The notes below the pieces were generated by a model. It made no database searches and had not been told where the DNA came from. It saw only the letters and a program-made list of their open reading frames with translations. The translations under genes and the position numbers were made by a program. A stretch of 64,000 nucleotides of DNA from a virus (Duplodnaviria > Caudoviricetes). Each line of letters begins with the position of its first letter. Position 1 is the stretch's first letter. The stretch spans positions 59,470 through 123,469 of IMG/VR virus record IMGVR_UViG_3300033076_001485. One strand, 5' to 3'. Below are positions 1 to 64,000 of this stretch, in pieces.

Positions 1-3000
1 CTGACGTCTTTTTCATTGGTGGAGATATCGTTCACTCGAAAACACAGGGAATTACTCCTGAGTTGATCGATATTTTAACGTGGTGCTTTGAGACCATGTC
101 AGAAATTGCTCCTGTTCATATGATCCTGGGCAATCATGACGGTTTGATGCACAACAAGAGTCGCCAAGACGCTATCTCACCAATCATTAATGCGATCGGT
201 AATGATCGTATTAAGCTCTACAAGAAGTCAGGAGTTTATCCTGTAGGCATTCCAGGAATTAACTGGTGTGTCTTTTCGTGCTTTGATGAAGATGGCTGGG
301 ATGAAGTCAAGCCTGTTCCTGGTGACATTAATATTGCTTGCTTTCACGGATCAGTTCGTGGTTCATCAACTGATTCAGACTGGAAAGTTGACGGAGAAGT
401 AACAGCAGATTTCTTCGATGGATTTGACTACGTCTTCTTGGGTGATATTCACAAGCGTCAAAATGTAACAGGTGATGGCGTCATTGCGTATCCTGGATCA
501 TTTATCCAGCAGGATTACGGTGAAGATGTCATCAAGGGATGTCTTCTTTGGGACATCAAGACCAAAACTTCATATGATAGCAAATTCATTCATATTGTCA
601 ATGATTCACCATTTGTAACAATTGGTTATCGTGGTAATGTTGATGAAACATTTACTATGATTGATGATATGCCGTCTGGTGCACGTGTTAGGATCGCGTC
701 AGATGTACCAGTTCCACCGACTACACTGCATTTGATCGAAACTCGTCTACAAACCACCAAGACGCCGAAAGAAATCGTCTACAAAATCACTGAGTTTAAT
801 GGTGGTAGAAATATTGCAGGAGACAATGCGTCCACAGCAACTGATCTTCGTCAACCAAAAGTTATAAAAGATCTCATTCGTGATTATTACGCAGACGCTG
901 CTCTCCCAGCAGATAAGCTTACACGAATTGATGAAATCGTAGACAGATATATGAAGTCGCTAGATATAAGCAGTGACGAAGATCGAAATTACAATTGGTC
1001 ACTAGACAAGCTGACTTTCAAAAATACATTTGCATTCCGAAATGACAATGTCATCGATTTTTCCAAGTCGTCAGGAATTACAGGTATCTTTGGAAAAAAT
1101 CGAGCAGGCAAGTCATCCATTATTGGCAGCCTTGTTTACTGCTTGTTTAACACATCAGATCGTGGGTCACTCAAGAATCTACACATTATCAATGATAAGG
1201 AGAATTCTTGCGAGGCAGAGGCCGATATTACAGTAAAGGGCGACAAGTATAAGATTACTCGTCGTACCAAGAAGACGTCAAACAAGAAGGGTGACATCAA
1301 TGTCAATACATCACTAAGCATTAGCAAGCTTGACACAGACTTGCAACTCAGTGATGTTTCAGATGAACAGCGACGTGAGACAGAAAAAGTTCTGCGACAG
1401 CTTATCGGCACAGCAGATGATTTTTTCATGACATCTCTTGCTGCACAGGGCAATCTCAATAAGTTTTTTGATGAGAAGTCGACAGCACGTAAGCAGATTA
1501 TTGGAAAGTTTCTTAATCTTGATATTTTTGACGCGCTGTATGAACGATCACGTGAAGATCTTGTTCCGTTACGTTCTTCTTTCAAGGGGCGCAGAGATAA
1601 GCAGCAGATTGATGCCAAGATTGAAGATGCAACCCGTTCGCTTCACGATGAGAAAAAAAGATTTGAAGAGTTGTCTACAGAATATGACAGCCTAACAAAG
1701 AAAATTACGGGTCTACGTGAAATCATTAGCGGAGATGCTTCTGGAGAAGCAGCACTTAAGCTTCGTGATCTCGAAAAAAAGGAAGTCGCAATTGAAAGCA
1801 AGCTAACTGAGGCTAGCACAGCTCATTCTTTGGCATGTGTATCACGTGATAAACACCAGGCCCGTCTTGATAAATTTAAGAAAGTTCGTGATGCATTCTC
1901 TATCGACGAGCTTCGACAGACACTTAATCAACAGCGTGATCTTGAAACTCGACTTGAGTCTGCAAATCGAGAACTCCAACAGCACATCAAAGCATTTTCT
2001 AGACTTAATGAAGATGTAGGTATCCTATCAACTGTTCCTTGCGGAGACGAGTATCCAACTTGCCCATTCATCAAAAAAGCATTTGAAAGCAAGTCAAAAG
2101 TTGCACAGGAAAAAGAAGAAATTGAGCAGCAAAAGTTGCTGATAAGCAATATGCTAGATACACTTGCAAACTATGTTTCTCAAGATGTAGCAGGGAAGAT
2201 CAGCAAATATGAGCAAATGCTCAATGAGGAGCGCAGCCTCCAGATCGAAGTTAGTAAGCTTGATTTGAAGATTGAGCACAACGAGAAAATAATCACAGAA
2301 CAAAGTCATAATAAACAAGAAGTTGGAAGAGAAATTGATAGACTTCGTGCCGTTGTCAGTGATTCAACAGCACTTTGTGGTGTCTATGACACAATCAAAG
2401 AAGTCGAGGCTAAGATCGAGAAAGTTCGCAAAGATCAGCTCACAAATGCTAAGAATATTGGCTCATTTGAGTCGTCTATCGAATCTCTTGCAGCAGAAAA
2501 AGAGACACTTGAAAAAGATCTTGTTGATCTTGAGATTTATGAGCTTTTCAATGTTTCCATGTCAAAGAAGGGTCTACCATCTCGTCTAATTTCTAAACTT
2601 CTTCCACTTGTTAACGCAGAAATCCAGAATATTCTTCTAGGCGTTTGTAATTTCACAGTTGAGCTGGAAGTTGATGATGAGTCTAATTCACTTGAAGTTT
2701 ACATTAACTACGGTGATAAACGACGGATAATTGAGCTAGGATCTGGCATGGAGAAGATGATCTCAGCAATTGCAACTCGCGTCGCGCTCATCAACATGTC
2801 TTCACTTCCAAAGTCAAATGTGCTTATTATTGATGAAGGCTTTGGCGCGCTTGATGACGCAAATCTTGAAGCATGCACTAGACTCTTGAAGTCTCTGAAG
2901 AAATACTTTGGTCAGATCATGATTATCTCACATGTTGATGCAATCAAAGATGCCGTTGACAATTTTGTTGAGATTAATTGGATCGATGGCGGTGCAAATG

Positions 3001-3014
3001 TTAGATACGAATAA
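1..3014 (+). CDS. SbcD/Mre11 metallophosphoesterase fused to SbcC/Rad50 ABC ATPase (gp47-gp46-like); 5' end lies outside the window
   Basis: The frame is open from position 3 (DVFFIGGDIVH...). Phosphoesterase motifs GDIVH, GNHD, FHG, LGDIH, YPGS. Walker A GKNRAGKSS, long coiled coil, signature-like GSGME, Walker B/D-loop LIIDEGFGALD, H-loop ISH. Confidence 0.92.
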   Translation, partial: DVFFIGGDIVHSKTQGITPELIDILTWCFETMSEIAPVHMILGNHDGLMHNKSRQDAISPIINAIGNDRIKLYKKSGVYPVGIPGINWCVFSCFDEDGWDEVKPVPGDINIACFHGSVRGSSTDSDWKVDGEVTADFFDGFDYVFLGDIHKRQNVTGDGVIAYPGSFIQQDYGEDVIKGCLLWDIKTKTSYDSKFIHIVNDSPFVTIGYRGNVDETFTMIDDMPSGARVRIASDVPVPPTTLHLIETRLQTTKTPKEIVYKITEFNGGRNIAGDNASTATDLRQPKVIKDLIRDYYADAALPADKLTRIDEIVDRYMKSLDISSDEDRNYNWSLDKLTFKNTFAFRNDNVIDFSKSSGITGIFGKNRAGKSSIIGSLVYCLFNTSDRGSLKNLHIINDKENSCEAEADITVKGDKYKITRRTKKTSNKKGDINVNTSLSISKLDTDLQLSDVSDEQRRETEKVLRQLIGTADDFFMTSLAAQGNLNKFFDEKSTARKQIIGKFLNLDIFDALYERSREDLVPLRSSFKGRRDKQQIDAKIEDATRSLHDEKKRFEELSTEYDSLTKKITGLREIISGDASGEAALKLRDLEKKEVAIESKLTEASTAHSLACVSRDKHQARLDKFKKVRDAFSIDELRQTLNQQRDLETRLESANRELQQHIKAFSRLNEDVGILSTVPCGDEYPTCPFIKKAFESKSKVAQEKEEIEQQKLLISNMLDTLANYVSQDVAGKISKYEQMLNEERSLQIEVSKLDLKIEHNEKIITEQSHNKQEVGREIDRLRAVVSDSTALCGVYDTIKEVEAKIEKVRKDQLTNAKNIGSFESSIESLAAEKETLEKDLVDLEIYELFNVSMSKKGLPSRLISKLLPLVNAEIQNILLGVCNFTVELEVDDESNSLEVYINYGDKRRIIELGSGMEKMISAIATRVALINMSSLPKSNVLIIDEGFGALDDANLEACTRLLKSLKKYFGQIMIISHVDAIKDAVDNFVEINWIDGGANVRYE

Positions 3015-3243
3015 AGGTACACCCTTGTTTTGTCAAATCTGTGAAACAGTTATGACAGGAATACGCGATGCTGAATATCATCGTCTTCACGGCTGTTGTG
3101 AAGAGTGCGGTATTAATTGGGCAGAGCGTAGACGCAAAGAGTGGAGCGCTGGCTGGCGTCCCAGTAGTGAAGAAGTGTCTGATTCTATAAAGGATCGAAG
3201 AAGACGTATATTTATTGAAATAGATAGACTAAGAGGATCATAG
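2998..3243 (+). CDS. Small Cys-rich, putative Zn-binding hypothetical protein
   Basis: CQIC...CCEEC; ATG at 2998 overlaps the end of the SbcCD gene; the stop abuts the next gene. Confidence 0.6.
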   Translation: MLDTNKGTPLFCQICETVMTGIRDAEYHRLHGCCEECGINWAERRRKEWSAGWRPSSEEVSDSIKDRRRRIFIEIDRLRGS

Positions 3244-3244
3244 T

Positions 3245-3628
3245 ATGCTTTCAATGCAACAAATCAATACACTGGGTCAGCTGATTGATACAACTTTTGG
3301 AAAAAGTTCAACTACAGCATCACCAACCATGTCAATCAAGATGTCTTTACAAGGCAATGCATTGATTGTCAAGTACACAACAATCGTTCATTATGCATCA
3401 GAACATTCTATGCGTGAGCAGAGCAAAGAGCATGAACGTGCTGCAAATCAACTAACTAAGAAGTCTGTTGATGAAGTTGAAAAAGAATTCAAGAAAATTG
3501 AAGGCAAAAGCCTAAAGCTTACAAAGAAAGGTTCTGATAGCGGAATTGAGCTAATCAGCATGTCACCTTATAATCCACGTAAAGTTGCTTATTTTAGACT
3601 GAACACAACATTTGAAATCGATGTATGA
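3245..3628 (+). CDS. Hypothetical protein upstream of the terminase
   Basis: 127-aa ORF with SD-like GAGG and an ATGA overlap with the terminase gene. Confidence 0.7.
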   Translation: MLSMQQINTLGQLIDTTFGKSSTTASPTMSIKMSLQGNALIVKYTTIVHYASEHSMREQSKEHERAANQLTKKSVDEVEKEFKKIEGKSLKLTKKGSDSGIELISMSPYNPRKVAYFRLNTTFEIDV

Positions 3629-5220
3629 ACACAAGCAACAAGTCAAGACAAGTATCTGAAATAATACGATGTGGCAAAGATCCCACGTATTTTTTCAACA
3701 ATTATGTTAAGATACAGCATCCTACTAAGGGAACAATTCCATTTAAGACTTTTCCCTTCCAAGATAACTGTGTTCAAGATTTTATCGAAAATCGTTTCAC
3801 AGTTATAGTCAAGAGTCGTCAGCTTGGTTTGTCGACTCTAGTTGCTGCATACTCAGTTTGGCTTGCTCTTTTCCAAAAAGATAAAAATATTCTGATTATT
3901 GCAACAAAATTGGGTGTTGCACAGAACTTTATTAAAAAAGTCAAGACGATGGTGAGTAATCTCCCGTCGTGGATGGTCCTACCACAAATTACTCTAAACA
4001 ATCGTCAAATGATTGAATTTAGTCATGGATCATCTATTAAAGCCGTACCAACATCAGAAGATGCAGGACGTTCTGAATCTCTTTCGTTGCTTATCATCGA
4101 CGAGGCAGCATTCGTTAGAAACTTTGATGAGCTCTGGACAGGTCTTTACCCGACAATTTCAACCGGTGGTCGCGCTATTGTTCTTTCAACGCCTAACGGT
4201 GTTGGTGGTCAATACTATAAGCTCTTCACAGAAGCAGAAGCTGGCTTAAATGAATTCAAGTCAATTCGTTTAAATTGGGATGTCCACCCAGAACGTGATC
4301 AATCGTGGTTTGAAAAAGAAACACGAAATTTGTCTGCTAAAGAAATTGCACAAGAATACTTGTGTGACTTCGCCGCATCAGGTGAGACATTTCTTAATGA
4401 TGATGACATCAAGTGGATCAGTAAGATCATACGCCCACCCGCTGACCGTGGTGGTCCTGATCGCAATGTGTGGATCTGGAAGCAACCGCTAACAGAGCAC
4501 AAGTATATTATTTCAGCAGACGTAGCTCGCGGTGATGGTAAAGATTATTCATCTTTTCACGTAATTGATACATCTGAGGGTGAAGTTGTTGCCGAATATA
4601 AGGGAAAAATTGCACCTGACAAGTTCGGAGAACTACTAAATGAATACGGCTTGCTGTACAACAAAGCACTGATGTGTCCAGAGAATAACTCATTTGGGTT
4701 TGCGACTATTGTCAAGCTTAAAGATTTGGGTTATCCAAAGATGTACTACAACAAAAACAAGTCTGTGTATATCGGTGATTATGTTCCTCCTGCTGAGACA
4801 GAACTTGCGGGTTTTACGACAAGCGGCAAATCACGCAATCAAATTCTTACAAAGCTTGAAGAAGTTATTCGTAATAAACAAATAATGATTTATTCTTCTC
4901 GATTCTACGAAGAGCTTAAGACGTTTGTTTGGAATGAAAATAAAGCACAAGCAATGAAAGGAGAGAATGACGACTTGATCATGTCGCTTGCAATCGGAAC
5001 TTGGCTTTATGACGCGTCAAGCGATTATGGAAAAGATGGTGATAAGCTAAATCAAGCAATGATAGCAGCAATGGGTTTTAAGAATAAACAGTTTAATGGT
5101 GCCTCAAATGATGTAGTATCAAACAAGCACCAGCAAGAAGCAAATCGCGACAGAGTGTTGCGAGGATATTCAAGGCCAATGGGATTGCCACCAGAATTTA
5201 TGTGGCTAATAAAAAATTAG
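3625..5220 (+). CDS. terL: Terminase large subunit (T4 gp17-like)
   Basis: Walker A KSRQLGLST, Walker B IIDEAAF, coupling motif STPNG, nuclease ADVARG...DYS, ENN, NDDLIMS. Confidence 0.95.
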   Translation: MNTSNKSRQVSEIIRCGKDPTYFFNNYVKIQHPTKGTIPFKTFPFQDNCVQDFIENRFTVIVKSRQLGLSTLVAAYSVWLALFQKDKNILIIATKLGVAQNFIKKVKTMVSNLPSWMVLPQITLNNRQMIEFSHGSSIKAVPTSEDAGRSESLSLLIIDEAAFVRNFDELWTGLYPTISTGGRAIVLSTPNGVGGQYYKLFTEAEAGLNEFKSIRLNWDVHPERDQSWFEKETRNLSAKEIAQEYLCDFAASGETFLNDDDIKWISKIIRPPADRGGPDRNVWIWKQPLTEHKYIISADVARGDGKDYSSFHVIDTSEGEVVAEYKGKIAPDKFGELLNEYGLLYNKALMCPENNSFGFATIVKLKDLGYPKMYYNKNKSVYIGDYVPPAETELAGFTTSGKSRNQILTKLEEVIRNKQIMIYSSRFYEELKTFVWNENKAQAMKGENDDLIMSLAIGTWLYDASSDYGKDGDKLNQAMIAAMGFKNKQFNGASNDVVSNKHQQEANRDRVLRGYSRPMGLPPEFMWLIKN

Positions 5221-5228
5221 GAGCTTAG

Positions 5229-7274
5229 ATGGCCAAAAATGAAAATCTCTTCTCACGATTAACCACACTATTTAGAAGTGGTCCAGTCATAAAGAGAAGA
5301 GTCAGAGACTATAAAACATCAGAAAAGACAACCTCGGCTTTTGAGCAATTTAGAAAGGCACAGAGCTATGTGTATAGTTCGGCAATGTCTGCATATGGCT
5401 CTTACGATAGAATGGCACGCTATTCAGACTTTCAAGAGATGGAATACACTCCTGAAATTGCATCAGCACTTGACATTTACTCTGAAGAGACAATTTCTCC
5501 AGATGAGAAGGGAAATGTACTTCACATCTATTCTGAAAATCCTACAATTCACAAGCTTTTGAATGAGTTGTTTTATGACACCTTGAACGTCAATTTTAAT
5601 TTGACTTCTTGGTCAAGGAACATGTGCAAATACGGTGACTTCTTCCTGTTCAACGATGTGTCACCCGATCTGGGTGTTGTCAACGTGTACCCCATTCCTG
5701 TTAATGAAATTGAACGTGAAGAGGGATACGACAAAGATGATCCCATGGCAGTTCGATTTCGCTGGGTAACACAGGGCAATCAAGTTTTAGAGAACTGGCA
5801 AGTTTCACATTTTAGAATTCTCGGCAACGATGCATTTCTTCCATACGGATCATCTGTGTTAGAAGCTGCTCGTCGTATTTGGCGCCAACTAATTCTTGTA
5901 GAAGATGCAATGTTGGTTTATCGTGTTGTTCGTGCACCAGATCGTCGTGTTTTTTACATCGATGTTGGAAACGTTCCGCCTGAAGATATTGCCAACTACA
6001 TGGAACAGGCACAAGCGCAACTTAAAAAGAGTCAAGTCGTCGATAAGCAGACAGGACGCGTCGACTTAAGATACAATCCGCTCTCGGTCGATGAAGACTA
6101 TTTCATTCCTGTTAGAGGCGGTCAATCAGGGACAAAAATTGATCCTCTTGCAGGCGGTGCAAATGCCGCTGCAATCGAGGACGTCCAGTACATCCAGAAG
6201 AAATTATTTGCTGCTTTAAAGATCCCTAAAGCCTATCTTGGCTACGACGAAGGACTCGGAGCCAAAGCAACTCTTTCTCAAGAAGACATTCGTTTTTCAA
6301 GAACAATTGCAAGAATTCAGAGAACAATCGTTTCTGAGTTGAACAAGATTGCAATCATTCATCTTCATTCTAACGGTTTTGACGGACCAGATCTTCTTGA
6401 CTTTGATCTAAAGCTTACAAATCCTTCAACTATTGCAATGCAGCAAAAGCTTGAACTCTATAATACGAAGTTCCAGATTGCAGCATCTGCAGTTGGTGTT
6501 GCAGGATTGGTAGACAAGCGATGGATTAGAAAGAAAGTGTTCCAGATGGCTGACGAAGAGATTGATTCAATTGAGAAAGGCCTTATCAAAGACAAAGAAA
6601 TGGAACTCCAGGTTGAGGCAGTCAAACTTCCCGAAGACAAATCAACAATGCCCGATATGTCTGTTGCCGGTGCATCAATTCCAACAAGCCCATTCGCATC
6701 GCCGCCGTCGTTGGGTGGTGAATCACCCACGCCTGAAGCACCAGCGCCAGGAGCAGCAGGCGGAGAAACATCACCTGGTCCAGAGACGGCATCAGATAAT
6801 CGAAATAAAATGAGGCTAGATCTTTTGGGAGAACCTGATTTTGATTTCTCGCGCCTGTCTATCAATGATGAGAATGCACCAATCAAAGCACAAAGCACAG
6901 TTGATGCTATTGGACGTAAGCTTCTAGGCGAGCGTCTTGAAGGAAAAACAAAAGCAGATCGTGACAGATACAATGCAAAGCGTAGAAGGCGCGGTCACCT
7001 ACATGGAATGTCTGATCATTCTTCTATGGTGACACATGATAAAAAGGATCCCACAGATTCAGTAATGAATCCATTCGGTGCAAAAAAAGATCTCATCAAT
7101 CCATTTAAAGATGTGCTTAAAGAAATTGAAGATGATGATGATTTCAGCGAAGACGGCGATTACATATTCACAGACACAAGAATGTCTGAAGTTAACAGCG
7201 TCATAGGTGCTTTGCGTCGTAGAAAGATAGTTAACAATCAGATCTCTGCGTCAAATACGACAGAGGAGGACTAA
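5229..7274 (+). CDS. Portal protein (T4 gp20-like) with Pro-rich and acidic C-terminal extension
   Basis: EDAMLVYRVVRAPDRRVFYIDVGNVPP, EDYFIPVRGG and ALKIPKAYL are typical of gp20-family portals; follows the terminase. Confidence 0.95.
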   Translation: MAKNENLFSRLTTLFRSGPVIKRRVRDYKTSEKTTSAFEQFRKAQSYVYSSAMSAYGSYDRMARYSDFQEMEYTPEIASALDIYSEETISPDEKGNVLHIYSENPTIHKLLNELFYDTLNVNFNLTSWSRNMCKYGDFFLFNDVSPDLGVVNVYPIPVNEIEREEGYDKDDPMAVRFRWVTQGNQVLENWQVSHFRILGNDAFLPYGSSVLEAARRIWRQLILVEDAMLVYRVVRAPDRRVFYIDVGNVPPEDIANYMEQAQAQLKKSQVVDKQTGRVDLRYNPLSVDEDYFIPVRGGQSGTKIDPLAGGANAAAIEDVQYIQKKLFAALKIPKAYLGYDEGLGAKATLSQEDIRFSRTIARIQRTIVSELNKIAIIHLHSNGFDGPDLLDFDLKLTNPSTIAMQQKLELYNTKFQIAASAVGVAGLVDKRWIRKKVFQMADEEIDSIEKGLIKDKEMELQVEAVKLPEDKSTMPDMSVAGASIPTSPFASPPSLGGESPTPEAPAPGAAGGETSPGPETASDNRNKMRLDLLGEPDFDFSRLSINDENAPIKAQSTVDAIGRKLLGERLEGKTKADRDRYNAKRRRRGHLHGMSDHSSMVTHDKKDPTDSVMNPFGAKKDLINPFKDVLKEIEDDDDFSEDGDYIFTDTRMSEVNSVIGALRRRKIVNNQISASNTTEED

Positions 7275-8134
7275 TGAATATCCAGCATAATAAGAAAAGA
7301 AACGTTGGCATTATTTATGAGCTACTGCTACGAGCAGTATCAGCAGCAATTGTTGAGGGCGACAAAGATCGCGCGCAACTTGCGCTGGATATCATAGAGA
7401 AGTACTATGACAAGAAAACAGAACTTTATAAAGAATATCGTCTTTTTAATGCTCTGATCAAGTCAACTGTTAGTGATACGCCTGTTGCTGCTGCTGTTCT
7501 ATCAGAAGCAAAATCAGCAGCTCGCAGATCAGATCACAAAAAACTTGATTATGAAAAATCAATGCTAATCAGAGCAATTAATCATAATCTTCAAGACACA
7601 GATTTCTATCAAAGAAGAGTACCTGATTATCGTCTTTATGCAACAGTTCAAAATTTAATAAATGAATGGGCTGCAGGTGACACGTCAGATTTGACAAAGA
7701 TGGTAATGCTTGAGGGACAAGTTGTCCAATGGCTGCTCAAAGAAAAAAGTGAAGAGAACACTGATTTAGATACACCCGCACCTGAAGTTGATGGTCTTGT
7801 TGTCAAGATTATGAATGAAAAGTTTAATGAGAAGTATTCAGGTAAACTAAATCATGATCAAACAAAACTTATTCAAGAATACATCTTTAGCATAGAGAGC
7901 GGTGAAGAGAAGAGCTTTGTAAGTCGTCTTAACAGTTTGCGTGAAACTGCACTTAATCAGCTAAATGCACTTAAGAGTACAACAGACAATTCTACGCTCC
8001 AAGATAGAATTCCTAAAGTTGAGAAAGCTCTGCGATCTCTTGTTTTTGAATCGCTAAATGATGAAGTAATTTCTCGATTTATGACAATTTCTCAATTAAT
8101 CACAGAGCTAAGTGAGGAGGATGACAATGTCTAG
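7274..8134 (+). CDS. Hypothetical head-module protein
   Basis: 286-aa ORF, TAATG-coupled to the portal gene, SD GAGGAGG; lies between portal and protease. Confidence 0.75.
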   Translation: MNIQHNKKRNVGIIYELLLRAVSAAIVEGDKDRAQLALDIIEKYYDKKTELYKEYRLFNALIKSTVSDTPVAAAVLSEAKSAARRSDHKKLDYEKSMLIRAINHNLQDTDFYQRRVPDYRLYATVQNLINEWAAGDTSDLTKMVMLEGQVVQWLLKEKSEENTDLDTPAPEVDGLVVKIMNEKFNEKYSGKLNHDQTKLIQEYIFSIESGEEKSFVSRLNSLRETALNQLNALKSTTDNSTLQDRIPKVEKALRSLVFESLNDEVISRFMTISQLITELSEEDDNV

Positions 8135-8738
8135 CGATAATATGGTTCTTTTAAAAGAGTGGTTGCCTCTCCGCTACTCACCTGATATTGTTCGTGAGTC
8201 AAAGCTTACCAATGGTGGCAGAGTTATGCTTCGAGGTGTGATCCAAAGAGCAGACACACTTAACCAGAATGGTAGAATTTATCCACGCGCAATCCTTGAA
8301 AGAGAGATTGATAATTACCAGAAGTTTATTCGTGAAAATAGAGCGCTAGGCGAATGTGATCACCCAGACACATCAGTCGTTGAATTAAAGAATGTCTCGC
8401 ACATTGTTAGAGAAGCAAAGATGGATGGCGACACAGTGACGGGTGTTGTCGAGCTTTTAGATACACCTAGCGGTAAAATCCTACAAAGTCTAGTTGAGGC
8501 AGGAATTACGCTCGGTATATCATCACGAGGCGTAGGTTCGACAAGAAAGCAAGGTGATGCTGTCATTGTGCAAGATGACTTCCAGCTAATCTGTTTTGAT
8601 ATTGTATCAGAGCCAAGTACACCTGGTGCTTTCATGATGAATGAGAGTCGTGTAATTTCTGGCAGAGAACTCAAGAAGACATTTACAAAGTCTGATCGTG
8701 TTAATAGGATCTTTACAGACATACTAGCATGGAAGTGA
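8127..8738 (+). CDS. Prohead protease (T4 gp21-like)
   Basis: NQNGRIYP, ALGECDHP, VSH, LDTPSG, GISSRGVGS, FDIVSEPS; SD GAGGAGG at 8114-8120 before ATG 8127. Confidence 0.93.
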   Translation: MSSDNMVLLKEWLPLRYSPDIVRESKLTNGGRVMLRGVIQRADTLNQNGRIYPRAILEREIDNYQKFIRENRALGECDHPDTSVVELKNVSHIVREAKMDGDTVTGVVELLDTPSGKILQSLVEAGITLGISSRGVGSTRKQGDAVIVQDDFQLICFDIVSEPSTPGAFMMNESRVISGRELKKTFTKSDRVNRIFTDILAWK

Positions 8739-8739
8739 T

Positions 8740-9252
8740 ATGAAGTTATCAAAAGATGATCTAAAAGAAATTGTTAAAGAATGTCTTGTAGAGCTCCTAA
8801 GTGAGGGTCTAGCAGGTAATAAAAGTTTATCTGAGTCTAGAGCTACAAGAAATCTTCCCGCACAGCAGACGCGTCAAGTAATGTCACCGCTATCGGGTAG
8901 ATCGACATCTGCTGGTGCACAACAACAAAGAACGTCAATGTATGATAAAATGTCTTTCATGCCCCAGAAAGAGCAAGTTCAAAAAGTTGCGTCACAGAAA
9001 AAGATTAACCCATTAAGCATGGTTAAGGATCTGACATCAGATCCTATATTGGCAGGAGTTCTTGCAGAAACAGCATCATCTGGCCAGTACCTTAACATGG
9101 GTGAGAGAGAAAGGCCCACACATGATGATCAAGTTATGTCAGGAGGAGATGCAGCAGCACGTATGATGCTTCAAGCAGATCCTACTGATATGTTTGGCGA
9201 AAGTGCAAACAAGTGGTCAACACTAGCTTTTGCCGACCCCATCAGAAAATAG
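8740..9252 (+). CDS. Hypothetical head-module protein
   Basis: 170-aa ORF abutting the protease gene; N-terminus MKLSKDDLKEIVKE. Confidence 0.7.
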   Translation: MKLSKDDLKEIVKECLVELLSEGLAGNKSLSESRATRNLPAQQTRQVMSPLSGRSTSAGAQQQRTSMYDKMSFMPQKEQVQKVASQKKINPLSMVKDLTSDPILAGVLAETASSGQYLNMGERERPTHDDQVMSGGDAAARMMLQADPTDMFGESANKWSTLAFADPIRK

Positions 9253-9305
9253 CAAAAATGCAAAGTTAGTGATAATTAGCTAATGTTCCCCTATAGGAGT
9301 TTATT

Positions 9306-9602
9306 ATGAAGAAGCTTACACCCGAGTTGCTTAGAAGAATCGTCCTCGAAGAGAAGAAGAAGGTCGAGGCAAAGCACGCAAAAGAGAACGCAAAGGCCAA
9401 GAAAGATCTCCACCTCGAGGAAGAGGGTGATACACAGTGGGCCGACGCAACACCCCCACACGCCACTGAGTACAAGCCCGGTGACAAGGACATGAAAGCT
9501 GCTAAGATGCTCAAAGAGGAGGAGATGCGTCTCCGTCGTCGCCTCCAGGCAGTCATGGAGCGCCGTCTTGCTCTCAAGCGTCGCATCATGGAAAGCCTCT
9601 GA
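9306..9602 (+). CDS. Small charged hypothetical protein (possible prohead core or internal protein)
   Basis: SD AGGAG, GC3-rich codons like the capsid gene, N-terminus MKKLTPELLRRIVLEE. Confidence 0.7.
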   Translation: MKKLTPELLRRIVLEEKKKVEAKHAKENAKAKKDLHLEEEGDTQWADATPPHATEYKPGDKDMKAAKMLKEEEMRLRRRLQAVMERRLALKRRIMESL

Positions 9603-9633
9603 TTTCTTAGATTAGCGAGATTAAGGAGGTAAG

Positions 9634-10215
9634 ATGGCAGTCAATTATACTACAGTTGTATCACCAGACGACGGCGCAAAGACGGGAGGTCTGGGAGATC
9701 GCAATCAAGGAAACTTGAAAGCCATCTTTCCATCTTCACCCGTCTACAAATCTGAATACACGCCAGAAGCAGCTAAGAATGTTGCAATTGCAGCATTGAA
9801 TGGCGGCGGCGGCCCAGGTGATAGTGTTCCCGGCTTAGACATTGTCAACGGCGTCTTAGACGACGGCGGTTATATGTTTAATCAAGTTGATCTAAAATTT
9901 GCCGGACGTCGTTCAGGCGGCGTGGATCCGCTTTATGCATCTCCAAATCTTGACGATGTTGTTACGGGCGGAGAAGGATTGCCATCATCGGCATATACAC
10001 CTAATCCTGCATCACCAGGTGAAGGTAATGGTGTCGATCCTTTTGCTATTCCTGAATATACTGGCGTGTTGCCATACAATGGCGATGCAGGTCAAGCTTC
10101 TGCAACGCAGTTTGGCCGCGGTGAAGGATCATCTGCAAATCCTGCCAATACAGCATCTGAAATTTCACGTGCGACTATTGGCAAATTTATGCTCGGCACA
10201 TCTAAGATAACCTGA
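9634..10215 (+). CDS. Gly/Pro-rich hypothetical protein, probably virion-associated
   Basis: Strong SD AAGGAGGT; located in the head module. Confidence 0.7.
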   Translation: MAVNYTTVVSPDDGAKTGGLGDRNQGNLKAIFPSSPVYKSEYTPEAAKNVAIAALNGGGGPGDSVPGLDIVNGVLDDGGYMFNQVDLKFAGRRSGGVDPLYASPNLDDVVTGGEGLPSSAYTPNPASPGEGNGVDPFAIPEYTGVLPYNGDAGQASATQFGRGEGSSANPANTASEISRATIGKFMLGTSKIT

Positions 10216-10216
10216 C

Positions 10217-10789
10217 ATGCACGACGCTCCACCCACAACACAAAGATTTTGGTTTAAGGGTGATGCAAATGCAGGTGCAGGTTACGGCACATTAAAGAAA
10301 AAGTTCTCAGGTGGTGAATATACCACTGTGGGAACTTTTCCTTATATAGACGACGATCAGTCTCTTGAAGATCCAGAGATTGAAGATCTGATGCACACAC
10401 AAGATTTTATAAATAAAACGGGATACACATCAGTCGCTAAACCCAGATCTCATGTAAGAAAAGATAATGCATCTTTTACAAAAATGAGATGGAGCACACC
10501 GCTAGAAGAATCTTCTGTTATGAAAGGAATAACACCCTTTCCTGCTTCAATGCTATATGGAAAGTTTGATGGTCCTCCTGTGGGCGGTGCTAGCGTTAAT
10601 CAATCATATACTAATATGCCGGGTCGTCTTGTTGGAAATCAATATGGATCAACACGAGCAAGCAAATTAGATGATGATGATCTGATTACAATTGATCGTT
10701 TGCACGATTTAATGGATCCAGCTACACGCAATCTTGTTAAGCAACGCTTAAAAATAAAGATCGTGCAGGATAGTTCACAAAGTTCATAA
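10217..10789 (+). CDS. Hypothetical protein
   Basis: 190-aa ORF tightly packed between neighbours. Confidence 0.65.
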   Translation: MHDAPPTTQRFWFKGDANAGAGYGTLKKKFSGGEYTTVGTFPYIDDDQSLEDPEIEDLMHTQDFINKTGYTSVAKPRSHVRKDNASFTKMRWSTPLEESSVMKGITPFPASMLYGKFDGPPVGGASVNQSYTNMPGRLVGNQYGSTRASKLDDDDLITIDRLHDLMDPATRNLVKQRLKIKIVQDSSQSS

Positions 10790-10816
10790 TATGTATTGAA
10801 AGCAGGGTACCAGTTA

Positions 10817-12253
10817 ATGTCAAAAACACTTTATGACGAAGCAATCGCCGATGCAAAGCGACTCAGAGAAGTTGCTGAGACAAATGCAAAGAACGCAATT
10901 GTAGAAGCAGTCACACCACGCATTAGAGAATTTATCGATAAGCAACTTGTTGGTGATAGCACCAAACCAGTTGCTGCAGAAAAGTTTTTAGTCGATGCAC
11001 TTAACGAAGGCGTTGAGGACACCGACGAAGAAGTTGTTCTTGATGAAGCTGCTCTTAAATCGCTTGTCAGTCTTTTCACACCTAAGCAGGCAACTGCTGC
11101 AAAAGACGAGTTTCAGCAGGCATTTGATCAGCTTAGCGAGACAGAAAAAAGAAAACTTCTGAATCTTATCAATGAGGAAGAAGAGGAAGAGACAGTATCG
11201 GGCGCTCAAGCGCAGGAGAAGAAAATGGACGAAAATCTTTATGAAATTGATCTTGATGATCTCAAGAGCGAGATCGCAGCTGCAGCTTCTCCTGGCAAGC
11301 CAGCCCCTGGCCTCAAGGCAAAGCCCGCTGCAATGCCACCTAAGCCCGGCGCACCAATGAAGAAGCCTGCCTCCATGCCAGTCTTCGAAGACGACATGAT
11401 GGATGACGAGAGTGCACTCGACGAGATGGACGAGCTAGATCTCGATGAGCTTAATGAGTCATCACTTGCTATCGATCTCGGTGATCTCGAGCTCCCAGAG
11501 GACTTTATGCCCACCGTTCGCGTCGTCCCTGATGAAGAAGAAGAGGACGAAATGCTTTCAGGCGAAGAGGCAGAAGGTATGGAAGATGGCATGGAAGCAG
11601 CATCTGACGAAATGCCAGAAGAGGAGACAACAGCTCCTGTTGCTGAGACCTTCTACGTCGATGAGAACATGCTTCGTCGCGAGCTTCTACGCCTCCGTGA
11701 GGCACGCAAGCAGAAGGAAGATAAGCTTCTTCCCAAGAAGAGCCTCAAGAGCGCGTCACATGTCAAGGCAGCTGCAAAGGCATTTGGCGATGCTTCAATT
11801 GAGGAGGTTGACGAGGTTGAAATGAACGCTCTCGATACAGCCAAGAAGCACAAACTTAAGAAATTAAAAGAGGCACGTGATAATCGTGAACTCGAAAACA
11901 AGCTCAATGAATACAGAAGCGCAGTTGAAACGCTTCGTGAGCAAATGACTGATATGAATCTCTTCAACGCCAAGTTGCTCTACGTCAACAAGATGTTGCA
12001 GTCGAAAGAATTGACGCCTAAACAACAGAAGGTAGTCATCGAGGCAATTGACGGTGCAAGCACACTTCGCGAAGTGAAGATGCTTTACAAGAGCCTTACT
12101 GAGTCACTCACAGGAGGAAATGGTTCCTCGCTGAATGAGTCAGCTTCAAGGTTCAATGCCGGTGGTTCTTCTAGAGCCACATCATCCTCAGCTGCTCGCA
12201 CAACCGAGACAGCAGAAGTTGACCGTTGGGCTCGTCTCGCCGGTCTCAAGTAA
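10817..12253 (+). CDS. Prohead scaffold/core protein (gp22-like role)
   Basis: Highly acidic, coiled coil, many L-x-E sites, C-terminal RWARLAGL; immediately upstream of the major capsid gene. Confidence 0.8.
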   Translation: MSKTLYDEAIADAKRLREVAETNAKNAIVEAVTPRIREFIDKQLVGDSTKPVAAEKFLVDALNEGVEDTDEEVVLDEAALKSLVSLFTPKQATAAKDEFQQAFDQLSETEKRKLLNLINEEEEEETVSGAQAQEKKMDENLYEIDLDDLKSEIAAAASPGKPAPGLKAKPAAMPPKPGAPMKKPASMPVFEDDMMDDESALDEMDELDLDELNESSLAIDLGDLELPEDFMPTVRVVPDEEEEDEMLSGEEAEGMEDGMEAASDEMPEEETTAPVAETFYVDENMLRRELLRLREARKQKEDKLLPKKSLKSASHVKAAAKAFGDASIEEVDEVEMNALDTAKKHKLKKLKEARDNRELENKLNEYRSAVETLREQMTDMNLFNAKLLYVNKMLQSKELTPKQQKVVIEAIDGASTLREVKMLYKSLTESLTGGNGSSLNESASRFNAGGSSRATSSSAARTTETAEVDRWARLAGLK

Positions 12254-12286
12254 TTTAATTTGTTCGTATTCAAGGAGTAATATATT

Positions 12287-14221
12287 ATGTCAAAGGCATT
12301 TAGCCTTAATCACCTCACAGAGGGCATTAAGGATCGTAATAACAGCGTCGAGGGTCAGCGTCTCGTTGAGAAGTGGACCCGCACCGGTCTTCTCCGCGGC
12401 CTCGAGGGCCCAAAGCGTGACAACATGGCACGCCTCCTCGAGAACCAGGCAGCCCAGGTTCTTCGTGAGGTCAACAGCATCGGCAATGGCGGCGGCAGCA
12501 CCACTTCTTCTGGTGACATCCGCGGCTTTGCTAACATCGCATTCCCCATCGTCCGCCGCGTGTTCGGTGGTCTCGTGGCTAACGAGCTCGTCTCCATCCA
12601 GCCCATGAGCCTCCCATCCGGTCTCCTCTTCTACCTAGATTACACCTACGGCACCAACGTCGGTGGTAATCTCGGCGCAGACGGTCTCGGCACAAGCGCA
12701 GTGAGCACATACACCGCAGGCAAGTCAATCTACAACAACCCAACCGGTAAGGGCATCCGCAGCGGATCTCTCGCCACCGGTGGCCAGTACGACCTCGTCG
12801 GCACATCCTACTCACAGGTCCACCAGAAGAATGCCAATGTCCAGCTCTGGGCATCTGGTGCATTCCACACCGGCAACTCAATTGTCGCTGGCATCTCTGC
12901 ATGGGCAACTGGCACTGACGGCAAGCTCCTCGGCTTCGACCCACAGATCACCAACCTCATCGAGGCAAATAGCGGCGGTCCAGGTGCAACAGCAGGCGAC
13001 GGTGTATTCTCCTTCGCAGTCCTCAAGACAAGCGGCTTCACCAACCTCGACGCAACTCAGGTGAAAGACATTTCTCTCTTCAGCAACGGTCTAACAGTAA
13101 CCATTCCCAACATGGGTCTGGCTACAATCGGCGAGACTGTTCAGGGTGGTTCAGGTCTCCTCAACGTTCGTCGCCTCAACCAGCTCGGAACATTCTCCGG
13201 CGGCGTCTTCACACCAAACCCACTCGTTGATCTTGCAGCTTCAAATGCCGCAATCCTCACCGTTGTGTCAGGCGTCTTCACACCTGCAGCATCCGTTGTA
13301 ACAGGCCCCTTCCTCTCAGCATCATACGTCGTCTCCGACGCCTTCAGCGCTGATCCCAACGATGCATCCGCACTCACCGTCCCAGTCTTCGAGTCTGACT
13401 TTGGACCATCCGGTGCAGGTTACAGCCCAACACCCGTCATCCCCGAGATCGACATCAAGATCGAGTCCATCGCGGTAACTGCAACGACCCGCAAGCTCCG
13501 CGCTCGCTGGTCACCAGAGCTCGCTCAGGACCTCAATGCTTACCACAGCATGGATGCCGAGGTTGAGCTCACCCAGATCCTCTCAGAGCAGATCGCTCTC
13601 GAGATCGACCGCGAGATCCTCAACGACCTCCTCACTCAGGCCAACGGCGCTAACTTCTTCTGGAGCCGCGCTCCTGGCAAGTTCGTCAACAAGGTCACCG
13701 GTGCTGAGATCCTTCAGGGCACCAACTCACCCGGCCCCCAGTTCACTGGTACCGTTCGTGAGTGGTACGAGACCCTCATCGAGACCATCATCGACGTTGC
13801 TAACGAGATCCACCGCAAGACCCTCCGTGGCTCGGCCAACTTCATCGTGGTTTCACCCGATGTCGCCACCGTCCTCGAGGCTTCAGTGCTCTACAAGCCC
13901 AGCTACAGCCTCGACGGCCAGGGCCAGGTCGGCAGCGGCTTCTCCATCGGTGCAACCCCCGTTGGCAGCCTCTCCAACCGCTTCACCGTCTACAAGGACC
14001 CCTACTTCCCACGTAACAAGATCCTCGTCGGTTACAAGGGTGGTAGCTACCTCGAGACCGGCTACGTCTACGCTCCTTACGTCCCACTGATCGTCACCCC
14101 CACCATCTTCGCTCCAGAGGACTTCACCCCACGTAAGGGCGTGATGACTCGCTACGGCAAGAAGATGGTCCGCAGTGACTTCTACGGCACCGTAACCTGC
14201 CTCGACATGAACATCATCTGA
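12287..14221 (+). CDS. Major capsid protein (T4 gp23-like) with a large internal insertion
   Basis: LLENQ, VRRVFGGLVANELVSIQPM, TRKLRARWSPELAQDLNAYH, EIDREI, YAPYVPL, FTPRKGVMTRYG; strong codon bias; SD AAGGAG. Confidence 0.96.
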   Translation: MSKAFSLNHLTEGIKDRNNSVEGQRLVEKWTRTGLLRGLEGPKRDNMARLLENQAAQVLREVNSIGNGGGSTTSSGDIRGFANIAFPIVRRVFGGLVANELVSIQPMSLPSGLLFYLDYTYGTNVGGNLGADGLGTSAVSTYTAGKSIYNNPTGKGIRSGSLATGGQYDLVGTSYSQVHQKNANVQLWASGAFHTGNSIVAGISAWATGTDGKLLGFDPQITNLIEANSGGPGATAGDGVFSFAVLKTSGFTNLDATQVKDISLFSNGLTVTIPNMGLATIGETVQGGSGLLNVRRLNQLGTFSGGVFTPNPLVDLAASNAAILTVVSGVFTPAASVVTGPFLSASYVVSDAFSADPNDASALTVPVFESDFGPSGAGYSPTPVIPEIDIKIESIAVTATTRKLRARWSPELAQDLNAYHSMDAEVELTQILSEQIALEIDREILNDLLTQANGANFFWSRAPGKFVNKVTGAEILQGTNSPGPQFTGTVREWYETLIETIIDVANEIHRKTLRGSANFIVVSPDVATVLEASVLYKPSYSLDGQGQVGSGFSIGATPVGSLSNRFTVYKDPYFPRNKILVGYKGGSYLETGYVYAPYVPLIVTPTIFAPEDFTPRKGVMTRYGKKMVRSDFYGTVTCLDMNII

Positions 14222-14243
14222 TGTTCTAGCCACTAGGCAAACA

Positions 14244-14274
14244 GGCGGCCACCCTTCGGGGTGGCCGTTTTGTT
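14244..14274 (+). terminator. Rho-independent terminator after the major capsid gene
   Basis: CGGCCACCC-TTCG-GGGTGGCCG (14246-14267, C(UUCG)G tetraloop) followed by TTTTGTT. Confidence 0.9.
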
Positions 14275-14413
14275 ATGGAAAATACGCCAGAGATCACCAG
14301 ATGAGGCGCATGATATTTAGTTCTATGTGATGTTATTTACATCATAAGACGCGAAATAGATCTGATTTTTTACTACAGTTCAATTCGTGATATTTATTTT
14401 AATAGGAGTTATC

Positions 14414-14821
14414 ATGGGAAGACGTTGGTGGCAAAAAGAAGCAAGGGTTAAAGCTGAAGAAGAACGTCTTGCTTCAAAAAGAGCGGCTGCTCTGCTTAAA
14501 ACTGCAAGTGAAGCAATCAAAGATGGTCATATAACAGTTGCTGAAGTTATTTCAGTAGCAGCTGCTGTTGAGGAAGTCGTTGAGGCAGTGTACAATGATT
14601 TTGTTTCTGACAAAGATGAAAAATCGCCAGACCAGAATGACGGTGTAGAAAAAAATAATGTCGAAGTAGAAGAATCTGTTGAGTCTGAGGAGACAACAGA
14701 AGAAAAAATAGAAAATGCTATTGAAGCAGCAGCCCCAATAGCAGCAGCAATTGTGACAAAAGTTGTCAATAACAATCAGAATCACAAGAATAATATTAAT
14801 AAAAACAAGCGTCGCCGCTGA
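14414..14821 (+). CDS. Hypothetical protein with acidic middle and Asn/Lys/Arg-rich tail
   Basis: SD AGGAG before ATG 14414; GATATTTA motif at 14389. Confidence 0.6.
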   Translation: MGRRWWQKEARVKAEEERLASKRAAALLKTASEAIKDGHITVAEVISVAAAVEEVVEAVYNDFVSDKDEKSPDQNDGVEKNNVEVEESVESEETTEEKIENAIEAAAPIAAAIVTKVVNNNQNHKNNINKNKRRR

Positions 14822-15009
14822 TGTTAGAAGAAATTAGAAAAATAATACGTAGCATTCTTCAAGAAAGAATTGTTAAATTACCCAATGGAAAATGGGCAGT
14901 TTACCCAAAAAAAGGTGGTAAACGCTTGGGAACACACGATACAGAAGCAGGCGCAAAACGTCAGCTTGCTGCTATAGAAATTTCTAAGAAAATGCACGGT
15001 TCACGTTAG
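14821..15009 (+). CDS. Small basic hypothetical protein
   Basis: TGATG-coupled 62-aa ORF with GKW.V..K.G.RLGTH...AKRQL.AIE pattern. Confidence 0.65.
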   Translation: MLEEIRKIIRSILQERIVKLPNGKWAVYPKKGGKRLGTHDTEAGAKRQLAAIEISKKMHGSR

Positions 15010-15066
15010 TAATCTACGTATGTTTACAGTTGGGCACGATACTTACAGATTGTAGGAACGTGCCCA

Positions 15067-16242
15067 ATGTCTACTTTTGCAACAACAGCAAATCCAACAC
15101 CGTTTGGCGTGTTTGATCTTGAGACCGATTATATTACTGATGCAGATAAGATGGTTGTTTTCGTAAAGCGAAAACTGGGAGATGATGTGCTCTCAGTTGA
15201 GCTTACTAAGAAGCAAATATGGGCCAACTTTGAAGAAGCATGTTTTGAGTATGGATCAATACTCAATCAGTATCAAGCAAAAAGCCAACTTGTCAATTGG
15301 CTCGGATATGCAACGGGTACACTGTCAGGATCAGAAAATCTTTATCCTCGCGAGAGCTTAGAATTTTTGACAAGATTTGCAGAACCTTACGCATCTGAAG
15401 CCGACATTGGTGGGTCTTATAATCAAATTTCAGGTTCAATTCCGCTTGAGCCCGGACGTCAAGATTACGACATCTATCAAGAGTTGGTTGATTCATCTGG
15501 AATCCCTATTGTTAGTTCATCTCTTAACACAATGAATGGGAAAATGAGAATTAGTGAAGTATTTCACTTTTCACCTCAGGCAGCATACAGATTTTTTGAT
15601 ACAACATCAGCAATTAATTATTTAAATAACGCATTTTCATTTGAGTCGTTCACACCTGAGACAATTTTCTACGTCTTACCAGTGTTTGAGGATGTTTTAA
15701 GAGCGGGCCAGCTTGATCTCTCAAACAGAGTGAGAAGATCAAATTATTCATATAAAGTCATTGGTACTAAAATAAGAATTTATCCAATGCCAACAAAAAT
15801 AACGACACCAATGCCGCGCCTCTTTATCAGAGTCAAATTTATGCAGGATCCAATACATCCTGCATTCGCTGACCGATCAATTTATGGTGTGTCAAATCTT
15901 TCTAACATACCATTTGGTAATTTGCAATATAACAGAATTAATAGCATTGGTCGACAATGGATACGCCAGTACACACTTGCATTGTCAATGGAAACGCTTG
16001 GAATGATTCGTAGTAAAATGGGTACTTTACCTGTTCCAGGCGGCAATGTAACGCTTAACGGCGCTGATCTTGTCTCAAAAGGCAGAGAGGATAAAAAAGA
16101 ATTCGTAACAAAGCTCAAAGAGATGCTTGATACCATGACATATGATAAGCTAATAGAGCAACAAGCAACTCGTGCAGAAAACTTGAGCAAGCAACTTAAG
16201 TTTATACCACCGCCCAATGGCAAAGCAATATTCACGGGGTGA
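15067..16242 (+). CDS. Neck / head-tail adaptor protein (gp13-like)
   Basis: KLG...VEL near the N-terminus, WIRQYTLAL and PGGNVTLNG near the C-terminus; first large gene after the capsid gene. Confidence 0.8.
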   Translation: MSTFATTANPTPFGVFDLETDYITDADKMVVFVKRKLGDDVLSVELTKKQIWANFEEACFEYGSILNQYQAKSQLVNWLGYATGTLSGSENLYPRESLEFLTRFAEPYASEADIGGSYNQISGSIPLEPGRQDYDIYQELVDSSGIPIVSSSLNTMNGKMRISEVFHFSPQAAYRFFDTTSAINYLNNAFSFESFTPETIFYVLPVFEDVLRAGQLDLSNRVRRSNYSYKVIGTKIRIYPMPTKITTPMPRLFIRVKFMQDPIHPAFADRSIYGVSNLSNIPFGNLQYNRINSIGRQWIRQYTLALSMETLGMIRSKMGTLPVPGGNVTLNGADLVSKGREDKKEFVTKLKEMLDTMTYDKLIEQQATRAENLSKQLKFIPPPNGKAIFTG

Positions 16243-16245
16243 TAA

Positions 16246-16911
16246 ATGGCACGTCTTTTCATAACAGAACGAGAGATGAATTTTGTCAATGACATAATGA
16301 AGGAAGTTGTCAAAGATGTTATTGGTCAAAAGATTTATTATTATTCAATATCAGAAATTAAATCACGTGTTCACGATGTCTATGAAGAGGCACCAAATAA
16401 AATCTTTGAAAATCCCATTGAAATCGATGCTCTAGTAAAATATTCAGCTCAAGAAGTAAAAACGGGACGATTTGGATCAGAAGAATATTACAACATCGAG
16501 TGCTATATTCAAGTAAGAGATTTAATTGATAAGCACATAGATGTCAAAGAAGGTGACTTTTTTTCTTACGGCGACTCATTTTTTGAGATTACAAAGGCGC
16601 CAAAATCTGACGTTATTTTTGGTCAAATTGAGCACAAAAGTTATATTACTGTGTCAGGTAAACAAGCACGCAAAGGTCAGTTTATTACACGCGTTTTGGG
16701 CCCAACTTCAGAAGAATATTCAGATTCTGACGCAATTCAATCCACATTTGTTCAACAGCGCGGATTTGAAGAGAACAAACTTGGAAAGACAGGAGATGTA
16801 CGTGATCTTCAAAAGAACGGTGTACTTGATGCGCCTCTATCAGGACCTGCAGAAGTTTCTCCCCGTGGTGATCCGCAGAAAGTCGGATCGTCATTTTACG
16901 ATGAGTCTTAA
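16246..16911 (+). CDS. Neck / head-closure protein (gp14-like)
   Basis: IGQKIYYY...VYEEA...F.NPIEIDAL...GDFF pattern; synteny. Confidence 0.65.
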   Translation: MARLFITEREMNFVNDIMKEVVKDVIGQKIYYYSISEIKSRVHDVYEEAPNKIFENPIEIDALVKYSAQEVKTGRFGSEEYYNIECYIQVRDLIDKHIDVKEGDFFSYGDSFFEITKAPKSDVIFGQIEHKSYITVSGKQARKGQFITRVLGPTSEEYSDSDAIQSTFVQQRGFEENKLGKTGDVRDLQKNGVLDAPLSGPAEVSPRGDPQKVGSSFYDES

Positions 16912-16913
16912 AA

Positions 16914-18110
16914 ATGGCAGATAAGCTTAAATCAGGTTATGAGGGAACTAATGTTCCAGAAGATTTTTCAATCCCATCAGTCGGAATTGAAGATATCGAT
17001 AGAGCTGTTTTTGATCTATTCAACACACGTCTTGCTTTTGAAACAAAAGTAAATAATCAAACAAATCGTGTTCCAGTGATATTTGCCTCTGGTGAAAGAT
17101 TTGCTCTAACACGTAGAGATAATCCGCTTAGAGACAACAATAATGTTCTAATTTTACCGCTAATATCAATTAAAAGAGGCGCAATAGGTCATAAGACGCA
17201 AGCAGATGTCTTTGGGACAGCAATTAATATTAGAAAAACATCAGATTATTATATTAAAAAACGACTTGATAAGTCAGATAGAGATTATCAAAAAGTTACA
17301 AATAATCTGCGTCTTAAAAATCAAAAAGACGTTGCCACTAGAAGTCACATTTCTAATACAGATACGTCACCAGGCACACAATCTGTTGTAGGAGAAGTTG
17401 CATCTAGACGTCAAGGCGGTCCTCTAACCTTTAGAGATCCACAAAAATTTAAACTTCTTAGTAATGATCTTACAAACAATATTTATGAATTCATAACAGT
17501 TCCATATCCAAAATTTGTAGGAATTACCTACAATGTTGTTTTTTGGACGCAGTATATGCAAGAAATGAATCAATTAATTGAAACATTTATGATGAAATTT
17601 GATGGTCAAGCACCAGAGTTTGTGCTTGAAACTAGCAAAGGTTATAAATTTACTGCATTTGTACAAAATACTTTTACTAATAGTGATAATTTTGATGACT
17701 TCACAAATGATGAACGCATCATCAAAATGAGTTTTGACATAAAGGTCCCAGGGTACATTATTGCGCCAGAGCATCCTGGTCTACCTTCACCATTTAGAAA
17801 ATTTGTCAGTGCACCACAAATTAATTTTGAAATTTGGGAGCAAAATGCGCAGCTTGTGACTGACCCACAATCAATTAATTCTCAAGAAATTATCAATAAA
17901 TTTTCGTTATCAGATATAGTGCCATTAAATAGCGAAGGTCATGAGATATCGAAGCGCGGTGATGATAAATTACATGTTATTGAAAAAATACAAAATCCTT
18001 TTACGGGTCAGGAGCAAACAAGTTATTTAAAAGTTACCTCCCGTGTTCCTAAAGCAGGTGAGACAATACTTACGATGCAGAAGATTAAGAAGATAGATGT
18101 CATTGAGTGA
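16914..18110 (+). CDS. Tail terminator / sheath stabiliser (gp15-like)
   Basis: DIDRAV, VPVIFASGERF, LPLISIKR, P.FV.ITY...WT..M.EMN; lies between neck and sheath genes. Confidence 0.65.
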   Translation: MADKLKSGYEGTNVPEDFSIPSVGIEDIDRAVFDLFNTRLAFETKVNNQTNRVPVIFASGERFALTRRDNPLRDNNNVLILPLISIKRGAIGHKTQADVFGTAINIRKTSDYYIKKRLDKSDRDYQKVTNNLRLKNQKDVATRSHISNTDTSPGTQSVVGEVASRRQGGPLTFRDPQKFKLLSNDLTNNIYEFITVPYPKFVGITYNVVFWTQYMQEMNQLIETFMMKFDGQAPEFVLETSKGYKFTAFVQNTFTNSDNFDDFTNDERIIKMSFDIKVPGYIIAPEHPGLPSPFRKFVSAPQINFEIWEQNAQLVTDPQSINSQEIINKFSLSDIVPLNSEGHEISKRGDDKLHVIEKIQNPFTGQEQTSYLKVTSRVPKAGETILTMQKIKKIDVIE

Positions 18111-18129
18111 GCTTTTAGCCCGGGGACAG

Positions 18130-18137
18130 GATAGTTA
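18130..18137 (+). promoter_or_regulatory. Putative late-promoter motif GATAGTTA (sheath 1)
   Basis: The same octamer precedes sheath 1, sheath 2 and tube at similar distances. Confidence 0.65.
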
Positions 18138-18160
18138 TATTCGGCTTTAAAGTCGGAGTA

Positions 18161-21100
18161 ATGATGGCAGAGACAACTTTTCGGTCACCCGGGTTCTTCG
18201 AGCAAGAGATTGATCTTTCAGCTCCTGCAGCACCTGGAGTAACAGGCGTTCCAGTCGGTGTAATTGGAACAGCTGAAATTGGCCCCGCGTTTGTCCCAGT
18301 GACAGTTGGCAATGTTGGCCAGCTACAGCAAATTTTTGGTTCACCGCGTGCTTCTGATATTGGTTTGCAGGGAGCAAGCCAGTACCTAGAAAACGGCACA
18401 GCGCTAACATACGTTAGAGTTTTAGGGTGTGGTGCAAATTCTACAACAGCAGATTTTAGCACAACAACATCACAAGGCACAGTAAAAAATGCAGGTTTTG
18501 TTATTAAAGGAACATCACCTGCAGGCGGGTCTGACAATAGACACGTGGGTGCATTGCAGTACATAACGGCTAAACACTGGGTATCAGCATCTGCAGATGT
18601 GGGTTACCCAATTTTCACAGACAACAATAGCTTTAGCGTTGCATCAGGTGATAATTTTGTCCATCTCGTAAGAGGCATGGTCATGATGGCATCGGGAACG
18701 CGTTTGCAGATTCTTGACCACGATCAAGCATATGCACCTGCAAACGTAGCAGATGATGCAGCAACCATTGGAAGCACAGTTGGATCAAGTCTTTATAGAA
18801 AATTTAAATTAGTAATTTCTAGTTCGGCTCAAGGCTATTCAACTGGGGATGGTCAAACTTGTGTTAGAATTTTAACAGCATCTCTAGACCCATCAGATTC
18901 AGCTTATATTAAGAATATTCTTAATACAGACCCAACAAGGTTTGAAACTGAAGAGCATCTTCTCTACGCAGATTTTCCTGTAGAATCAGAAATTGCAATT
19001 GTTTCAACAGAAACAGGCGCTGTAGCAGTTGTGTCAGGATCAGCAAGCACATCAAGCACATCAGGCGATACATCACAATCATTTAGAGACGCATTTGGTA
19101 GATTTGATACGAGATATTCGTCAGCAAAGACGACATATTTTATCTCCCAACCATACGGCTCAAGTGAATACGATCTTTTCTATTTTGAGACTCTGAATGA
19201 TGGTGCTAACACATCTCAAAAATATAAGATTTCAATTAGCACTCTTGCTAAATCAAATGATCCTGCAAACCCATACGGGACATTCACAGTTCAAGTAAGA
19301 GATTTTTATGATACAGATAAAAATCCTGTGATCATTGAGCAATACCCAAATTGCACTCTTAACCCAGATGACAGTGATTATGTTGCTAAAAGAATTGGCG
19401 ACCAGAAATCATTCTTTAACTTTGATGCTCTAGTCCCAGATGAGAGAAAATCTTACACATCTGGTACGCGCAAAAATGTGTCAAATTGCATTAGAATTGT
19501 AATGCACCCAAGTGTAGAGTCTAAGAGAATTCCTGCAGATGCATTGCCATTCGGTTTCAGAGGATTGCCTGTTATTAAGACAACAGACACTCTAACAGAC
19601 GGAACAGCAGGACTTGCTGGCTTCGGATCTTCCCCAGCAAGAAGACTTGCAGGTGTTTTCCCATCAGATAGCTTAGTAGAGCATACGGGCTCTGTTTTGC
19701 CTCCAGTTCCAATGCGTTTTAAAGTTACAACAAATGCTGTAAACCCATCGGGAATATTTGTCGGTAACCCAGGTAATCTTGAATTAACCGACGCATCTTA
19801 CTACTGGGGCATTAAATCTGAGACAGTTCCTTCAACAGGAAGCGTCAGCAATGCTATTTTAAGATCTAATGATAGCTCTACATTTAATAATTTGCTAGCA
19901 TCATACAGCAAGCTTCTGGGCATTCAAAAACTAGACGTGCTTGTAACTGGATCGGCAGCTGATGCTTTTGCTAATAACAAGTTTACGTTGGCACGAGTAG
20001 CGCTAAATAATTCACTCAACGGTAGAACAGTTGTTAATGCACTGTCTGATTTAACTGGAACTGCTGAGCAGCACATGCTTGAAACAGCATATATTAGAAA
20101 TGGCACAGTTAATCCTACAAATTACACAGTTACACCAACAGGTGAGGGTAATAGACTAACATTTGCATCTCTCTACTCTGTAACATCGTCAATCTACTTT
20201 AATAAGTTCACAAACTACGCAAAGTTTACAAATATCTTTGCAGGTGGTTTTGATGGTCTTAATATTCTTGATCCCGATATGAATAAGATGAATGACAGAT
20301 CTATGTCATCAGAGACAGGTGGCAAAGCGGTAGCATCTGTCAACATTGGTCTGAATTCATCTTACACACCCGGCGCAGGAACAAGTAATAGCATTGTATC
20401 AGCATACAGAACAGCAGCTGAAATACTAACAAATCGGTATGCATCAGGAATTAACGTTCTTGTTGCGCCTGGAGCAAGAGATTCTTCTGTAACAAATTAC
20501 ATTGCTTCACTTGTCCAGAATTATGGATTTGCAATCTACTTGATGGACATTCCTGGTTATGATTACAATGGAAATCGTCTATATGATGATAGCGCTAGCC
20601 GACCTGACGTCCAGCAGACTGGTAATAAATTCGCAAGTAGACGCTTGAATAATAATTTCACTGCAGTTTATTTCCCCGATGTTTCAATGCAAGATCGCGG
20701 CGGTTCTACACGCAAGATTAAGGCACCTGCATCTGTTGCGGCACTTGCAGCAATTGGATACAATGATTCTGTATCGCATCCTTGGTATGCACCTGCAGGA
20801 TTTAATCGTGGCGCACTTAACTTTGTCACAACAACAGCAGTTAGATTGAATTCAAATGATCGTGACTTCTTGTACGATAATCGAATTAATCCAATAACAT
20901 CATTCCCAGGTACGGGCTATGTAATATTTGGACAGAAAACACTGCAGGTCGGAAAATCTGCACTCGATCGTGTTAATGTTCGTCGTCTTGTGAATGAAGT
21001 CAAGAGAACGGTTAGCAATATTGCAAGTAATTTCTTGTTTGAGCAGAATAATGCAGCTACAAGAGCTTCATTTGTTGCTCAAGTAAACCCAGCACTCGCA

Positions 21101-21280
21101 CTAGTTCAAGCACAGCAGGGTATTGAAGGATTCCGCGTAATCGTTGACGAAACCAACAATACACAAGCAGATGTGATTGCAAACCGGTTAAATGGCCGAG
21201 TCATAATCATCCCAACACGTGCAGTTGAGTTTATCTCAATTGATTTCATTGTTACAGATAATGGCGCAAGCTTTGCGTGA
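18161..21280 (+). CDS. Contractile tail sheath protein, paralog 1
   Basis: SPGFFEQEIDL, GTAEIGPAFVP, PWYAPAGFNRG, LYDNRINPI, FGQKTL, SALDRVNVRRL, PTRAVEFI. Confidence 0.93.
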   Translation: MMAETTFRSPGFFEQEIDLSAPAAPGVTGVPVGVIGTAEIGPAFVPVTVGNVGQLQQIFGSPRASDIGLQGASQYLENGTALTYVRVLGCGANSTTADFSTTTSQGTVKNAGFVIKGTSPAGGSDNRHVGALQYITAKHWVSASADVGYPIFTDNNSFSVASGDNFVHLVRGMVMMASGTRLQILDHDQAYAPANVADDAATIGSTVGSSLYRKFKLVISSSAQGYSTGDGQTCVRILTASLDPSDSAYIKNILNTDPTRFETEEHLLYADFPVESEIAIVSTETGAVAVVSGSASTSSTSGDTSQSFRDAFGRFDTRYSSAKTTYFISQPYGSSEYDLFYFETLNDGANTSQKYKISISTLAKSNDPANPYGTFTVQVRDFYDTDKNPVIIEQYPNCTLNPDDSDYVAKRIGDQKSFFNFDALVPDERKSYTSGTRKNVSNCIRIVMHPSVESKRIPADALPFGFRGLPVIKTTDTLTDGTAGLAGFGSSPARRLAGVFPSDSLVEHTGSVLPPVPMRFKVTTNAVNPSGIFVGNPGNLELTDASYYWGIKSETVPSTGSVSNAILRSNDSSTFNNLLASYSKLLGIQKLDVLVTGSAADAFANNKFTLARVALNNSLNGRTVVNALSDLTGTAEQHMLETAYIRNGTVNPTNYTVTPTGEGNRLTFASLYSVTSSIYFNKFTNYAKFTNIFAGGFDGLNILDPDMNKMNDRSMSSETGGKAVASVNIGLNSSYTPGAGTSNSIVSAYRTAAEILTNRYASGINVLVAPGARDSSVTNYIASLVQNYGFAIYLMDIPGYDYNGNRLYDDSASRPDVQQTGNKFASRRLNNNFTAVYFPDVSMQDRGGSTRKIKAPASVAALAAIGYNDSVSHPWYAPAGFNRGALNFVTTTAVRLNSNDRDFLYDNRINPITSFPGTGYVIFGQKTLQVGKSALDRVNVRRLVNEVKRTVSNIASNFLFEQNNAATRASFVAQVNPALALVQAQQGIEGFRVIVDETNNTQADVIANRLNGRVIIIPTRAVEFISIDFIVTDNGASFA

Positions 21281-21282
21281 TT

Positions 21283-21290
21283 GATAGTTA
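21283..21290 (+). promoter_or_regulatory. Putative late-promoter motif GATAGTTA (sheath 2)
   Basis: In a 30-nt intergenic gap, 20 nt before the ATG. Confidence 0.65.
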
Positions 21291-21310
21291 AGGATAAGAG
21301 AGGTTAACAA

Positions 21311-24280
21311 ATGATCCCAGGCGTTTACTCAGGCGAAGTTGATCTAACAGGCGTATCAACGACACCCCCATCAGGTCCATCAGTAGGTATTGTTGGAACA
21401 GCACAATCTGGTCCCGCATTCGTTCCTGTGAGCGTGGGATCTGTTAGCGATTTTAATCGCGTTTTTGGCGAAGCAACTAGCACAAATTACGCAGCTATCG
21501 CAGGACAGCAATATTTTGCAAATGCAGCGTCACCTTCTTCAGTTACTTTCCTACGCACACTAGGCGCAGGTAATGGACAGCAAAGAAGCACATCAACAGG
21601 TCAAGTAACAAATGCTGGCTTTTTGGTTGGTGAAAAGCAAGTGCAGGTAAATGGTGTAGTTGGAAGAAATCCATACGCAACAGATGGTGGTGTTCCAGGA
21701 AGAACTTACTTTTTAGGCTGCTACATGTCTGAGAGTGCTGGCTCTTCTATATTTTCTGATGCAGGAATTCAAGTAGATTCAAAAGCACACCCAATTTTAC
21801 GTGCAGTTCTGCTTGCCCCATCAGGAGTAACACTTACACTTTCAGGTAATTTTAATACCAACAACACGCCTTCGACCTCAGCAGCAACATCAGGTGGCCC
21901 AAATGGTGCATTAACGGGTTCAGTAAACATAACAGATTCAACTTTTGTAATGTTACTAAATGGGTTTACAGGAGAGGTGAATTCAATTACAGCATCATTT
22001 GATGTTGCAAATCCAAATCACTTTTCTCAAAATGCCAGCATCAATAGAGATCCAACAAGAATTGAAGAGCTTGGTCACGTTCTTTACGCATACTACGATG
22101 TTCCATCATCTTTGGCAGTCGTTACAGGCTCGGGTATCTTGGACGCAGCATCGGCAAGAGCTTTTGCCGGAATTGAAGATGCAGCATTTATAACAACAGG
22201 ATCACTTGCAAGAGACACAAGTTCATCGACAACACCAAATTATGAAAACTTCAGAGATCGTTTCACGCATGCTAAAACACCTTACGTGGTGTCGCAGGAT
22301 TTTGGCGGAACAAAATATGATCTTTTTAGAGTTCATACACTCGGCGACGGTGAGTTTACTAACACAAGATTTGTCTTTGCAATACAAAATATAGTTCCGG
22401 GTGTCGACAATGATACATACGGAACATTTGATCTAGTTCTTTACAGCTATCCTGTTGGACAAGTATTTAATCTTACACCTGTCGCTGGTGTAGACTTCAC
22501 AGGATTGACTCTCGATCCAGATTCACCCAATTATATTGCTGCTAGAATCGGCGACCAAAGTACATACTTTGACTTTGATAAAGGCGTAACATCACAGAAG
22601 ATTGTTACAGACGGTGATTATCCAGTAACAAATCCGTATGTAAGAGTTGAAATGTCAGATATGTTCCTGGCAGGTGAGGTTCCTGTTGCGGCATTGCCAA
22701 TCGGGCACAGAGGTTATGGACACCTTGTGACATCAGGCAGCCAGCTGTTGACAAATCTCTCTGATTCACTTCGCTTTGCTTCTGGTCAGACAGACGTCTT
22801 AAAACGCGTTATTGAGCCACCCATTCCTTATCGTAGAAATATTGCGAATGGTGGCGTTGTTGATACATCTCTCTACTGGGGAATGCAGTTCACAGATGTA
22901 CCTGGAGTAACTGATTTTAATTCTACAACTTCAAAGATGACATATGTTGATAGTCACACTAAATTCTTCCCAGGATTTTCACCTTCAAATATGAATTTCT
23001 TTGTAGATAATAATCCAGGTGCAGCAACGGTTGATGGCAACGTAAGAGACTCTGATCTTTTTAACAATAACTTTTTCTCACTTGAGAAGATTAAGGTAGT
23101 AACTGGTTCGTCTGCTATCAATAATCGTGCTGACAGCACACAGTGGGCAAATGCTGTTTATGTTAGAAATGGTAACATACCTGCAAATGATACAACAAAA
23201 ACACGTGCTTTCCGCATTGACGATCTAAGAGAGACAGGTAATCGTCAATTTGCATCGTTCTTGTTTATTGCTCAGGGCGGTTTTGATGGCGTTAATATCT
23301 TTAATGCAGATAAAACTAAATTAACAAATGATGCAATCAAGAGAGAAATTGATGATACAGCAGGACAGGGTGGGACAGCAGGCCCAACAGTAGCTGCTTA
23401 TCGCAAAGCAGTTGATATAATGGGCAGCAAAGACGATGCTGACATAACACTTCTAACAATACCCAGCATAAGAAATAGTGCAATCACAGATTACGCAATC
23501 AGCGCAGTTGAAAATCGCTATGATTCACTTTACTTGATGGACATCGAAGAGCGTAACAGCTATAACGTCGTTCTAACGGGCTCATATGACGGTTCACAGG
23601 TCAGCATCTCTAACACAATTAATGCCTTTAGAAATCGTGGCCTCAACACATCATTTGCAGCTGCATATTTCCCAGACATTAATATCCCATTCAATGGTAC
23701 AACAACACGTGTACCACCTAGCGTTGGTGTTTTAGGGTCATTTGCTTATAATGATAGAGTCTCTTACCCGTGGTTTGCACCTGCAGGTGCAAATCGTGGC
23801 GTGATTACAACAGCAGGAACAGCAGCAACGCAGATTAAGCAGGGAACTCTTGCTGATTCAATCTACGATGCGCATATCAATCCAATTCTTGACATTACAT
23901 CAAATTCTGATAGAAAACTTGTAATCTATGGACAGCGAACACTCCTAGCAAAAGCATCAGCACTTGATCGTGTTAATGTTCGTCGTTTGCTTATCTACCT
24001 ACGCAGACAAGTACGTGCAGTTTCTAATCAGATTATCTTTGAGCCCAATACAGCAGCAACGCTTGAGCGCTTCAATAGTCTCGTTAATCCTATCCTTGCA
24101 TCAATCCGCGCTAAGGGCGGACTTGAGCGATACAAGGTTGTGATTGACTCGACAACAACAACACAAGCAGACATCGAGAACAATACCATTCGTGGTAAGA
24201 TCTTTATTCAACCCACACGCTCTATTGAGTTCATCGCACTAAGCTTTGAGCTCACTAATGCAGGTGTGACGCTTACTTGA
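21311..24280 (+). CDS. Contractile tail sheath protein, paralog 2
   Basis: PGVYSGEVDL, GTAQSGPAFVP, PWFAPAGANRG, YGQRTL, SALDRVNVRRL, PTRSIEFI. Confidence 0.93.
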   Translation: MIPGVYSGEVDLTGVSTTPPSGPSVGIVGTAQSGPAFVPVSVGSVSDFNRVFGEATSTNYAAIAGQQYFANAASPSSVTFLRTLGAGNGQQRSTSTGQVTNAGFLVGEKQVQVNGVVGRNPYATDGGVPGRTYFLGCYMSESAGSSIFSDAGIQVDSKAHPILRAVLLAPSGVTLTLSGNFNTNNTPSTSAATSGGPNGALTGSVNITDSTFVMLLNGFTGEVNSITASFDVANPNHFSQNASINRDPTRIEELGHVLYAYYDVPSSLAVVTGSGILDAASARAFAGIEDAAFITTGSLARDTSSSTTPNYENFRDRFTHAKTPYVVSQDFGGTKYDLFRVHTLGDGEFTNTRFVFAIQNIVPGVDNDTYGTFDLVLYSYPVGQVFNLTPVAGVDFTGLTLDPDSPNYIAARIGDQSTYFDFDKGVTSQKIVTDGDYPVTNPYVRVEMSDMFLAGEVPVAALPIGHRGYGHLVTSGSQLLTNLSDSLRFASGQTDVLKRVIEPPIPYRRNIANGGVVDTSLYWGMQFTDVPGVTDFNSTTSKMTYVDSHTKFFPGFSPSNMNFFVDNNPGAATVDGNVRDSDLFNNNFFSLEKIKVVTGSSAINNRADSTQWANAVYVRNGNIPANDTTKTRAFRIDDLRETGNRQFASFLFIAQGGFDGVNIFNADKTKLTNDAIKREIDDTAGQGGTAGPTVAAYRKAVDIMGSKDDADITLLTIPSIRNSAITDYAISAVENRYDSLYLMDIEERNSYNVVLTGSYDGSQVSISNTINAFRNRGLNTSFAAAYFPDINIPFNGTTTRVPPSVGVLGSFAYNDRVSYPWFAPAGANRGVITTAGTAATQIKQGTLADSIYDAHINPILDITSNSDRKLVIYGQRTLLAKASALDRVNVRRLLIYLRRQVRAVSNQIIFEPNTAATLERFNSLVNPILASIRAKGGLERYKVVIDSTTTTQADIENNTIRGKIFIQPTRSIEFIALSFELTNAGVTLT

Positions 24281-24282
24281 TA

Positions 24283-24290
24283 GATAGTTA
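24283..24290 (+). promoter_or_regulatory. Putative late-promoter motif GATAGTTA (tail tube)
   Basis: In a 30-nt intergenic gap, 20 nt before the ATG. Confidence 0.65.
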
Positions 24291-24310
24291 GAAATAGGAG
24301 AAAATTCATT

Positions 24311-24799
24311 ATGGCAGAGACACTCTCAGTCACCGATATGCTTCCTAATAAGTTTGAGCCAAAGCGTCAACATCGCTGGGTCTTCGCGCTTGAGGGAATT
24401 GACTCATATCTCGTGTCAAAGGCATCACGCCCAACATTCACGGGTGGAGAAATCACAATCCCATGGATCAATAGTCACCGTTACCTCGCCAAGAGATTTA
24501 CATTCGGTACTATTAATATCACTCTTCACGATCCAATTGCACCTTCTGGTGCACAGCAAGTGATGGAGTGGTTAAGAACACATCACGAGATGGTGAGCGG
24601 TCGTACAGGTTACGCAGACTTTTATAAGCGTGATTGCCAGCTTAAGATGCTTGATCCTGTTGGAACTGTTGTTGAGCTTTGGGATTTCAAGGGCGCATTT
24701 ATCACAACAGCAAACTACAATGGTGTTGATTACACGAATGATGATATCATGAAGATTGATCTCACATTACGCTTCGACAATTGCGTTCTCCAGTTCTGA
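24311..24799 (+). CDS. Tail tube protein (gp19-like)
   Basis: 162 aa directly after the sheath genes; FEPKR..RW, DPIAPSGAQQVMEW, YKRD..L.MLDP.G.VVE.W...GAF. Confidence 0.88.
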   Translation: MAETLSVTDMLPNKFEPKRQHRWVFALEGIDSYLVSKASRPTFTGGEITIPWINSHRYLAKRFTFGTINITLHDPIAPSGAQQVMEWLRTHHEMVSGRTGYADFYKRDCQLKMLDPVGTVVELWDFKGAFITTANYNGVDYTNDDIMKIDLTLRFDNCVLQF

Positions 24800-24854
24800 T
24801 TTTTATATTTACACAGTAAACTCCTGCCTATAATGTTAGGCAGGAGTTTTTACT

Positions 24855-25709
24855 TTGGCACGAAAAAATGATGTTTTTGCGGCAAGCAGCAATGATAAGC
24901 GGCAGAGTGCACCTGAGGGTGTAATTCGTCAAGATATCATGAAAGAATTTGATTGGGAAGTACCAGTTGATATTTCTCCTCTTCCTTCACAAGGCAGAGT
25001 TTATCCTGTAAATTCTTCTTTGCACGGTAAAGAGTCACTTGCAATTAAAGCAATGACAGCAAAAGAAGAAGATATTTTGATGTCACGTGCTTTTTCTAAG
25101 CAGGGAACAACAGTTACTGAATTAATTAGATCTTGTGTTGTTGATAAAAATTTTGATCCTGGCGATTTGCTTGTTGGTGATAGACAAGCATTGCTCGTTG
25201 CAATTAGAATTACCGGTTACGGTGCTGATTATCGACTCGATCTAGATTGTCCTGCATGCGACAAAAGAAGCACAGGAGAGTTTGATTTAAGCTCACTCGA
25301 GCTTCAAAGACTTGAGATTGATCCTGTCACACCCGGTGCCAATGAATTCTTGACTGTCTTACCCGTCTCTAAAAAGCGTGTAACATTTAAATTTATGACA
25401 GGAAAAGATGAGCAAGAGATGAATTCTCTTGTTGAGCGTAGAAGAAAATTGCTTGGTGACGGCGCAGAGAACGTTATTACGACTCGCTTGTCATTCCAGA
25501 CCCTGTCTGTCGAGGGAATCACTGATAAGAATAAGATCGGCATGTTTATTGCTAATATGCCCGCAAGAGATTCGCTTCATCTAAGAGAGCATATTAGAAA
25601 ACACGAACCAGGCTTGAACATGAAGTCAAATTTTCACTGTTCTCTCTGCGGTGCAGATAGTGAGGTGACGCTTCCTTTGGGCGTAAGCTTTTTTTGGCCT
25701 ACGACCTGA
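24855..25709 (+). CDS. Baseplate hub / tail assembly chaperone (gp26-like)
   Basis: LPSQG..YP, MTAKEEDIL, LLVGDR.ALLVAIR...YG, two CxxC pairs, C-terminal FFWP; TTG start after SD AGGAG. Confidence 0.8.
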   Translation: MARKNDVFAASSNDKRQSAPEGVIRQDIMKEFDWEVPVDISPLPSQGRVYPVNSSLHGKESLAIKAMTAKEEDILMSRAFSKQGTTVTELIRSCVVDKNFDPGDLLVGDRQALLVAIRITGYGADYRLDLDCPACDKRSTGEFDLSSLELQRLEIDPVTPGANEFLTVLPVSKKRVTFKFMTGKDEQEMNSLVERRRKLLGDGAENVITTRLSFQTLSVEGITDKNKIGMFIANMPARDSLHLREHIRKHEPGLNMKSNFHCSLCGADSEVTLPLGVSFFWPTT

Positions 25710-25905
25710 GTACAAAGAAGAGCAATTAGAAGAAGCTTTTGCTTTTATGATGCAAATGAATGTGTCTTATGACACATTCTATAAAATGCCTGTCAAAATA
25801 CGCAGGTGGTTTATCGAGCGTCTGATAAAATATCGAACACCTAAATCTGATAATATTGCAGACAATATGGATGTTCCACTGTCATCTTTGTTTAAAGATA
25901 AGTAG
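25690..25905 (+). CDS. Short ORF missing from the track (gp51-like or chaperone extension), possibly reached by frameshift from the upstream gene
   Basis: The +1 frame reads FFGLRPEYKEEQLEEAFAFMMQMNVSYDTFYKMPVKIRRWFIERLIK...KDK* and fills the gap before the tape measure gene. Internal ATG at 25747 has no evident SD. Confidence 0.7.
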   Translation, partial: FFGLRPEYKEEQLEEAFAFMMQMNVSYDTFYKMPVKIRRWFIERLIKYRTPKSDNIADNMDVPLSSLFKDK

Positions 25906-25923
25906 AATTAAGAGGGCATGTAG

Positions 25924-28179
25924 ATGTCTGCAAGTGAAGCTCAAAGAGAATTAGAGATACAAACTCTAATTACAAAACAATTTGCGATGCAAGCTAAGCT
26001 TAGGCGCGAAGTAGTCATCGGTCAAGCGGACGCGCAAAAAGAATATGAAGCTAATTTAGCTTTGATACAAGCGCAAAATGAAGAAGTACAAAAATATGAT
26101 AGAAGTATTAGAGTAGCTAGAGATAACACTACGCAGATGTATGATGCTAACTCTCGCGCATCTGCTGAATCAACATCTATGATGTCGAAGTTTACAGCGA
26201 CACTGGGTGTCTTTAATCAAGAATCTTTTAGTGCTGCTAAACGCCTATACGATCTATCAGCTGAGCGGCGCGAATTAACAGATGAAATCTCAGCTACACT
26301 AGGCGGATCTTCACGCATCTTTACGTTGCTCGGTCAAAATGCTAAGAGCTCAACAGAACTAATCGATTCAGCAAATCAAAATGTTACCGGTAAATTAAAA
26401 AAATATTATGAAGACTTCGGCGGCGTAGCAGGTGCCACATTTAAAGAATTAAATGATGGGCAAATGAATTTTGTTGCTCAAGTTAATTCAACCGATCGAG
26501 CATTTTTAAATTCTCAAGCAGCGATGGATGAATTTTATCGCGCATCATCAGGCTATAAGAAAGACCCAGCAACAGGTCAATTTGTTCCAGATAGTTTCTT
26601 CATGGTGCAAGGTGTTCCTCTTGATATTGCGATGGGTAGCAAAAAGAAAGCATTTGAACCATTTTTAGATATTTTAAATGATGAAAATCTAAATCAGCCT
26701 TTTGCAAGAAAGATGCTTAACCCTGAGGCGATGGACGAATCGCTTAAGGAACTCAAAAGAATTAATGTTGCAATTACTGGTCTAGGCATGCAGTCGAAGT
26801 CAGTAACAGATCTTGTTAGAACTAATTTTATAAGATCTGGAGAGGCAACCACAGATTACTTTGACGAAGTTGTAAGAGCAGCTGAAACTGGCCAGAATGC
26901 ATTTGGCTATTCTGCAAACATCATTGTAAATGACATCTATAAGATGACGCAAAACATTGAAATGTTTGGTTTTAGATCGGGCGATGAATTTGCAAAAATT
27001 GCTTCTCGAGCCAAAGATTTGCATATGACAATTGAAGATGTGCAAACTGCAATGGGTAAGTTTGATACATTTGAATCAGCAGCGCAAACTGTCGGTCAAT
27101 TGAATGCTGCACTTGGCACAAATTACGATGCACTTGAATTGATGACGCTAAAATATGAAGATCCTGCGCTAATGCTTGAAAAATTACGCGAAGGATTGAC
27201 ATCGACAGGCAAGACATTTGATGAGATACCAATCACATACAAGAGGATGATCACGCAACAGCTTGGAATAACAATGGAAGGCTTGCGTGGAATGATGGAC
27301 GGTAATGTTCGTTCTCTTGAGGAGATGACAGAGCAGCAAAATAAAGCAAAAAGTGAGCTTGAAGCGGGAACACCGGAACAGGCACAAGTTGCGCTTGACG
27401 CACGTTTAGAGCAGCGTTTCAAAATAACAAATAGCATGATAGAACAAGCCGAAGACATGGCAGGCATGGCAGAACGTGTGGCCAAAGTATTTGCGCAAGA
27501 CGGCCTAAAAGTCTCAGAAATGGCAGAAAGAACAAAAGATTCTATGCACGTTTTAGCACAAACATATACAAAAAATGTTGCTCCTGCTGTTACAGAATTA
27601 GCAAGAACAATTTCGACTGCAGATGATGTTCTTGTGTCAGGCGCAATGAGTTTCACATCAAAAGCAATTGAAAGCAAACTTTCAAAAATTGCAATAGACA
27701 CATCAGTGACAATTTCAAAATTGGTCCTTGATCAAGTTGAAGAAATCTTAAAAAAGATATTTAAATCATCACCAGAGCTTGACTCGTTAATATCAAAAGC
27801 TAGATCATCACAAGTGACTGGCACAACACCTGTTAAAACACCTCCGGCAGAAGATCTTGTAATGAAAGGTGAGCTTGACGAAGGCGATAGAGTAATTTTG
27901 TCCAATTATGGAAGCATACTTAGATCAACTCTTGTTGACAAAAAAGATACGCTTATTGCTTCACCTTCCGTAGAAAAGTCTAATGTCAATGAGAAGATCG
28001 AGCCTACAGCAACAAGAACAACATCACCTGCAATCCCCGCGGTTTCTGATGCTATTCGTGCATCTCTCCAGGGTGTAGGTACGTCACTTCGAATTGAGCT
28101 TGATGTAGGACAATTGACAGATCTTGTTTTGCGCGACATTATGATGAATAAGCCAAACGTCTTTGGAGGCGTCGGATGA
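25924..28179 (+). CDS. Tape measure protein (probable)
   Basis: 751-aa helical Ala/Thr/Met-rich protein after tube and chaperone genes; FDTFESAA..VG.LNA.LG segment. Confidence 0.72.
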   Translation: MSASEAQRELEIQTLITKQFAMQAKLRREVVIGQADAQKEYEANLALIQAQNEEVQKYDRSIRVARDNTTQMYDANSRASAESTSMMSKFTATLGVFNQESFSAAKRLYDLSAERRELTDEISATLGGSSRIFTLLGQNAKSSTELIDSANQNVTGKLKKYYEDFGGVAGATFKELNDGQMNFVAQVNSTDRAFLNSQAAMDEFYRASSGYKKDPATGQFVPDSFFMVQGVPLDIAMGSKKKAFEPFLDILNDENLNQPFARKMLNPEAMDESLKELKRINVAITGLGMQSKSVTDLVRTNFIRSGEATTDYFDEVVRAAETGQNAFGYSANIIVNDIYKMTQNIEMFGFRSGDEFAKIASRAKDLHMTIEDVQTAMGKFDTFESAAQTVGQLNAALGTNYDALELMTLKYEDPALMLEKLREGLTSTGKTFDEIPITYKRMITQQLGITMEGLRGMMDGNVRSLEEMTEQQNKAKSELEAGTPEQAQVALDARLEQRFKITNSMIEQAEDMAGMAERVAKVFAQDGLKVSEMAERTKDSMHVLAQTYTKNVAPAVTELARTISTADDVLVSGAMSFTSKAIESKLSKIAIDTSVTISKLVLDQVEEILKKIFKSSPELDSLISKARSSQVTGTTPVKTPPAEDLVMKGELDEGDRVILSNYGSILRSTLVDKKDTLIASPSVEKSNVNEKIEPTATRTTSPAIPAVSDAIRASLQGVGTSLRIELDVGQLTDLVLRDIMMNKPNVFGGVG

Positions 28180-28379
28180 TGAATGTGAACAATTTATTTG
28201 ATCTTTCTGTGGAAGAAAAAGCTGTCCTTGCTCAATTTGAGAAAGAGATTGATAAAGTTATACTTGCACCCGATCCTGTCATCTCTGAGTCTGTGATAAG
28301 TAAGATTGAAGCAACGTTAACAAACATCATTGAGGAGATCATTAATCGTGGCAGACAGGCAGACAAGAGCAACGCTTAG
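28176..28379 (+). CDS. Small hypothetical protein
   Basis: ATGA overlap with the tape measure gene, SD GGAGG; overlaps the next gene start by 32 nt. Confidence 0.45.
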   Translation: MMNVNNLFDLSVEEKAVLAQFEKEIDKVILAPDPVISESVISKIEATLTNIIEEIINRGRQADKSNA

Positions 28380-31300
28380 AGATTTTCTCTCATCCCGTGG
28401 ATCTCCAGCATCATCCATTACATTATCACCCAACCCAAGTGATACTGCGCCTGGTGATCTTATTAATGAAGGAGATGATTTAGGAAATGATCCGAACACA
28501 GGTAGCCCTGTCGTAGGATTTGATGGACTTGCAGCAGCATATGTTGCCTTTCTAACGCAGCAAAATAACAATCTCTATGAGATTGCACCCAATGGTGAAA
28601 TGGCACCGCCATCTAATCGAGGCAATGCTCTACAAGATCCAGCACAGCAAGGTGCAGTGAGAGTTTTTGCTAGACCGGGCACGACGCTTGGCCAAGCAAT
28701 GAATCTTTCTAATAGCGGCATTCAAGATGAGTCTGATTATCCTGTTGCATCTTACTTAGATAAAACAGGCGCCACTGCAGGATTGAGTGGCGATAATCTC
28801 TTATCCTCTGTCTATGGGAGATCACTCGACTTAACAGGCAATCCAGAGATTGACACATACGTTGATGTCAACACACAGAGCGGAAAAATGCAGACAGGCA
28901 TTTTGCAGACGCTTGACAATAACAATCGTGCGGCACCGCCTGTGAATCCCGGCGAATTGTCATCAGTTGCTATTCCAAATAGAATAACAATCAATGAGAT
29001 AGATCAACAGACACTGCAGACTGCACAGCGAAATTTTGGTCAATACAGCAAAGACAATGGCGAATCCTCACAAGCCTACACATACGACAGATTAAGAGAT
29101 GTAGGTGCATGGATGATTGCTTCAGCAGCAGGATACAATATGCCCGAGGGTGAAAACGACCCACAGAGCGTTGAAAGTTTTTTCACCCAGGGCATCAATA
29201 CTGACGCAAGCATCAGCACAGTTGCAAATCAACTTGCAACAAAACGCGGTGGAGATGTACTGACAACAGGCGACACGCTTGCATCAAACGCACCAGGTTA
29301 TCCAAAACAAGCATCCGGAGCGTCAATGCGCGACGGGCGTGGAGTTGTTAAGCCACCTGACGAGAACGCAAGGTACTCAGCACAGACAACAACGTCCTAC
29401 ACATCAGAGACACCCTTCTCAGATCCTGCAAGAAAGGGTAACATCAAACTATCTCAAGCAAAAGCTTTATTAGCGATCAATAAACTTGCTGAACTTATTA
29501 ATTCCAATTTAGTCAAAGATCCCACGCTTGAAGATGAAGACACACTTAAGAGTCTCGGACCTTACTTTATGGGCGGATCGATTTACAGTCGCGTCAATGC
29601 TTTGAATAGAATGATCTTAAATGTTTCTTACGTTCCCACACGCAGCGCTTATAAAGATGCCGTTGTCGCAGGAATGGCAGTTATGCTGGGTAAAGATGTT
29701 TCGTCTGGCGGAACTCCTCGACAAATCGGTGACTATTTTGGTACAATGCCACAAGCACCAGGTTATTGGGAAGCTGTTGCCAAGTCTGCTGTTGATACAA
29801 TCCGACAAATGCGTGTTACTAGCAACGTTGAAGATAGGTTATCGCCTCAATATTATGTTGATCTCGGCAGAAGCAAAGCTGTCAAGATGATGAATGCTTT
29901 CGCAACTATCGGTGATATTGTTCTTCAAGTTACAGGAAAAACATTTGATCCTAACACGATCGGATCAGACATTAAAACTGCAGCGGGCATCGAGCAAGTT
30001 GATGATCTGCCTGTTACAGCAGGAACGCGCATATCAAAGAGCAGAGAAGGAACGGGTAGATCGCCTCTTGCACTGAGCTGGCGAGGTAACAGTCTACCCG
30101 GTCTTTACATGCTATCTGATGATGTTGTTCGTGCGTCTCTCCAGATGGGTAACTTGGTTACGGGTGAAAATCCTGCGAGAGGTATGCTTGCATCTACGTT
30201 AATTGATAAAACTTATGTAGATCCTTCGCTTAAAGGATCAAAAGCTCGTATCCCTGGAGAAATTGTTAAAATCATCGAAGATAAACTAGATGCTGAATAC
30301 GTGCCTTTCTATTTTCATGATTTAAGAACAAACGAGATCATTTCGTTTCATGCATTCCTTGATACACTATCGGACTCGTTCTCGACGCAGTATAGCTCAT
30401 ACAAGACATACGGACGTGCCGATCCCATCCAGATGTACTCAAGCACAACGCGCTCAATATCACTATCATTTACAATTGCTGCTACTTCTCGAGAGGACTT
30501 TGACGAGATGTGGTACAAAATCAATCGTCTAATTGCGTCTGCATATCCCAAATACACAAAAGGTCAACTTGTTCAGAATAAAGATATTACTTTTGAACAA
30601 CCATTTAGTCAGGTGATTGGTGCAACTCCACTGATGCGTCTCCGCGTGGGAGATGTGGTCAAGAGCAATTACTCAAGATTCAACTTAGCAAGATTTTTTG
30701 GTATCGGAAGTGAAGGAGTTGACGTATCATCTTTTGGCAATCAAAATAAACAAACAACACTACGAGCTGCAGAAAATGATTTAGATGTAAATTTAGCTAA
30801 AGACTTAGCTAAAGGTGTTGCAGGCTTCGGAGCATTAAGTGATACGTTATCTATGTCAAAATTCTATGCATTATTTGGTTCTCCTGTTAAAACGTTGTCA
30901 TCTCTTGCTGAAGCAAGAGGATCTGAAATTAATAGTGGCGTGTTCACTAACATTGCTACAGTCACATCAAATTTTCTAGTTAATGGATTTGTTAATCCGC
31001 TAGGATACTACTTGATGACCACGTCAACACAAAGCCCAGATTCTATTGGCGCTGATGAAAGTGGTTTTAAAAATTTCATTAACAATCTTACAGTATCTTA
31101 CTTAAAACCAAGGGCGCGCCCATATGATGTCGTAGATGGCTCTGGCAATGTTGTCGGTAAATTTGTTGCGCGACGATCACTAAAAGTTGTCATAAAAAAT
31201 CGTCTTAATCCAAGAAATAGAACACAATCACAGGACGCCGTTTTAGGAACAACAAATCCGATAGCCGACCAAGATGTGCCCACTCAAGAGACACGCTATA

Positions 31301-31914
31301 TTGTGTCTGTAATAGATCCTTCGCAAGTCTTACCGATTAAGCGTGATGGTGAAACAGAATTTTCAATTGGATCGCTTGGATCTAATATACTCGTTACACA
31401 TGATGACTTACAGCCCGATCTGGGTAGAGTATTTGCACCTGCAGCGCTCCTTATCAACCCAATAGAAGCAGGTAAAGATATTGGTCTAGCAGCAGCTGAT
31501 TCTTTAGCGGCTGCTGCTAATTTCAATGCATCAAATTTTCTTGATAATGCAGCCAATGCATCGGGAGCAAAAGGATTTATGTCTCCTGTCAACAACACAA
31601 TTGTAAGATCTTTTGAAAACAACAAGGGACGCGGACTTGCAGGAGTCATCAAGCAGCTTTCATTTAACTGGATAGATTTTAACTGGGAGACTGACTGGGG
31701 TGCTCGAGCACCCATGGGAACAAAAGTGACGATCTCATTTGATTGCATCCACGATCTTCCGCCAGGGCTTGATGAGAGTGGTTACATGCGTGCTCCGACA
31801 CATAACGTTGGCTCTGTTATGAATACAATTGCAGGCGACCCGTATGACGACCAGGGCACAATTTCACGCGCCAACTTCGCAAGACAAGGCGCATCTAGTG
31901 TGGTGAAGAAGTAA
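28348..31914 (+). CDS. Large baseplate / tail-tube-initiator-like structural protein
   Basis: GTG at 28348 after SD GAGGAG; F.AF...LSDSF......YGRADPI..Y..T.RSISLSF, PLMRLRVGD and GVI..LSF.W....WE resemble contractile-tail tube-initiator domains. Confidence 0.62.
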   Translation: MADRQTRATLRDFLSSRGSPASSITLSPNPSDTAPGDLINEGDDLGNDPNTGSPVVGFDGLAAAYVAFLTQQNNNLYEIAPNGEMAPPSNRGNALQDPAQQGAVRVFARPGTTLGQAMNLSNSGIQDESDYPVASYLDKTGATAGLSGDNLLSSVYGRSLDLTGNPEIDTYVDVNTQSGKMQTGILQTLDNNNRAAPPVNPGELSSVAIPNRITINEIDQQTLQTAQRNFGQYSKDNGESSQAYTYDRLRDVGAWMIASAAGYNMPEGENDPQSVESFFTQGINTDASISTVANQLATKRGGDVLTTGDTLASNAPGYPKQASGASMRDGRGVVKPPDENARYSAQTTTSYTSETPFSDPARKGNIKLSQAKALLAINKLAELINSNLVKDPTLEDEDTLKSLGPYFMGGSIYSRVNALNRMILNVSYVPTRSAYKDAVVAGMAVMLGKDVSSGGTPRQIGDYFGTMPQAPGYWEAVAKSAVDTIRQMRVTSNVEDRLSPQYYVDLGRSKAVKMMNAFATIGDIVLQVTGKTFDPNTIGSDIKTAAGIEQVDDLPVTAGTRISKSREGTGRSPLALSWRGNSLPGLYMLSDDVVRASLQMGNLVTGENPARGMLASTLIDKTYVDPSLKGSKARIPGEIVKIIEDKLDAEYVPFYFHDLRTNEIISFHAFLDTLSDSFSTQYSSYKTYGRADPIQMYSSTTRSISLSFTIAATSREDFDEMWYKINRLIASAYPKYTKGQLVQNKDITFEQPFSQVIGATPLMRLRVGDVVKSNYSRFNLARFFGIGSEGVDVSSFGNQNKQTTLRAAENDLDVNLAKDLAKGVAGFGALSDTLSMSKFYALFGSPVKTLSSLAEARGSEINSGVFTNIATVTSNFLVNGFVNPLGYYLMTTSTQSPDSIGADESGFKNFINNLTVSYLKPRARPYDVVDGSGNVVGKFVARRSLKVVIKNRLNPRNRTQSQDAVLGTTNPIADQDVPTQETRYIVSVIDPSQVLPIKRDGETEFSIGSLGSNILVTHDDLQPDLGRVFAPAALLINPIEAGKDIGLAAADSLAAAANFNASNFLDNAANASGAKGFMSPVNNTIVRSFENNKGRGLAGVIKQLSFNWIDFNWETDWGARAPMGTKVTISFDCIHDLPPGLDESGYMRAPTHNVGSVMNTIAGDPYDDQGTISRANFARQGASSVVKK

Positions 31915-32210
31915 TGGCAAGAAGTAGATACACATTTGTGAGTCGTTTTAATGATGGGCAAGGTATTGGCGCATGGCCAGGAAGCACATCGTTGTTCAAT
32001 GCTGTGTTATCTGGCGTGCTTGAGGCAGATACAATTGTATTGACTCAAGGCCAGCGTCTCGACCATCTTGCGGGTCAGTATTACGGTAACGGAAGTTATT
32101 GGTGGGTCATCGCCGCAGCAAGCGGAATTGGATGGGCACTACAGTGTCCAGCAGGAACTGTTATTAAGATTCCAAAAAATTTAGATGCTGCATTAAGCAT
32201 AGGACGATAA
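31914..32210 (+). CDS. Baseplate wedge protein, LysM-like (gp53 / P2 gpX-like)
   Basis: RLDHLAGQYYGNGSYWWVIAAASGI...GTVIKIP. Confidence 0.8.
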   Translation: MARSRYTFVSRFNDGQGIGAWPGSTSLFNAVLSGVLEADTIVLTQGQRLDHLAGQYYGNGSYWWVIAAASGIGWALQCPAGTVIKIPKNLDAALSIGR

Positions 32211-32211
32211 A

Positions 32212-35200
32212 ATGGCAGTTCCACCAGATCTAAAGAATTCTAACTTTACACCCACATCTGAATTGCAAGACGCTTATTTGTCTTTGAGGCAATTCTTAAC
32301 TTTAAGAACTAATGAAGAAATATTTTTATTATCAAACAATTCTGATTCTATTAAAACTCAAGTAGATGATACTCAAAATGGAAAATCACTTGCGATGTCG
32401 ACAATTATGTCACCCGATGGTGCTTTTTTAAGTAAAGATATGCCTAAGATTTTACAGGAATTAGGTTTAAAACCTGACGGTATTTCCGGACAGATGAGTA
32501 CAGACGTTGGAGATATTAATGTCTTTGGCGCAACTGACACAGAGTACGGACCTAACTTGTTTAAAGTTTTTGAAATCAACCCAGCAGCATTTGATGTTTC
32601 TAATCTTGTTGCTAGAGACCAGAAGTTGTCATATCAAAGTGAGATTAGTAAACAAATAGTTGCCCTTAACGAGAAAGCCAAGCCAATTAGAGAAGAACGA
32701 GATAAGCTCGAGGAAAAGAAAGAAGAAGACAGAACACAAGAAGACAAAGATAGAATTGATGAATTAAACACGCAGATAGGAAAAATTAACGATCAAAGAT
32801 CTAAACTTGTTCAAGAATCAGGTAAAGCATTTGAGGATGCCGCTAGATTTACCGGAGAGCGGCAAAGATCTGTCATTAGGAATGATAAACAAGACTTAGT
32901 TTCTCTTTATAGACATAAATCAAAATATCTAGATCCAGCATCGGCATCCTCAGATTATTGTAATGTTTTTTTTAACGCAATTGATAGCATTAATCTGTCT
33001 TTATGCGTTCCTTATTTTAGAATGAACATTATTGACCGTTTTGCAAAGAAGAAAGGCAGGCTTTCTAAGCTTTCTCTTTCATCATTTTTAAATCAAAGTG
33101 CCGGTGTAACAGAAGATAAGATCTTTTATGAAGCAATGCCTTTTACATCAAACGAATCTACTAGGATAGCAAAAAAATTAAAAAGTGGCAAAGTTGTGAG
33201 CATGGAATCATTTTTTGCACCACAAACATTGCTTCCTGATCCTACAGAAATTCTTTCCAATCCACGAAGACTTGACACCTCAGTTCCACTTTTATCATTA
33301 AATAGTTTTAGCATAGGAATAGAAACAGTCGGCATTGCGCTTATGTCAAAAAAGACCGCTGATTTGTCAATTACATTGCATGATAGATCAAGATTATCAG
33401 ATATCTCTCCTCTCGTCTCAGTGGGAAATTTTTCATCATTATATTTTGAAATTGAATGGGGCTGGATACATCCGCATGGAGATGCTAAGTCTGACAATGC
33501 AGTTGCTCGATTCTTAAATAATTTACGATACAAAGAGATATTTTCACCTGTTTCTTATAACATGACCATGGGTGAAAATGGATCTATGAATATCAATATA
33601 AGATTAATTGGGGGCACATCGATTGATGCAGTCAATGGCTCAATCTTAAACGGTGGATTTTTAACAAGAGCATATGCATCACAGATGCTTGATCGGTTGA
33701 TAAAATCTGAAATACGAGATGAGCAAGGAGAAGAGGCGGCTACAGAAGAAATTAGAGCTGTAACTAAAGTTCTTATTGATCAGTCAAGGACAGCAGACAT
33801 GATTGATCGATCTTTTGCTGATAGAATCTTTCGATATGTTGATAACGTTGATAGATCAAGTGTCGAACGAGCACGCTTAATCGAAGATTTAGTGCAAATC
33901 TTGAAAGAAGTTGATTATTATAAAAATGAAGAAATATTTAACATTCTTAAAAAGAATTTGCCTAAAATTGAAAAATTTGCGCCTGCAGCCGATAATTTTC
34001 AAAAAATTAAGAAAAAATATGGAGATTTGATCAAATCAGAAGATTTTACATCTGTTGGCGGCTACCTTGCACTACTTGTCGGTATGCCTCTTGCAGCAAC
34101 TGGTCTTTATTCAGAAGTTCAAATACATACATTTAAATTTAATCATGAAGCGGGTGCAATGGCAGACACCCAAATCAGCGATGCACCCATTAGAATACAA
34201 GATGTTTTTAAACATCCAGACCAGCCAGGATCATTGTCAAAAAACACAAGTGTATCAAATGCATTGGCACTATTAGGAAATTATCTTAGCAACCCAAAGC
34301 AACCGCTTTACGAGATTGCAAGTGAAAATGTATTTAACCAGATCAAAGTTGGTGATAGCACAAAAGAGAGCAAAGACCCAGTCAGTGCTGTAGATGAAAA
34401 TGCTGTTTCTGCTGCAGAAACTTTTGAGAAACCAGAAGGCTTTACGACACCAAATATCAGATACATAGTCAGAAGCGTACCTGCTAAAGAGTATTATGAT
34501 GATCAGGCGGGAGGCAGCACCAATACGCAGTCTATCGCAAATTATGTAATTAATTCAGAAAAGTCAGTAGCACAAATCATAATTTATGATGCAAATTCAT
34601 CACCAAATTTTGACAAGATTATTGGTGCTTATTCTTACTCAAAATTAAAGGGTAAAGACGGTAAAAAGATCACACCAGATTTTGCTAAAGAAATTTTTAA
34701 AAAATCTTTTCCATCCATAATTTATGGTGCAGCTAATTCTGTCTTAAAATCTGTCAATGTTTCAACAGATATTAATAATACTATTGCACTGCAAAATATC
34801 ATAGATATGGGCAAGGACATTTATTTAGCGCGTAGTAAGTCTGATTCGTCAACTGATGTCGGTGAAATCTCTCTTTTCCCAGGATCAGTAACTGTAAACA
34901 TGGTTGGATTGCCCATTATAGAGCGAGGTCAAGAAGTCTACCTTGATCTTGGCACAGGCACAACACTCGATGCACTTTATTATGTCACATCGGTTAAGCA
35001 TGACTTCCGACCGGGAGATTACACAACAAGTCTTACATTGACCTACAAGGGCCAGGGTTCTGTGATGAGTTTGACAACCATGCTCAAGCAGTTCAATAAT
35101 ACGCAGCCAAAAGACCAGAAAGCAGAAATTGTAGAGAAGCCCAAGGAATCTGCACCAACAAAAACAACCGAAAAGGCACAAGCACAAGAATCAGATTCAC

Positions 35201-35331
35201 AGAAAAATCTTCTAAGAAAGATAGATGCAGAACAAGCATCACGCCAAGCAGAATTCTCCAATAAACTAGAAGCAGAAAATGATGCTGCTCGTGCGCAAGC
35301 ATACGCCAGGTCTTTAAAAAGATCTCCATAA
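32212..35331 (+). CDS. Large baseplate hub-like structural protein
   Basis: IEWGW, C-terminal MVGLP...GQ.VYLD...LY.VTSVKHDF..G.YTT.L (hub / late-control-D-like); follows the LysM-like gene. Confidence 0.58.
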   Translation: MAVPPDLKNSNFTPTSELQDAYLSLRQFLTLRTNEEIFLLSNNSDSIKTQVDDTQNGKSLAMSTIMSPDGAFLSKDMPKILQELGLKPDGISGQMSTDVGDINVFGATDTEYGPNLFKVFEINPAAFDVSNLVARDQKLSYQSEISKQIVALNEKAKPIREERDKLEEKKEEDRTQEDKDRIDELNTQIGKINDQRSKLVQESGKAFEDAARFTGERQRSVIRNDKQDLVSLYRHKSKYLDPASASSDYCNVFFNAIDSINLSLCVPYFRMNIIDRFAKKKGRLSKLSLSSFLNQSAGVTEDKIFYEAMPFTSNESTRIAKKLKSGKVVSMESFFAPQTLLPDPTEILSNPRRLDTSVPLLSLNSFSIGIETVGIALMSKKTADLSITLHDRSRLSDISPLVSVGNFSSLYFEIEWGWIHPHGDAKSDNAVARFLNNLRYKEIFSPVSYNMTMGENGSMNINIRLIGGTSIDAVNGSILNGGFLTRAYASQMLDRLIKSEIRDEQGEEAATEEIRAVTKVLIDQSRTADMIDRSFADRIFRYVDNVDRSSVERARLIEDLVQILKEVDYYKNEEIFNILKKNLPKIEKFAPAADNFQKIKKKYGDLIKSEDFTSVGGYLALLVGMPLAATGLYSEVQIHTFKFNHEAGAMADTQISDAPIRIQDVFKHPDQPGSLSKNTSVSNALALLGNYLSNPKQPLYEIASENVFNQIKVGDSTKESKDPVSAVDENAVSAAETFEKPEGFTTPNIRYIVRSVPAKEYYDDQAGGSTNTQSIANYVINSEKSVAQIIIYDANSSPNFDKIIGAYSYSKLKGKDGKKITPDFAKEIFKKSFPSIIYGAANSVLKSVNVSTDINNTIALQNIIDMGKDIYLARSKSDSSTDVGEISLFPGSVTVNMVGLPIIERGQEVYLDLGTGTTLDALYYVTSVKHDFRPGDYTTSLTLTYKGQGSVMSLTTMLKQFNNTQPKDQKAEIVEKPKESAPTKTTEKAQAQESDSQKNLLRKIDAEQASRQAEFSNKLEAENDAARAQAYARSLKRSP

Positions 35332-35392
35332 AGATAGCATTTTCTTATTTAACAATATTGTTCAATTGTTTTGTGCATGGTAAGTTTTAACC

Positions 35393-36574
35393 ATGCACAA
35401 AAATGATGTGGTTGTTATCGACAGGAAATATCTTGGAACAGCTAGCAACCTCCAGGTGAAAAAAGATTGCATTTCCTTTTGTGATGACCAAGACACAAGT
35501 GACAAGTGGGTGTGGTCTCTTGACAACACATTTAATAGCTTGCGTCATATTGAACTTGTGACTGGATTCAAGGTTGGGTCACAACCTCCCAAAGCACACG
35601 ATGCAGCATGGACAGCACTAGGTGTATCACCTCCATGGGCGCAGGCATTGCCACCGCATGTCTTCAAAACATGGCTACAGAAATTTACCAGAGAGCTTCT
35701 GGATCTCCGAGACCAATGGGCTGACAGTTACTATGGCAATGAATTTCAAGTTCAACAGAGATTACTGCAGAAATTGCAGCAGCCTTTTGTTGATGTGTCT
35801 GTCATTAAACGGATTGATGACGATCGAATTAGAGCATTTGAGCCCGATCGCAACGGGCTTGCTCCTAAGTCAACATACGATATTTGGTCATCAGTAACAG
35901 GTCGAATGTCGATCGAAACTGGACCCAATATTTTGACGTTGGACAAGAAGTATCGAAGCATCTTTAAAAGTAGATTTCCTGACGGTGAGATTATCCAAAT
36001 TGACTTCTCGTCGCTTGAGCCTAATACTTTCTTAGCAATGCAGGGAAAGCAATTCACTAGTGATGCGTATTCTTGGGTTGCATCGCAGATTGATGTTAGT
36101 GTTCCTCGCGATGTTCTAAAAGTTGCTGTCATGTCGGCGCTTTATGGAATGTCACCGTCCAATTTTGCCAAGAAATTTTCTGATATTCCTGACGCAAATG
36201 ATCTTCTATTTCAAGTTCGTGATGCTTTCGGCGTCGACAAGATGAATAAACACTATCGCGAGCAGCTAGACGCAGAAGGACATATCACGAATCACTATGG
36301 GCGAATTATCAAGTGTGATAAATCATCACCACTTGTAGCACATGCAGTTCAATCAACTGCTGTAGATGTTGTCTGCCAAGGATTTACAACACTTCTTGAT
36401 GAGTTTGCAGAAGACAAACTTGATATAGTTCCGCTTTATTTGATTCATGACGCGCTGATGATCGATGTCACACCACACGCTAAACTGCACTTGCAAGAAC
36501 GCCTAAAAAACGGCGTGCATATTGCTTCGCTTGGTTGTACAATGCCCCTCAAATTGAAGACAATTGATGCATGA
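35393..36574 (+). CDS. Family A DNA polymerase domain protein without recognisable exonuclease domains
   Basis: TGRMS, PNI, motif A IDFSSLEP, motif B R..LK..VMSALYGMS, VQSTAVD, motif C LIHDAL. Confidence 0.85.
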   Translation: MHKNDVVVIDRKYLGTASNLQVKKDCISFCDDQDTSDKWVWSLDNTFNSLRHIELVTGFKVGSQPPKAHDAAWTALGVSPPWAQALPPHVFKTWLQKFTRELLDLRDQWADSYYGNEFQVQQRLLQKLQQPFVDVSVIKRIDDDRIRAFEPDRNGLAPKSTYDIWSSVTGRMSIETGPNILTLDKKYRSIFKSRFPDGEIIQIDFSSLEPNTFLAMQGKQFTSDAYSWVASQIDVSVPRDVLKVAVMSALYGMSPSNFAKKFSDIPDANDLLFQVRDAFGVDKMNKHYREQLDAEGHITNHYGRIIKCDKSSPLVAHAVQSTAVDVVCQGFTTLLDEFAEDKLDIVPLYLIHDALMIDVTPHAKLHLQERLKNGVHIASLGCTMPLKLKTIDA

Positions 36575-37158
36575 GCACCGACAACCTAGAAAGCAACTAT
36601 AATATTTTTGTCAAACTCACACAAAAGTGTGGCGATCGTAGCGAGGCACTTATGCGCCTCGTCGAGCAGCTTGGTGAGCGCCTGGCAATTTGCCCTGCGC
36701 ACGACAGACGTGAAAGATCAACTGCGAAACCTGGCGGCCTAATTGAGCACAGTCTCAATGTGGTCAAGACAATGCGTGCAATTGAATCATCAGTCGGGTT
36801 TGGAGTCAATCCTGAAAGCATGATTCTTGTAGGTCTCTATCACGATATCGGTAAGGTGGGTGATCTTACGACAGATTACTATCTCGAGCAGACATCAGAC
36901 TGGCATCGCGATAAAGCAGGCATTCTCTACACATACAATCCTGAGATGCCTAAAATGCCACATGCACATAGATCTCTTGCACTTCTGCAATCTGCGGGTG
37001 TTGTGCTCTCTACCGAAGAGTGGATCGCAATCGCATCAGCACAAGGACCATCTCTTGATGAGAATAAGTTTTATATCGGAGGAGAGACCCCGCTCACTCT
37101 ACTAACTCAAACTGCAATTCGGATAATCTCGCAAAAAGAGAAGGTAGGAGATACTTAG
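36571..37158 (+). CDS. HD-domain phosphohydrolase (YhaM-like)
   Basis: GGLIEHSLNV...GLYHDIGK; ATGA overlap with the polymerase gene. Confidence 0.8.
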   Translation: MSTDNLESNYNIFVKLTQKCGDRSEALMRLVEQLGERLAICPAHDRRERSTAKPGGLIEHSLNVVKTMRAIESSVGFGVNPESMILVGLYHDIGKVGDLTTDYYLEQTSDWHRDKAGILYTYNPEMPKMPHAHRSLALLQSAGVVLSTEEWIAIASAQGPSLDENKFYIGGETPLTLLTQTAIRIISQKEKVGDT

Positions 37159-37163
37159 TACTT

Positions 37164-37715
37164 GTGAGCAAGTCGCAAGAATCTAAATCAGGTTGGTATT
37201 CCGGTCGCACAACGGGCGTTCCCGTCGCTGGTGCTATCGGAGGCGGGGACGATTTCGCGCAGAGAATAGCCAAGCCATATGTACCAGGGCGGCCCTCACA
37301 GGGTGGTATGAGCACGAGTGCTGATACCACCTTTTCGATTTCGATGGGAAGGTCAGTGCCAGATCCACAGGAAGATGGAATGGACAGCTTTAACATCGAC
37401 GACCTCAAGACTAGCAAGCTCCCCGGCCCTAGAAAACTTCCAAGATGGCTTAAGCTAAATAAGAAGCAGTACTTTCAGCGCCCATTAAGTGAGATGCTTA
37501 GTAATGATGAAGATGATATGATTTCTGATCATGAAGAGCTTGAAGCAGATCTTGAGGAATTTTCAGGAGCGGGAGCCGTCGCGGGCTACGTCGAGCCACT
37601 CCACGGTCCGGGCGGCCCCGCTCAATCACGTCGTAAATTCTACGATCGTATGGCTAAACCTTATGGCGCAAAATATTTGCAGGATCCACTGAAAACAGCA
37701 AAAGGTCGCCCATAA
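37164..37715 (+). CDS. Hypothetical protein
   Basis: 183-aa ORF; GTG start 6 nt after a GATACTTA motif; EEFSGAGAVAGY segment. Confidence 0.6.
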   Translation: MSKSQESKSGWYSGRTTGVPVAGAIGGGDDFAQRIAKPYVPGRPSQGGMSTSADTTFSISMGRSVPDPQEDGMDSFNIDDLKTSKLPGPRKLPRWLKLNKKQYFQRPLSEMLSNDEDDMISDHEELEADLEEFSGAGAVAGYVEPLHGPGGPAQSRRKFYDRMAKPYGAKYLQDPLKTAKGRP

Positions 37716-37825
37716 TTATAAAATGAAGCGTTGGATCGTATGATACCTTCGCTTCCCTTCTAAGCTTAAGAATACTCTTTCACCTAGAAGTTAAGCATTA
37801 ACTATTAAACATTAAGGACATCGCT

Positions 37826-38656
37826 ATGAGTATCAACTTCGACGCACTACGCAAGCGTCTCGACAATCTGTCTGGCAACAACAAGAAGAGCTCTTCCTCC
37901 TGGAAGCCCAAGGAGGGCGAGGAGTACACGATCCGCCTCCTCTCGTTCCCCAACAATGAGGGCCAGCCCTTCAAGGAGCTCTGGTTCTATTACAATATCG
38001 GCAACAATCCCGGCCTTCTTGCTCCTTACCAGTTTGGCAAGGCAGATCCCATCCAGGACCTGATCAACAAGCTCCGCGATGAGGGTACCAAGGAGTCCTA
38101 CGAGCTCGCGAAGAAGCTCTACCCAAAGATGCGTTGCTACGCTCCAGTCGTCGTCCGCGGCGAGGAGGACAAGGGTGTCCAGATCTGGGCGTTCGGCAAG
38201 CAGGTTTACCAGTCACTTCTGGCCATCATGCTTGATGAGGACTACGGCGACATCACTGATCCTGAGAGCGGTCGAGATGTGAAGGTTCGTTGCTTCAAGC
38301 CCAATGGCAAGAAGTACACTGAGACCGAGGTTATGCCTCGTGGTAAGTCTTCTTCTCTTACTACTAATGCAGCAACTGCTAAGCAGTGGACCAGCAACAT
38401 TCCAGATGTCTCCAAGATGTTTGATCTGAAGTCTACCGACGAGCTCACAAAGATCGTTAATGACTGGATTAACGGTGGCATGCAGGACGGCGACGGAACC
38501 TCCCGCGGCGGTCCAGCCGTTGCAGATGATGATGACACCGCCACGACCACAACAGCTCAGAAGACTGTAGCAATGTCTGGCACAGCAAGTGGCACAAAGA
38601 AGAGCGGCAATTACTCTTCGATTGATGACGCGTTTGAAGATCTAATGGGCGACTGA
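37826..38656 (+). CDS. Single-stranded DNA-binding protein (T4 gp32-like)
   Basis: WKP....Y.IRLL, Y.PVVVRGEE..GV.IW.FGK.VY, DYGDITDP..GRD; acidic tail DDAFEDLMGD. Confidence 0.88.
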   Translation: MSINFDALRKRLDNLSGNNKKSSSSWKPKEGEEYTIRLLSFPNNEGQPFKELWFYYNIGNNPGLLAPYQFGKADPIQDLINKLRDEGTKESYELAKKLYPKMRCYAPVVVRGEEDKGVQIWAFGKQVYQSLLAIMLDEDYGDITDPESGRDVKVRCFKPNGKKYTETEVMPRGKSSSLTTNAATAKQWTSNIPDVSKMFDLKSTDELTKIVNDWINGGMQDGDGTSRGGPAVADDDDTATTTTAQKTVAMSGTASGTKKSGNYSSIDDAFEDLMGD

Positions 38657-38673
38657 TGGGTCAATAAGAACTA

Positions 38674-38711
38674 GGCGGGACGTGGGTTGTAATCTGGCTC
38701 ACGTCCTGTTA
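38674..38711 (+). terminator. Long hairpin after the SSB gene (possible terminator) overlapping the recA promoter
   Basis: GGCGGGACGTGGGTT ... GGCTCACGTCCTGTT inverted repeat with G-U pairs; U-tract is weak. Confidence 0.5.
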
Positions 38712-38731
38712 TAGTATTCACAGGAGAAAAC

Positions 38732-39886
38732 ATGGCAAGACCCCCTAAAGAAAAGAAGGCCGGTGACGAGCTCGGTGGAGATTTTACTGCTGAGCTTATT
38801 TCGTCGCTTAACAAAGAGAACGGTTCAAGAATTGCTTATAATCTAGCAGAAGATGAGTCACCCACTCATGTTAAAAGCTGGGTGTCGACAGGCTCTACGC
38901 TTCTTGACTACATCATTTCTAATCGTAAAAATGGCGGATTACCTGTCGGACGTATTATTGAGATTTTCGGCCCACCATCAATTGGTAAATCTCATATTGC
39001 CACGCAGATCGCACGTTCAACTCAACAGATGGGTGGAATTGCAGTCTATATTGACACTGAGAATGCAACATCTGTAGAAAATCTACAAGCATTGGGTGTT
39101 GATGTTACTAAACGATTTGTCTATGTCGATACGCACTGCACCGAAGATGTCTTTGACACGGCAGAGAAGACAATTCTAAAAGCGAAAGCAATGCAGAAAG
39201 ATGTTCCAATTACGATCATCTGGGACAGCGTTGCTGCATCTTCACCGAAAGCAGAGTTGCTAGGTGACTACGACAAGGAGACAATCGGTCTTCAAGCACG
39301 CGCGATCTCAAAGGGCATGCGTAAGATCACAGGCGTTATCGGCGACCAGAATGTGTTGATGATCTGCCTAAATCAGATTCGAACAAAGATCGGCGTTCTT
39401 CACGGTGATCCAACGACTGTGCCAGGAGGTATGGCAATTCCATTCCACGCATCAGTCCGTCTAAAACTTGGTGCAGGACAGCAGATCAAGAATAAGAATG
39501 ACGATGTCATCGGCATTAATGTTTCTGCAAAAACCATTAAGAATAAGGTCTCACCTCCCTTCCGAACTGCTAATTTCCAGATTCACTTTGGTAAAGGTAT
39601 TGTTGAGCATGAGGAGATCTTTGATGTTCTTCGAGATGCAGGTGAGCGCCAGATCGGTGACAATATCATCTGTGTATCAGGCACGACTGCATGGAAAGTT
39701 TTCACTGTAACTAATGTCGTAAGTGGAACAACACTCATTGAGAAAAAATTCCACAAATCAGACTTTGGTGATATGCTAAAAGATCCACAGTACAAGGCTT
39801 ATCTTGAGGATCTAATCGATGCTGTCATGGTGAGAACAAAGGATGATGCAGACCTTGTTGCAGCCGGCGACGAGGAAAATGAGTGA
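38732..39886 (+). CDS. recA: RecA/UvsX recombinase
   Basis: STGS..LD, GGLPVGRIIEIFGPPSIGKS, YIDTENA, IWDSVAA, LNQIR.KIG, KNKVSPPFR. Confidence 0.95.
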   Translation: MARPPKEKKAGDELGGDFTAELISSLNKENGSRIAYNLAEDESPTHVKSWVSTGSTLLDYIISNRKNGGLPVGRIIEIFGPPSIGKSHIATQIARSTQQMGGIAVYIDTENATSVENLQALGVDVTKRFVYVDTHCTEDVFDTAEKTILKAKAMQKDVPITIIWDSVAASSPKAELLGDYDKETIGLQARAISKGMRKITGVIGDQNVLMICLNQIRTKIGVLHGDPTTVPGGMAIPFHASVRLKLGAGQQIKNKNDDVIGINVSAKTIKNKVSPPFRTANFQIHFGKGIVEHEEIFDVLRDAGERQIGDNIICVSGTTAWKVFTVTNVVSGTTLIEKKFHKSDFGDMLKDPQYKAYLEDLIDAVMVRTKDDADLVAAGDEENE

Positions 39887-40850
39887 TCTGAGTAGATCGC
39901 AAACCGTGCTGCTGGTGGACGCGATGGGCCTTTACTTGAGGCACTTCGTCGCCCACCCAGCAATGGGTAAAGATGGGCAGCATGTTGGTGGAATTGTAGG
40001 ATTTTTGCTTGATCTAAAACGTATAGTTGAGAAATACAAGCCCAATCCTGTTTATGTCATTTGGGAAGGCGGTGGATCGCCTCGCCGGCGTGCAATCTAT
40101 AAAGACTACAAAAGTCATCGTAGGCCCGAACGTCTTAATCGATTTTATGAAAATGATATTCCTGCCACAGTAGCAGATCGTGACAATCAGATTAAAACGC
40201 TTGTTAAGCTACTAAAGCTGACACCCATCTGTCAGATTTATGTGCCCGATTGCGAAGCTGATGACGTGATCGGCTATATGTCACGTTATCATTTCAAAGA
40301 TGCACTGAAGATAATCCTATCAGCAGATAAAGATTACTATCAGCTAATATCTGAGGGGTCTATCATCTATTCACCCACATGGAAGAAACTGATACAAGAG
40401 CAAGAGGTCATCGAGCGTTTCGGTGTGCATCCTGTTAATTTTGCTCTAGCAAAAGCTGTATGTGGAGATGATTCAGATAATATTCCTGGTGTGGATGGCG
40501 TCGGATTTAAAACACTTGCTAAGCGCTTTCCTAATCTTGAAAATGATGAAGAAGTATCTTTAGAAGATCTTTTGACAGAAGCAAGGCAAAAGGTTGAATC
40601 AGGTTCTAAAGTTCAAGCTTACAAGAATATTGCAGATAATGAAGTTCTCATTCAACGCAACTTGTCACTTGTCTCACTAGATACAGCAAATTTGGCAGCT
40701 TACCAAATTGAGCGAATTAATGGCATCTGTGATAATTTTAAGCCTACACGCAATAAGATTGAGTTTATACGGGCCCTACTTCATGAGGGCATACAAACCT
40801 TCAACGTCGATCAATTTTTCCTAGCGTTGTCTCACATTCAAACGAGTTAA
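39879..40850 (+). CDS. 5'-3' exonuclease / flap endonuclease (T4 RNase H or Pol I N-terminal-like)
   Basis: LLVDAM, RR.IY.DYK..R, EADDVIG, SADKDYYQL, GDDSDNIPGVDGVGFKT. Confidence 0.93.
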   Translation: MSDLSRSQTVLLVDAMGLYLRHFVAHPAMGKDGQHVGGIVGFLLDLKRIVEKYKPNPVYVIWEGGGSPRRRAIYKDYKSHRRPERLNRFYENDIPATVADRDNQIKTLVKLLKLTPICQIYVPDCEADDVIGYMSRYHFKDALKIILSADKDYYQLISEGSIIYSPTWKKLIQEQEVIERFGVHPVNFALAKAVCGDDSDNIPGVDGVGFKTLAKRFPNLENDEEVSLEDLLTEARQKVESGSKVQAYKNIADNEVLIQRNLSLVSLDTANLAAYQIERINGICDNFKPTRNKIEFIRALLHEGIQTFNVDQFFLALSHIQTS

Positions 40851-40851
40851 C

Positions 40852-42219
40852 ATGCACGACCCGCATTTTAAGCAGTACGGCAAGCAGTTCCAAGAAAAGA
40901 TTTTTCAAGGATTGCTGACTGATAGATCATGGGCGACACAAATGATTGAAATCATGTCTCCCACTTTCTTTGAGCTCAAGTATCTCCAGTACTTGACACA
41001 GAGATACTTTGATTATTATCAGAAATATAAAGACTTTCCTACACTAAGCCTTCTGGTCACAATTATTCGTGATGACCTTAAAGAGGGTAAAGATGTAGTT
41101 CTGCGTGATCAAATTGTCGAATTCTTGCAGAGAATTCGTGTTAATCCTGACATGGGCGATGTCCAATATGTCAAAGATAAGACACTTGATTTCTGCAAGA
41201 AGCAGGCAATGAAAGAAGCACTTGAGAAAGCAGTTGAGATGATTGCAACTGATAATCTTGATTCTGTCATGGATCTCATGAAGAATGCACTTTCTGCCGG
41301 CACACCTGCAGCAATTGGTCATGACTTCTTTGAAGACACAGAAGCACGGTTCATTCGGACGCGACGTCTAACATGCCCAACAGGCTTACCGCAAATTGAT
41401 GCACAAGATGTCCTCAATGGTGGTCTAGGACGTGGAGAGCTAGGTGTGGTTATCGCACCAACAGGCGTCGGTAAGTCACACTTTCTTGTTCAAATGGGTG
41501 CGGAGGCATTGCGTGCCGGTAAAAATGTCGTTCACTATACCTTTGAGTTATCTGAAACAGCCGTTGGTCTACGTTATGACTCTAATCTCTGCGAAATCCC
41601 AAGCAGCGACGTCATCGACAGAAAAGAAGAAGTAATTGAGTTCTATAAGAATAATTCACTGGGACGCTTGATCATTAAGGAATATCCAACAGGAACACCT
41701 TCTGTTCAGACGCTTCGAAATCACATTGAGAAACTTCTGCTCAAGTCTTTCGTGCCAAGCGTCATTGTCATCGATTACGCAGACATTATGAAGTCTTCAC
41801 GTAAATTTGATTCACTTCGACATGAACTAAAGCTGGTTTACGAAGAGCTTCGAAACATGGCAATGGATCTCAATGTTCCAATCTGGACAGCGTCGCAGGC
41901 AAATCGTGATGCATCTAATTCAGAAATCGTTGGTCTTGAGAACATGTCTGAAGCATACGGCAAAGCAATGGTTGCTGACGTAGTTCTGTCGATCTCACGT
42001 AAACCTAACGAAAAAGCAACAGGTGCCGGACGAATCTTTGTTGCCAAGAATCGTGCAGGTCGTGACGGAATGCTTTACCCAATGCAGATTGACACTTCTA
42101 TGTCAAAATTTAGGCTCATGGACACAAATGAAATGTCTGTTGACGATGTTGTCAAAGCTGACGGTTCAAGCATGAAGAAGCTTCTCAAAGAGAAGTGGGA
42201 AGAGATTAACGGTAAATAA
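40852..42219 (+). CDS. Replicative DNA helicase (DnaB / T4 gp41 family)
   Basis: APTGVGKSH, FELSE, IIKEYPTG, VIDYADIM, WTASQANR, KNRAG. Confidence 0.93.
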   Translation: MHDPHFKQYGKQFQEKIFQGLLTDRSWATQMIEIMSPTFFELKYLQYLTQRYFDYYQKYKDFPTLSLLVTIIRDDLKEGKDVVLRDQIVEFLQRIRVNPDMGDVQYVKDKTLDFCKKQAMKEALEKAVEMIATDNLDSVMDLMKNALSAGTPAAIGHDFFEDTEARFIRTRRLTCPTGLPQIDAQDVLNGGLGRGELGVVIAPTGVGKSHFLVQMGAEALRAGKNVVHYTFELSETAVGLRYDSNLCEIPSSDVIDRKEEVIEFYKNNSLGRLIIKEYPTGTPSVQTLRNHIEKLLLKSFVPSVIVIDYADIMKSSRKFDSLRHELKLVYEELRNMAMDLNVPIWTASQANRDASNSEIVGLENMSEAYGKAMVADVVLSISRKPNEKATGAGRIFVAKNRAGRDGMLYPMQIDTSMSKFRLMDTNEMSVDDVVKADGSSMKKLLKEKWEEINGK

Positions 42220-42250
42220 ATGCGAGTTATTGTAAGAGAGGAGTCTTATT

Positions 42251-44728
42251 ATGTCTTTGAATGATAAAGTCGTCGAGTATTTTGGCGGCGATGATCTTGC
42301 TGCTGACGTTTTTAACAAATATGCGCTACGCGATGTCGATGGAAAGCGGCTGGAGACACTGCCGACAGACACATTCCGACGTCTTTCAAAAGAATTTGCA
42401 CGCATCGAGGCAAAATATCCTAATCCAATGTCAGAAGATGAGATTTTTTCTCTTCTAGACGGTTTTAAGAAAGTCGTCCCACAGGGCTCACCCCTCTCTG
42501 GCATTGGCAACCCATATCAGCTGCAGTCTCTGTCAAACTGCTTCGTTATCGATCAGCCACATGACTCTTACGGCGGCATTCTTTTTGCCGACCAGGAGCA
42601 GGTCCAGATCATGAAGCGACGCGGCGGCGTCGGCATGGATGTCTCCAAGATTCGTCCTAAAGGCCAACCTACCACCAATGCTGCTCGAACCACTGATGGC
42701 ATCGGCGTCTTCATGGAACGCTTCAGCAACTCTACACGTGAGGTTGCACAGGGCGGTCGACGAGGAGCTCTCATGCTCACCATCGACTGCAGACATCCCG
42801 AGATCGAGACATTCATCGACATCAAGCGTGACCTGAAGAAGGTGACAGGTGCCAACATCTCAATCCGGTTCACCGACGAGTTCATGCAGGCCGTCGAGAG
42901 TAACACGGGATTCTGCCTTCGCTGGCCTGTTGAGGCTCATCCGGAAGATGCTGAGATCGTGAAGATGGTCGATGCGAAGCAGATCTGGGACAAATTCGTA
43001 GATGCAGCTTGGACATCTGCAGAGCCCGGTGCACTCTTCTGGGATACAGTCGTTAATAACGGTATTGTTGACTGTTACAGCGACGTGGGATACAAGACGA
43101 TCTCGACTAACCCCTGCGGCGAGATCCCACTTAGCCCATACGACTCTTGTCGTCTGATGGTTGTCAATCTCACAACATTCGTTTCAAATCCTTTCACACC
43201 GAATGCAAAATTCAATTATGACGATTTCATTTCGGTTGTAGGAAAAGCACAACGACTTATGGACGACCTCGTCGATCTTGAGGTTGAGTGTGTTGATCGC
43301 ATTCTTGAGAAGATTGAGAATGACCCACAACCCAATAGCGTCAAGATGATTGAGAAGATGCTCTGGGCAAAGATTCGTGAGGCAGGTCTCAACGGCCGCA
43401 GAACAGGTCTTGGCATTACAGGCCTCGGTGACACGCTTGCAGCTCTCAATATTCAATACGGATCGCAGCTCTCAATTGAGACAACTGAAGCGATCTATCA
43501 GTATCTTGCAATGGGCGCACACAGGTCATCCTGCCAGATGGCAGTTGAGCGTGGAGCTTTCAAGGTATTCGACTACAACAAAGAGAAAGACCATCCATAT
43601 CTTTCAAGAGTCATGAATGCATGTGGCGATGATGTTCTTAAGCAATGGCAAACAACAGGTCGTCGCAATATCGCGCTGACGACCACGGCCCCTGTCGGTT
43701 CAATCTCCTGTCTCACACAAACAACAAGCGGCATCGAGCCTGCGTTCCTCCTCTCCTACAAACGCCGCCGCAAGATCACGCAGGGTGACACAAAGTCTGT
43801 TGCTGACTATGTCGATCCGATGGGTGACAAGTGGCAGGAGTACACGGTCTACCATCACTGGTTCAAGAAGTGGATGGATGTCACCGGTAAGACAGATCCC
43901 AAGGAGAGCCCATACTGGGGCGGAACTGCAAACGATATTGACTGGTCAAAGTCGGTTGAGATTCAAGCAGCAGCTCAAAAGTGGATTGATCACAGCATCA
44001 GCAAAACTTGCAATCTTCCAAATTCAGCTACACGTGAGACAGTTAATGATGTCTATCTAAAGGCATGGAGAACTGGTTGCAAGGGCTTCACGGTCTATCG
44101 TGACGGTTGCAGAACAGGTGTTCTTGTTGCAACTGACGAGAAGAAAGATGAGAAGCCAAAGACAGCTGCTGATGTGCATCCAAAGCGCCCAAAGGAATTA
44201 CCATGTGACATCCACCGTGTCGGTGTCAAAGATGAAAGCGGTAAGACACAATCTTGGATGGTTCTCGTAGGCCTCAAAGACGGCAAGCCTTACGAAGTCT
44301 TTAGCGGTCTAGCAAATCACATTGAAGTTCCAAAAAAGACTAAGGCCGGGACCCTGATCAAGAACGGCAAAGTTAATGGAATCTCCACGTACAATCTTCG
44401 AGTTCCCGTTGGTGCCGATGACGAGATCCTTTTCAAGGATGTTGCCAATCTGTTTGCAAATCCAACACAGGGTGCATTCTCTAGAACAATCTCTCTTGCG
44501 CTTCGACACGAAGTTCCAGTCAACTTTGTAGTTGACCAGCTCCAGAAAGACAAAGATTCTGATATGTTCACATACGCTCGTTGCATTGCACGTGTCCTCA
44601 AGGGTTATATCCCAGATGGAACAAAATCAACATCTGAAAAGAAGTGCAAAGAGTGCGGTAGCGATCAGGTCTTCTACATGGAAGGCTGTCTGACGTGCCA
44701 ATCTTGTGGTTCTAGTAAGTGCTCGTAG
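42251..44728 (+). CDS. nrdJ: Class II (adenosylcobalamin-dependent) ribonucleotide reductase
   Basis: LSNCFV, GGVG, RRGALM, TNPCGEIPL, RRTGLG, TTAPVG, SGIEP, SISKTCNLP, KGFTVYRDG; C-terminal Zn-ribbon/cysteine tail; no beta-subunit gene adjacent. Confidence 0.9.
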   Translation: MSLNDKVVEYFGGDDLAADVFNKYALRDVDGKRLETLPTDTFRRLSKEFARIEAKYPNPMSEDEIFSLLDGFKKVVPQGSPLSGIGNPYQLQSLSNCFVIDQPHDSYGGILFADQEQVQIMKRRGGVGMDVSKIRPKGQPTTNAARTTDGIGVFMERFSNSTREVAQGGRRGALMLTIDCRHPEIETFIDIKRDLKKVTGANISIRFTDEFMQAVESNTGFCLRWPVEAHPEDAEIVKMVDAKQIWDKFVDAAWTSAEPGALFWDTVVNNGIVDCYSDVGYKTISTNPCGEIPLSPYDSCRLMVVNLTTFVSNPFTPNAKFNYDDFISVVGKAQRLMDDLVDLEVECVDRILEKIENDPQPNSVKMIEKMLWAKIREAGLNGRRTGLGITGLGDTLAALNIQYGSQLSIETTEAIYQYLAMGAHRSSCQMAVERGAFKVFDYNKEKDHPYLSRVMNACGDDVLKQWQTTGRRNIALTTTAPVGSISCLTQTTSGIEPAFLLSYKRRRKITQGDTKSVADYVDPMGDKWQEYTVYHHWFKKWMDVTGKTDPKESPYWGGTANDIDWSKSVEIQAAAQKWIDHSISKTCNLPNSATRETVNDVYLKAWRTGCKGFTVYRDGCRTGVLVATDEKKDEKPKTAADVHPKRPKELPCDIHRVGVKDESGKTQSWMVLVGLKDGKPYEVFSGLANHIEVPKKTKAGTLIKNGKVNGISTYNLRVPVGADDEILFKDVANLFANPTQGAFSRTISLALRHEVPVNFVVDQLQKDKDSDMFTYARCIARVLKGYIPDGTKSTSEKKCKECGSDQVFYMEGCLTCQSCGSSKCS

Positions 44729-44754
44729 TAAATTAACTCACACGCAGGTATAAT
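44727..44754 (+). promoter_or_regulatory. Sigma70-like promoter, probably leaderless (clpP)
   Basis: AGTAAA-N16-TATAAT; ATG lies 6 nt downstream with no SD. Confidence 0.65.
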
Positions 44755-44760
44755 AACTAC

Positions 44761-45363
44761 ATGAACATCATCACACGCGTTTCTCCTCTCATTAAGGAGT
44801 GCGAACTCCGCGCTCCTCCTATCGTCATTCGTGTCAACAAGTTTGACGAGGACTCTGCAAAAGAGTTTAACCAGCATATGTCCATTGCACAATGCTCGGG
44901 ACAGAATGTCATTCCTGTCGTTATTGACAGTTATGGCGGTGAGGTATACTCACTCATGACAATGATTGATTCAATCAAGTCTTCTCGTGTTCCTGTCGCA
45001 ACTATCGTAGAAGGCAAAGCCATGTCCTGTGGTGCAGTCCTGCTCACTTGTGGAGCACCTGGCATGCGCTATGCATCACCCCATGCTACGATCATGATCC
45101 ACGAGGTTGCAAGCGGTAACCGAGGCAAGGTCGAAGAGATCAAGGCCGATGCCAAGGAGACCGATCGACTCAACGAGAAGATTCTCAAGATCATGGCACA
45201 GAACATCGGCAAGGACGAAGATTTCTTCCTTGATGAGATTCACACCAAGAAGCACGCAGACTGGTACCTTGAGCCTGAAGAGGCAAAGGAGATCGGTATT
45301 GTCAACCACGTCAAGGTTCCAGAGATGATGCTAACCGTGGACGTAAAGTACAAGTTTGAGTGA
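44761..45363 (+). CDS. clpP: ClpP-like protease
   Basis: IDSYGGEV, G.AMSCGA (catalytic Ser), IMIHE (His), DWYL...EA...GIV. Confidence 0.9.
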   Translation: MNIITRVSPLIKECELRAPPIVIRVNKFDEDSAKEFNQHMSIAQCSGQNVIPVVIDSYGGEVYSLMTMIDSIKSSRVPVATIVEGKAMSCGAVLLTCGAPGMRYASPHATIMIHEVASGNRGKVEEIKADAKETDRLNEKILKIMAQNIGKDEDFFLDEIHTKKHADWYLEPEEAKEIGIVNHVKVPEMMLTVDVKYKFE

Positions 45364-45722
45364 TGCATAGAAAGGCAGAACTATTATTTAAAGTCATAGC
45401 GTGGAGAACATTCTCCATGTGCTATGGTTTTTCAATAGCCTACCTTTTTACAGGAAATGCAGGAGAGTCGGCGGGGATCGTGTTTCTTACCGGTTCTACA
45501 TTGACTCTCCTGCAGTGGTTTTTTGAGATACTTTGGGACAAGTACGCAAGAGGAAGAATAAGACATGCCCTTTCAGGACAACACAGTAGAATTAGTCGGC
45601 TGGTACGGTGGCGACGAGACACACGCACTATCGGCGTGGACGAGCACGAGTCGGGATCTCACAGAGGAGAAGAAGTCACGAATCCCCTCTCTCCTGAAAA
45701 TGCTGGCCGAGAATGGACATGA
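45360..45722 (+). CDS. Small membrane protein (DUF2061-like N-terminus)
   Basis: K.I.WR......IAY.FTG....S..I.........W..E..W two-helix pattern; last 158 nt overlap thyX. Confidence 0.55.
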   Translation: MMHRKAELLFKVIAWRTFSMCYGFSIAYLFTGNAGESAGIVFLTGSTLTLLQWFFEILWDKYARGRIRHALSGQHSRISRLVRWRRDTRTIGVDEHESGSHRGEEVTNPLSPENAGREWT

Positions 45723-46197
45723 GACACCTTTTGAGAAGTCAAGTCTTCACTTTCTTGTGACAGTAGATACAGCAACACATATTCATCTTCTAAAGCATAG
45801 AATTGGCGTCTCAGTAAACGGCGAGTCTGCACGCTATAAAGAATTAAAGAGCGACAAGTACCTCGTTCCACGTGACTGGTCGCTTGAAGAGCAGACAAAA
45901 TATATCGCTTTCATGGAAGACGCTTTAATGCGTTATCATGAGACTTTAAAGCGACTTGTTGACGGCGGCATGGATCGAAAGCGCGCTAAAGAATCTGCAC
46001 GATTCTATTTGCCTTATGGTAATCAGGTTACAATGGACGTCATGTTCAACTGGAGATCATTCACACATTTTCTCGGCCTTCGAATGAAGCCTGATGCACA
46101 AAGAGAAGTGTGCTGGCTAGCAGAGGAAATGTTGCGTCAAGTTCGTGAAATTCCTGGTAATCCTTTTGAGCAGACAATTAACGCTTTCGGTTATTGA
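45565..46197 (+). CDS. thyX: Flavin-dependent thymidylate synthase ThyX
   Basis: GHETPFE, KHRIGVSVNGESARY (ThyX motif with Ser-x-Arg), ESARFYLP, NWRS..HFL.LR....AQRE. Confidence 0.92.
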   Translation: MPFQDNTVELVGWYGGDETHALSAWTSTSRDLTEEKKSRIPSLLKMLAENGHETPFEKSSLHFLVTVDTATHIHLLKHRIGVSVNGESARYKELKSDKYLVPRDWSLEEQTKYIAFMEDALMRYHETLKRLVDGGMDRKRAKESARFYLPYGNQVTMDVMFNWRSFTHFLGLRMKPDAQREVCWLAEEMLRQVREIPGNPFEQTINAFGY

Positions 46198-46225
46198 GTG
46201 ATATTTACATACAGCGAGTGTGTAA

Positions 46226-46618
46226 ATGTCGTTAAGCAATCCAGTTCTCGGCGAAGGATACGTTCCAGCGTATCAAATTTCTCCTATTCCATTTGTTACA
46301 GCATCATCTTTGAGTGTAGCACAAACAAAAAAGTATGATTTTACGTCAGTAACAAAGTCGCTATTTGTTCAAAATTTATCAAGTGCAGGCAATACACTTG
46401 CACTTTCATTTACAGAAAATGGATTAAAGCCCACTAACGGTAATTTTATTACACTTGGAGCAGGGCAGTCATTTTCACAAGACGTAAGAACATCAGTAAT
46501 TTTTGTATCAGCATCGTTAGGAACACCAGCTTTTCAAGTATTTGCTGGTCTTACCAACATTCCTGTTAAAAATTTCTTAACCGTCACAGGATCAAATGGT
46601 TATTCTGGCGTTGGTTGA
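46226..46618 (+). CDS. Hypothetical small beta-rich protein, probably virion-associated
   Basis: Ser/Thr/Gly-rich 130 aa; preceded by GATATTTA at 46200. Confidence 0.6.
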   Translation: MSLSNPVLGEGYVPAYQISPIPFVTASSLSVAQTKKYDFTSVTKSLFVQNLSSAGNTLALSFTENGLKPTNGNFITLGAGQSFSQDVRTSVIFVSASLGTPAFQVFAGLTNIPVKNFLTVTGSNGYSGVG

Positions 46619-46646
46619 TGTAAAATAAAGATTGTTACCCTATAAT
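46619..46646 (+). promoter_or_regulatory. Sigma70-like promoter of the glycosylase / nucleotide-metabolism operon
   Basis: TGTAAA-N16-TATAAT; GTG/ATG 4-7 nt downstream. Confidence 0.65.
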
Positions 46647-46650
46647 CTAG

Positions 46651-47079
46651 GTGATGACACCGCCTAGATCACCTTACAATCTCATTCAAGAGCAGGTTTA
46701 CGATGATCCCTGGAGGGTCTTCGTAGCCTGCATTTTTTGTAATCAGACAAAGCGTCTAACATCAGAGCCCATCATGTGGGAATTTTGGAGTCGTTGGCCA
46801 ACTGCATCAGATGCAGCTACAGCTCAATTCGAACACGTGCATGATCTGGTAAAAGATTTAGGATTAGGCATGAGGAGAGCAAGCGCACTCATTCGTCTAT
46901 CTCAAGATTATTCAACCAAAGATTGGCAGAGCGATCCGAAAAAGATGCTATTCGGCGTCGGCGATTACGCTCTTGCAGCATATCAGATCTTTTGCTTGTG
47001 TCAGTGGGCTCAGATTCCTGAACCTAAAGACGGTGCTCTGAAGAATTACTGGAAGTGGATCAACAACGTTCAAGACTAG
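46651..47079 (+). CDS. MBD4-like HhH DNA glycosylase domain protein
   Basis: PPRSPYNLIQE....DPWR..VACIF.NQT, LGL..RRA, L.GVG.YA..AY.IFC, P.D..L..YW.W follow the MBD4 glycosylase domain as recalled. Confidence 0.85.
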   Translation: MMTPPRSPYNLIQEQVYDDPWRVFVACIFCNQTKRLTSEPIMWEFWSRWPTASDAATAQFEHVHDLVKDLGLGMRRASALIRLSQDYSTKDWQSDPKKMLFGVGDYALAAYQIFCLCQWAQIPEPKDGALKNYWKWINNVQD

Positions 47080-47091
47080 AGGAGGTGTACC

Positions 47092-47901
47092 ATCCCTGAA
47101 GGACCAGAAGTTAAGATTGTTTCTGAATCGCTTGCTCGACAGATTGTGGGCAAAAGCATCACACGTATCAACTACTTGGGCGGTCGCTATGCTAAACATG
47201 GGCCACCTGACGGGCACACAGAAATTTCATCTGTGCTACCCCAGAATGTGTCTGTTGCATCTTGCAAGGGCAAGTTCATATACCTCACACTCGAGAATAA
47301 TTGGGTGATCTGGAATACACTGGGTATGACGGGTGGGTGGTCGAAGACGAAGCAAAAGCACAGTCGTGCTGAGTTCGTCTTAGATGACGGATCATCTGTA
47401 TTCTTCAACGATCCTCGCAACTTTGGCACGCTGAAGTATGTGCATGGCCTCGAAGCATTGCAAGAGAAGCTTGATGAGCTCGGGCCAGACATGCTTGCTG
47501 AGGACGTTAGCGATGAGCTGTTCATCTCGCGTATGCGTAAGAAGAATAGCCGTGTGATCACTGAGAATTTGATGGATCAAAAAGTAATTGCAGGAGTAGG
47601 GAACTATCTAAAATCAGAAAGTCTCTACTTTGCAGGAATCTCACCCATGAGAAATGTCAGCTCATTAACAGACGGTGAGCTTGCAAAACTTAATCACACT
47701 ATTAAATCAGTGATACGAGCATCATATCAAACGGGTGGTGCTACGATCTACACTTTTCAAGGATTTGATGGTGAGAAGGGGCAATACAGTCGCCGCTTCG
47801 CAGTTTATAATCAAGATAAGGACCCAAATGGGAGAGATGTGAAATCCTTCACATCACCTGAGGGCCGAACAACATTCTGGGTACCAGAGGAGCAAACATG
47901 A
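47092..47901 (+). CDS. mutM: Fpg/Nei family DNA glycosylase/AP lyase, zincless-finger type; probable ATC start
   Basis: In-frame (I)PEGPEV at 47092, KGKFIY, LGMTGGW, FNDPRNFG, LGPD, LMDQKVIAGVGNYLKSESL, GRTTFWVP. Confidence 0.9.
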   Translation: MPEGPEVKIVSESLARQIVGKSITRINYLGGRYAKHGPPDGHTEISSVLPQNVSVASCKGKFIYLTLENNWVIWNTLGMTGGWSKTKQKHSRAEFVLDDGSSVFFNDPRNFGTLKYVHGLEALQEKLDELGPDMLAEDVSDELFISRMRKKNSRVITENLMDQKVIAGVGNYLKSESLYFAGISPMRNVSSLTDGELAKLNHTIKSVIRASYQTGGATIYTFQGFDGEKGQYSRRFAVYNQDKDPNGRDVKSFTSPEGRTTFWVPEEQT

Positions 47902-48128
47902 ATTACAGACTTTCAGATCAGACAATCGGGCAGATTGCAAAACTTCTACAGATCGCAATCATTACGGGAACAGATATCGTCGATAATCTTAGGACTATTC
48001 GACTTCGCACTGACGACGGCGGTGAGTTTCTTGATCCTACACCAGACTATCTTGAGAATTTTGAGAAGAATCTGAGCGCAATGATCGAGAATCTTGCAGA
48101 TCAGACAAATAACACTACGAGTGAGTGA
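47898..48128 (+). CDS. Small hypothetical protein
   Basis: ATGA overlap, SD GAGGAG; LLQIAIITGTDIVDNLR. Confidence 0.7.
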   Translation: MNYRLSDQTIGQIAKLLQIAIITGTDIVDNLRTIRLRTDDGGEFLDPTPDYLENFEKNLSAMIENLADQTNNTTSE

Positions 48129-48129
48129 T

Positions 48130-48504
48130 ATGGACAAGCTTGATAGCATGTTTCAGATGCGCAAGGAGTTCATGGCAGCACTTTCTGCGCATGTACCCAA
48201 TGCGTATCCGCAGCAGCCAATTGATCTAGGCAGTAAGAAGTCACAGCAGCATTTTAGAGATCTTGCGCTGCGAGGTGTCGAAGAAGTATTCGAGGCACTC
48301 CAGCACCTAAAGAATACGAAGCCGCATCGTGTAACAGAGATTAATGAGCCTGTTGATGTTGATGCTTTCAAGGAAGAAATGGTTGATGCTTTTAATTTCT
48401 TTCTAACATTGCTTATTCTTATGGATGTTGACGCCAAAGACTTATACGAAGCATTCCAGAAGAAAGACCAAATCATTCACGATCGAATTCGGAATAACTA
48501 CTAA
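48130..48504 (+). CDS. All-alpha NTP pyrophosphatase (dimeric dUTPase / MazG-like)
   Basis: EEVFEA...K.H...EEMVD.F.F...K.......R...Y acidic metal-binding pattern. Confidence 0.8.
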   Translation: MDKLDSMFQMRKEFMAALSAHVPNAYPQQPIDLGSKKSQQHFRDLALRGVEEVFEALQHLKNTKPHRVTEINEPVDVDAFKEEMVDAFNFFLTLLILMDVDAKDLYEAFQKKDQIIHDRIRNNY

Positions 48505-49445
48505 TGAAATTCAAGAAGATGTTGAAGCGCCAGAGAGCATTCTCGAATCTGTTCTTTGACGCTGAGAAGTTTGATGATGTCAAACGAGAAGAAATGACAA
48601 AGTCATTCGCACTTGCACTTCACGGAGAAGTGTCAGCGCTCGTTAGCTCGATCAATTTCAAAGATCATCATGCAAATCGTAAAACTCCTGATCGCGAGAA
48701 GATTCTTTACGAGTCTGTTGATGTTCTTCGATATCTTCTTGCAATTATGAACACGTGGGGTTACACATCTGAAGAAGTCGATGACGCATTCAATGATAAA
48801 GATACATTCCTTCACATGCGTCACAAGAGCGAGACTGCTAAGTGGGACGGTCGACCCGTGCTTATTGTTGACGTTGATGACGTCATAGCACACTTTAGAA
48901 AAGACTACTTTAAGTGGCTTGAGAAGAAGTATAGCATCGAAATCCCACAGGACTATCCTGAGTATTACGCGTCTTCACCCCTGAAAGATAGGGGCATTAA
49001 TCCCGAAGCAACATTTAAGGACTTCATTAGCGATCGAAAACTCCGCGACATTGAACCCATTGATGGCATGATTAATGTTCTTCAACGCGCACAAGAAATG
49101 GGTTACTGGATTCAACTTCTTACAGCAAGGCCAGACCAGAATTTAATCTGCCTGTACGACACGTACCACTGGATCAGCCAGATGAAAATTCCTTTTGATG
49201 GACTTGCATTTAGCGGTGAGAAGTATCGTTGGGTAGTTCAAAGCCCATTTTACGGCCATGTTGCGGCATGCATTGATGATTCACCTAAACACGCTGCCGA
49301 ATATTCTTCGCATGGTTTGCTTGTATTTTCGCCAGCACTATCGTATAATACATCGTTGAGGGACGTAAAGAACGTCGTTCACTATAACAATCCAGATCAA
49401 CTTCTAGAACAGCTTTCTAATCTCATTAAGGAAAACTCAAAATAA
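48504..49445 (+). CDS. Fusion of a MazG/dUTPase-like domain and a HAD 5'(3')-deoxyribonucleotidase-like domain
   Basis: N-terminal GEVSAL...FKDH...ESVDVLRY; C-terminal VDVDDVIA (DxD), LTARP, IDDSPKH, YN; TAATG-coupled on both sides. Confidence 0.8.
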   Translation: MKFKKMLKRQRAFSNLFFDAEKFDDVKREEMTKSFALALHGEVSALVSSINFKDHHANRKTPDREKILYESVDVLRYLLAIMNTWGYTSEEVDDAFNDKDTFLHMRHKSETAKWDGRPVLIVDVDDVIAHFRKDYFKWLEKKYSIEIPQDYPEYYASSPLKDRGINPEATFKDFISDRKLRDIEPIDGMINVLQRAQEMGYWIQLLTARPDQNLICLYDTYHWISQMKIPFDGLAFSGEKYRWVVQSPFYGHVAACIDDSPKHAAEYSSHGLLVFSPALSYNTSLRDVKNVVHYNNPDQLLEQLSNLIKENSK

Positions 49446-50386
49446 TGCCACAGAATCTCGATCTCCAGCCCATCACTCTTCCCATGGCAATTCGTTTCGG
49501 CGAGGAGCCCACCACAGAGTTCGTCAACAGTCTTGATGCACTCAAGCTTGAGCTGGTTGATGCACCTGATCCCAAGTCTATTCGTCAGGCAGTTTACTGC
49601 TTCGTCAAGTCGACGTGGGCTGACCAGCATGTTCCTTACCGCGACGCAACAGATGCTGAGCTCTCTAAGACCATGGAGGACGTCTTCGCAGGTCGAGCTC
49701 TTCCAGCAGCAATGGAACTGATTGGTCTCACCTTCCTTGTGGGTGGTATCGACACACAGACTGTGACCCATCTCATCCGCCACCGCGCAGGTTCCTTTGC
49801 TGCACAGTGCACAGGTGACCGATGGCTTTCTCACGAGCGCAGCCTTGTCCCTGGTTCGATCCAGAACAGCCCAGAGTTCTACGCTCGCTGGCAGGCACAT
49901 GTGCAGGAGGCTAAGCAGCTCTACACAGACATGGTCGATTCTAAGACCATCAGCCTTATGGATGCACGGCACGTTCTTCCTAAGTGCCTCGAGACCTTCT
50001 ACTACATGCGCATGAATATTCGCGATGCATTTGCCTTCATCAAGCAGCGCCAGGACAAGCAGATCCAGCCTGAAGAGGATAACATGCTTGCAGCTCTCAT
50101 GGCACGTGAGATCCTCAAGGTGTTCCCCGAGGCGCACGTCGCAATTAACCTCCGTGAGCCTGCTTGGCACTACATCAAGACGTTCCGAAATGGTACAGGC
50201 ACGAACCTCTACTGGCCTGACGAGGATAGCGAGAAGCACCTCACATACCATCCGAATGATACGATCTATCAGGCAACTCGCGATGACATGAATGGTACTA
50301 GTGGTGGTGTTCCGCACTTCCGCAAGCTTTGGAATGAGACGCTCGCAGAGATTGACCAGCTCGTGGCTAATTATAAAGCGCGCTGA
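49445..50386 (+). CDS. Divergent ThyX-like flavoprotein (second paralog)
   Basis: AME...LTF...G....VTHLIRHR..SFAAQC, Y..MVD......DARHVLP, MN.R....FIKQR; the Ser-x-Arg of the ThyX motif is replaced by CTGDR. Confidence 0.8.
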   Translation: MPQNLDLQPITLPMAIRFGEEPTTEFVNSLDALKLELVDAPDPKSIRQAVYCFVKSTWADQHVPYRDATDAELSKTMEDVFAGRALPAAMELIGLTFLVGGIDTQTVTHLIRHRAGSFAAQCTGDRWLSHERSLVPGSIQNSPEFYARWQAHVQEAKQLYTDMVDSKTISLMDARHVLPKCLETFYYMRMNIRDAFAFIKQRQDKQIQPEEDNMLAALMAREILKVFPEAHVAINLREPAWHYIKTFRNGTGTNLYWPDEDSEKHLTYHPNDTIYQATRDDMNGTSGGVPHFRKLWNETLAEIDQLVANYKAR

Positions 50387-50435
50387 ATTTTTAAAAGACT
50401 TCCAGGCGTTTTATAATCGCTAATGGATTGGTGAA

Positions 50436-51719
50436 ATGCCTGCAGTTAGAGTCGTAGATGAACATCTATTAAGTCCTGTTCTCGTTTATTCGAGCTCCAA
50501 TGGCGTCTTCCAGAATGAGTTAATTCTTGTTGTGGAAGACGGCCTCACGAAGGAGATAAACGAGAACCAACTCATTGTCAAAGGATTTACCTTTGACAAT
50601 GATTTAACTGTTTCTCTTGCAGGCGGACGCTCTTTTGGGCGTTACGCCTCGGGAACAACGATACCTTCAACAGGAAAGACACCTGCTGAAGTTATTCAGA
50701 TGGCTATTGTTGAACCCATTAATCCAACAGTCGAACTCACATCTCCTACGACAATTGCATTTAATCAGACAACAATCGATAATATTCTGAATTTCTCGCA
50801 TACAATTAACACGTTAGGTGGAACTGTAGCAAGTGCAGAATTACAGTGGCGCCGCGGCAGTGCAGGTGAATGGATAACATTATCATCTGATACAAGCCCA
50901 ACTGGCACATTCACACATTCACTAGACGATACAAGTTACAATACAAGCTCATTCAATTACTTGTACACAGTAACAGACAGTTCAGGCGCATCTTCCACTG
51001 CAACAATTAATATTGTTCCCGCTGCTTATATTGTGCCTACGATCGCATTTACTGTGAGTGCGCAAACAAAGACAACGCCAGAGACGAATACTAAGCGGGA
51101 ATCCGGAAATATTTCATCCCATATTACGGGAACGATCACAAGAAATTCTGTCAATACAGATCTGATTTACTACACACTGCAGTGTCGCATTAATAACACG
51201 GGTGTGTGGAATGATATTGTAACGCCTGTTTGCGAGTCGAACTCAACAGAAATCATTGCAATTGACCACAATGATCAAGCATTTTTAGGTGCAGCAAGCA
51301 TTGCGTATCGAGTCGTCGTAACAGATACGTACCAGGCAGATCATGGTACACAAGTTGCATCCTCAATTGTTACGGTTAATTTCGTGAATCAAGTTTATTA
51401 TGGTCCGTCAAGTAGTCTACCAACAAATTCAGACAGCATAAGGGCTCTTGCAAATCATCAATTTGTAGATGTTGCTGGCAATATAACACTCAACACGGGC
51501 AATGCAGACAGATTCTTCACAATTGCGCTTCCTACGGGCTCAACGGTCGCTAGCGTAATTGATCTTGATGCGCTCAATGCAAACATCACGAACAATTATA
51601 TTTTAACGAATATTGATCTTATCAATGCCGGTGGCGTTGCAACGCAGTATAACGTCTATACAATGACTAATGCAATTCCATATAGCGATAATCATCGTCA
51701 CCAGATCACGAGGCACTGA
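50436..51719 (+). CDS. Thr/Ser/Asn-rich beta-sandwich protein, probably virion structural
   Basis: 427 aa, Ig-like composition (Y.YTVTDS.G, YRVVVTD, YYG, YNVY). Confidence 0.65.
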   Translation: MPAVRVVDEHLLSPVLVYSSSNGVFQNELILVVEDGLTKEINENQLIVKGFTFDNDLTVSLAGGRSFGRYASGTTIPSTGKTPAEVIQMAIVEPINPTVELTSPTTIAFNQTTIDNILNFSHTINTLGGTVASAELQWRRGSAGEWITLSSDTSPTGTFTHSLDDTSYNTSSFNYLYTVTDSSGASSTATINIVPAAYIVPTIAFTVSAQTKTTPETNTKRESGNISSHITGTITRNSVNTDLIYYTLQCRINNTGVWNDIVTPVCESNSTEIIAIDHNDQAFLGAASIAYRVVVTDTYQADHGTQVASSIVTVNFVNQVYYGPSSSLPTNSDSIRALANHQFVDVAGNITLNTGNADRFFTIALPTGSTVASVIDLDALNANITNNYILTNIDLINAGGVATQYNVYTMTNAIPYSDNHRHQITRH

Positions 51720-51725
51720 CTATAG

Positions 51726-52454
51726 ATGGCATTGACACAGGGATTGCAGCTTCCATTCGGCGTTCAACCCGTCAACCCAGTTCCGGTTGATGCATGGTCA
51801 GGCCCGTATGTTGCTGAAACAGCACAGGAAGCAATTGACATTGCTAATGCTGCAATCACACCTGCAATTCGTTTTCAGTCGATGGAAGTACGGCTTATCA
51901 TCAAGGGTGTCTCACACAAGTATTGGTACCGAAACGGTGTTGCTGATACCGATCTCGTTCCTTTTGCAGCATCAGGTACAGGCAGCAGTGGCTACCTAAA
52001 TGAGATCGTCTTCAATGAGCACGTGGCGACAGCGCCTGACCAAATTGGACTTTTCTTCAGCCTTGCCTCAGAACCCTCAAATCCTGATACAGTGCAGCTC
52101 TGGCTGAACGGTCAGCTGCTTACAATTGGTGAAGACTACACCGTCAACGGCCGCACAATACAGATGTTGACGGAACCTTTGCTTCCGATCGACAAGCTTA
52201 TTGCATCATATTCTCGTCCTGTCGTATTGAAGCAATATGCGTTCGGTGAAAGACAGCTTCCATCAAATAATCAGATTACACTTAATAATGTGCCCACGTC
52301 AAATAATGACGTGATGATCTTTTTGAACGGTCAGCTGCTGACACGTGGTATCATGCCAAATGATAATGACTATCATATTGATATGCGTCAAGTGACTTTT
52401 AATCATAATGTCAGCACAACAGACGTGATTCTGGTTACTTACTCTTATTCTTAA
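51726..52454 (+). CDS. Virion structural protein with two NGQLL...DY modules
   Basis: WLNGQLLTIGEDY...LIASY and FLNGQLLTRG...NDY...LVTY. Confidence 0.65.
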   Translation: MALTQGLQLPFGVQPVNPVPVDAWSGPYVAETAQEAIDIANAAITPAIRFQSMEVRLIIKGVSHKYWYRNGVADTDLVPFAASGTGSSGYLNEIVFNEHVATAPDQIGLFFSLASEPSNPDTVQLWLNGQLLTIGEDYTVNGRTIQMLTEPLLPIDKLIASYSRPVVLKQYAFGERQLPSNNQITLNNVPTSNNDVMIFLNGQLLTRGIMPNDNDYHIDMRQVTFNHNVSTTDVILVTYSYS

Positions 52455-52513
52455 AGATTTCGTCAAGATCTCGATGTGTCTGATATTTAGACATATCAGT
52501 TTACGAGATCATA

Positions 52514-52738
52514 ATGACAACATACACTACAACCGATCTGTCCCTTGCTGCATTCTTAAAGTTGCGTGGTCTAAAACTGCTTAGCGCATCAAAAGAGGGA
52601 ACTGGTAGATTCCAGTTCGTCTTTGAAGATGATGGCCGTGCAGATGTACTTGCACTTGACTTTACCAACAGTGAATTCTCAGCATATGACGCAAACCTTC
52701 GTGCACTTAAGAAGATGATTAATTCACGAGCAAAGTAA
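52514..52738 (+). CDS. Small protein, DUF5659-like
   Basis: TTDLSLAAFL..RG..L........F.F.F...Y....R.LK pattern. Confidence 0.6.
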   Translation: MTTYTTTDLSLAAFLKLRGLKLLSASKEGTGRFQFVFEDDGRADVLALDFTNSEFSAYDANLRALKKMINSRAK

Positions 52739-52801
52739 AATTTATTTTTAATATCACAAAATATTTTTGAATAAATTTTCTAGTCGTGTATATATAGACA
52801 T

Positions 52802-52905
52802 GTCGGCGCGGCGCAAGTCGCGGCTTCGTTAGAGATGATGTTAGGGGACGCGCAATGGCGACATGGTGTCCTCACTGTGCGTCAAAAGTTAAACTCTAAT
52901 GGAGT
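52802..52905 (+). ncRNA. Candidate structured cis-regulatory RNA leader
   Basis: GNRA hairpin CGCGGC-GCAA-GTCGCG (52807-52822); stem 52824-52834/52894-52904 covers the GGAG SD; inner stems 52847-52854/52876-52883 and GACA/TGTC. Confidence 0.5.
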
Positions 52906-52910
52906 AAATC

Positions 52911-54893
52911 ATGTCAGTAACAAAAATCAGCCAGAGCCAGATCAAGGGCACAGGCAAGGCAGACCTCGGTTCAGAGCTCTCAGCAGTTGAGCTTGCTATT
53001 AAGAACGCAGTCGGTGGTGCCAACTACGAGTCCGTTGCTGAGCTCAACCTCACCGCAATCAGCGGAATGATCAGCCGTGCACCCGATGGCAAGCTTGAGT
53101 TCGACGTAAATGTCGACGCAAAGAGCCATGACATCAGTAACATCAGCAATCTCTCTGCAAACGTTGGTTCATTCGTAACCACACACGCAGGAATGGTTGA
53201 CGGCTCAACAGCAACCTTCGCAACCACACACGCAGGCGCACTCGACGCATCAAGCGCACAGGTCAACGGCCCCCTCGGCGTCACCGGTAACTCCAACCTC
53301 GGCGGCAACGTCAGCGTTGGCGGATCCGTTGTGATCGCTGGTGGACTCGACGTCCAGGGCGCAATGACCTACCTCGAGACCCAGGACCTCAAGGTCAAGG
53401 ACGCAAGAGTCGTCATCGCTGACGGCATCACCAGCTTCCTCGGCGGCGAAGGTTTCTACCTCGGTTCTGAGTCCGGCTCACACAAGCTCGTGTGGGATGC
53501 TCTGACAAGCCGCTGGGCACTTTCTGACGGTCTCAAGTCAGTCGACTTCAAGGCCGGCGGCAAGACCCTCGTGGACAGCACAGGCGTTCACGGTGACGCC
53601 GCAGGTCTCAAGATCGACGGCGCAGGCGTTGTGCAGTTCCAGGACCAGTTCATGCCAGGCCCCATGGACCTCAGCAAGACCGGCGAGTTCGCAGACGTCT
53701 TCGGCCCCCAGAAGTGGGCAGACGGCCTCGGCCTCATTGGCGCCCTGAACAAGGCACGCAGCGATGCATACAACTACGTCGACACCAACTACGCCGACCT
53801 CGCTGCAGACCTCGCAGCTGAAGTTGCTCGCGCAGAAGGCGTTGAGGCAGGCCTCGCACAGGACATCGCAGACGAGGCAGCAGCCCGCGCAGCAGCCGAC
53901 GTTGCACACGACGCAGCAATCTCCGCCGAGATCGCTCGTGCATCAGCAGCAGAGGCCCAGATTTCTTCTGACCTCTCAGCAGAGATCGCCCGCGCAACAG
54001 CAGCCGAGGCTTCAATCTCTGCTTCTGTCACAGCTGAAGTTGCTCGTGCAACAGCCGCTGAAGGCGTCCTCACCACCAACCTCGCAGCCGAGGTTTCACG
54101 TGCAACTGCAGCAGAAGGCGTGCTCACCGCAAACCTCTCAGCTGAAGTAAGCCGTGCACAGGCAGCCGAGGCGGACCTTGCTGCAGACATCGCAGCACTC
54201 GAGATCCTCGAGGGCAACCACTACGGCGAGCTCTCAGCAGCAATCTCTGCTGAGGTTGTTCGTGCAACAGGCGCAGAGACAGTTCTTGACAACAAGATCA
54301 CTGCTGAGAAGAACCGTGCAGAAGCTGCAGAGCTCTCACTCGACGGCAAGATCACAACTGAGAAGAACCGTGCAATGGCAGCTGAGGCTGCTCTTTCCAC
54401 AGACATCTCTGCTGAAGTTGCTCGCGCAACAGCTGCAGAGGGCGTTCTCACACAGAACTTGGCTGCCGAGGTTTCTCGTGCAACAGCTGCTGAAGGCGTT
54501 CTGACTGCAAACCTCGCAGCTGAAGTTGCTCGCGCAACAGCTGCAGAGGCTGCTCTAACAACTGCAATCAGCGATGAGGCAGCTGCTCGTATCGCTGGCG
54601 ATGCAGATCTCCAGGGACAGCTCGACACCCTCAAGGGCAAGATTGCAACCCAGGCAACACGCATCTTCGTGGCAGTGATCCCCAACGGTGCAGACCTCGC
54701 CATGGACAGCGACCTCACCGGTTACGCTGGCAGCGAGTTCGTCATGCCCGCCGGCAAGAATGCTGTCAACTACGACATGTACCTCAACGGTCAGCAGATG
54801 ATGTGGAACCAGGACTTCGTCTTCGTCGGCGGAAAGGTCCAGTTCAAGTTTGCCCTCAAGGCAGGCGACGTGGTCCGCTTCCGCGAGTTCTAG
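52911..54893 (+). CDS. Fibre-like virion protein with 18-residue Ala-rich coiled-coil repeats
   Basis: GNV.VGG...I.GGL.V.G beta segment, repeats AEV(A/S)RATAAEGVLT.NL., C-terminal YLNGQ..M..QDF module; capsid-like codon bias; followed by a terminator. Confidence 0.75.
   Translation: MSVTKISQSQIKGTGKADLGSELSAVELAIKNAVGGANYESVAELNLTAISGMISRAPDGKLEFDVNVDAKSHDISNISNLSANVGSFVTTHAGMVDGSTATFATTHAGALDASSAQVNGPLGVTGNSNLGGNVSVGGSVVIAGGLDVQGAMTYLETQDLKVKDARVVIADGITSFLGGEGFYLGSESGSHKLVWDALTSRWALSDGLKSVDFKAGGKTLVDSTGVHGDAAGLKIDGAGVVQFQDQFMPGPMDLSKTGEFADVFGPQKWADGLGLIGALNKARSDAYNYVDTNYADLAADLAAEVARAEGVEAGLAQDIADEAAARAAADVAHDAAISAEIARASAAEAQISSDLSAEIARATAAEASISASVTAEVARATAAEGVLTTNLAAEVSRATAAEGVLTANLSAEVSRAQAAEADLAADIAALEILEGNHYGELSAAISAEVVRATGAETVLDNKITAEKNRAEAAELSLDGKITTEKNRAMAAEAALSTDISAEVARATAAEGVLTQNLAAEVSRATAAEGVLTANLAAEVARATAAEAALTTAISDEAAARIAGDADLQGQLDTLKGKIATQATRIFVAVIPNGADLAMDSDLTGYAGSEFVMPAGKNAVNYDMYLNGQQMMWNQDFVFVGGKVQFKFALKAGDVVRFREF
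53817..54600 (+). repeat. Imperfect 54-bp (18-aa) tandem coding repeats
   Basis: GCTGAAGTTGCTCGCGCAACAGCTGCAGAGG is identical at 54411-54441 and 54519-54549 (108 bp apart). Confidence 0.85.
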
Positions 54894-54938
54894 TAGCTCG
54901 CGGTTTAGACCGCATGTCTCTTGATTGAGACACAACTT

Positions 54939-54971
54939 TGGGCCGCATACGCAAGTATGCGGCCCATTTTT
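54939..54971 (+). terminator. Rho-independent terminator
   Basis: TGGGCCGCATAC-GCAA-GTATGCGGCCCA followed by TTTTT. Confidence 0.9.
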
Positions 54972-54998
54972 GTGATATTTATATTAGGAGACACAAAC

Positions 54999-55244
54999 AT
55001 GACACAGATTCTCATCGGCATTCTCATCTCATATGTTACAGGCGGTGCAGCTTTTGTAGGATACAGCGTTCTAGAAATTGACACGCTCCAACGTCAAAAT
55101 GAGCTCACACGCGATAAAAATCTCAAGAACACCATCGCATCCCAGGCAAAGTCACATTTTGATGACATTCGCGGAGCATGGAAATGGCCTGTTATTCTTG
55201 TCAAATCTGCAATTACAGCAATCAAATGGGCAAAGACTCTTTGA
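54999..55244 (+). CDS. Small membrane protein
   Basis: SD AGGAG, N-terminal hydrophobic helix, upstream GATATTTA. Confidence 0.65.
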   Translation: MTQILIGILISYVTGGAAFVGYSVLEIDTLQRQNELTRDKNLKNTIASQAKSHFDDIRGAWKWPVILVKSAITAIKWAKTL

Positions 55245-55258
55245 AATAGATAACTGAC

Positions 55259-55981
55259 GTGGATACCTCAAAAAAGCTTAAGAAATTAACTCTAAAATTG
55301 CAATATCTTCGTGCAGAACTTGCTGATCACGAAGATAATCACGCGCATGCTAGATGGGAGTTAAGTAACGCTATTTTTGAGGTATTCGCGCGCGCGGGCA
55401 AGCAAATACAGCCCGCAACACAGAATGAGAATCAAGTTGATTTGCCTACACCCGACGAGCACAATGATGTAAATCTGGATGTAGATCTGAAAAAGATAGT
55501 TAGAAAAATTGCGCTTAAAACGCATCCTGATCGAACATCTAATCTTCCAGATGAAGAAAAGGACTATCTTGTGTCGCTGTATAGAGATGCAATGGTAGCT
55601 GCAGCAGCAGGCGATGAAGGAAGAATAATAGAAATTGCGATTGAAATTGGCATCGACATTGATCTTGACGATGAGCGGCACACGAAGCCGTTAGAAGTTC
55701 TTACTGACGATCTTGAAAAGAAGATTGAATCACTCAAAAAAACAGCAGAGATCTCGTGGTTTAATCACAGAGAAAAAGATGATATCAGATGTAATATGCT
55801 GCTTGCTATTGCACAAAATATGAATCTTGCAATTGATAGAAATTTAGCACTTGATATTGTTCTTTGGGTCAAATCAGGCTGCCCAAATGGCACACAATAT
55901 GTTAAAGTTGAAAGGCCCAAGCCTACAAGAATTTGGGAAAAGAGAAAACCCGGCACACGGCCTGAACGTATTAGACGTTGA
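55259..55981 (+). CDS. J-domain-containing protein
   Basis: LKKIVRKIALKTHPDR (HPD motif after a basic helix) flanked by coiled coils. Confidence 0.7.
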   Translation: MDTSKKLKKLTLKLQYLRAELADHEDNHAHARWELSNAIFEVFARAGKQIQPATQNENQVDLPTPDEHNDVNLDVDLKKIVRKIALKTHPDRTSNLPDEEKDYLVSLYRDAMVAAAAGDEGRIIEIAIEIGIDIDLDDERHTKPLEVLTDDLEKKIESLKKTAEISWFNHREKDDIRCNMLLAIAQNMNLAIDRNLALDIVLWVKSGCPNGTQYVKVERPKPTRIWEKRKPGTRPERIRR

Positions 55982-56018
55982 TGTTTTAAAAAACAAATTT
56001 GCGTTATAGATTAATGTC

Positions 56019-56531
56019 ATGGATAAAATTTTACTTAATGACGTTTTGGCTATTGGGAAGTCATATGCTTCATCACAAGATGAAGCTAGAACAACTGCAG
56101 CAAAATCGTTAGAAAAAGATGTACTTGCACATGACACACTAAATTCACTGCAGAAGAAAATGTCGGCCTTGATTAAGGCATGTAGAAAGTCATGTTTAGG
56201 AAAGTCCGCAGAAGAACGTGAGATCATCATGTGGACTACGATAGATAAGCTGGAAGAAACTGCACAACAAGAAGTTACACAACTTCGTGACAAGGCGCTT
56301 CTTGCTAAGGGAAAAGCGGATGCTGCCGAAGAAGCACTCAGCACATTTAAAATGCAATGGGATGCCTCAATAGCAGATCTTAAGCGTGTCGAAGAAGTTG
56401 TAGAGTTGATCAAGGATGGGCAAGAACCTGTCAATGGGCGTAATAGAAAGCCGGGAGAGCGCCCAGAAAAATTGGCCGTCGTTCGCCGCGCTGCCCAGGA
56501 AGTTAAAGAATCACAGCAAGACGGTGATTGA
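56019..56531 (+). CDS. Coiled-coil hypothetical protein
   Basis: 170-aa ORF; TTTAAA-N16-TAGATT ends 6 nt before the ATG. Confidence 0.65.
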   Translation: MDKILLNDVLAIGKSYASSQDEARTTAAKSLEKDVLAHDTLNSLQKKMSALIKACRKSCLGKSAEEREIIMWTTIDKLEETAQQEVTQLRDKALLAKGKADAAEEALSTFKMQWDASIADLKRVEEVVELIKDGQEPVNGRNRKPGERPEKLAVVRRAAQEVKESQQDGD

Positions 56532-56533
56532 TT

Positions 56534-57121
56534 ATGTCATCAACGCTTGTTAAAACAGTCAATTTTGGTGTGATTAAAGCGGGCCGTCAGGAATCTGTGG
56601 GCTATCGTCTGATTGATAGCATGGGGTTGACAGTTCAAGAAAGATCACAGACGGGTGTCTATGAAACATACCCAGGAACAGGAATTTATGCAGCAAGCAT
56701 TGAATTTCCAGATGGCTTTACGGGCACGATCTTGTGGGATCTCGATGATACCAGGCCTGCTTACGCAGCAGAAGAATTCAATAATTCTGTTAATGGCACG
56801 GGAGTCAGTCATCAAGTCGATGAAGTTACAACGCAGGTCAACGTCGTTACTGATCAATTAACAGATCTTGCAGACGAGATTCGATTTATTCGTGGCATGA
56901 CAGCAGGTCGCTGGACACTTGATAAGAAGTATTCCACCATGACGTACTACGATGAAAGCGGTAAGAATGTTCTTGTAACGTATGAAATGCTCGATGAAAA
57001 TGGCAAGCCATCAATTGAGTCTGTCTACGATAGAAGAATTAAAGAAGCAATACCCATGATTAGAAGCCTATCAGATCAGCAGACTATTATCGCAACTCTA
57101 CAAGCCTCAGGCTCAATCTAG
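56534..57121 (+). CDS. Hypothetical protein
   Basis: ORF directly following the previous gene; beta N-terminus, short coiled coil, GRW C-terminal domain. Confidence 0.65.
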   Translation: MSSTLVKTVNFGVIKAGRQESVGYRLIDSMGLTVQERSQTGVYETYPGTGIYAASIEFPDGFTGTILWDLDDTRPAYAAEEFNNSVNGTGVSHQVDEVTTQVNVVTDQLTDLADEIRFIRGMTAGRWTLDKKYSTMTYYDESGKNVLVTYEMLDENGKPSIESVYDRRIKEAIPMIRSLSDQQTIIATLQASGSI

Positions 57122-57123
57122 GC

Positions 57124-57495
57124 ATGAAAGTAAGATTTTCGCCGTTACGATTTCTTACTAGAGGATTCGGTGGACCTGCTGCAGTCATCATTACGGGTGG
57201 TTTGCTCACATTTCCAATTATCGTCGATGACATGCGACGTGCAGTTGGGCGTGCTGACAAGAGTAGAGATCAATTTGAATTTGTTGATGAATTTGATGTT
57301 TATAAGATAACTGCGATGCTAGCATCAATTAACGAGAATCCTCTAAATAACGTCTTATACAATAAGATGACAAAGTTAATTTTTGAGAAAAAGATCGATA
57401 TCAATGTTGATTTGATAGAAAAGACAGTGAAGAAAAGCGATCCATACAAGATAGTTATTGGTGAGTACAAGATTAAACGAGGATACGATGAGTGA
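57124..57495 (+). CDS. Hypothetical protein
   Basis: 123-aa tightly packed ORF. Confidence 0.6.
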   Translation: MKVRFSPLRFLTRGFGGPAAVIITGGLLTFPIIVDDMRRAVGRADKSRDQFEFVDEFDVYKITAMLASINENPLNNVLYNKMTKLIFEKKIDINVDLIEKTVKKSDPYKIVIGEYKIKRGYDE

Positions 57496-58021
57496 TATTT
57501 CCCTTTATCTCGATCAAGACAATGAACTTCGGTTCAACGTGTCTATCGAGGGTTCGAAACCTGGCACTCCAAAATACCGTCTGGTATTTGAATCTAAGGA
57601 GTGCTCTTACGCATTTTCTGGCCAGCAGGCAAATACAGGTGAAGTGTTATTCGTCGTCCCTGCAATGAAAAACGCACTAAAAGAGGGAAGATATCACGCC
57701 AACCTTGAGGTTATGGTCGACGATCGTTATTTCGTCCCACTCCAGTTCGATGCTGATTTTGAAGCTTCAATACGCGTCGTTGCAGAATCTATTGCACGAC
57801 CTGCACCTAAGAAAGCAGCAGTTACAGCATCGATTATTACAACTAGCCCACCCCGTCAGACGCAGCCTGTTCTTGAAACTGTGCAAGAGACAGTTACAAG
57901 AATCCAGAATTCACCTGTCAAAACAGCTTCAAAACCAAAAGAAGCTCTCGGCGAGATTGATGGCAAGCAGATCACTGCTGAAGATCTAAGAAATCTTATT
58001 AGACTTTCAAATCTACGATAG
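57488..58021 (+). CDS. Hypothetical protein
   Basis: ATG 57488 after GAGG; upstream GATAGTTA at 57450. Confidence 0.65.
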   Translation: MSDISLYLDQDNELRFNVSIEGSKPGTPKYRLVFESKECSYAFSGQQANTGEVLFVVPAMKNALKEGRYHANLEVMVDDRYFVPLQFDADFEASIRVVAESIARPAPKKAAVTASIITTSPPRQTQPVLETVQETVTRIQNSPVKTASKPKEALGEIDGKQITAEDLRNLIRLSNLR

Positions 58022-58068
58022 GATGTAATTTTTAACCTCGTAGGTATAATAAGCTACGAGGTTAAATT

Positions 58069-58512
58069 ATGAATAACGTCTATATCGCAAGTGGTTGGTT
58101 TTCTCCAGAGTGGCTCCAGGAAGTTGAGGACATCAAAGGTGTTCTTGATGAGCTTAAGCTAGGCTATTTCTCTCCAAAAGATTTTGCCATTGCTGAGGCA
58201 ACGGCAGGACTTGATACACAAAAGCAGATCTTTGACGGAAATGTCGAGCATCTTGACAAGTGTGATTGGATGATCTGCAATACCCGAAACAAGGACATGG
58301 GTTCAATCTGGGAGGCAGGTTACTTCTATGCCCGCAATAAGCCCATCGTCTACTTCTGCGCAGGCCTCCCACCCGGTGCTAAGTTCAATCTCATGCTCTC
58401 GGCAAGCGGAATTGCAGTTTGCACATCTATCCAGGAGCTTCGTGAGTACCTTGAGATTTGCATTCACGAGGGCCGGCTCCAGCGTCGCCCATATGCAGGT
58501 TTAATTGAGTAG
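58069..58512 (+). CDS. Nucleoside 2'-deoxyribosyltransferase / nucleotide N-hydrolase family protein
   Basis: VYIASGWF, FSP, IF..N...L..CD, DMGSIWEAGY.YA.NKP (catalytic Glu), FNLML. Confidence 0.88.
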   Translation: MNNVYIASGWFSPEWLQEVEDIKGVLDELKLGYFSPKDFAIAEATAGLDTQKQIFDGNVEHLDKCDWMICNTRNKDMGSIWEAGYFYARNKPIVYFCAGLPPGAKFNLMLSASGIAVCTSIQELREYLEICIHEGRLQRRPYAGLIE

Positions 58513-58563
58513 CAAAAAAGGATATGTGCGCTCCTGGGAGATAGTTATCATACAGGAGCGCAC

Positions 58564-59268
58564 ATGCGTATTAATAAATTAGCTCTTCGAAAGTTAGTCC
58601 TCAAAGAGATGCATGACCACATGCAGAGTGAAGATATGCCAGAAATCGATGCAGAGATCATTGATGACGGCGATGAAGAAGGATTTGAGGATGAAGAAGA
58701 AGATTATGACACCGACGTAGATGATGAAGGTGACATCGATTACGAAGACTCAAACGTCTACGAAGAGACAGGCATGATTAAGTCAAATCTCTTTATGCTT
58801 GCCAAAAAATCAATGGAGCTTCATGATTCCATTGGCGACAAAGACGATCTTCCCGAGTGGGTCCAAGAGAAGATTGCTGTTGCATCTTACATGATCGATA
58901 CAATACATGACTATCTCATGTATGAAATGGTCAAGGATGATCTTCACGAGAAGAAAGACGGACGTTCCAAGAGCCGCAAGTACAAGGGCAAGGAGTATCA
59001 CGCAACTCCCGCGATGGTCAAGGCAGTCAAAAAAGGTGCATCCTATAATCAACTTGCAAAACTTTCCAAATGGGCAGATGAGCCTGCAGCAGTTGTCCAA
59101 GCAGCTAAGATTGTTGCAAAGGGCAAGCCAATGTCACGTGATGATGAGGCTGATCTAGAAGAGGGTGACGAAGGTTGGAATCCTCTTCACCAGTCTACCG
59201 GCATCATGTTCTTCGAAGACGAGGACGGCGATGGATATCCAAAAGGAAATCCAAAGAAGCGTGGTTGA
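58564..59268 (+). CDS. Acidic hypothetical protein (possible internal head protein)
   Basis: N-terminus MRINKLALRKLVLKE, D/E tract, DDLPEWVQEKI; SD AGGAG. Confidence 0.7.
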   Translation: MRINKLALRKLVLKEMHDHMQSEDMPEIDAEIIDDGDEEGFEDEEEDYDTDVDDEGDIDYEDSNVYEETGMIKSNLFMLAKKSMELHDSIGDKDDLPEWVQEKIAVASYMIDTIHDYLMYEMVKDDLHEKKDGRSKSRKYKGKEYHATPAMVKAVKKGASYNQLAKLSKWADEPAAVVQAAKIVAKGKPMSRDDEADLEEGDEGWNPLHQSTGIMFFEDEDGDGYPKGNPKKRG

Positions 59269-59294
59269 GGTAGCTAAGAACCAGCGGTCGCTGG

Positions 59295-59322
59295 TGTAAA
59301 TAATGAACCCCGGTACTATAAT
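59295..59322 (+). promoter_or_regulatory. Sigma70-like promoter, probably leaderless (epimerase-dnaE-kinase unit)
   Basis: TGTAAA-N16-TATAAT; ATG 6 nt downstream. Confidence 0.65.
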
Positions 59323-59328
59323 GATTGT

Positions 59329-60309
59329 ATGAAGATACTCATTACTGGTCACCGGGGTTTCATTGCATCTAACCTTCCACCTGCTTTTGCTGATCTCGAT
59401 CATGAGGTAATAGATTCGGATCGACTGCGTCTAAGGCATCTGCTTCCAACGGGCGAGCATTGCGTTTATCGGAACAGTGAGGACGATTGGGCAAGCGAGA
59501 TCAAGCGACTAAAAGTTGATGTCGTTGTTCACAATGCAGCGGCTGTCGGCACAGATGTTGTTGCTCTCAATCCTAGTGAGGCAACGCTAAGCAATGTAAC
59601 TGGTACTTACAATATCTGCCGTGCAGCTGAAAAGGCAGGAGCAGCTGTTCTTTACTTGGGAACAACAGTAATCTACAATACAGAGCTATACCAGAATTCA
59701 TGGATCGCTGAGCGATCCTCACACGGTCCCAAGACTTATTATGGCTCACTAAAACTGGCAGGAGAGCACATCGTCAAGTCACATAGCACGAAGTGGTCGA
59801 TTGTCCGGCCTCTCTTTTGCTACGGTGGCGTGGGTGATAACAACTCCTTGATTGCTAAGGGTTTCTACGGTGCAGCGACCGGCAAACAGCAGATTGACAT
59901 GTTCCTCGATCCCAATAAAATCAAGGACTACATGCGCGTTGAGGACTTCTGCGATGCAGTTGCGACCGTTGTCGACAAGGAGCTTTGGAACGACGACTGG
60001 AATGTTGCTGCCGAGACGCCTGCCAACACCGGTAAAATTGTAGAGCTAATGAGCGAGATTGCGTGCAAGGATCTTAAGGGTGTGGTAAAATGGCACCCAG
60101 GAACCGATTACTTGGGCAATCATCGTCTAAGCTCACAGAAGTTCAGGGATGCGTCTGGGTGGACGCCGAAGTTCGACCTGAAGTGTGGATTGGAAAAGTC
60201 ATGGAATGATATCCAACGTAATCTGGGTTCTACGGATTATAATCCTCTGCGTTATCTAGAAGATGCCAAAAAGCGCGGCATCGATCTCAAGCAATACTTC
60301 AACCAGTGA
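59329..60309 (+). CDS. NAD-dependent epimerase/dehydratase (extended SDR)
   Basis: ILITGHRGFIA, VVHNAA, NVTGT, YGSLK (YxxxK), R....YG, KDYMRVEDF. Confidence 0.9.
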   Translation: MKILITGHRGFIASNLPPAFADLDHEVIDSDRLRLRHLLPTGEHCVYRNSEDDWASEIKRLKVDVVVHNAAAVGTDVVALNPSEATLSNVTGTYNICRAAEKAGAAVLYLGTTVIYNTELYQNSWIAERSSHGPKTYYGSLKLAGEHIVKSHSTKWSIVRPLFCYGGVGDNNSLIAKGFYGAATGKQQIDMFLDPNKIKDYMRVEDFCDAVATVVDKELWNDDWNVAAETPANTGKIVELMSEIACKDLKGVVKWHPGTDYLGNHRLSSQKFRDASGWTPKFDLKCGLEKSWNDIQRNLGSTDYNPLRYLEDAKKRGIDLKQYFNQ

Positions 60310-60315
60310 GTTAAA

Positions 60316-63300
60316 ATGAGCATCATTCGTCCGCCTAGCCGTTTTGTAGGTCTCCACGCGCATTCAGGCTTCAGTACAATGGACGGCCTCGGCTATCCTG
60401 CACAACACATCGACTTCGTCCTCAAGAATGGCATGGACGCATGGGCGCTGACTGACCACGGCAATGGCAGCGGTCTGGCACATGCGCAGTCACATGCCAA
60501 GAAAATGAAGAAGGCAGGGCAGAAGTATCGGCAGCTTAATGGTGTCGAGTTCTACTTCGTTCCTTCACTCAAGAACTGGGCAACGCAGTATCAGGATCAC
60601 AAGGATGCAGTGGCAGCTGCACGCTCTGAGAAAAAGTCAAAAGAGACAACTGATATTGATGCCGATGATGAGGCAGGTGCAGGCCACATCATTGAGAACG
60701 AAGATGAGACGAAGGATGCTTCATCACTAGACGTCAAGGATGACGAGTGGAAGCGCCGCTACCACCTTGTGGTTCTTGCCAAGAATAAGCAGGGTCTTGC
60801 AAACCTCTTTACACTAGTCAAGCGATCCTTCAAGGAAGGTTACTACCGGTTCCCACGCATCGACTTTGACATGCTCAAGGAGCACGGCGAAGGTCTGGTC
60901 GTCAGCACTGCATGCATTGGCGGTATTATGTCGAACCGCGTCCTCCGCGGTCAGGCAATGCAGAAGTCTGACGCCGAGATCCAGCGTGATCTCAAGAATC
61001 TCGCTGACAGGTTCGTTGATGCTGTTGGCATCGACAATTTCAATCTCGAGATCCAGTTCAACAAGCTCCAAGCACAGCATGACGTCAATCGACACCTGAT
61101 TGGACTACACAAGAGTACGGGTATTCCTCTCGTAGCAACATGTGATAGTCATTATCCTACACCTGACAAGTGGAAGACGCGAGAGCTCTATAAGAAGCTA
61201 GCATGGATGAATGCGAAGGAGGAGCCCAAGCCTCTGCCGACATTCGACGAACTGAAGTGTGAGCTCTACCCAAAGAATGCTGACCAGATGTGGGAAGAGT
61301 ACCAAAAGCATATTTCCGAACATGAGTTCTATCAAGGCACTGAGGAACTGGTCCGAGATGCAATCGAGCGGACACACGACATCGCATGGCAGCAGTGTGA
61401 AGATGTCTGGGTTGATTCTCATGCCAAGCTTCCAGTCTTCAGCACACCTGAGAAGACCGAGTTCCAGCAGCTTGCAGAGCTAGTCAAGGCTCGCGCTATC
61501 GAGATGGGTCTTCACGAGAAGCCGGAATATATGGAGCGTCTCAAGGAGGAGCTCTCAGACATCAAGCATCTGGGTCACGCATCTTACTTCCTCACCATGA
61601 ACAAGATCTTCCACAAGGCGCAGGAGCGGACACTCCTCGGGCCAGGTCGTGGATCTGCACCAGGATCGTTGGTCAACTATGTACTTGGCATCACTCAGAT
61701 CGATCCGCTTCCGTTCGGTCTTCTCTGGAATCGCTTCCTTGGTCGGCATCGTGTGTCTTGGCCTGACATTGACTCTGATGCTGGTGATCGTGACGTTCTT
61801 ATTGACGCGGCACGTGAGCTCTTCGGTGACGATGCTGTCATTCCCGTCTCCAACTTCAACACCCTGAAGCTGAAGTCACTGGTGAAGGACGTCGCGAAGT
61901 TCTTCAACGTCCCGTTCGAGGAGGTCAATGCAGTCACTGGGCCGCTCCAGGACGAGGTCATGCCGCACGCGAAGGATGACGACCAGGAAAAGTCGGTCTT
62001 CGTTCTGAAGCATGATGACTGCATGAAGTACTCGCCTGCTTACAATGCATTCATGACCAAGTATCCCGAGGTGGAGGAGCACGTTAATGCTCTCTTCATG
62101 GAAAACCGATCGATTGGTCGCCATGCAGGTGGTGTTCTTGTTGCAGAACCCAAGGCGCTGGCTGAGGGTATGCCCATCATCGGTGTCCGAGGTGAGTTGC
62201 AGACTCCCTGGACTGAGGGCATGAACTTCAGAAATCTTGAGGACAACGGATTCCTCAAGTTCGACTTCCTCGGACTCACGTTGCTCAAGGACGTAGAGAA
62301 CTGCATCAAGCGTATCTTGATCAAGCAGGGTGTCAAGAACCCGACATTCACCCAGATCAAGGACTTCTTTGACGAACATCTCAACTGCCGGACTGTCAAG
62401 CAGGACGATCCAAAGGTCTGGAAGCATGTTTATCATGAAGGTCGATTTGTCGGCGTCTTCCAGTTCACTGCAGACGGTGCACGTAAGTTCTGCCTTGAGG
62501 CAAAACCCACAAACATCGGAGAGCTAGCAGCACTGACTGCAATCTATCGACCTGGACCGCTCAAGGCAAACGTCCATAAACTCTATGTCCAGGCGAAGAA
62601 GGATGCATCGAAGATCAAGTACGACCACCCAGTCATCCAGGAGGTTCTAGGACCGACATTCGGTTACGTGGTCTTCCAGGAACAGTTCATGATGCTTGCC
62701 CAGAAACTGGCTGGGTTCTCACCTGGTGAGGCTGACCAACTTCGCAAGACGCTCGTCAAGAAGTCGCTGGACACGCTGGGCAAGAAGTCCTCTGAGAAAG
62801 AGGCAGCACGTAAGCAGTTTATCGAAGGTGCACTTAGTCTCCATAACGTACCTGAAAAGGTGACAGGACCACTCTGGGATACTATCGAGGCTTTCTCAGT
62901 CTACGGCTTCAACAAGTCACACTCCGTGTCCTACGCGATTGATTCCTATTACGCTGGTTGGTTGCACACCCACTACGAGAAGGAGTGGCTGGCAACTATC
63001 CTCCAGTCCGAGACAGGCAACCCAAAGCTTCTTGCAAAAGCAATTAATGAAATCAAGCAAATTGGTTACAAGTTCTCGCAAGTTGATATTAACTACTCGG
63101 GCACAGAGTGGACATATTCTGAAGAAATTCAAGCATTCGTTCCGCCTCTTACCTCTGTAAAGGGCTTAGGTGATGCTGCTGTTAATGAAATTCTCACAAA
63201 TCGTCCCTACAAGGCTCTAAGCGATCTGCTCTTTGATGAAGAGGGCGAATGGCGTCACTCTAAGCTGAATAAAAGCTGCCTTGAATCTCTAATCCTAACA

Positions 63301-63879
63301 GAAAGTCTAGGTTCATTACATGAGTTTAAGAACGAGATCTTGAATAACCACAATCAGCTGCACAAAATGGTTATTGACAATTACGACACTTTGCGCAAGG
63401 GTCGCACTGGAATGACCAAAACAGCAACAAAGAAGTGGGTTAAAGAGCACGGCAAAGAGCCCGATGTCATCTCTAAGTTAATTGAAGAAACAGCAGATGT
63501 TCCAGACTGGAATCGTTACGAGAAGATCAAGAATTTCATCGAAATCTTAACAACAGCCTCAGAAGAGCTGCTCTTTCCTCCTGCAGTTATGGCAAAAATT
63601 GAAAGATCTAACGTCCCTTCTGCAATGCAGATTCAACCGGGCACAAAAGCAGTCGTGTGGTTCTGCGCAAGAGAATGGGTCAAGAAGCAAACAAAGAACG
63701 GTAAAACATTCTATACAGTCCATGCATTAGACAATAACAGCGAGCTTGGTAGAATTCGTGTGTGGGGTACGTTCAAAGAAGAACCAGAAGCTTACACAAT
63801 GTGGTTGGCTGAAGTTGAATATGATGCAAACTGGGGCATGTCGTCATCAGCAATGAAAATGCGAAAGATTGAGGTTTAA
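60316..63879 (+). CDS. dnaE: DNA polymerase III alpha subunit (family C, DnaE-type)
   Basis: PHP LHAHS..S..DG, ALTDHG, HLVVLAKN, TACIGG, DSHY; GRGSAPGSLV; PDIDSD; GRHAGG; KFDFLGL; GVFQF; RPGP; FQEQ; YGFNKSH. Confidence 0.96.
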   Translation: MSIIRPPSRFVGLHAHSGFSTMDGLGYPAQHIDFVLKNGMDAWALTDHGNGSGLAHAQSHAKKMKKAGQKYRQLNGVEFYFVPSLKNWATQYQDHKDAVAAARSEKKSKETTDIDADDEAGAGHIIENEDETKDASSLDVKDDEWKRRYHLVVLAKNKQGLANLFTLVKRSFKEGYYRFPRIDFDMLKEHGEGLVVSTACIGGIMSNRVLRGQAMQKSDAEIQRDLKNLADRFVDAVGIDNFNLEIQFNKLQAQHDVNRHLIGLHKSTGIPLVATCDSHYPTPDKWKTRELYKKLAWMNAKEEPKPLPTFDELKCELYPKNADQMWEEYQKHISEHEFYQGTEELVRDAIERTHDIAWQQCEDVWVDSHAKLPVFSTPEKTEFQQLAELVKARAIEMGLHEKPEYMERLKEELSDIKHLGHASYFLTMNKIFHKAQERTLLGPGRGSAPGSLVNYVLGITQIDPLPFGLLWNRFLGRHRVSWPDIDSDAGDRDVLIDAARELFGDDAVIPVSNFNTLKLKSLVKDVAKFFNVPFEEVNAVTGPLQDEVMPHAKDDDQEKSVFVLKHDDCMKYSPAYNAFMTKYPEVEEHVNALFMENRSIGRHAGGVLVAEPKALAEGMPIIGVRGELQTPWTEGMNFRNLEDNGFLKFDFLGLTLLKDVENCIKRILIKQGVKNPTFTQIKDFFDEHLNCRTVKQDDPKVWKHVYHEGRFVGVFQFTADGARKFCLEAKPTNIGELAALTAIYRPGPLKANVHKLYVQAKKDASKIKYDHPVIQEVLGPTFGYVVFQEQFMMLAQKLAGFSPGEADQLRKTLVKKSLDTLGKKSSEKEAARKQFIEGALSLHNVPEKVTGPLWDTIEAFSVYGFNKSHSVSYAIDSYYAGWLHTHYEKEWLATILQSETGNPKLLAKAINEIKQIGYKFSQVDINYSGTEWTYSEEIQAFVPPLTSVKGLGDAAVNEILTNRPYKALSDLLFDEEGEWRHSKLNKSCLESLILTESLGSLHEFKNEILNNHNQLHKMVIDNYDTLRKGRTGMTKTATKKWVKEHGKEPDVISKLIEETADVPDWNRYEKIKNFIEILTTASEELLFPPAVMAKIERSNVPSAMQIQPGTKAVVWFCAREWVKKQTKNGKTFYTVHALDNNSELGRIRVWGTFKEEPEAYTMWLAEVEYDANWGMSSSAMKMRKIEV

Positions 63880-63881
63880 AA

Positions 63882-64000
63882 ATGAAATTTGATCTAAAAA
63901 CAGTAGTGCTTGAAGGTGTTGATTGCAGCGGCAAGACTACTGCGTTTTCTAAGATACACAAAATGACAGGATTTAAGTGGAACATTCACGATAGAAGCAC
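63882..64000 (+). CDS. dNMP (thymidylate-type) kinase, N-terminal fragment running off the window
   Basis: MKFDLKTVVLEGVDCSGKTT...IHDRS: P-loop EGxDxSGKTT plus DRS; starts 2 nt after the dnaE stop. Confidence 0.72.
   Translation, partial: MKFDLKTVVLEGVDCSGKTTAFSKIHKMTGFKWNIHDRS

Follow-up and report, generated by a model that had tools for sequence, protein, structure and literature searches.

A rewired ThyX-fold protein within a conserved phage nucleotide cassette as a candidate enzyme of pyrimidine modification before replication

A 64,000-nucleotide stretch of a Caudoviricetes record from an uncultured, large marine phage, referred to here as the window, encodes a predicted, rewired ThyX-fold flavoenzyme (TXL; positions 49445..50386) in addition to a canonical flavin-dependent thymidylate synthase (ThyX; 45565..46197), both on the plus strand like the other genes given with coordinates in the window below. 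Judged from sequence, TXL would belong to a pre-replicative route to a non-thymine, C5-modified pyrimidine, a reading to which we assign a probability of about 55% and in which neither the base nor the product is named. We infer that the product is unlike dTMP and that it enters DNA; the pyrimidine used is likewise a matter of inference, with the evidence split between cytosine and uracil.

The assignment of TXL to the ThyX fold is made by profile and by predicted structure. The 313-aa protein scores 72.8 bits on Pfam Thy1 (PF02511), for which the gathering cut-off is 24.8, and the initial annotation was correct in placing a second ThyX-like gene beside a canonical thyX, which scores 120.8 bits on the same profile. 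On the NCBIfam thyX equivalog TIGR02170, with its cut-off of 87.9, TXL falls short with 51.2 bits and the canonical ThyX passes with 103.5 bits; the latter also retains the HETPFE and ES-x-RY motifs and has ordinary codon usage. An AlphaFold model of TXL (pLDDT 83.9) matched ThyX and PolB structures at about 1e-9 in Foldseek, with TM-scores to ThyX of 0.65-0.75 depending on the target.

The S-x-R-Y loop is near-universal in ThyX, and R174 of ThyX reads O4 and N3 of uracil. Residues of TXL were mapped by HMMER alignment to the Thermotoga maritima ThyX chain, read alongside conservation within the family. TXL retains the equivalents of E58, R78, H79, R80, R147, N163, R165, R174, D176 and Q180, and the RHR motif together with the ligands of FAD and of the dUMP phosphate (E58, R78, H79, R80, R147, R174) is invariant among 38 TXL relatives. 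By contrast, the canonical Ser88-x-Arg90-Tyr91 is not present: Ser88 corresponds to Cys122, which is invariant in the 38 relatives, R90/Y91 are replaced by Gly-Asp with an Arg shifted two residues on, and the resulting loop, C122-T-G-D-R126, is itself invariant. N85/E86 become Ala, and H53 is replaced by an invariant Leu86. Together with RHR, the AAQCTGDR loop, the DAR..LP motif (noted initially as ARxxLP) and a C-terminal extension of about 85 aa are kept in all 38 relatives, so that every motif initially described is present. In distant subgroups the position of Ser88 is held by S, G, T or H, which means that Cys is not universal. H53 of ThyX forms a stack with the folate pterin, and mutation of Y91 slows flavin oxidation about 1000-fold (PMC11940539). 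TXL is best explained, as part of the reading put forward above, as a neofunctionalised member of the ThyX fold that has lost its folate-stacking His and acquired a rewired loop. With the sub-threshold equivalog score and the coexistence with a true ThyX, these two changes bear out the earlier statement that TXL is not a redundant ThyX.

TXL is the last gene of a trio at 48130-48504, 48504-49445 and 49445-50386, joined by one-base overlaps at TAATG junctions; the junctions and the domain assignments first given for this trio are upheld by Pfam and PHROG. The first gene (48130..48504) encodes an all-alpha, MazG/PRA-PH-like NTP pyrophosphatase that matches phrog_12184, labelled nucleotide pyrophosphohydrolase, at 2.8e-14, with a Pfam PRA-PH match of just 19.8 bits, which lies under the cut-off of that family. 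The second (48504..49445) is a fusion of an N-terminal dUTPase_2-like all-alpha NTP pyrophosphatase (residues 3-98, 27.1 bits) with a C-terminal NT5C-type HAD 5'-deoxynucleotidase (residues 117-300, 39.8 bits), both above their Pfam cut-offs. Just 5' of the trio lies a 76-aa protein (47898..48128) that is conserved in 67 of 82 loci and has no match in Pfam or PHROG. A nucleotide search with the trio against 50,697 phage records gave no match, and PDB searches with the single sequences of TXL, the MazG-like protein and the fusion, or with residues 1-265 of P0134, a fused form of 551 aa, returned nothing useful. The GT2 match of P0134 is weak, at 22.1 bits against a cut-off of 23.3, and is given no weight here.

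Further downstream follow an SDR epimerase/dehydratase of sugar-nucleotide type (59329..60309; Pfam Epimerase, 97.5 bits), which adjoins the polymerase gene, is conserved and occurs in 61 of the 82 loci, and a DnaE-type replicative DNA polymerase (60316..63879) with Pfam PHP, DNA_pol3_alpha, finger and HHH_6 domains. GT1 and GT2 genes are also found upstream in the record. Synthesis of UDP-arabinose as in RB69, starting from the UDP-glucose dehydrogenase and SDR genes of the record, was considered and rejected, as the published route begins at ribulose-5-phosphate.

The TXL family is large and, in the sequence searched here, so far confined to viral sequence. More than 1,200 close relatives are present in metagenomic data, 72 clusters formed at 50% identity have scores below 1e-30, and strict motif patterns run over 185,579 prokaryote genomes found none. 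More distant family members match many ThyX genes of cultured phages at 25-30% identity, which we judge to be canonical or intermediate ThyX. Across 82 loci, counted without dereplication, the NTP pyrophosphatase occurs in 78 and the dUTPase_2-NT5C fusion in 74, counts that in the marine clade owe much to inherited synteny; recurrence of the trio among relatives had been proposed as a check on the original idea, and the trio does recur. The fusion also lies directly 5' of TXL in distant groups, where the gene order is NTP pyrophosphatase (with or without NT5C), TXL, kinase. In a dereplicated set of 28 distant loci, dUTPase_2 heads the neighbouring Pfam families with 18 hits, ahead of Thymidylate_kin, NDT, UDG and NT5C. 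The slot of the 5'-deoxynucleotidase is filled by the non-homologous NT5C or YfbR-like HD proteins, and the cassette stands beside DnaE or PolB polymerases in different lineages, with DnaE downstream of TXL in most loci.

The only cultured carrier found by protein search is Geobacillus phage GR1, in which neither ThyA nor a canonical ThyX was found. A nitroreductase-type gene lies directly 5' of its TXL, and about 2 kb upstream is a glycosyltransferase that matches phrog_2888, annotated as alpha-glucosyltransferase, at 6e-53 and, weakly, the alpha-glucosyl transferase of a T4-like phage (8e-6, 22.5% identity). A homologue of this gene was found neither in the present record nor in the fetched loci.

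TXL and a canonical ThyX occur together in the window, in four of the five large records related to it and in the complete genome G010, and in two other complete genomes (GR1 and G009) TXL is the sole gene resembling a thymidylate synthase. A FastTree tree joins the TXL proteins of the window and of GR1 in one clade with an SH-like support of 96; its deep nodes, with a support of 19, are unresolved, and the canonical ThyX of the window type sits on a branch of 2.5 units and of unreliable placement. The two genomes with TXL as their only such gene fit an explanation in which TXL is a divergent dTMP synthase with another reductant or one-carbon donor, for instance formaldehyde, and in which the cassette combines a thymidylate pathway with thymidine salvage (NT5C, NDT, TK) and uracil repair. 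The ordinary kit of thymidylate synthesis and uracil hygiene also consists of dUTPase, thymidylate synthase, Tmk, UDG and TK, and the neighbouring families are those of thymidylate metabolism. TXL also retains the counterpart of R174 and the residues that bind phosphate and FAD, and ThyX can take free formaldehyde instead of folate (PMC8316439), so the loss of H53 need not end methylation. Nevertheless, both paralogs have persisted through a radiation that takes TXL identity down to about 50%, the S-x-R-Y loop has been exchanged for another that is equally invariant, and TXL scores under the thyX equivalog cut-off. A nucleotidase that destroys dNMPs would be an odd fusion partner for the upstream enzyme of a supply pathway, and in GR1 a neighbour of TXL is distantly homologous to the DNA alpha-glucosyltransferase of T-even phages. 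A dTMP-forming TXL is regarded as unlikely.

The interpretation offered in the initial annotation stands in part. A non-redundant paralog in a cassette with the architecture of base replacement at the precursor level, that is, an NTP pyrophosphatase, a synthase, a dNMP kinase and a phage polymerase (DnaE, 60316-63879), is upheld. A non-thymine product does not follow from these genes: the ordinary thymidylate route, too, comprises dUTPase, thymidylate synthase and Tmk, and in two complete genomes TXL is the sole gene resembling a thymidylate synthase. Nor does it follow that the pyrophosphatases and the nucleotidase clear a competing nucleotide, since they could equally supply substrate, as T4 gp56 does. 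The T-even hydroxymethylcytosine pathway consists of the dCTPase/dUTPase gp56, the dCMP hydroxymethylase gp42, the dNMP kinase gp1 and the alpha- and beta-glucosyltransferases. The logic of an all-alpha NTP pyrophosphatase, a synthase resembling thymidylate synthase, a dedicated dNMP kinase and a polymerase encoded by the phage itself is shared with the TXL cassette. GR1 has in addition a distant homologue of the alpha-glucosyltransferase, and the kinase partner of TXL bears a domain with Cys148 and Asp179 equivalents, as in dCMP hydroxymethylase. The cassette differs in that TXL has the ThyX and not the ThyA fold and in the addition of a 5'-nucleotidase and a nucleoside deoxyribosyltransferase.

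In the proposed route to a C5-modified pyrimidine, the all-alpha NTP pyrophosphatase, of which there are two copies here, one of them fused to the 5'-nucleotidase, would make the monophosphate substrate, remove the competing triphosphate, or both. TXL would bind FAD and a pyrimidine (deoxy)nucleoside monophosphate and install a C5 group other than methyl; it would lack the canonical reductive methylation of dUMP to dTMP that depends on CH2-THF. The leading candidates for this group are a hydroxymethyl, formed through capture of water by an exocyclic methylene, or a hydroxyl, formed by flavin/O2 chemistry comparable to that of the ThyA-fold 5-hydroxy-dCMP synthases. A 5,6-dihydropyrimidine, arising from transfer of flavin hydride to C6 with Cys as general acid, was also considered. 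A dedicated Tmk-like kinase, fused in this clade to a ThyA-fold domain of dCMP type, would then phosphorylate the product of TXL, which the phage DnaE would put into DNA, while ordinary dTMP would be supplied by the canonical ThyX.

The kinase gene (63882..64000) begins directly after the polymerase and runs off the end of the record. The 39 aa that are visible comprise the P-loop N-terminus of a Tmk/YorR-like dNMP kinase and are 62% identical to a 302-aa protein of the related locus L012. Relatives of this clade carry the kinase in fusion with a minimal ThyA-fold domain, and the profile of the fusion family matches YorR at 2.3e-9 and T4 dCMP hydroxymethylase at 0.0024. A model of the fusion (pLDDT 93.7) gave VIA Z-scores of 13.2 to YorR and 12.1 to the dCMP hydroxylase of HY126. 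For the ThyA-fold domain, the best sequence match is T4 dCMP hydroxymethylase, and the best structural matches are MilA and the flavin-dependent HY126 enzyme (9IQU; Z 12.1, rmsd 2.8 over 149 residues). The domain has an invariant Cys at the position of C148 of dCMP hydroxymethylase and an invariant Asp at that of D179, which determines dCMP specificity, and carries the signature of a catalytic Cys with N177D (dCMP); its R-S-T-D-V sequence keeps Asp at D169, without the D169N exchange. The Tmk-like kinase and the deoxyribosyltransferase are the tightest partners of TXL; the initial annotation had missed both, along with the kinds of the two glycosylases described below and the partial precedent in phage SP-15.

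These features also suit a different division of labour, in which TXL serves as an accessory flavoprotein that either reduces flavin at the expense of NAD(P)H or carries a flavin-bound one-carbon unit, and the kinase-fused ThyA-fold domain is the true modifier of dCMP, resembling a gp42-gp1 fusion of T4 without its folate site. The closeness of the domain to 9IQU and MilA, its proximity to T4 dCMP hydroxymethylase with invariant equivalents of C148 and D179, and the nitroreductase-type gene just 5' of TXL in GR1 all lean this way, as does the use of a loosely bound flavin by the ThyA-fold 5hodCMP synthases (PMC13326640). The ThyA-fold domain is absent, however, from several TXL lineages (L088, L090, L099 and L103), which have the kinase alone while TXL and the pyrophosphatase are constant. 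TXL also keeps R147, R78 and R80 as ligands of the nucleotide phosphate, for which a pure flavin reductase would have no use, and the ThyA-fold domain lacks the D169N signature. An accessory role for TXL is judged improbable.

Enzymes of nucleoside salvage and of DNA repair complete the locus. The nucleoside 2'-deoxyribosyltransferase (58069..58512; Pfam Nuc_deoxyrib_tr, 56.6 bits) has the catalytic Glu of its fold family, with E82, D76 and Y5 invariant, and its family profile matches 6EVS at 3.3e-19 and 1S2D at 9e-10, as opposed to just 0.065 for DNPH1. By these profile matches it is closer to the nucleoside deoxyribosyltransferases than to the dNMP N-hydrolases, that is, of the true NDT type. 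In most relatives its gene comes immediately after TXL, and distant lineages usually carry one too; GR1, L088, L090 and the P0131 contig all have it. Upstream of the trio is a homologue of the MBD4-type HhH-GPD DNA glycosylases (46651..47079; Pfam HhH-GPD), of which a relative, L071:6356-6829, hits the glycosylase domains of vertebrate MBD4 at 1.6e-48. Where the relatives and MBD4 have SDAY or NDSY, with an Asp that we take to be the catalytic residue of MBD4, the copy in the window reads LAAY, so that this position is Ala. Next to it is a Nei/NEIL1-like DNA glycosylase/AP lyase (47092..47901; Pfam H2TH and Fapy_DNA_glyco), whose relative in L004 matches PDB entries 3A42, 3A45 and 3VK7, presumably the NEIL1 orthologue of mimivirus, at about 6e-44. 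Its gene probably starts at the ATC at 47092, because the relatives begin with MPEGPEV and here PEGPEV follows this ATC, 6 nt after AGGAGG.

Such a gene set could merely rebalance or sanitise the nucleotide pool, for instance by taking host dNMPs through nucleosides and an exchange of bases, with TXL acting on a damaged or catabolic pyrimidine nucleotide and the DNA remaining ordinary. An NT5C or YfbR nucleotidase, a true NDT and TK would form a complete nucleoside salvage loop, and the MBD4-like and NEIL1-like glycosylases are repair enzymes. The codon usage of TXL, by contrast, suggests an enzyme of bulk flux: it is capsid-like, as first described, with a GC3 of 0.60 and an RSCU correlation of 0.73 with the capsid gene. 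The corresponding values for the canonical ThyX are 0.45 and 0.18, and those for the two pyrophosphatase genes are 0.02 and 0.17. A slow enzyme supplying DNA synthesis would be expected to show capsid-like usage. The fixed place of TXL between pyrophosphatase and dNMP kinase, close to the replicative polymerase, likewise suggests bulk flux, and the distant T-even alpha-glucosyltransferase homologue of GR1 points to a decorated base. Pool rebalancing is held to be very improbable.

The proposed C5 modification by TXL can be set against four known systems in addition to the T-even phages. Compared with canonical ThyX/FDTS (EC 2.1.1.148; T. maritima TM0449 and Mycobacterium tuberculosis ThyX), TXL shares the fold, RHR, E58, R78-R80, R147, N163, R165 and R174, but differs in His53 to Leu, in S-x-R-Y to C-T-G-D-R, in the C-terminal extension of about 85 aa, in its sub-threshold equivalog score, in its occurrence in viral sequence only among the data searched here, and in its coexistence with a true ThyX. 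PolB of polyoxin biosynthesis is a ThyX-fold C5-methylase of UMP and dUMP (PDB 4P5A/4P5B). It provides a characterised case of neofunctionalisation on this fold and ranks sixth among the fold matches of TXL; it differs in that it methylates, has the length of a canonical ThyX and serves bacterial secondary metabolism, not a phage cassette. The nearest structural match of the kinase-fused domain is found in the flavin-dependent 5-hydroxy-dCMP synthases of ThyA fold, namely RB69 gp48, DLP3 gp80 and HY126 AfhB (9IQU/9IQC), which show that scaffolds resembling thymidylate synthase can switch from folate to flavin/O2 chemistry for C5-modified dCMP, and whose product receives its phosphate from a cognate dNMP kinase and carries a sugar once it is in DNA (PMC13326640). 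An assay by co-expression in E. coli with readout by LC-MS has been published (PMC13326640). The 5-hydroxy-dCMP synthases differ from TXL in their ThyA scaffold, and from the kinase-fused domain in the diagnostic D169N, where the latter keeps Asp (PMC13326640). Bacillus phage SP-15, in which about half of the T is replaced by a hypermodified base, encodes two Thy1-family proteins, gp9 and gp130, one of which has been hypothesised to be an hmdUMP synthase (PMC5977210). Two ThyX-family genes in one phage, with the divergent one proposed to make hmdUMP, constitute a partial precedent. As a relative of TXL, however, gp130 was rejected, as comparison with the TXL profile detected no similarity (hhalign probability 0.3%).

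A more specific version of the TXL route, which we put forward only tentatively and consider rather doubtful in all its parts together, would make TXL the first enzyme of the ThyX fold to supply DNA with a deoxypyrimidine that carries a C5 group other than methyl. The flavin chemistry would need no folate, being either hydroxylation with O2 or hydroxymethylation through a flavin-N5 methylene, and TXL would act in a composite with the kinase-fused, minimal, dCMP-binding ThyA-fold domain, such that the ThyX and ThyA lineages would cooperate on an as yet undescribed and possibly glycosylated base in a large clade of marine giant phages and in GR1. To our knowledge, all characterised pyrimidine modifications made by phages at the precursor level start from ThyA-fold enzymes. 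If the reading given here is true, a virus-only family of ThyX fold, its pyrophosphatase and kinase partners being fixed, would represent a second, independent origin of modified DNA bases. Abundant marine giant phages would then carry DNA that standard sequencing reads as ordinary, and a new flavin chemistry would act on nucleotides.

The window makes up the final 64 kb of an IMG/VR virus record that measures 123 kb and has a CheckV completeness of 39%, and the phage that carries it is a large myovirus. Its gene set comprises a T4-like terminase, portal, gp23-type capsid, two sheath paralogs and a DnaE-type polymerase as well as a class II RNR, UvsX/RecA, gp32 and DnaB, and among cultured phages its capsid comes closest to those of Flavobacterium and Microcystis phages (<51% identity). 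Besides DnaE, the phage encodes a family-A polymerase-like protein of only 393 aa (weak Pfam match, phrog_17), whose gene is directly followed by that of an HD-domain phosphohydrolase (35393-37158 for the two together). Upstream of the window, at ~16.8-31 kb of the same record (G000:C1, loci L172 and L173), a cluster encodes glycosyltransferases of the GT1 (four) and GT2 (two) types together with two methyltransferases, a UDP-glucose/GDP-mannose dehydrogenase and an epimerase/dehydratase, with SpoVR, PrkA and PhoH also lying within it; its sugars may be destined for virion proteins or for DNA.

The initial annotation described three genes joined by TAATG overlaps, encoding a pyrophosphatase, a pyrophosphatase-nucleotidase fusion and a ThyX-like protein, alongside a canonical thyX, and all of this is borne out. 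The trio consists of a nucleotide pyrophosphohydrolase (48130-48504; PHROG 2.8e-14, Pfam PRA-PH below cut-off), a fusion in which a dUTPase_2-like domain is joined to an NT5C 5'-deoxynucleotidase domain (48504-49445; both above the Pfam cut-off) and the Thy1-family protein TXL (49445-50386; 72.8 bits), while canonical ThyX (45565-46197) scores 120.8 bits for Thy1. The capsid-like codon usage ascribed to TXL also holds, with a GC3 of 0.60 and an RSCU correlation with the capsid gene of 0.73, the corresponding correlations being 0.18 for canonical ThyX and 0.02 and 0.17 for the two pyrophosphatase genes; TXL groups with gp32, ClpP, DnaE, RNR and a 660-aa structural protein. Codon usage across the window genes has two sharp modes: the capsid, the 660-aa Ala-rich fibre-like protein (52911-54893), gp32, TXL, ClpP, DnaE, RNR and a nucleoside 2'-deoxyribosyltransferase (NDT) have a GC3 of 0.5-0.7, and most genes outside this group lie at 0.2-0.45.

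The AlphaFold model of TXL (pLDDT 83.9) matches ThyX structures and PolB (4P5A), the ThyX-fold UMP methylase of antibiotic synthesis, at ~1e-9. Residues were mapped by aligning the TXL family profile to T. maritima ThyX and reading it with conservation in 38 relatives. TXL retains E58, R78, H79, R80, R147, N163, R165, R174, D176 and Q180 of ThyX. An invariant Leu takes the place of His53, Ala that of N85/E86 and Cys that of S88, R90/Y91 become Gly-Asp with the Arg shifted by two residues, and an extra conserved extension of ~85 residues is found at the C-terminus. The top-scoring PDB sequence is an S88C mutant because the invariant Cys122 of the family falls precisely on the Ser88 position (RHR+8). 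H53 of ThyX stacks against both the folate pterin and the reduced flavin, while Y91 has been proposed as a general acid, and mutating it makes flavin oxidation ~1000-fold slower (PMC11940539). TXL also stays under the cut-off of the NCBI thyX equivalog (51.2 against 87.9), which the canonical copy passes with 103.5. Therefore, TXL is a ThyX-fold flavoprotein, very probably still able to bind a nucleoside monophosphate, in which the parts of ThyX linked to folate and methylene transfer are rebuilt. We put the probability that it makes a modified DNA precursor at roughly 55%.

A search for near relatives of TXL returned >1,200 proteins, for the most part marine, and an exhaustive profile search with clustering at 50% identity gave 72 family clusters below 1e-30 and 245 below 1e-10. 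No relatives turned up when 185,579 prokaryote genomes were scanned with strict motif patterns, and among 50,697 phage records the only cultured carrier is Geobacillus phage GR1 (46% identity). The TXL proteins of the window and GR1 form one supported clade with ~50 representatives (FastTree, SH-like 96), deeper branching being unresolved.

Gene order was surveyed in 80 marine-clade IMG/VR loci, in which TXL identity reaches as low as 50%, and the window and GR1 were added to these. Directly upstream of TXL, most loci carry the pyrophosphatase (78/82), the fusion (74/82) and a 76-aa gene, o76 (67/82; 47898-48128 in the window). The usual order is MBD4-like, Nei-like, o76, pyrophosphatase, fusion, TXL, NDT, (SDR), DnaE, kinase fusion, SDR, cupin, TK, DHH, from which the window departs by a structural-gene block inserted between TXL and NDT (58069-58512). 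This co-occurrence is in part inherited synteny, and independent lineages were therefore examined. A 52-kb DnaE phage has the order NDT, YfbR-like HD 5'-deoxynucleotidase, TXL, kinase, methyltransferase, DnaE; of two PolB-polymerase phages, one has NDT, HD, UDG-family, TXL, PolB and the other PolB, small dUTPase_2-like, NDT, kinase, TXL. In the most distant subgroup (28 dereplicated loci), the Pfam family seen most often next to TXL is dUTPase_2 (18 hits), after which come Thymidylate_kin, NDT, UDG and NT5C, and HMMs built in this analysis recover the order NTP-PPase (often NT5C-fused), TXL, kinase. GR1 has all elements, namely NDT, HD, Tmk-like kinase, TXL, DnaE and a MazG/dUTPase_2-like gene. 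As two non-homologous 5'-deoxynucleotidases (NT5C and YfbR-type HD) recur in the same slot, function rather than ancestry is argued for as the basis of the partnership. The NDT family belongs with the nucleoside transferases (6EVS 3.3e-19 versus DNPH1 0.065), and its catalytic Glu is invariant. The NDT and nucleotidase genes would suit a cassette for pool salvage only, the recurrent kinase and DnaE would suit precursor synthesis, and salvage alone is very unlikely. UDG-family genes adjoin TXL in some lineages. In several relatives (L013, L062, L065) inserted ORFs accompany a DnaE that is split in two or three, and one TXL homologue (P0149) has a C-terminal HNH/His-Me endonuclease domain, both of which suggest that homing endonucleases or inteins move through the module.

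The kinase partner of the marine clade is a 302-aa protein immediately past DnaE, of which the window holds the first 39 residues (63882-64000), 62% identical to the closest relative (L012:16514-17422). Its model (pLDDT 93.7) has two domains: an N-terminal YorR/dNK/Tmk-type kinase (Z 13.2, sequence E 2.3e-9) and a C-terminal minimal ThyA fold of ~150 residues without the folate-binding N-terminal half. The latter is structurally closest to the flavin-dependent dCMP hydroxylase of phage HY126 (9IQU: Z 12.1, rmsd 2.8, 149 residues) and MilA, and in sequence to T4 dCMP hydroxymethylase, to whose catalytic C148, R168-D171 and D179 its invariant Cys, R-S-x-D and invariant Asp correspond. It is at the D179 position that ThyA-family enzymes change their substrate from dUMP to dCMP (PMC13326640). 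The D169N signature of 5hodCMP synthases is not present in the kinase-fused domain. In GR1 and some distant loci the ThyA-fold domain is its own gene beside TXL, and it is a frequent but not obligatory partner because it is missing from others. That TXL is an accessory flavoprotein serving this domain sits uneasily with the absence of the domain elsewhere; we consider it quite unlikely. In one distant lineage (L095:9421-10308) the C-terminal half of the kinase partner is not ThyA-like and gives a weak UDG-superfamily Pfam match (3e-4).

Upstream of the trio, the HhH-GPD gene (46651-47079) is a close homologue of the glycosylase domain of vertebrate MBD4, with a relative (L071:6356-6829) at 1.6e-48 over ~144 residues. 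Opposite G, MBD4 excises T, U and 5-hmU, bases that arise when 5mC and 5hmC are deaminated. The position of its catalytic Asp is Ala in the window copy and its closest relatives (LAAY versus SDAY), and the window copy may be inactive or repurposed. The Fpg-type gene (47092-47901) is NEIL1-like, with a relative (L004) at ~6e-44 to PDB 3A42/3A45, the mimivirus NEIL1 orthologue. Within 47080-47097 no ATG, GTG or TTG stands ahead of its essential N-terminal PEGPEV, where relatives open with MPEGPEV; an ATC codon at 47092, 6 nt past AGGAGG, precedes it. As the catalytic N-terminal Pro must be exposed, a start at this position is required, and the sequence suggests a rare ATC start.

TXL and canonical ThyX occur together in 4/5 large related records (61-87% complete) and in a complete genome of the distant subgroup (G010), which argues against redundancy. 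GR1 and another complete genome (G009) have TXL alone, without ThyA, which is consistent with full base replacement or with a thymidylate synthase role of TXL. That TXL is a divergent dTMP synthase draws on the second group and is opposed by the first; it is unlikely. About 2 kb upstream of TXL, GR1 (OK896991.1) encodes a glycosyltransferase (4552-5931; phrog_2888, annotated alpha-glucosyltransferase, 6e-53) with 35% identity to Bacillus phage G gp313 and a weak match (8e-6, 22.5% identity) to a T4-like phage alpha-glucosyl transferase. GR1 DNA may carry a glucosylated base. The only candidate makers of a hydroxylated base in GR1 are TXL or its small ThyA-fold neighbour because a ThyA-family gene is otherwise absent. 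A nitroreductase-type gene lies immediately upstream of TXL in this phage.

In the modified-precursor pathway, the all-alpha pyrophosphatase would convert a dNTP to the monophosphate, TXL with reduced FAD would add a non-methyl group at C5, and a dedicated kinase would phosphorylate the product for incorporation by DnaE, with dTMP supplied by canonical ThyX. A hydroxymethyl or hydroxyl group would be the leading candidate; Mishanina and colleagues reportedly obtained 5-hydroxymethyl-dUMP from acid-quenched ThyX in 2012. ThyA-fold enzymes have already switched to flavin/O2 hydroxylation (PMC13326640). The modified pyrimidine could be cytosine or uracil, and the evidence is divided: cytosine would be favoured by the dCMP-type partner domain, the MBD4-like glycosylase, the GR1 glucosyltransferase and coexistence with ThyX, and uracil by the invariant R174 equivalent and the set of dUTPase_2, NT5C, TK and NDT. 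Phage SP-15 has two Thy1 proteins, one of them proposed, as a hypothesis only, to be an hmdUMP synthase (PMC5977210); profile comparison showed no relationship between that protein and TXL. The TXL cassette follows the logic of the T4 pathway. We know of no ThyX-fold enzyme that makes a DNA base other than thymine.
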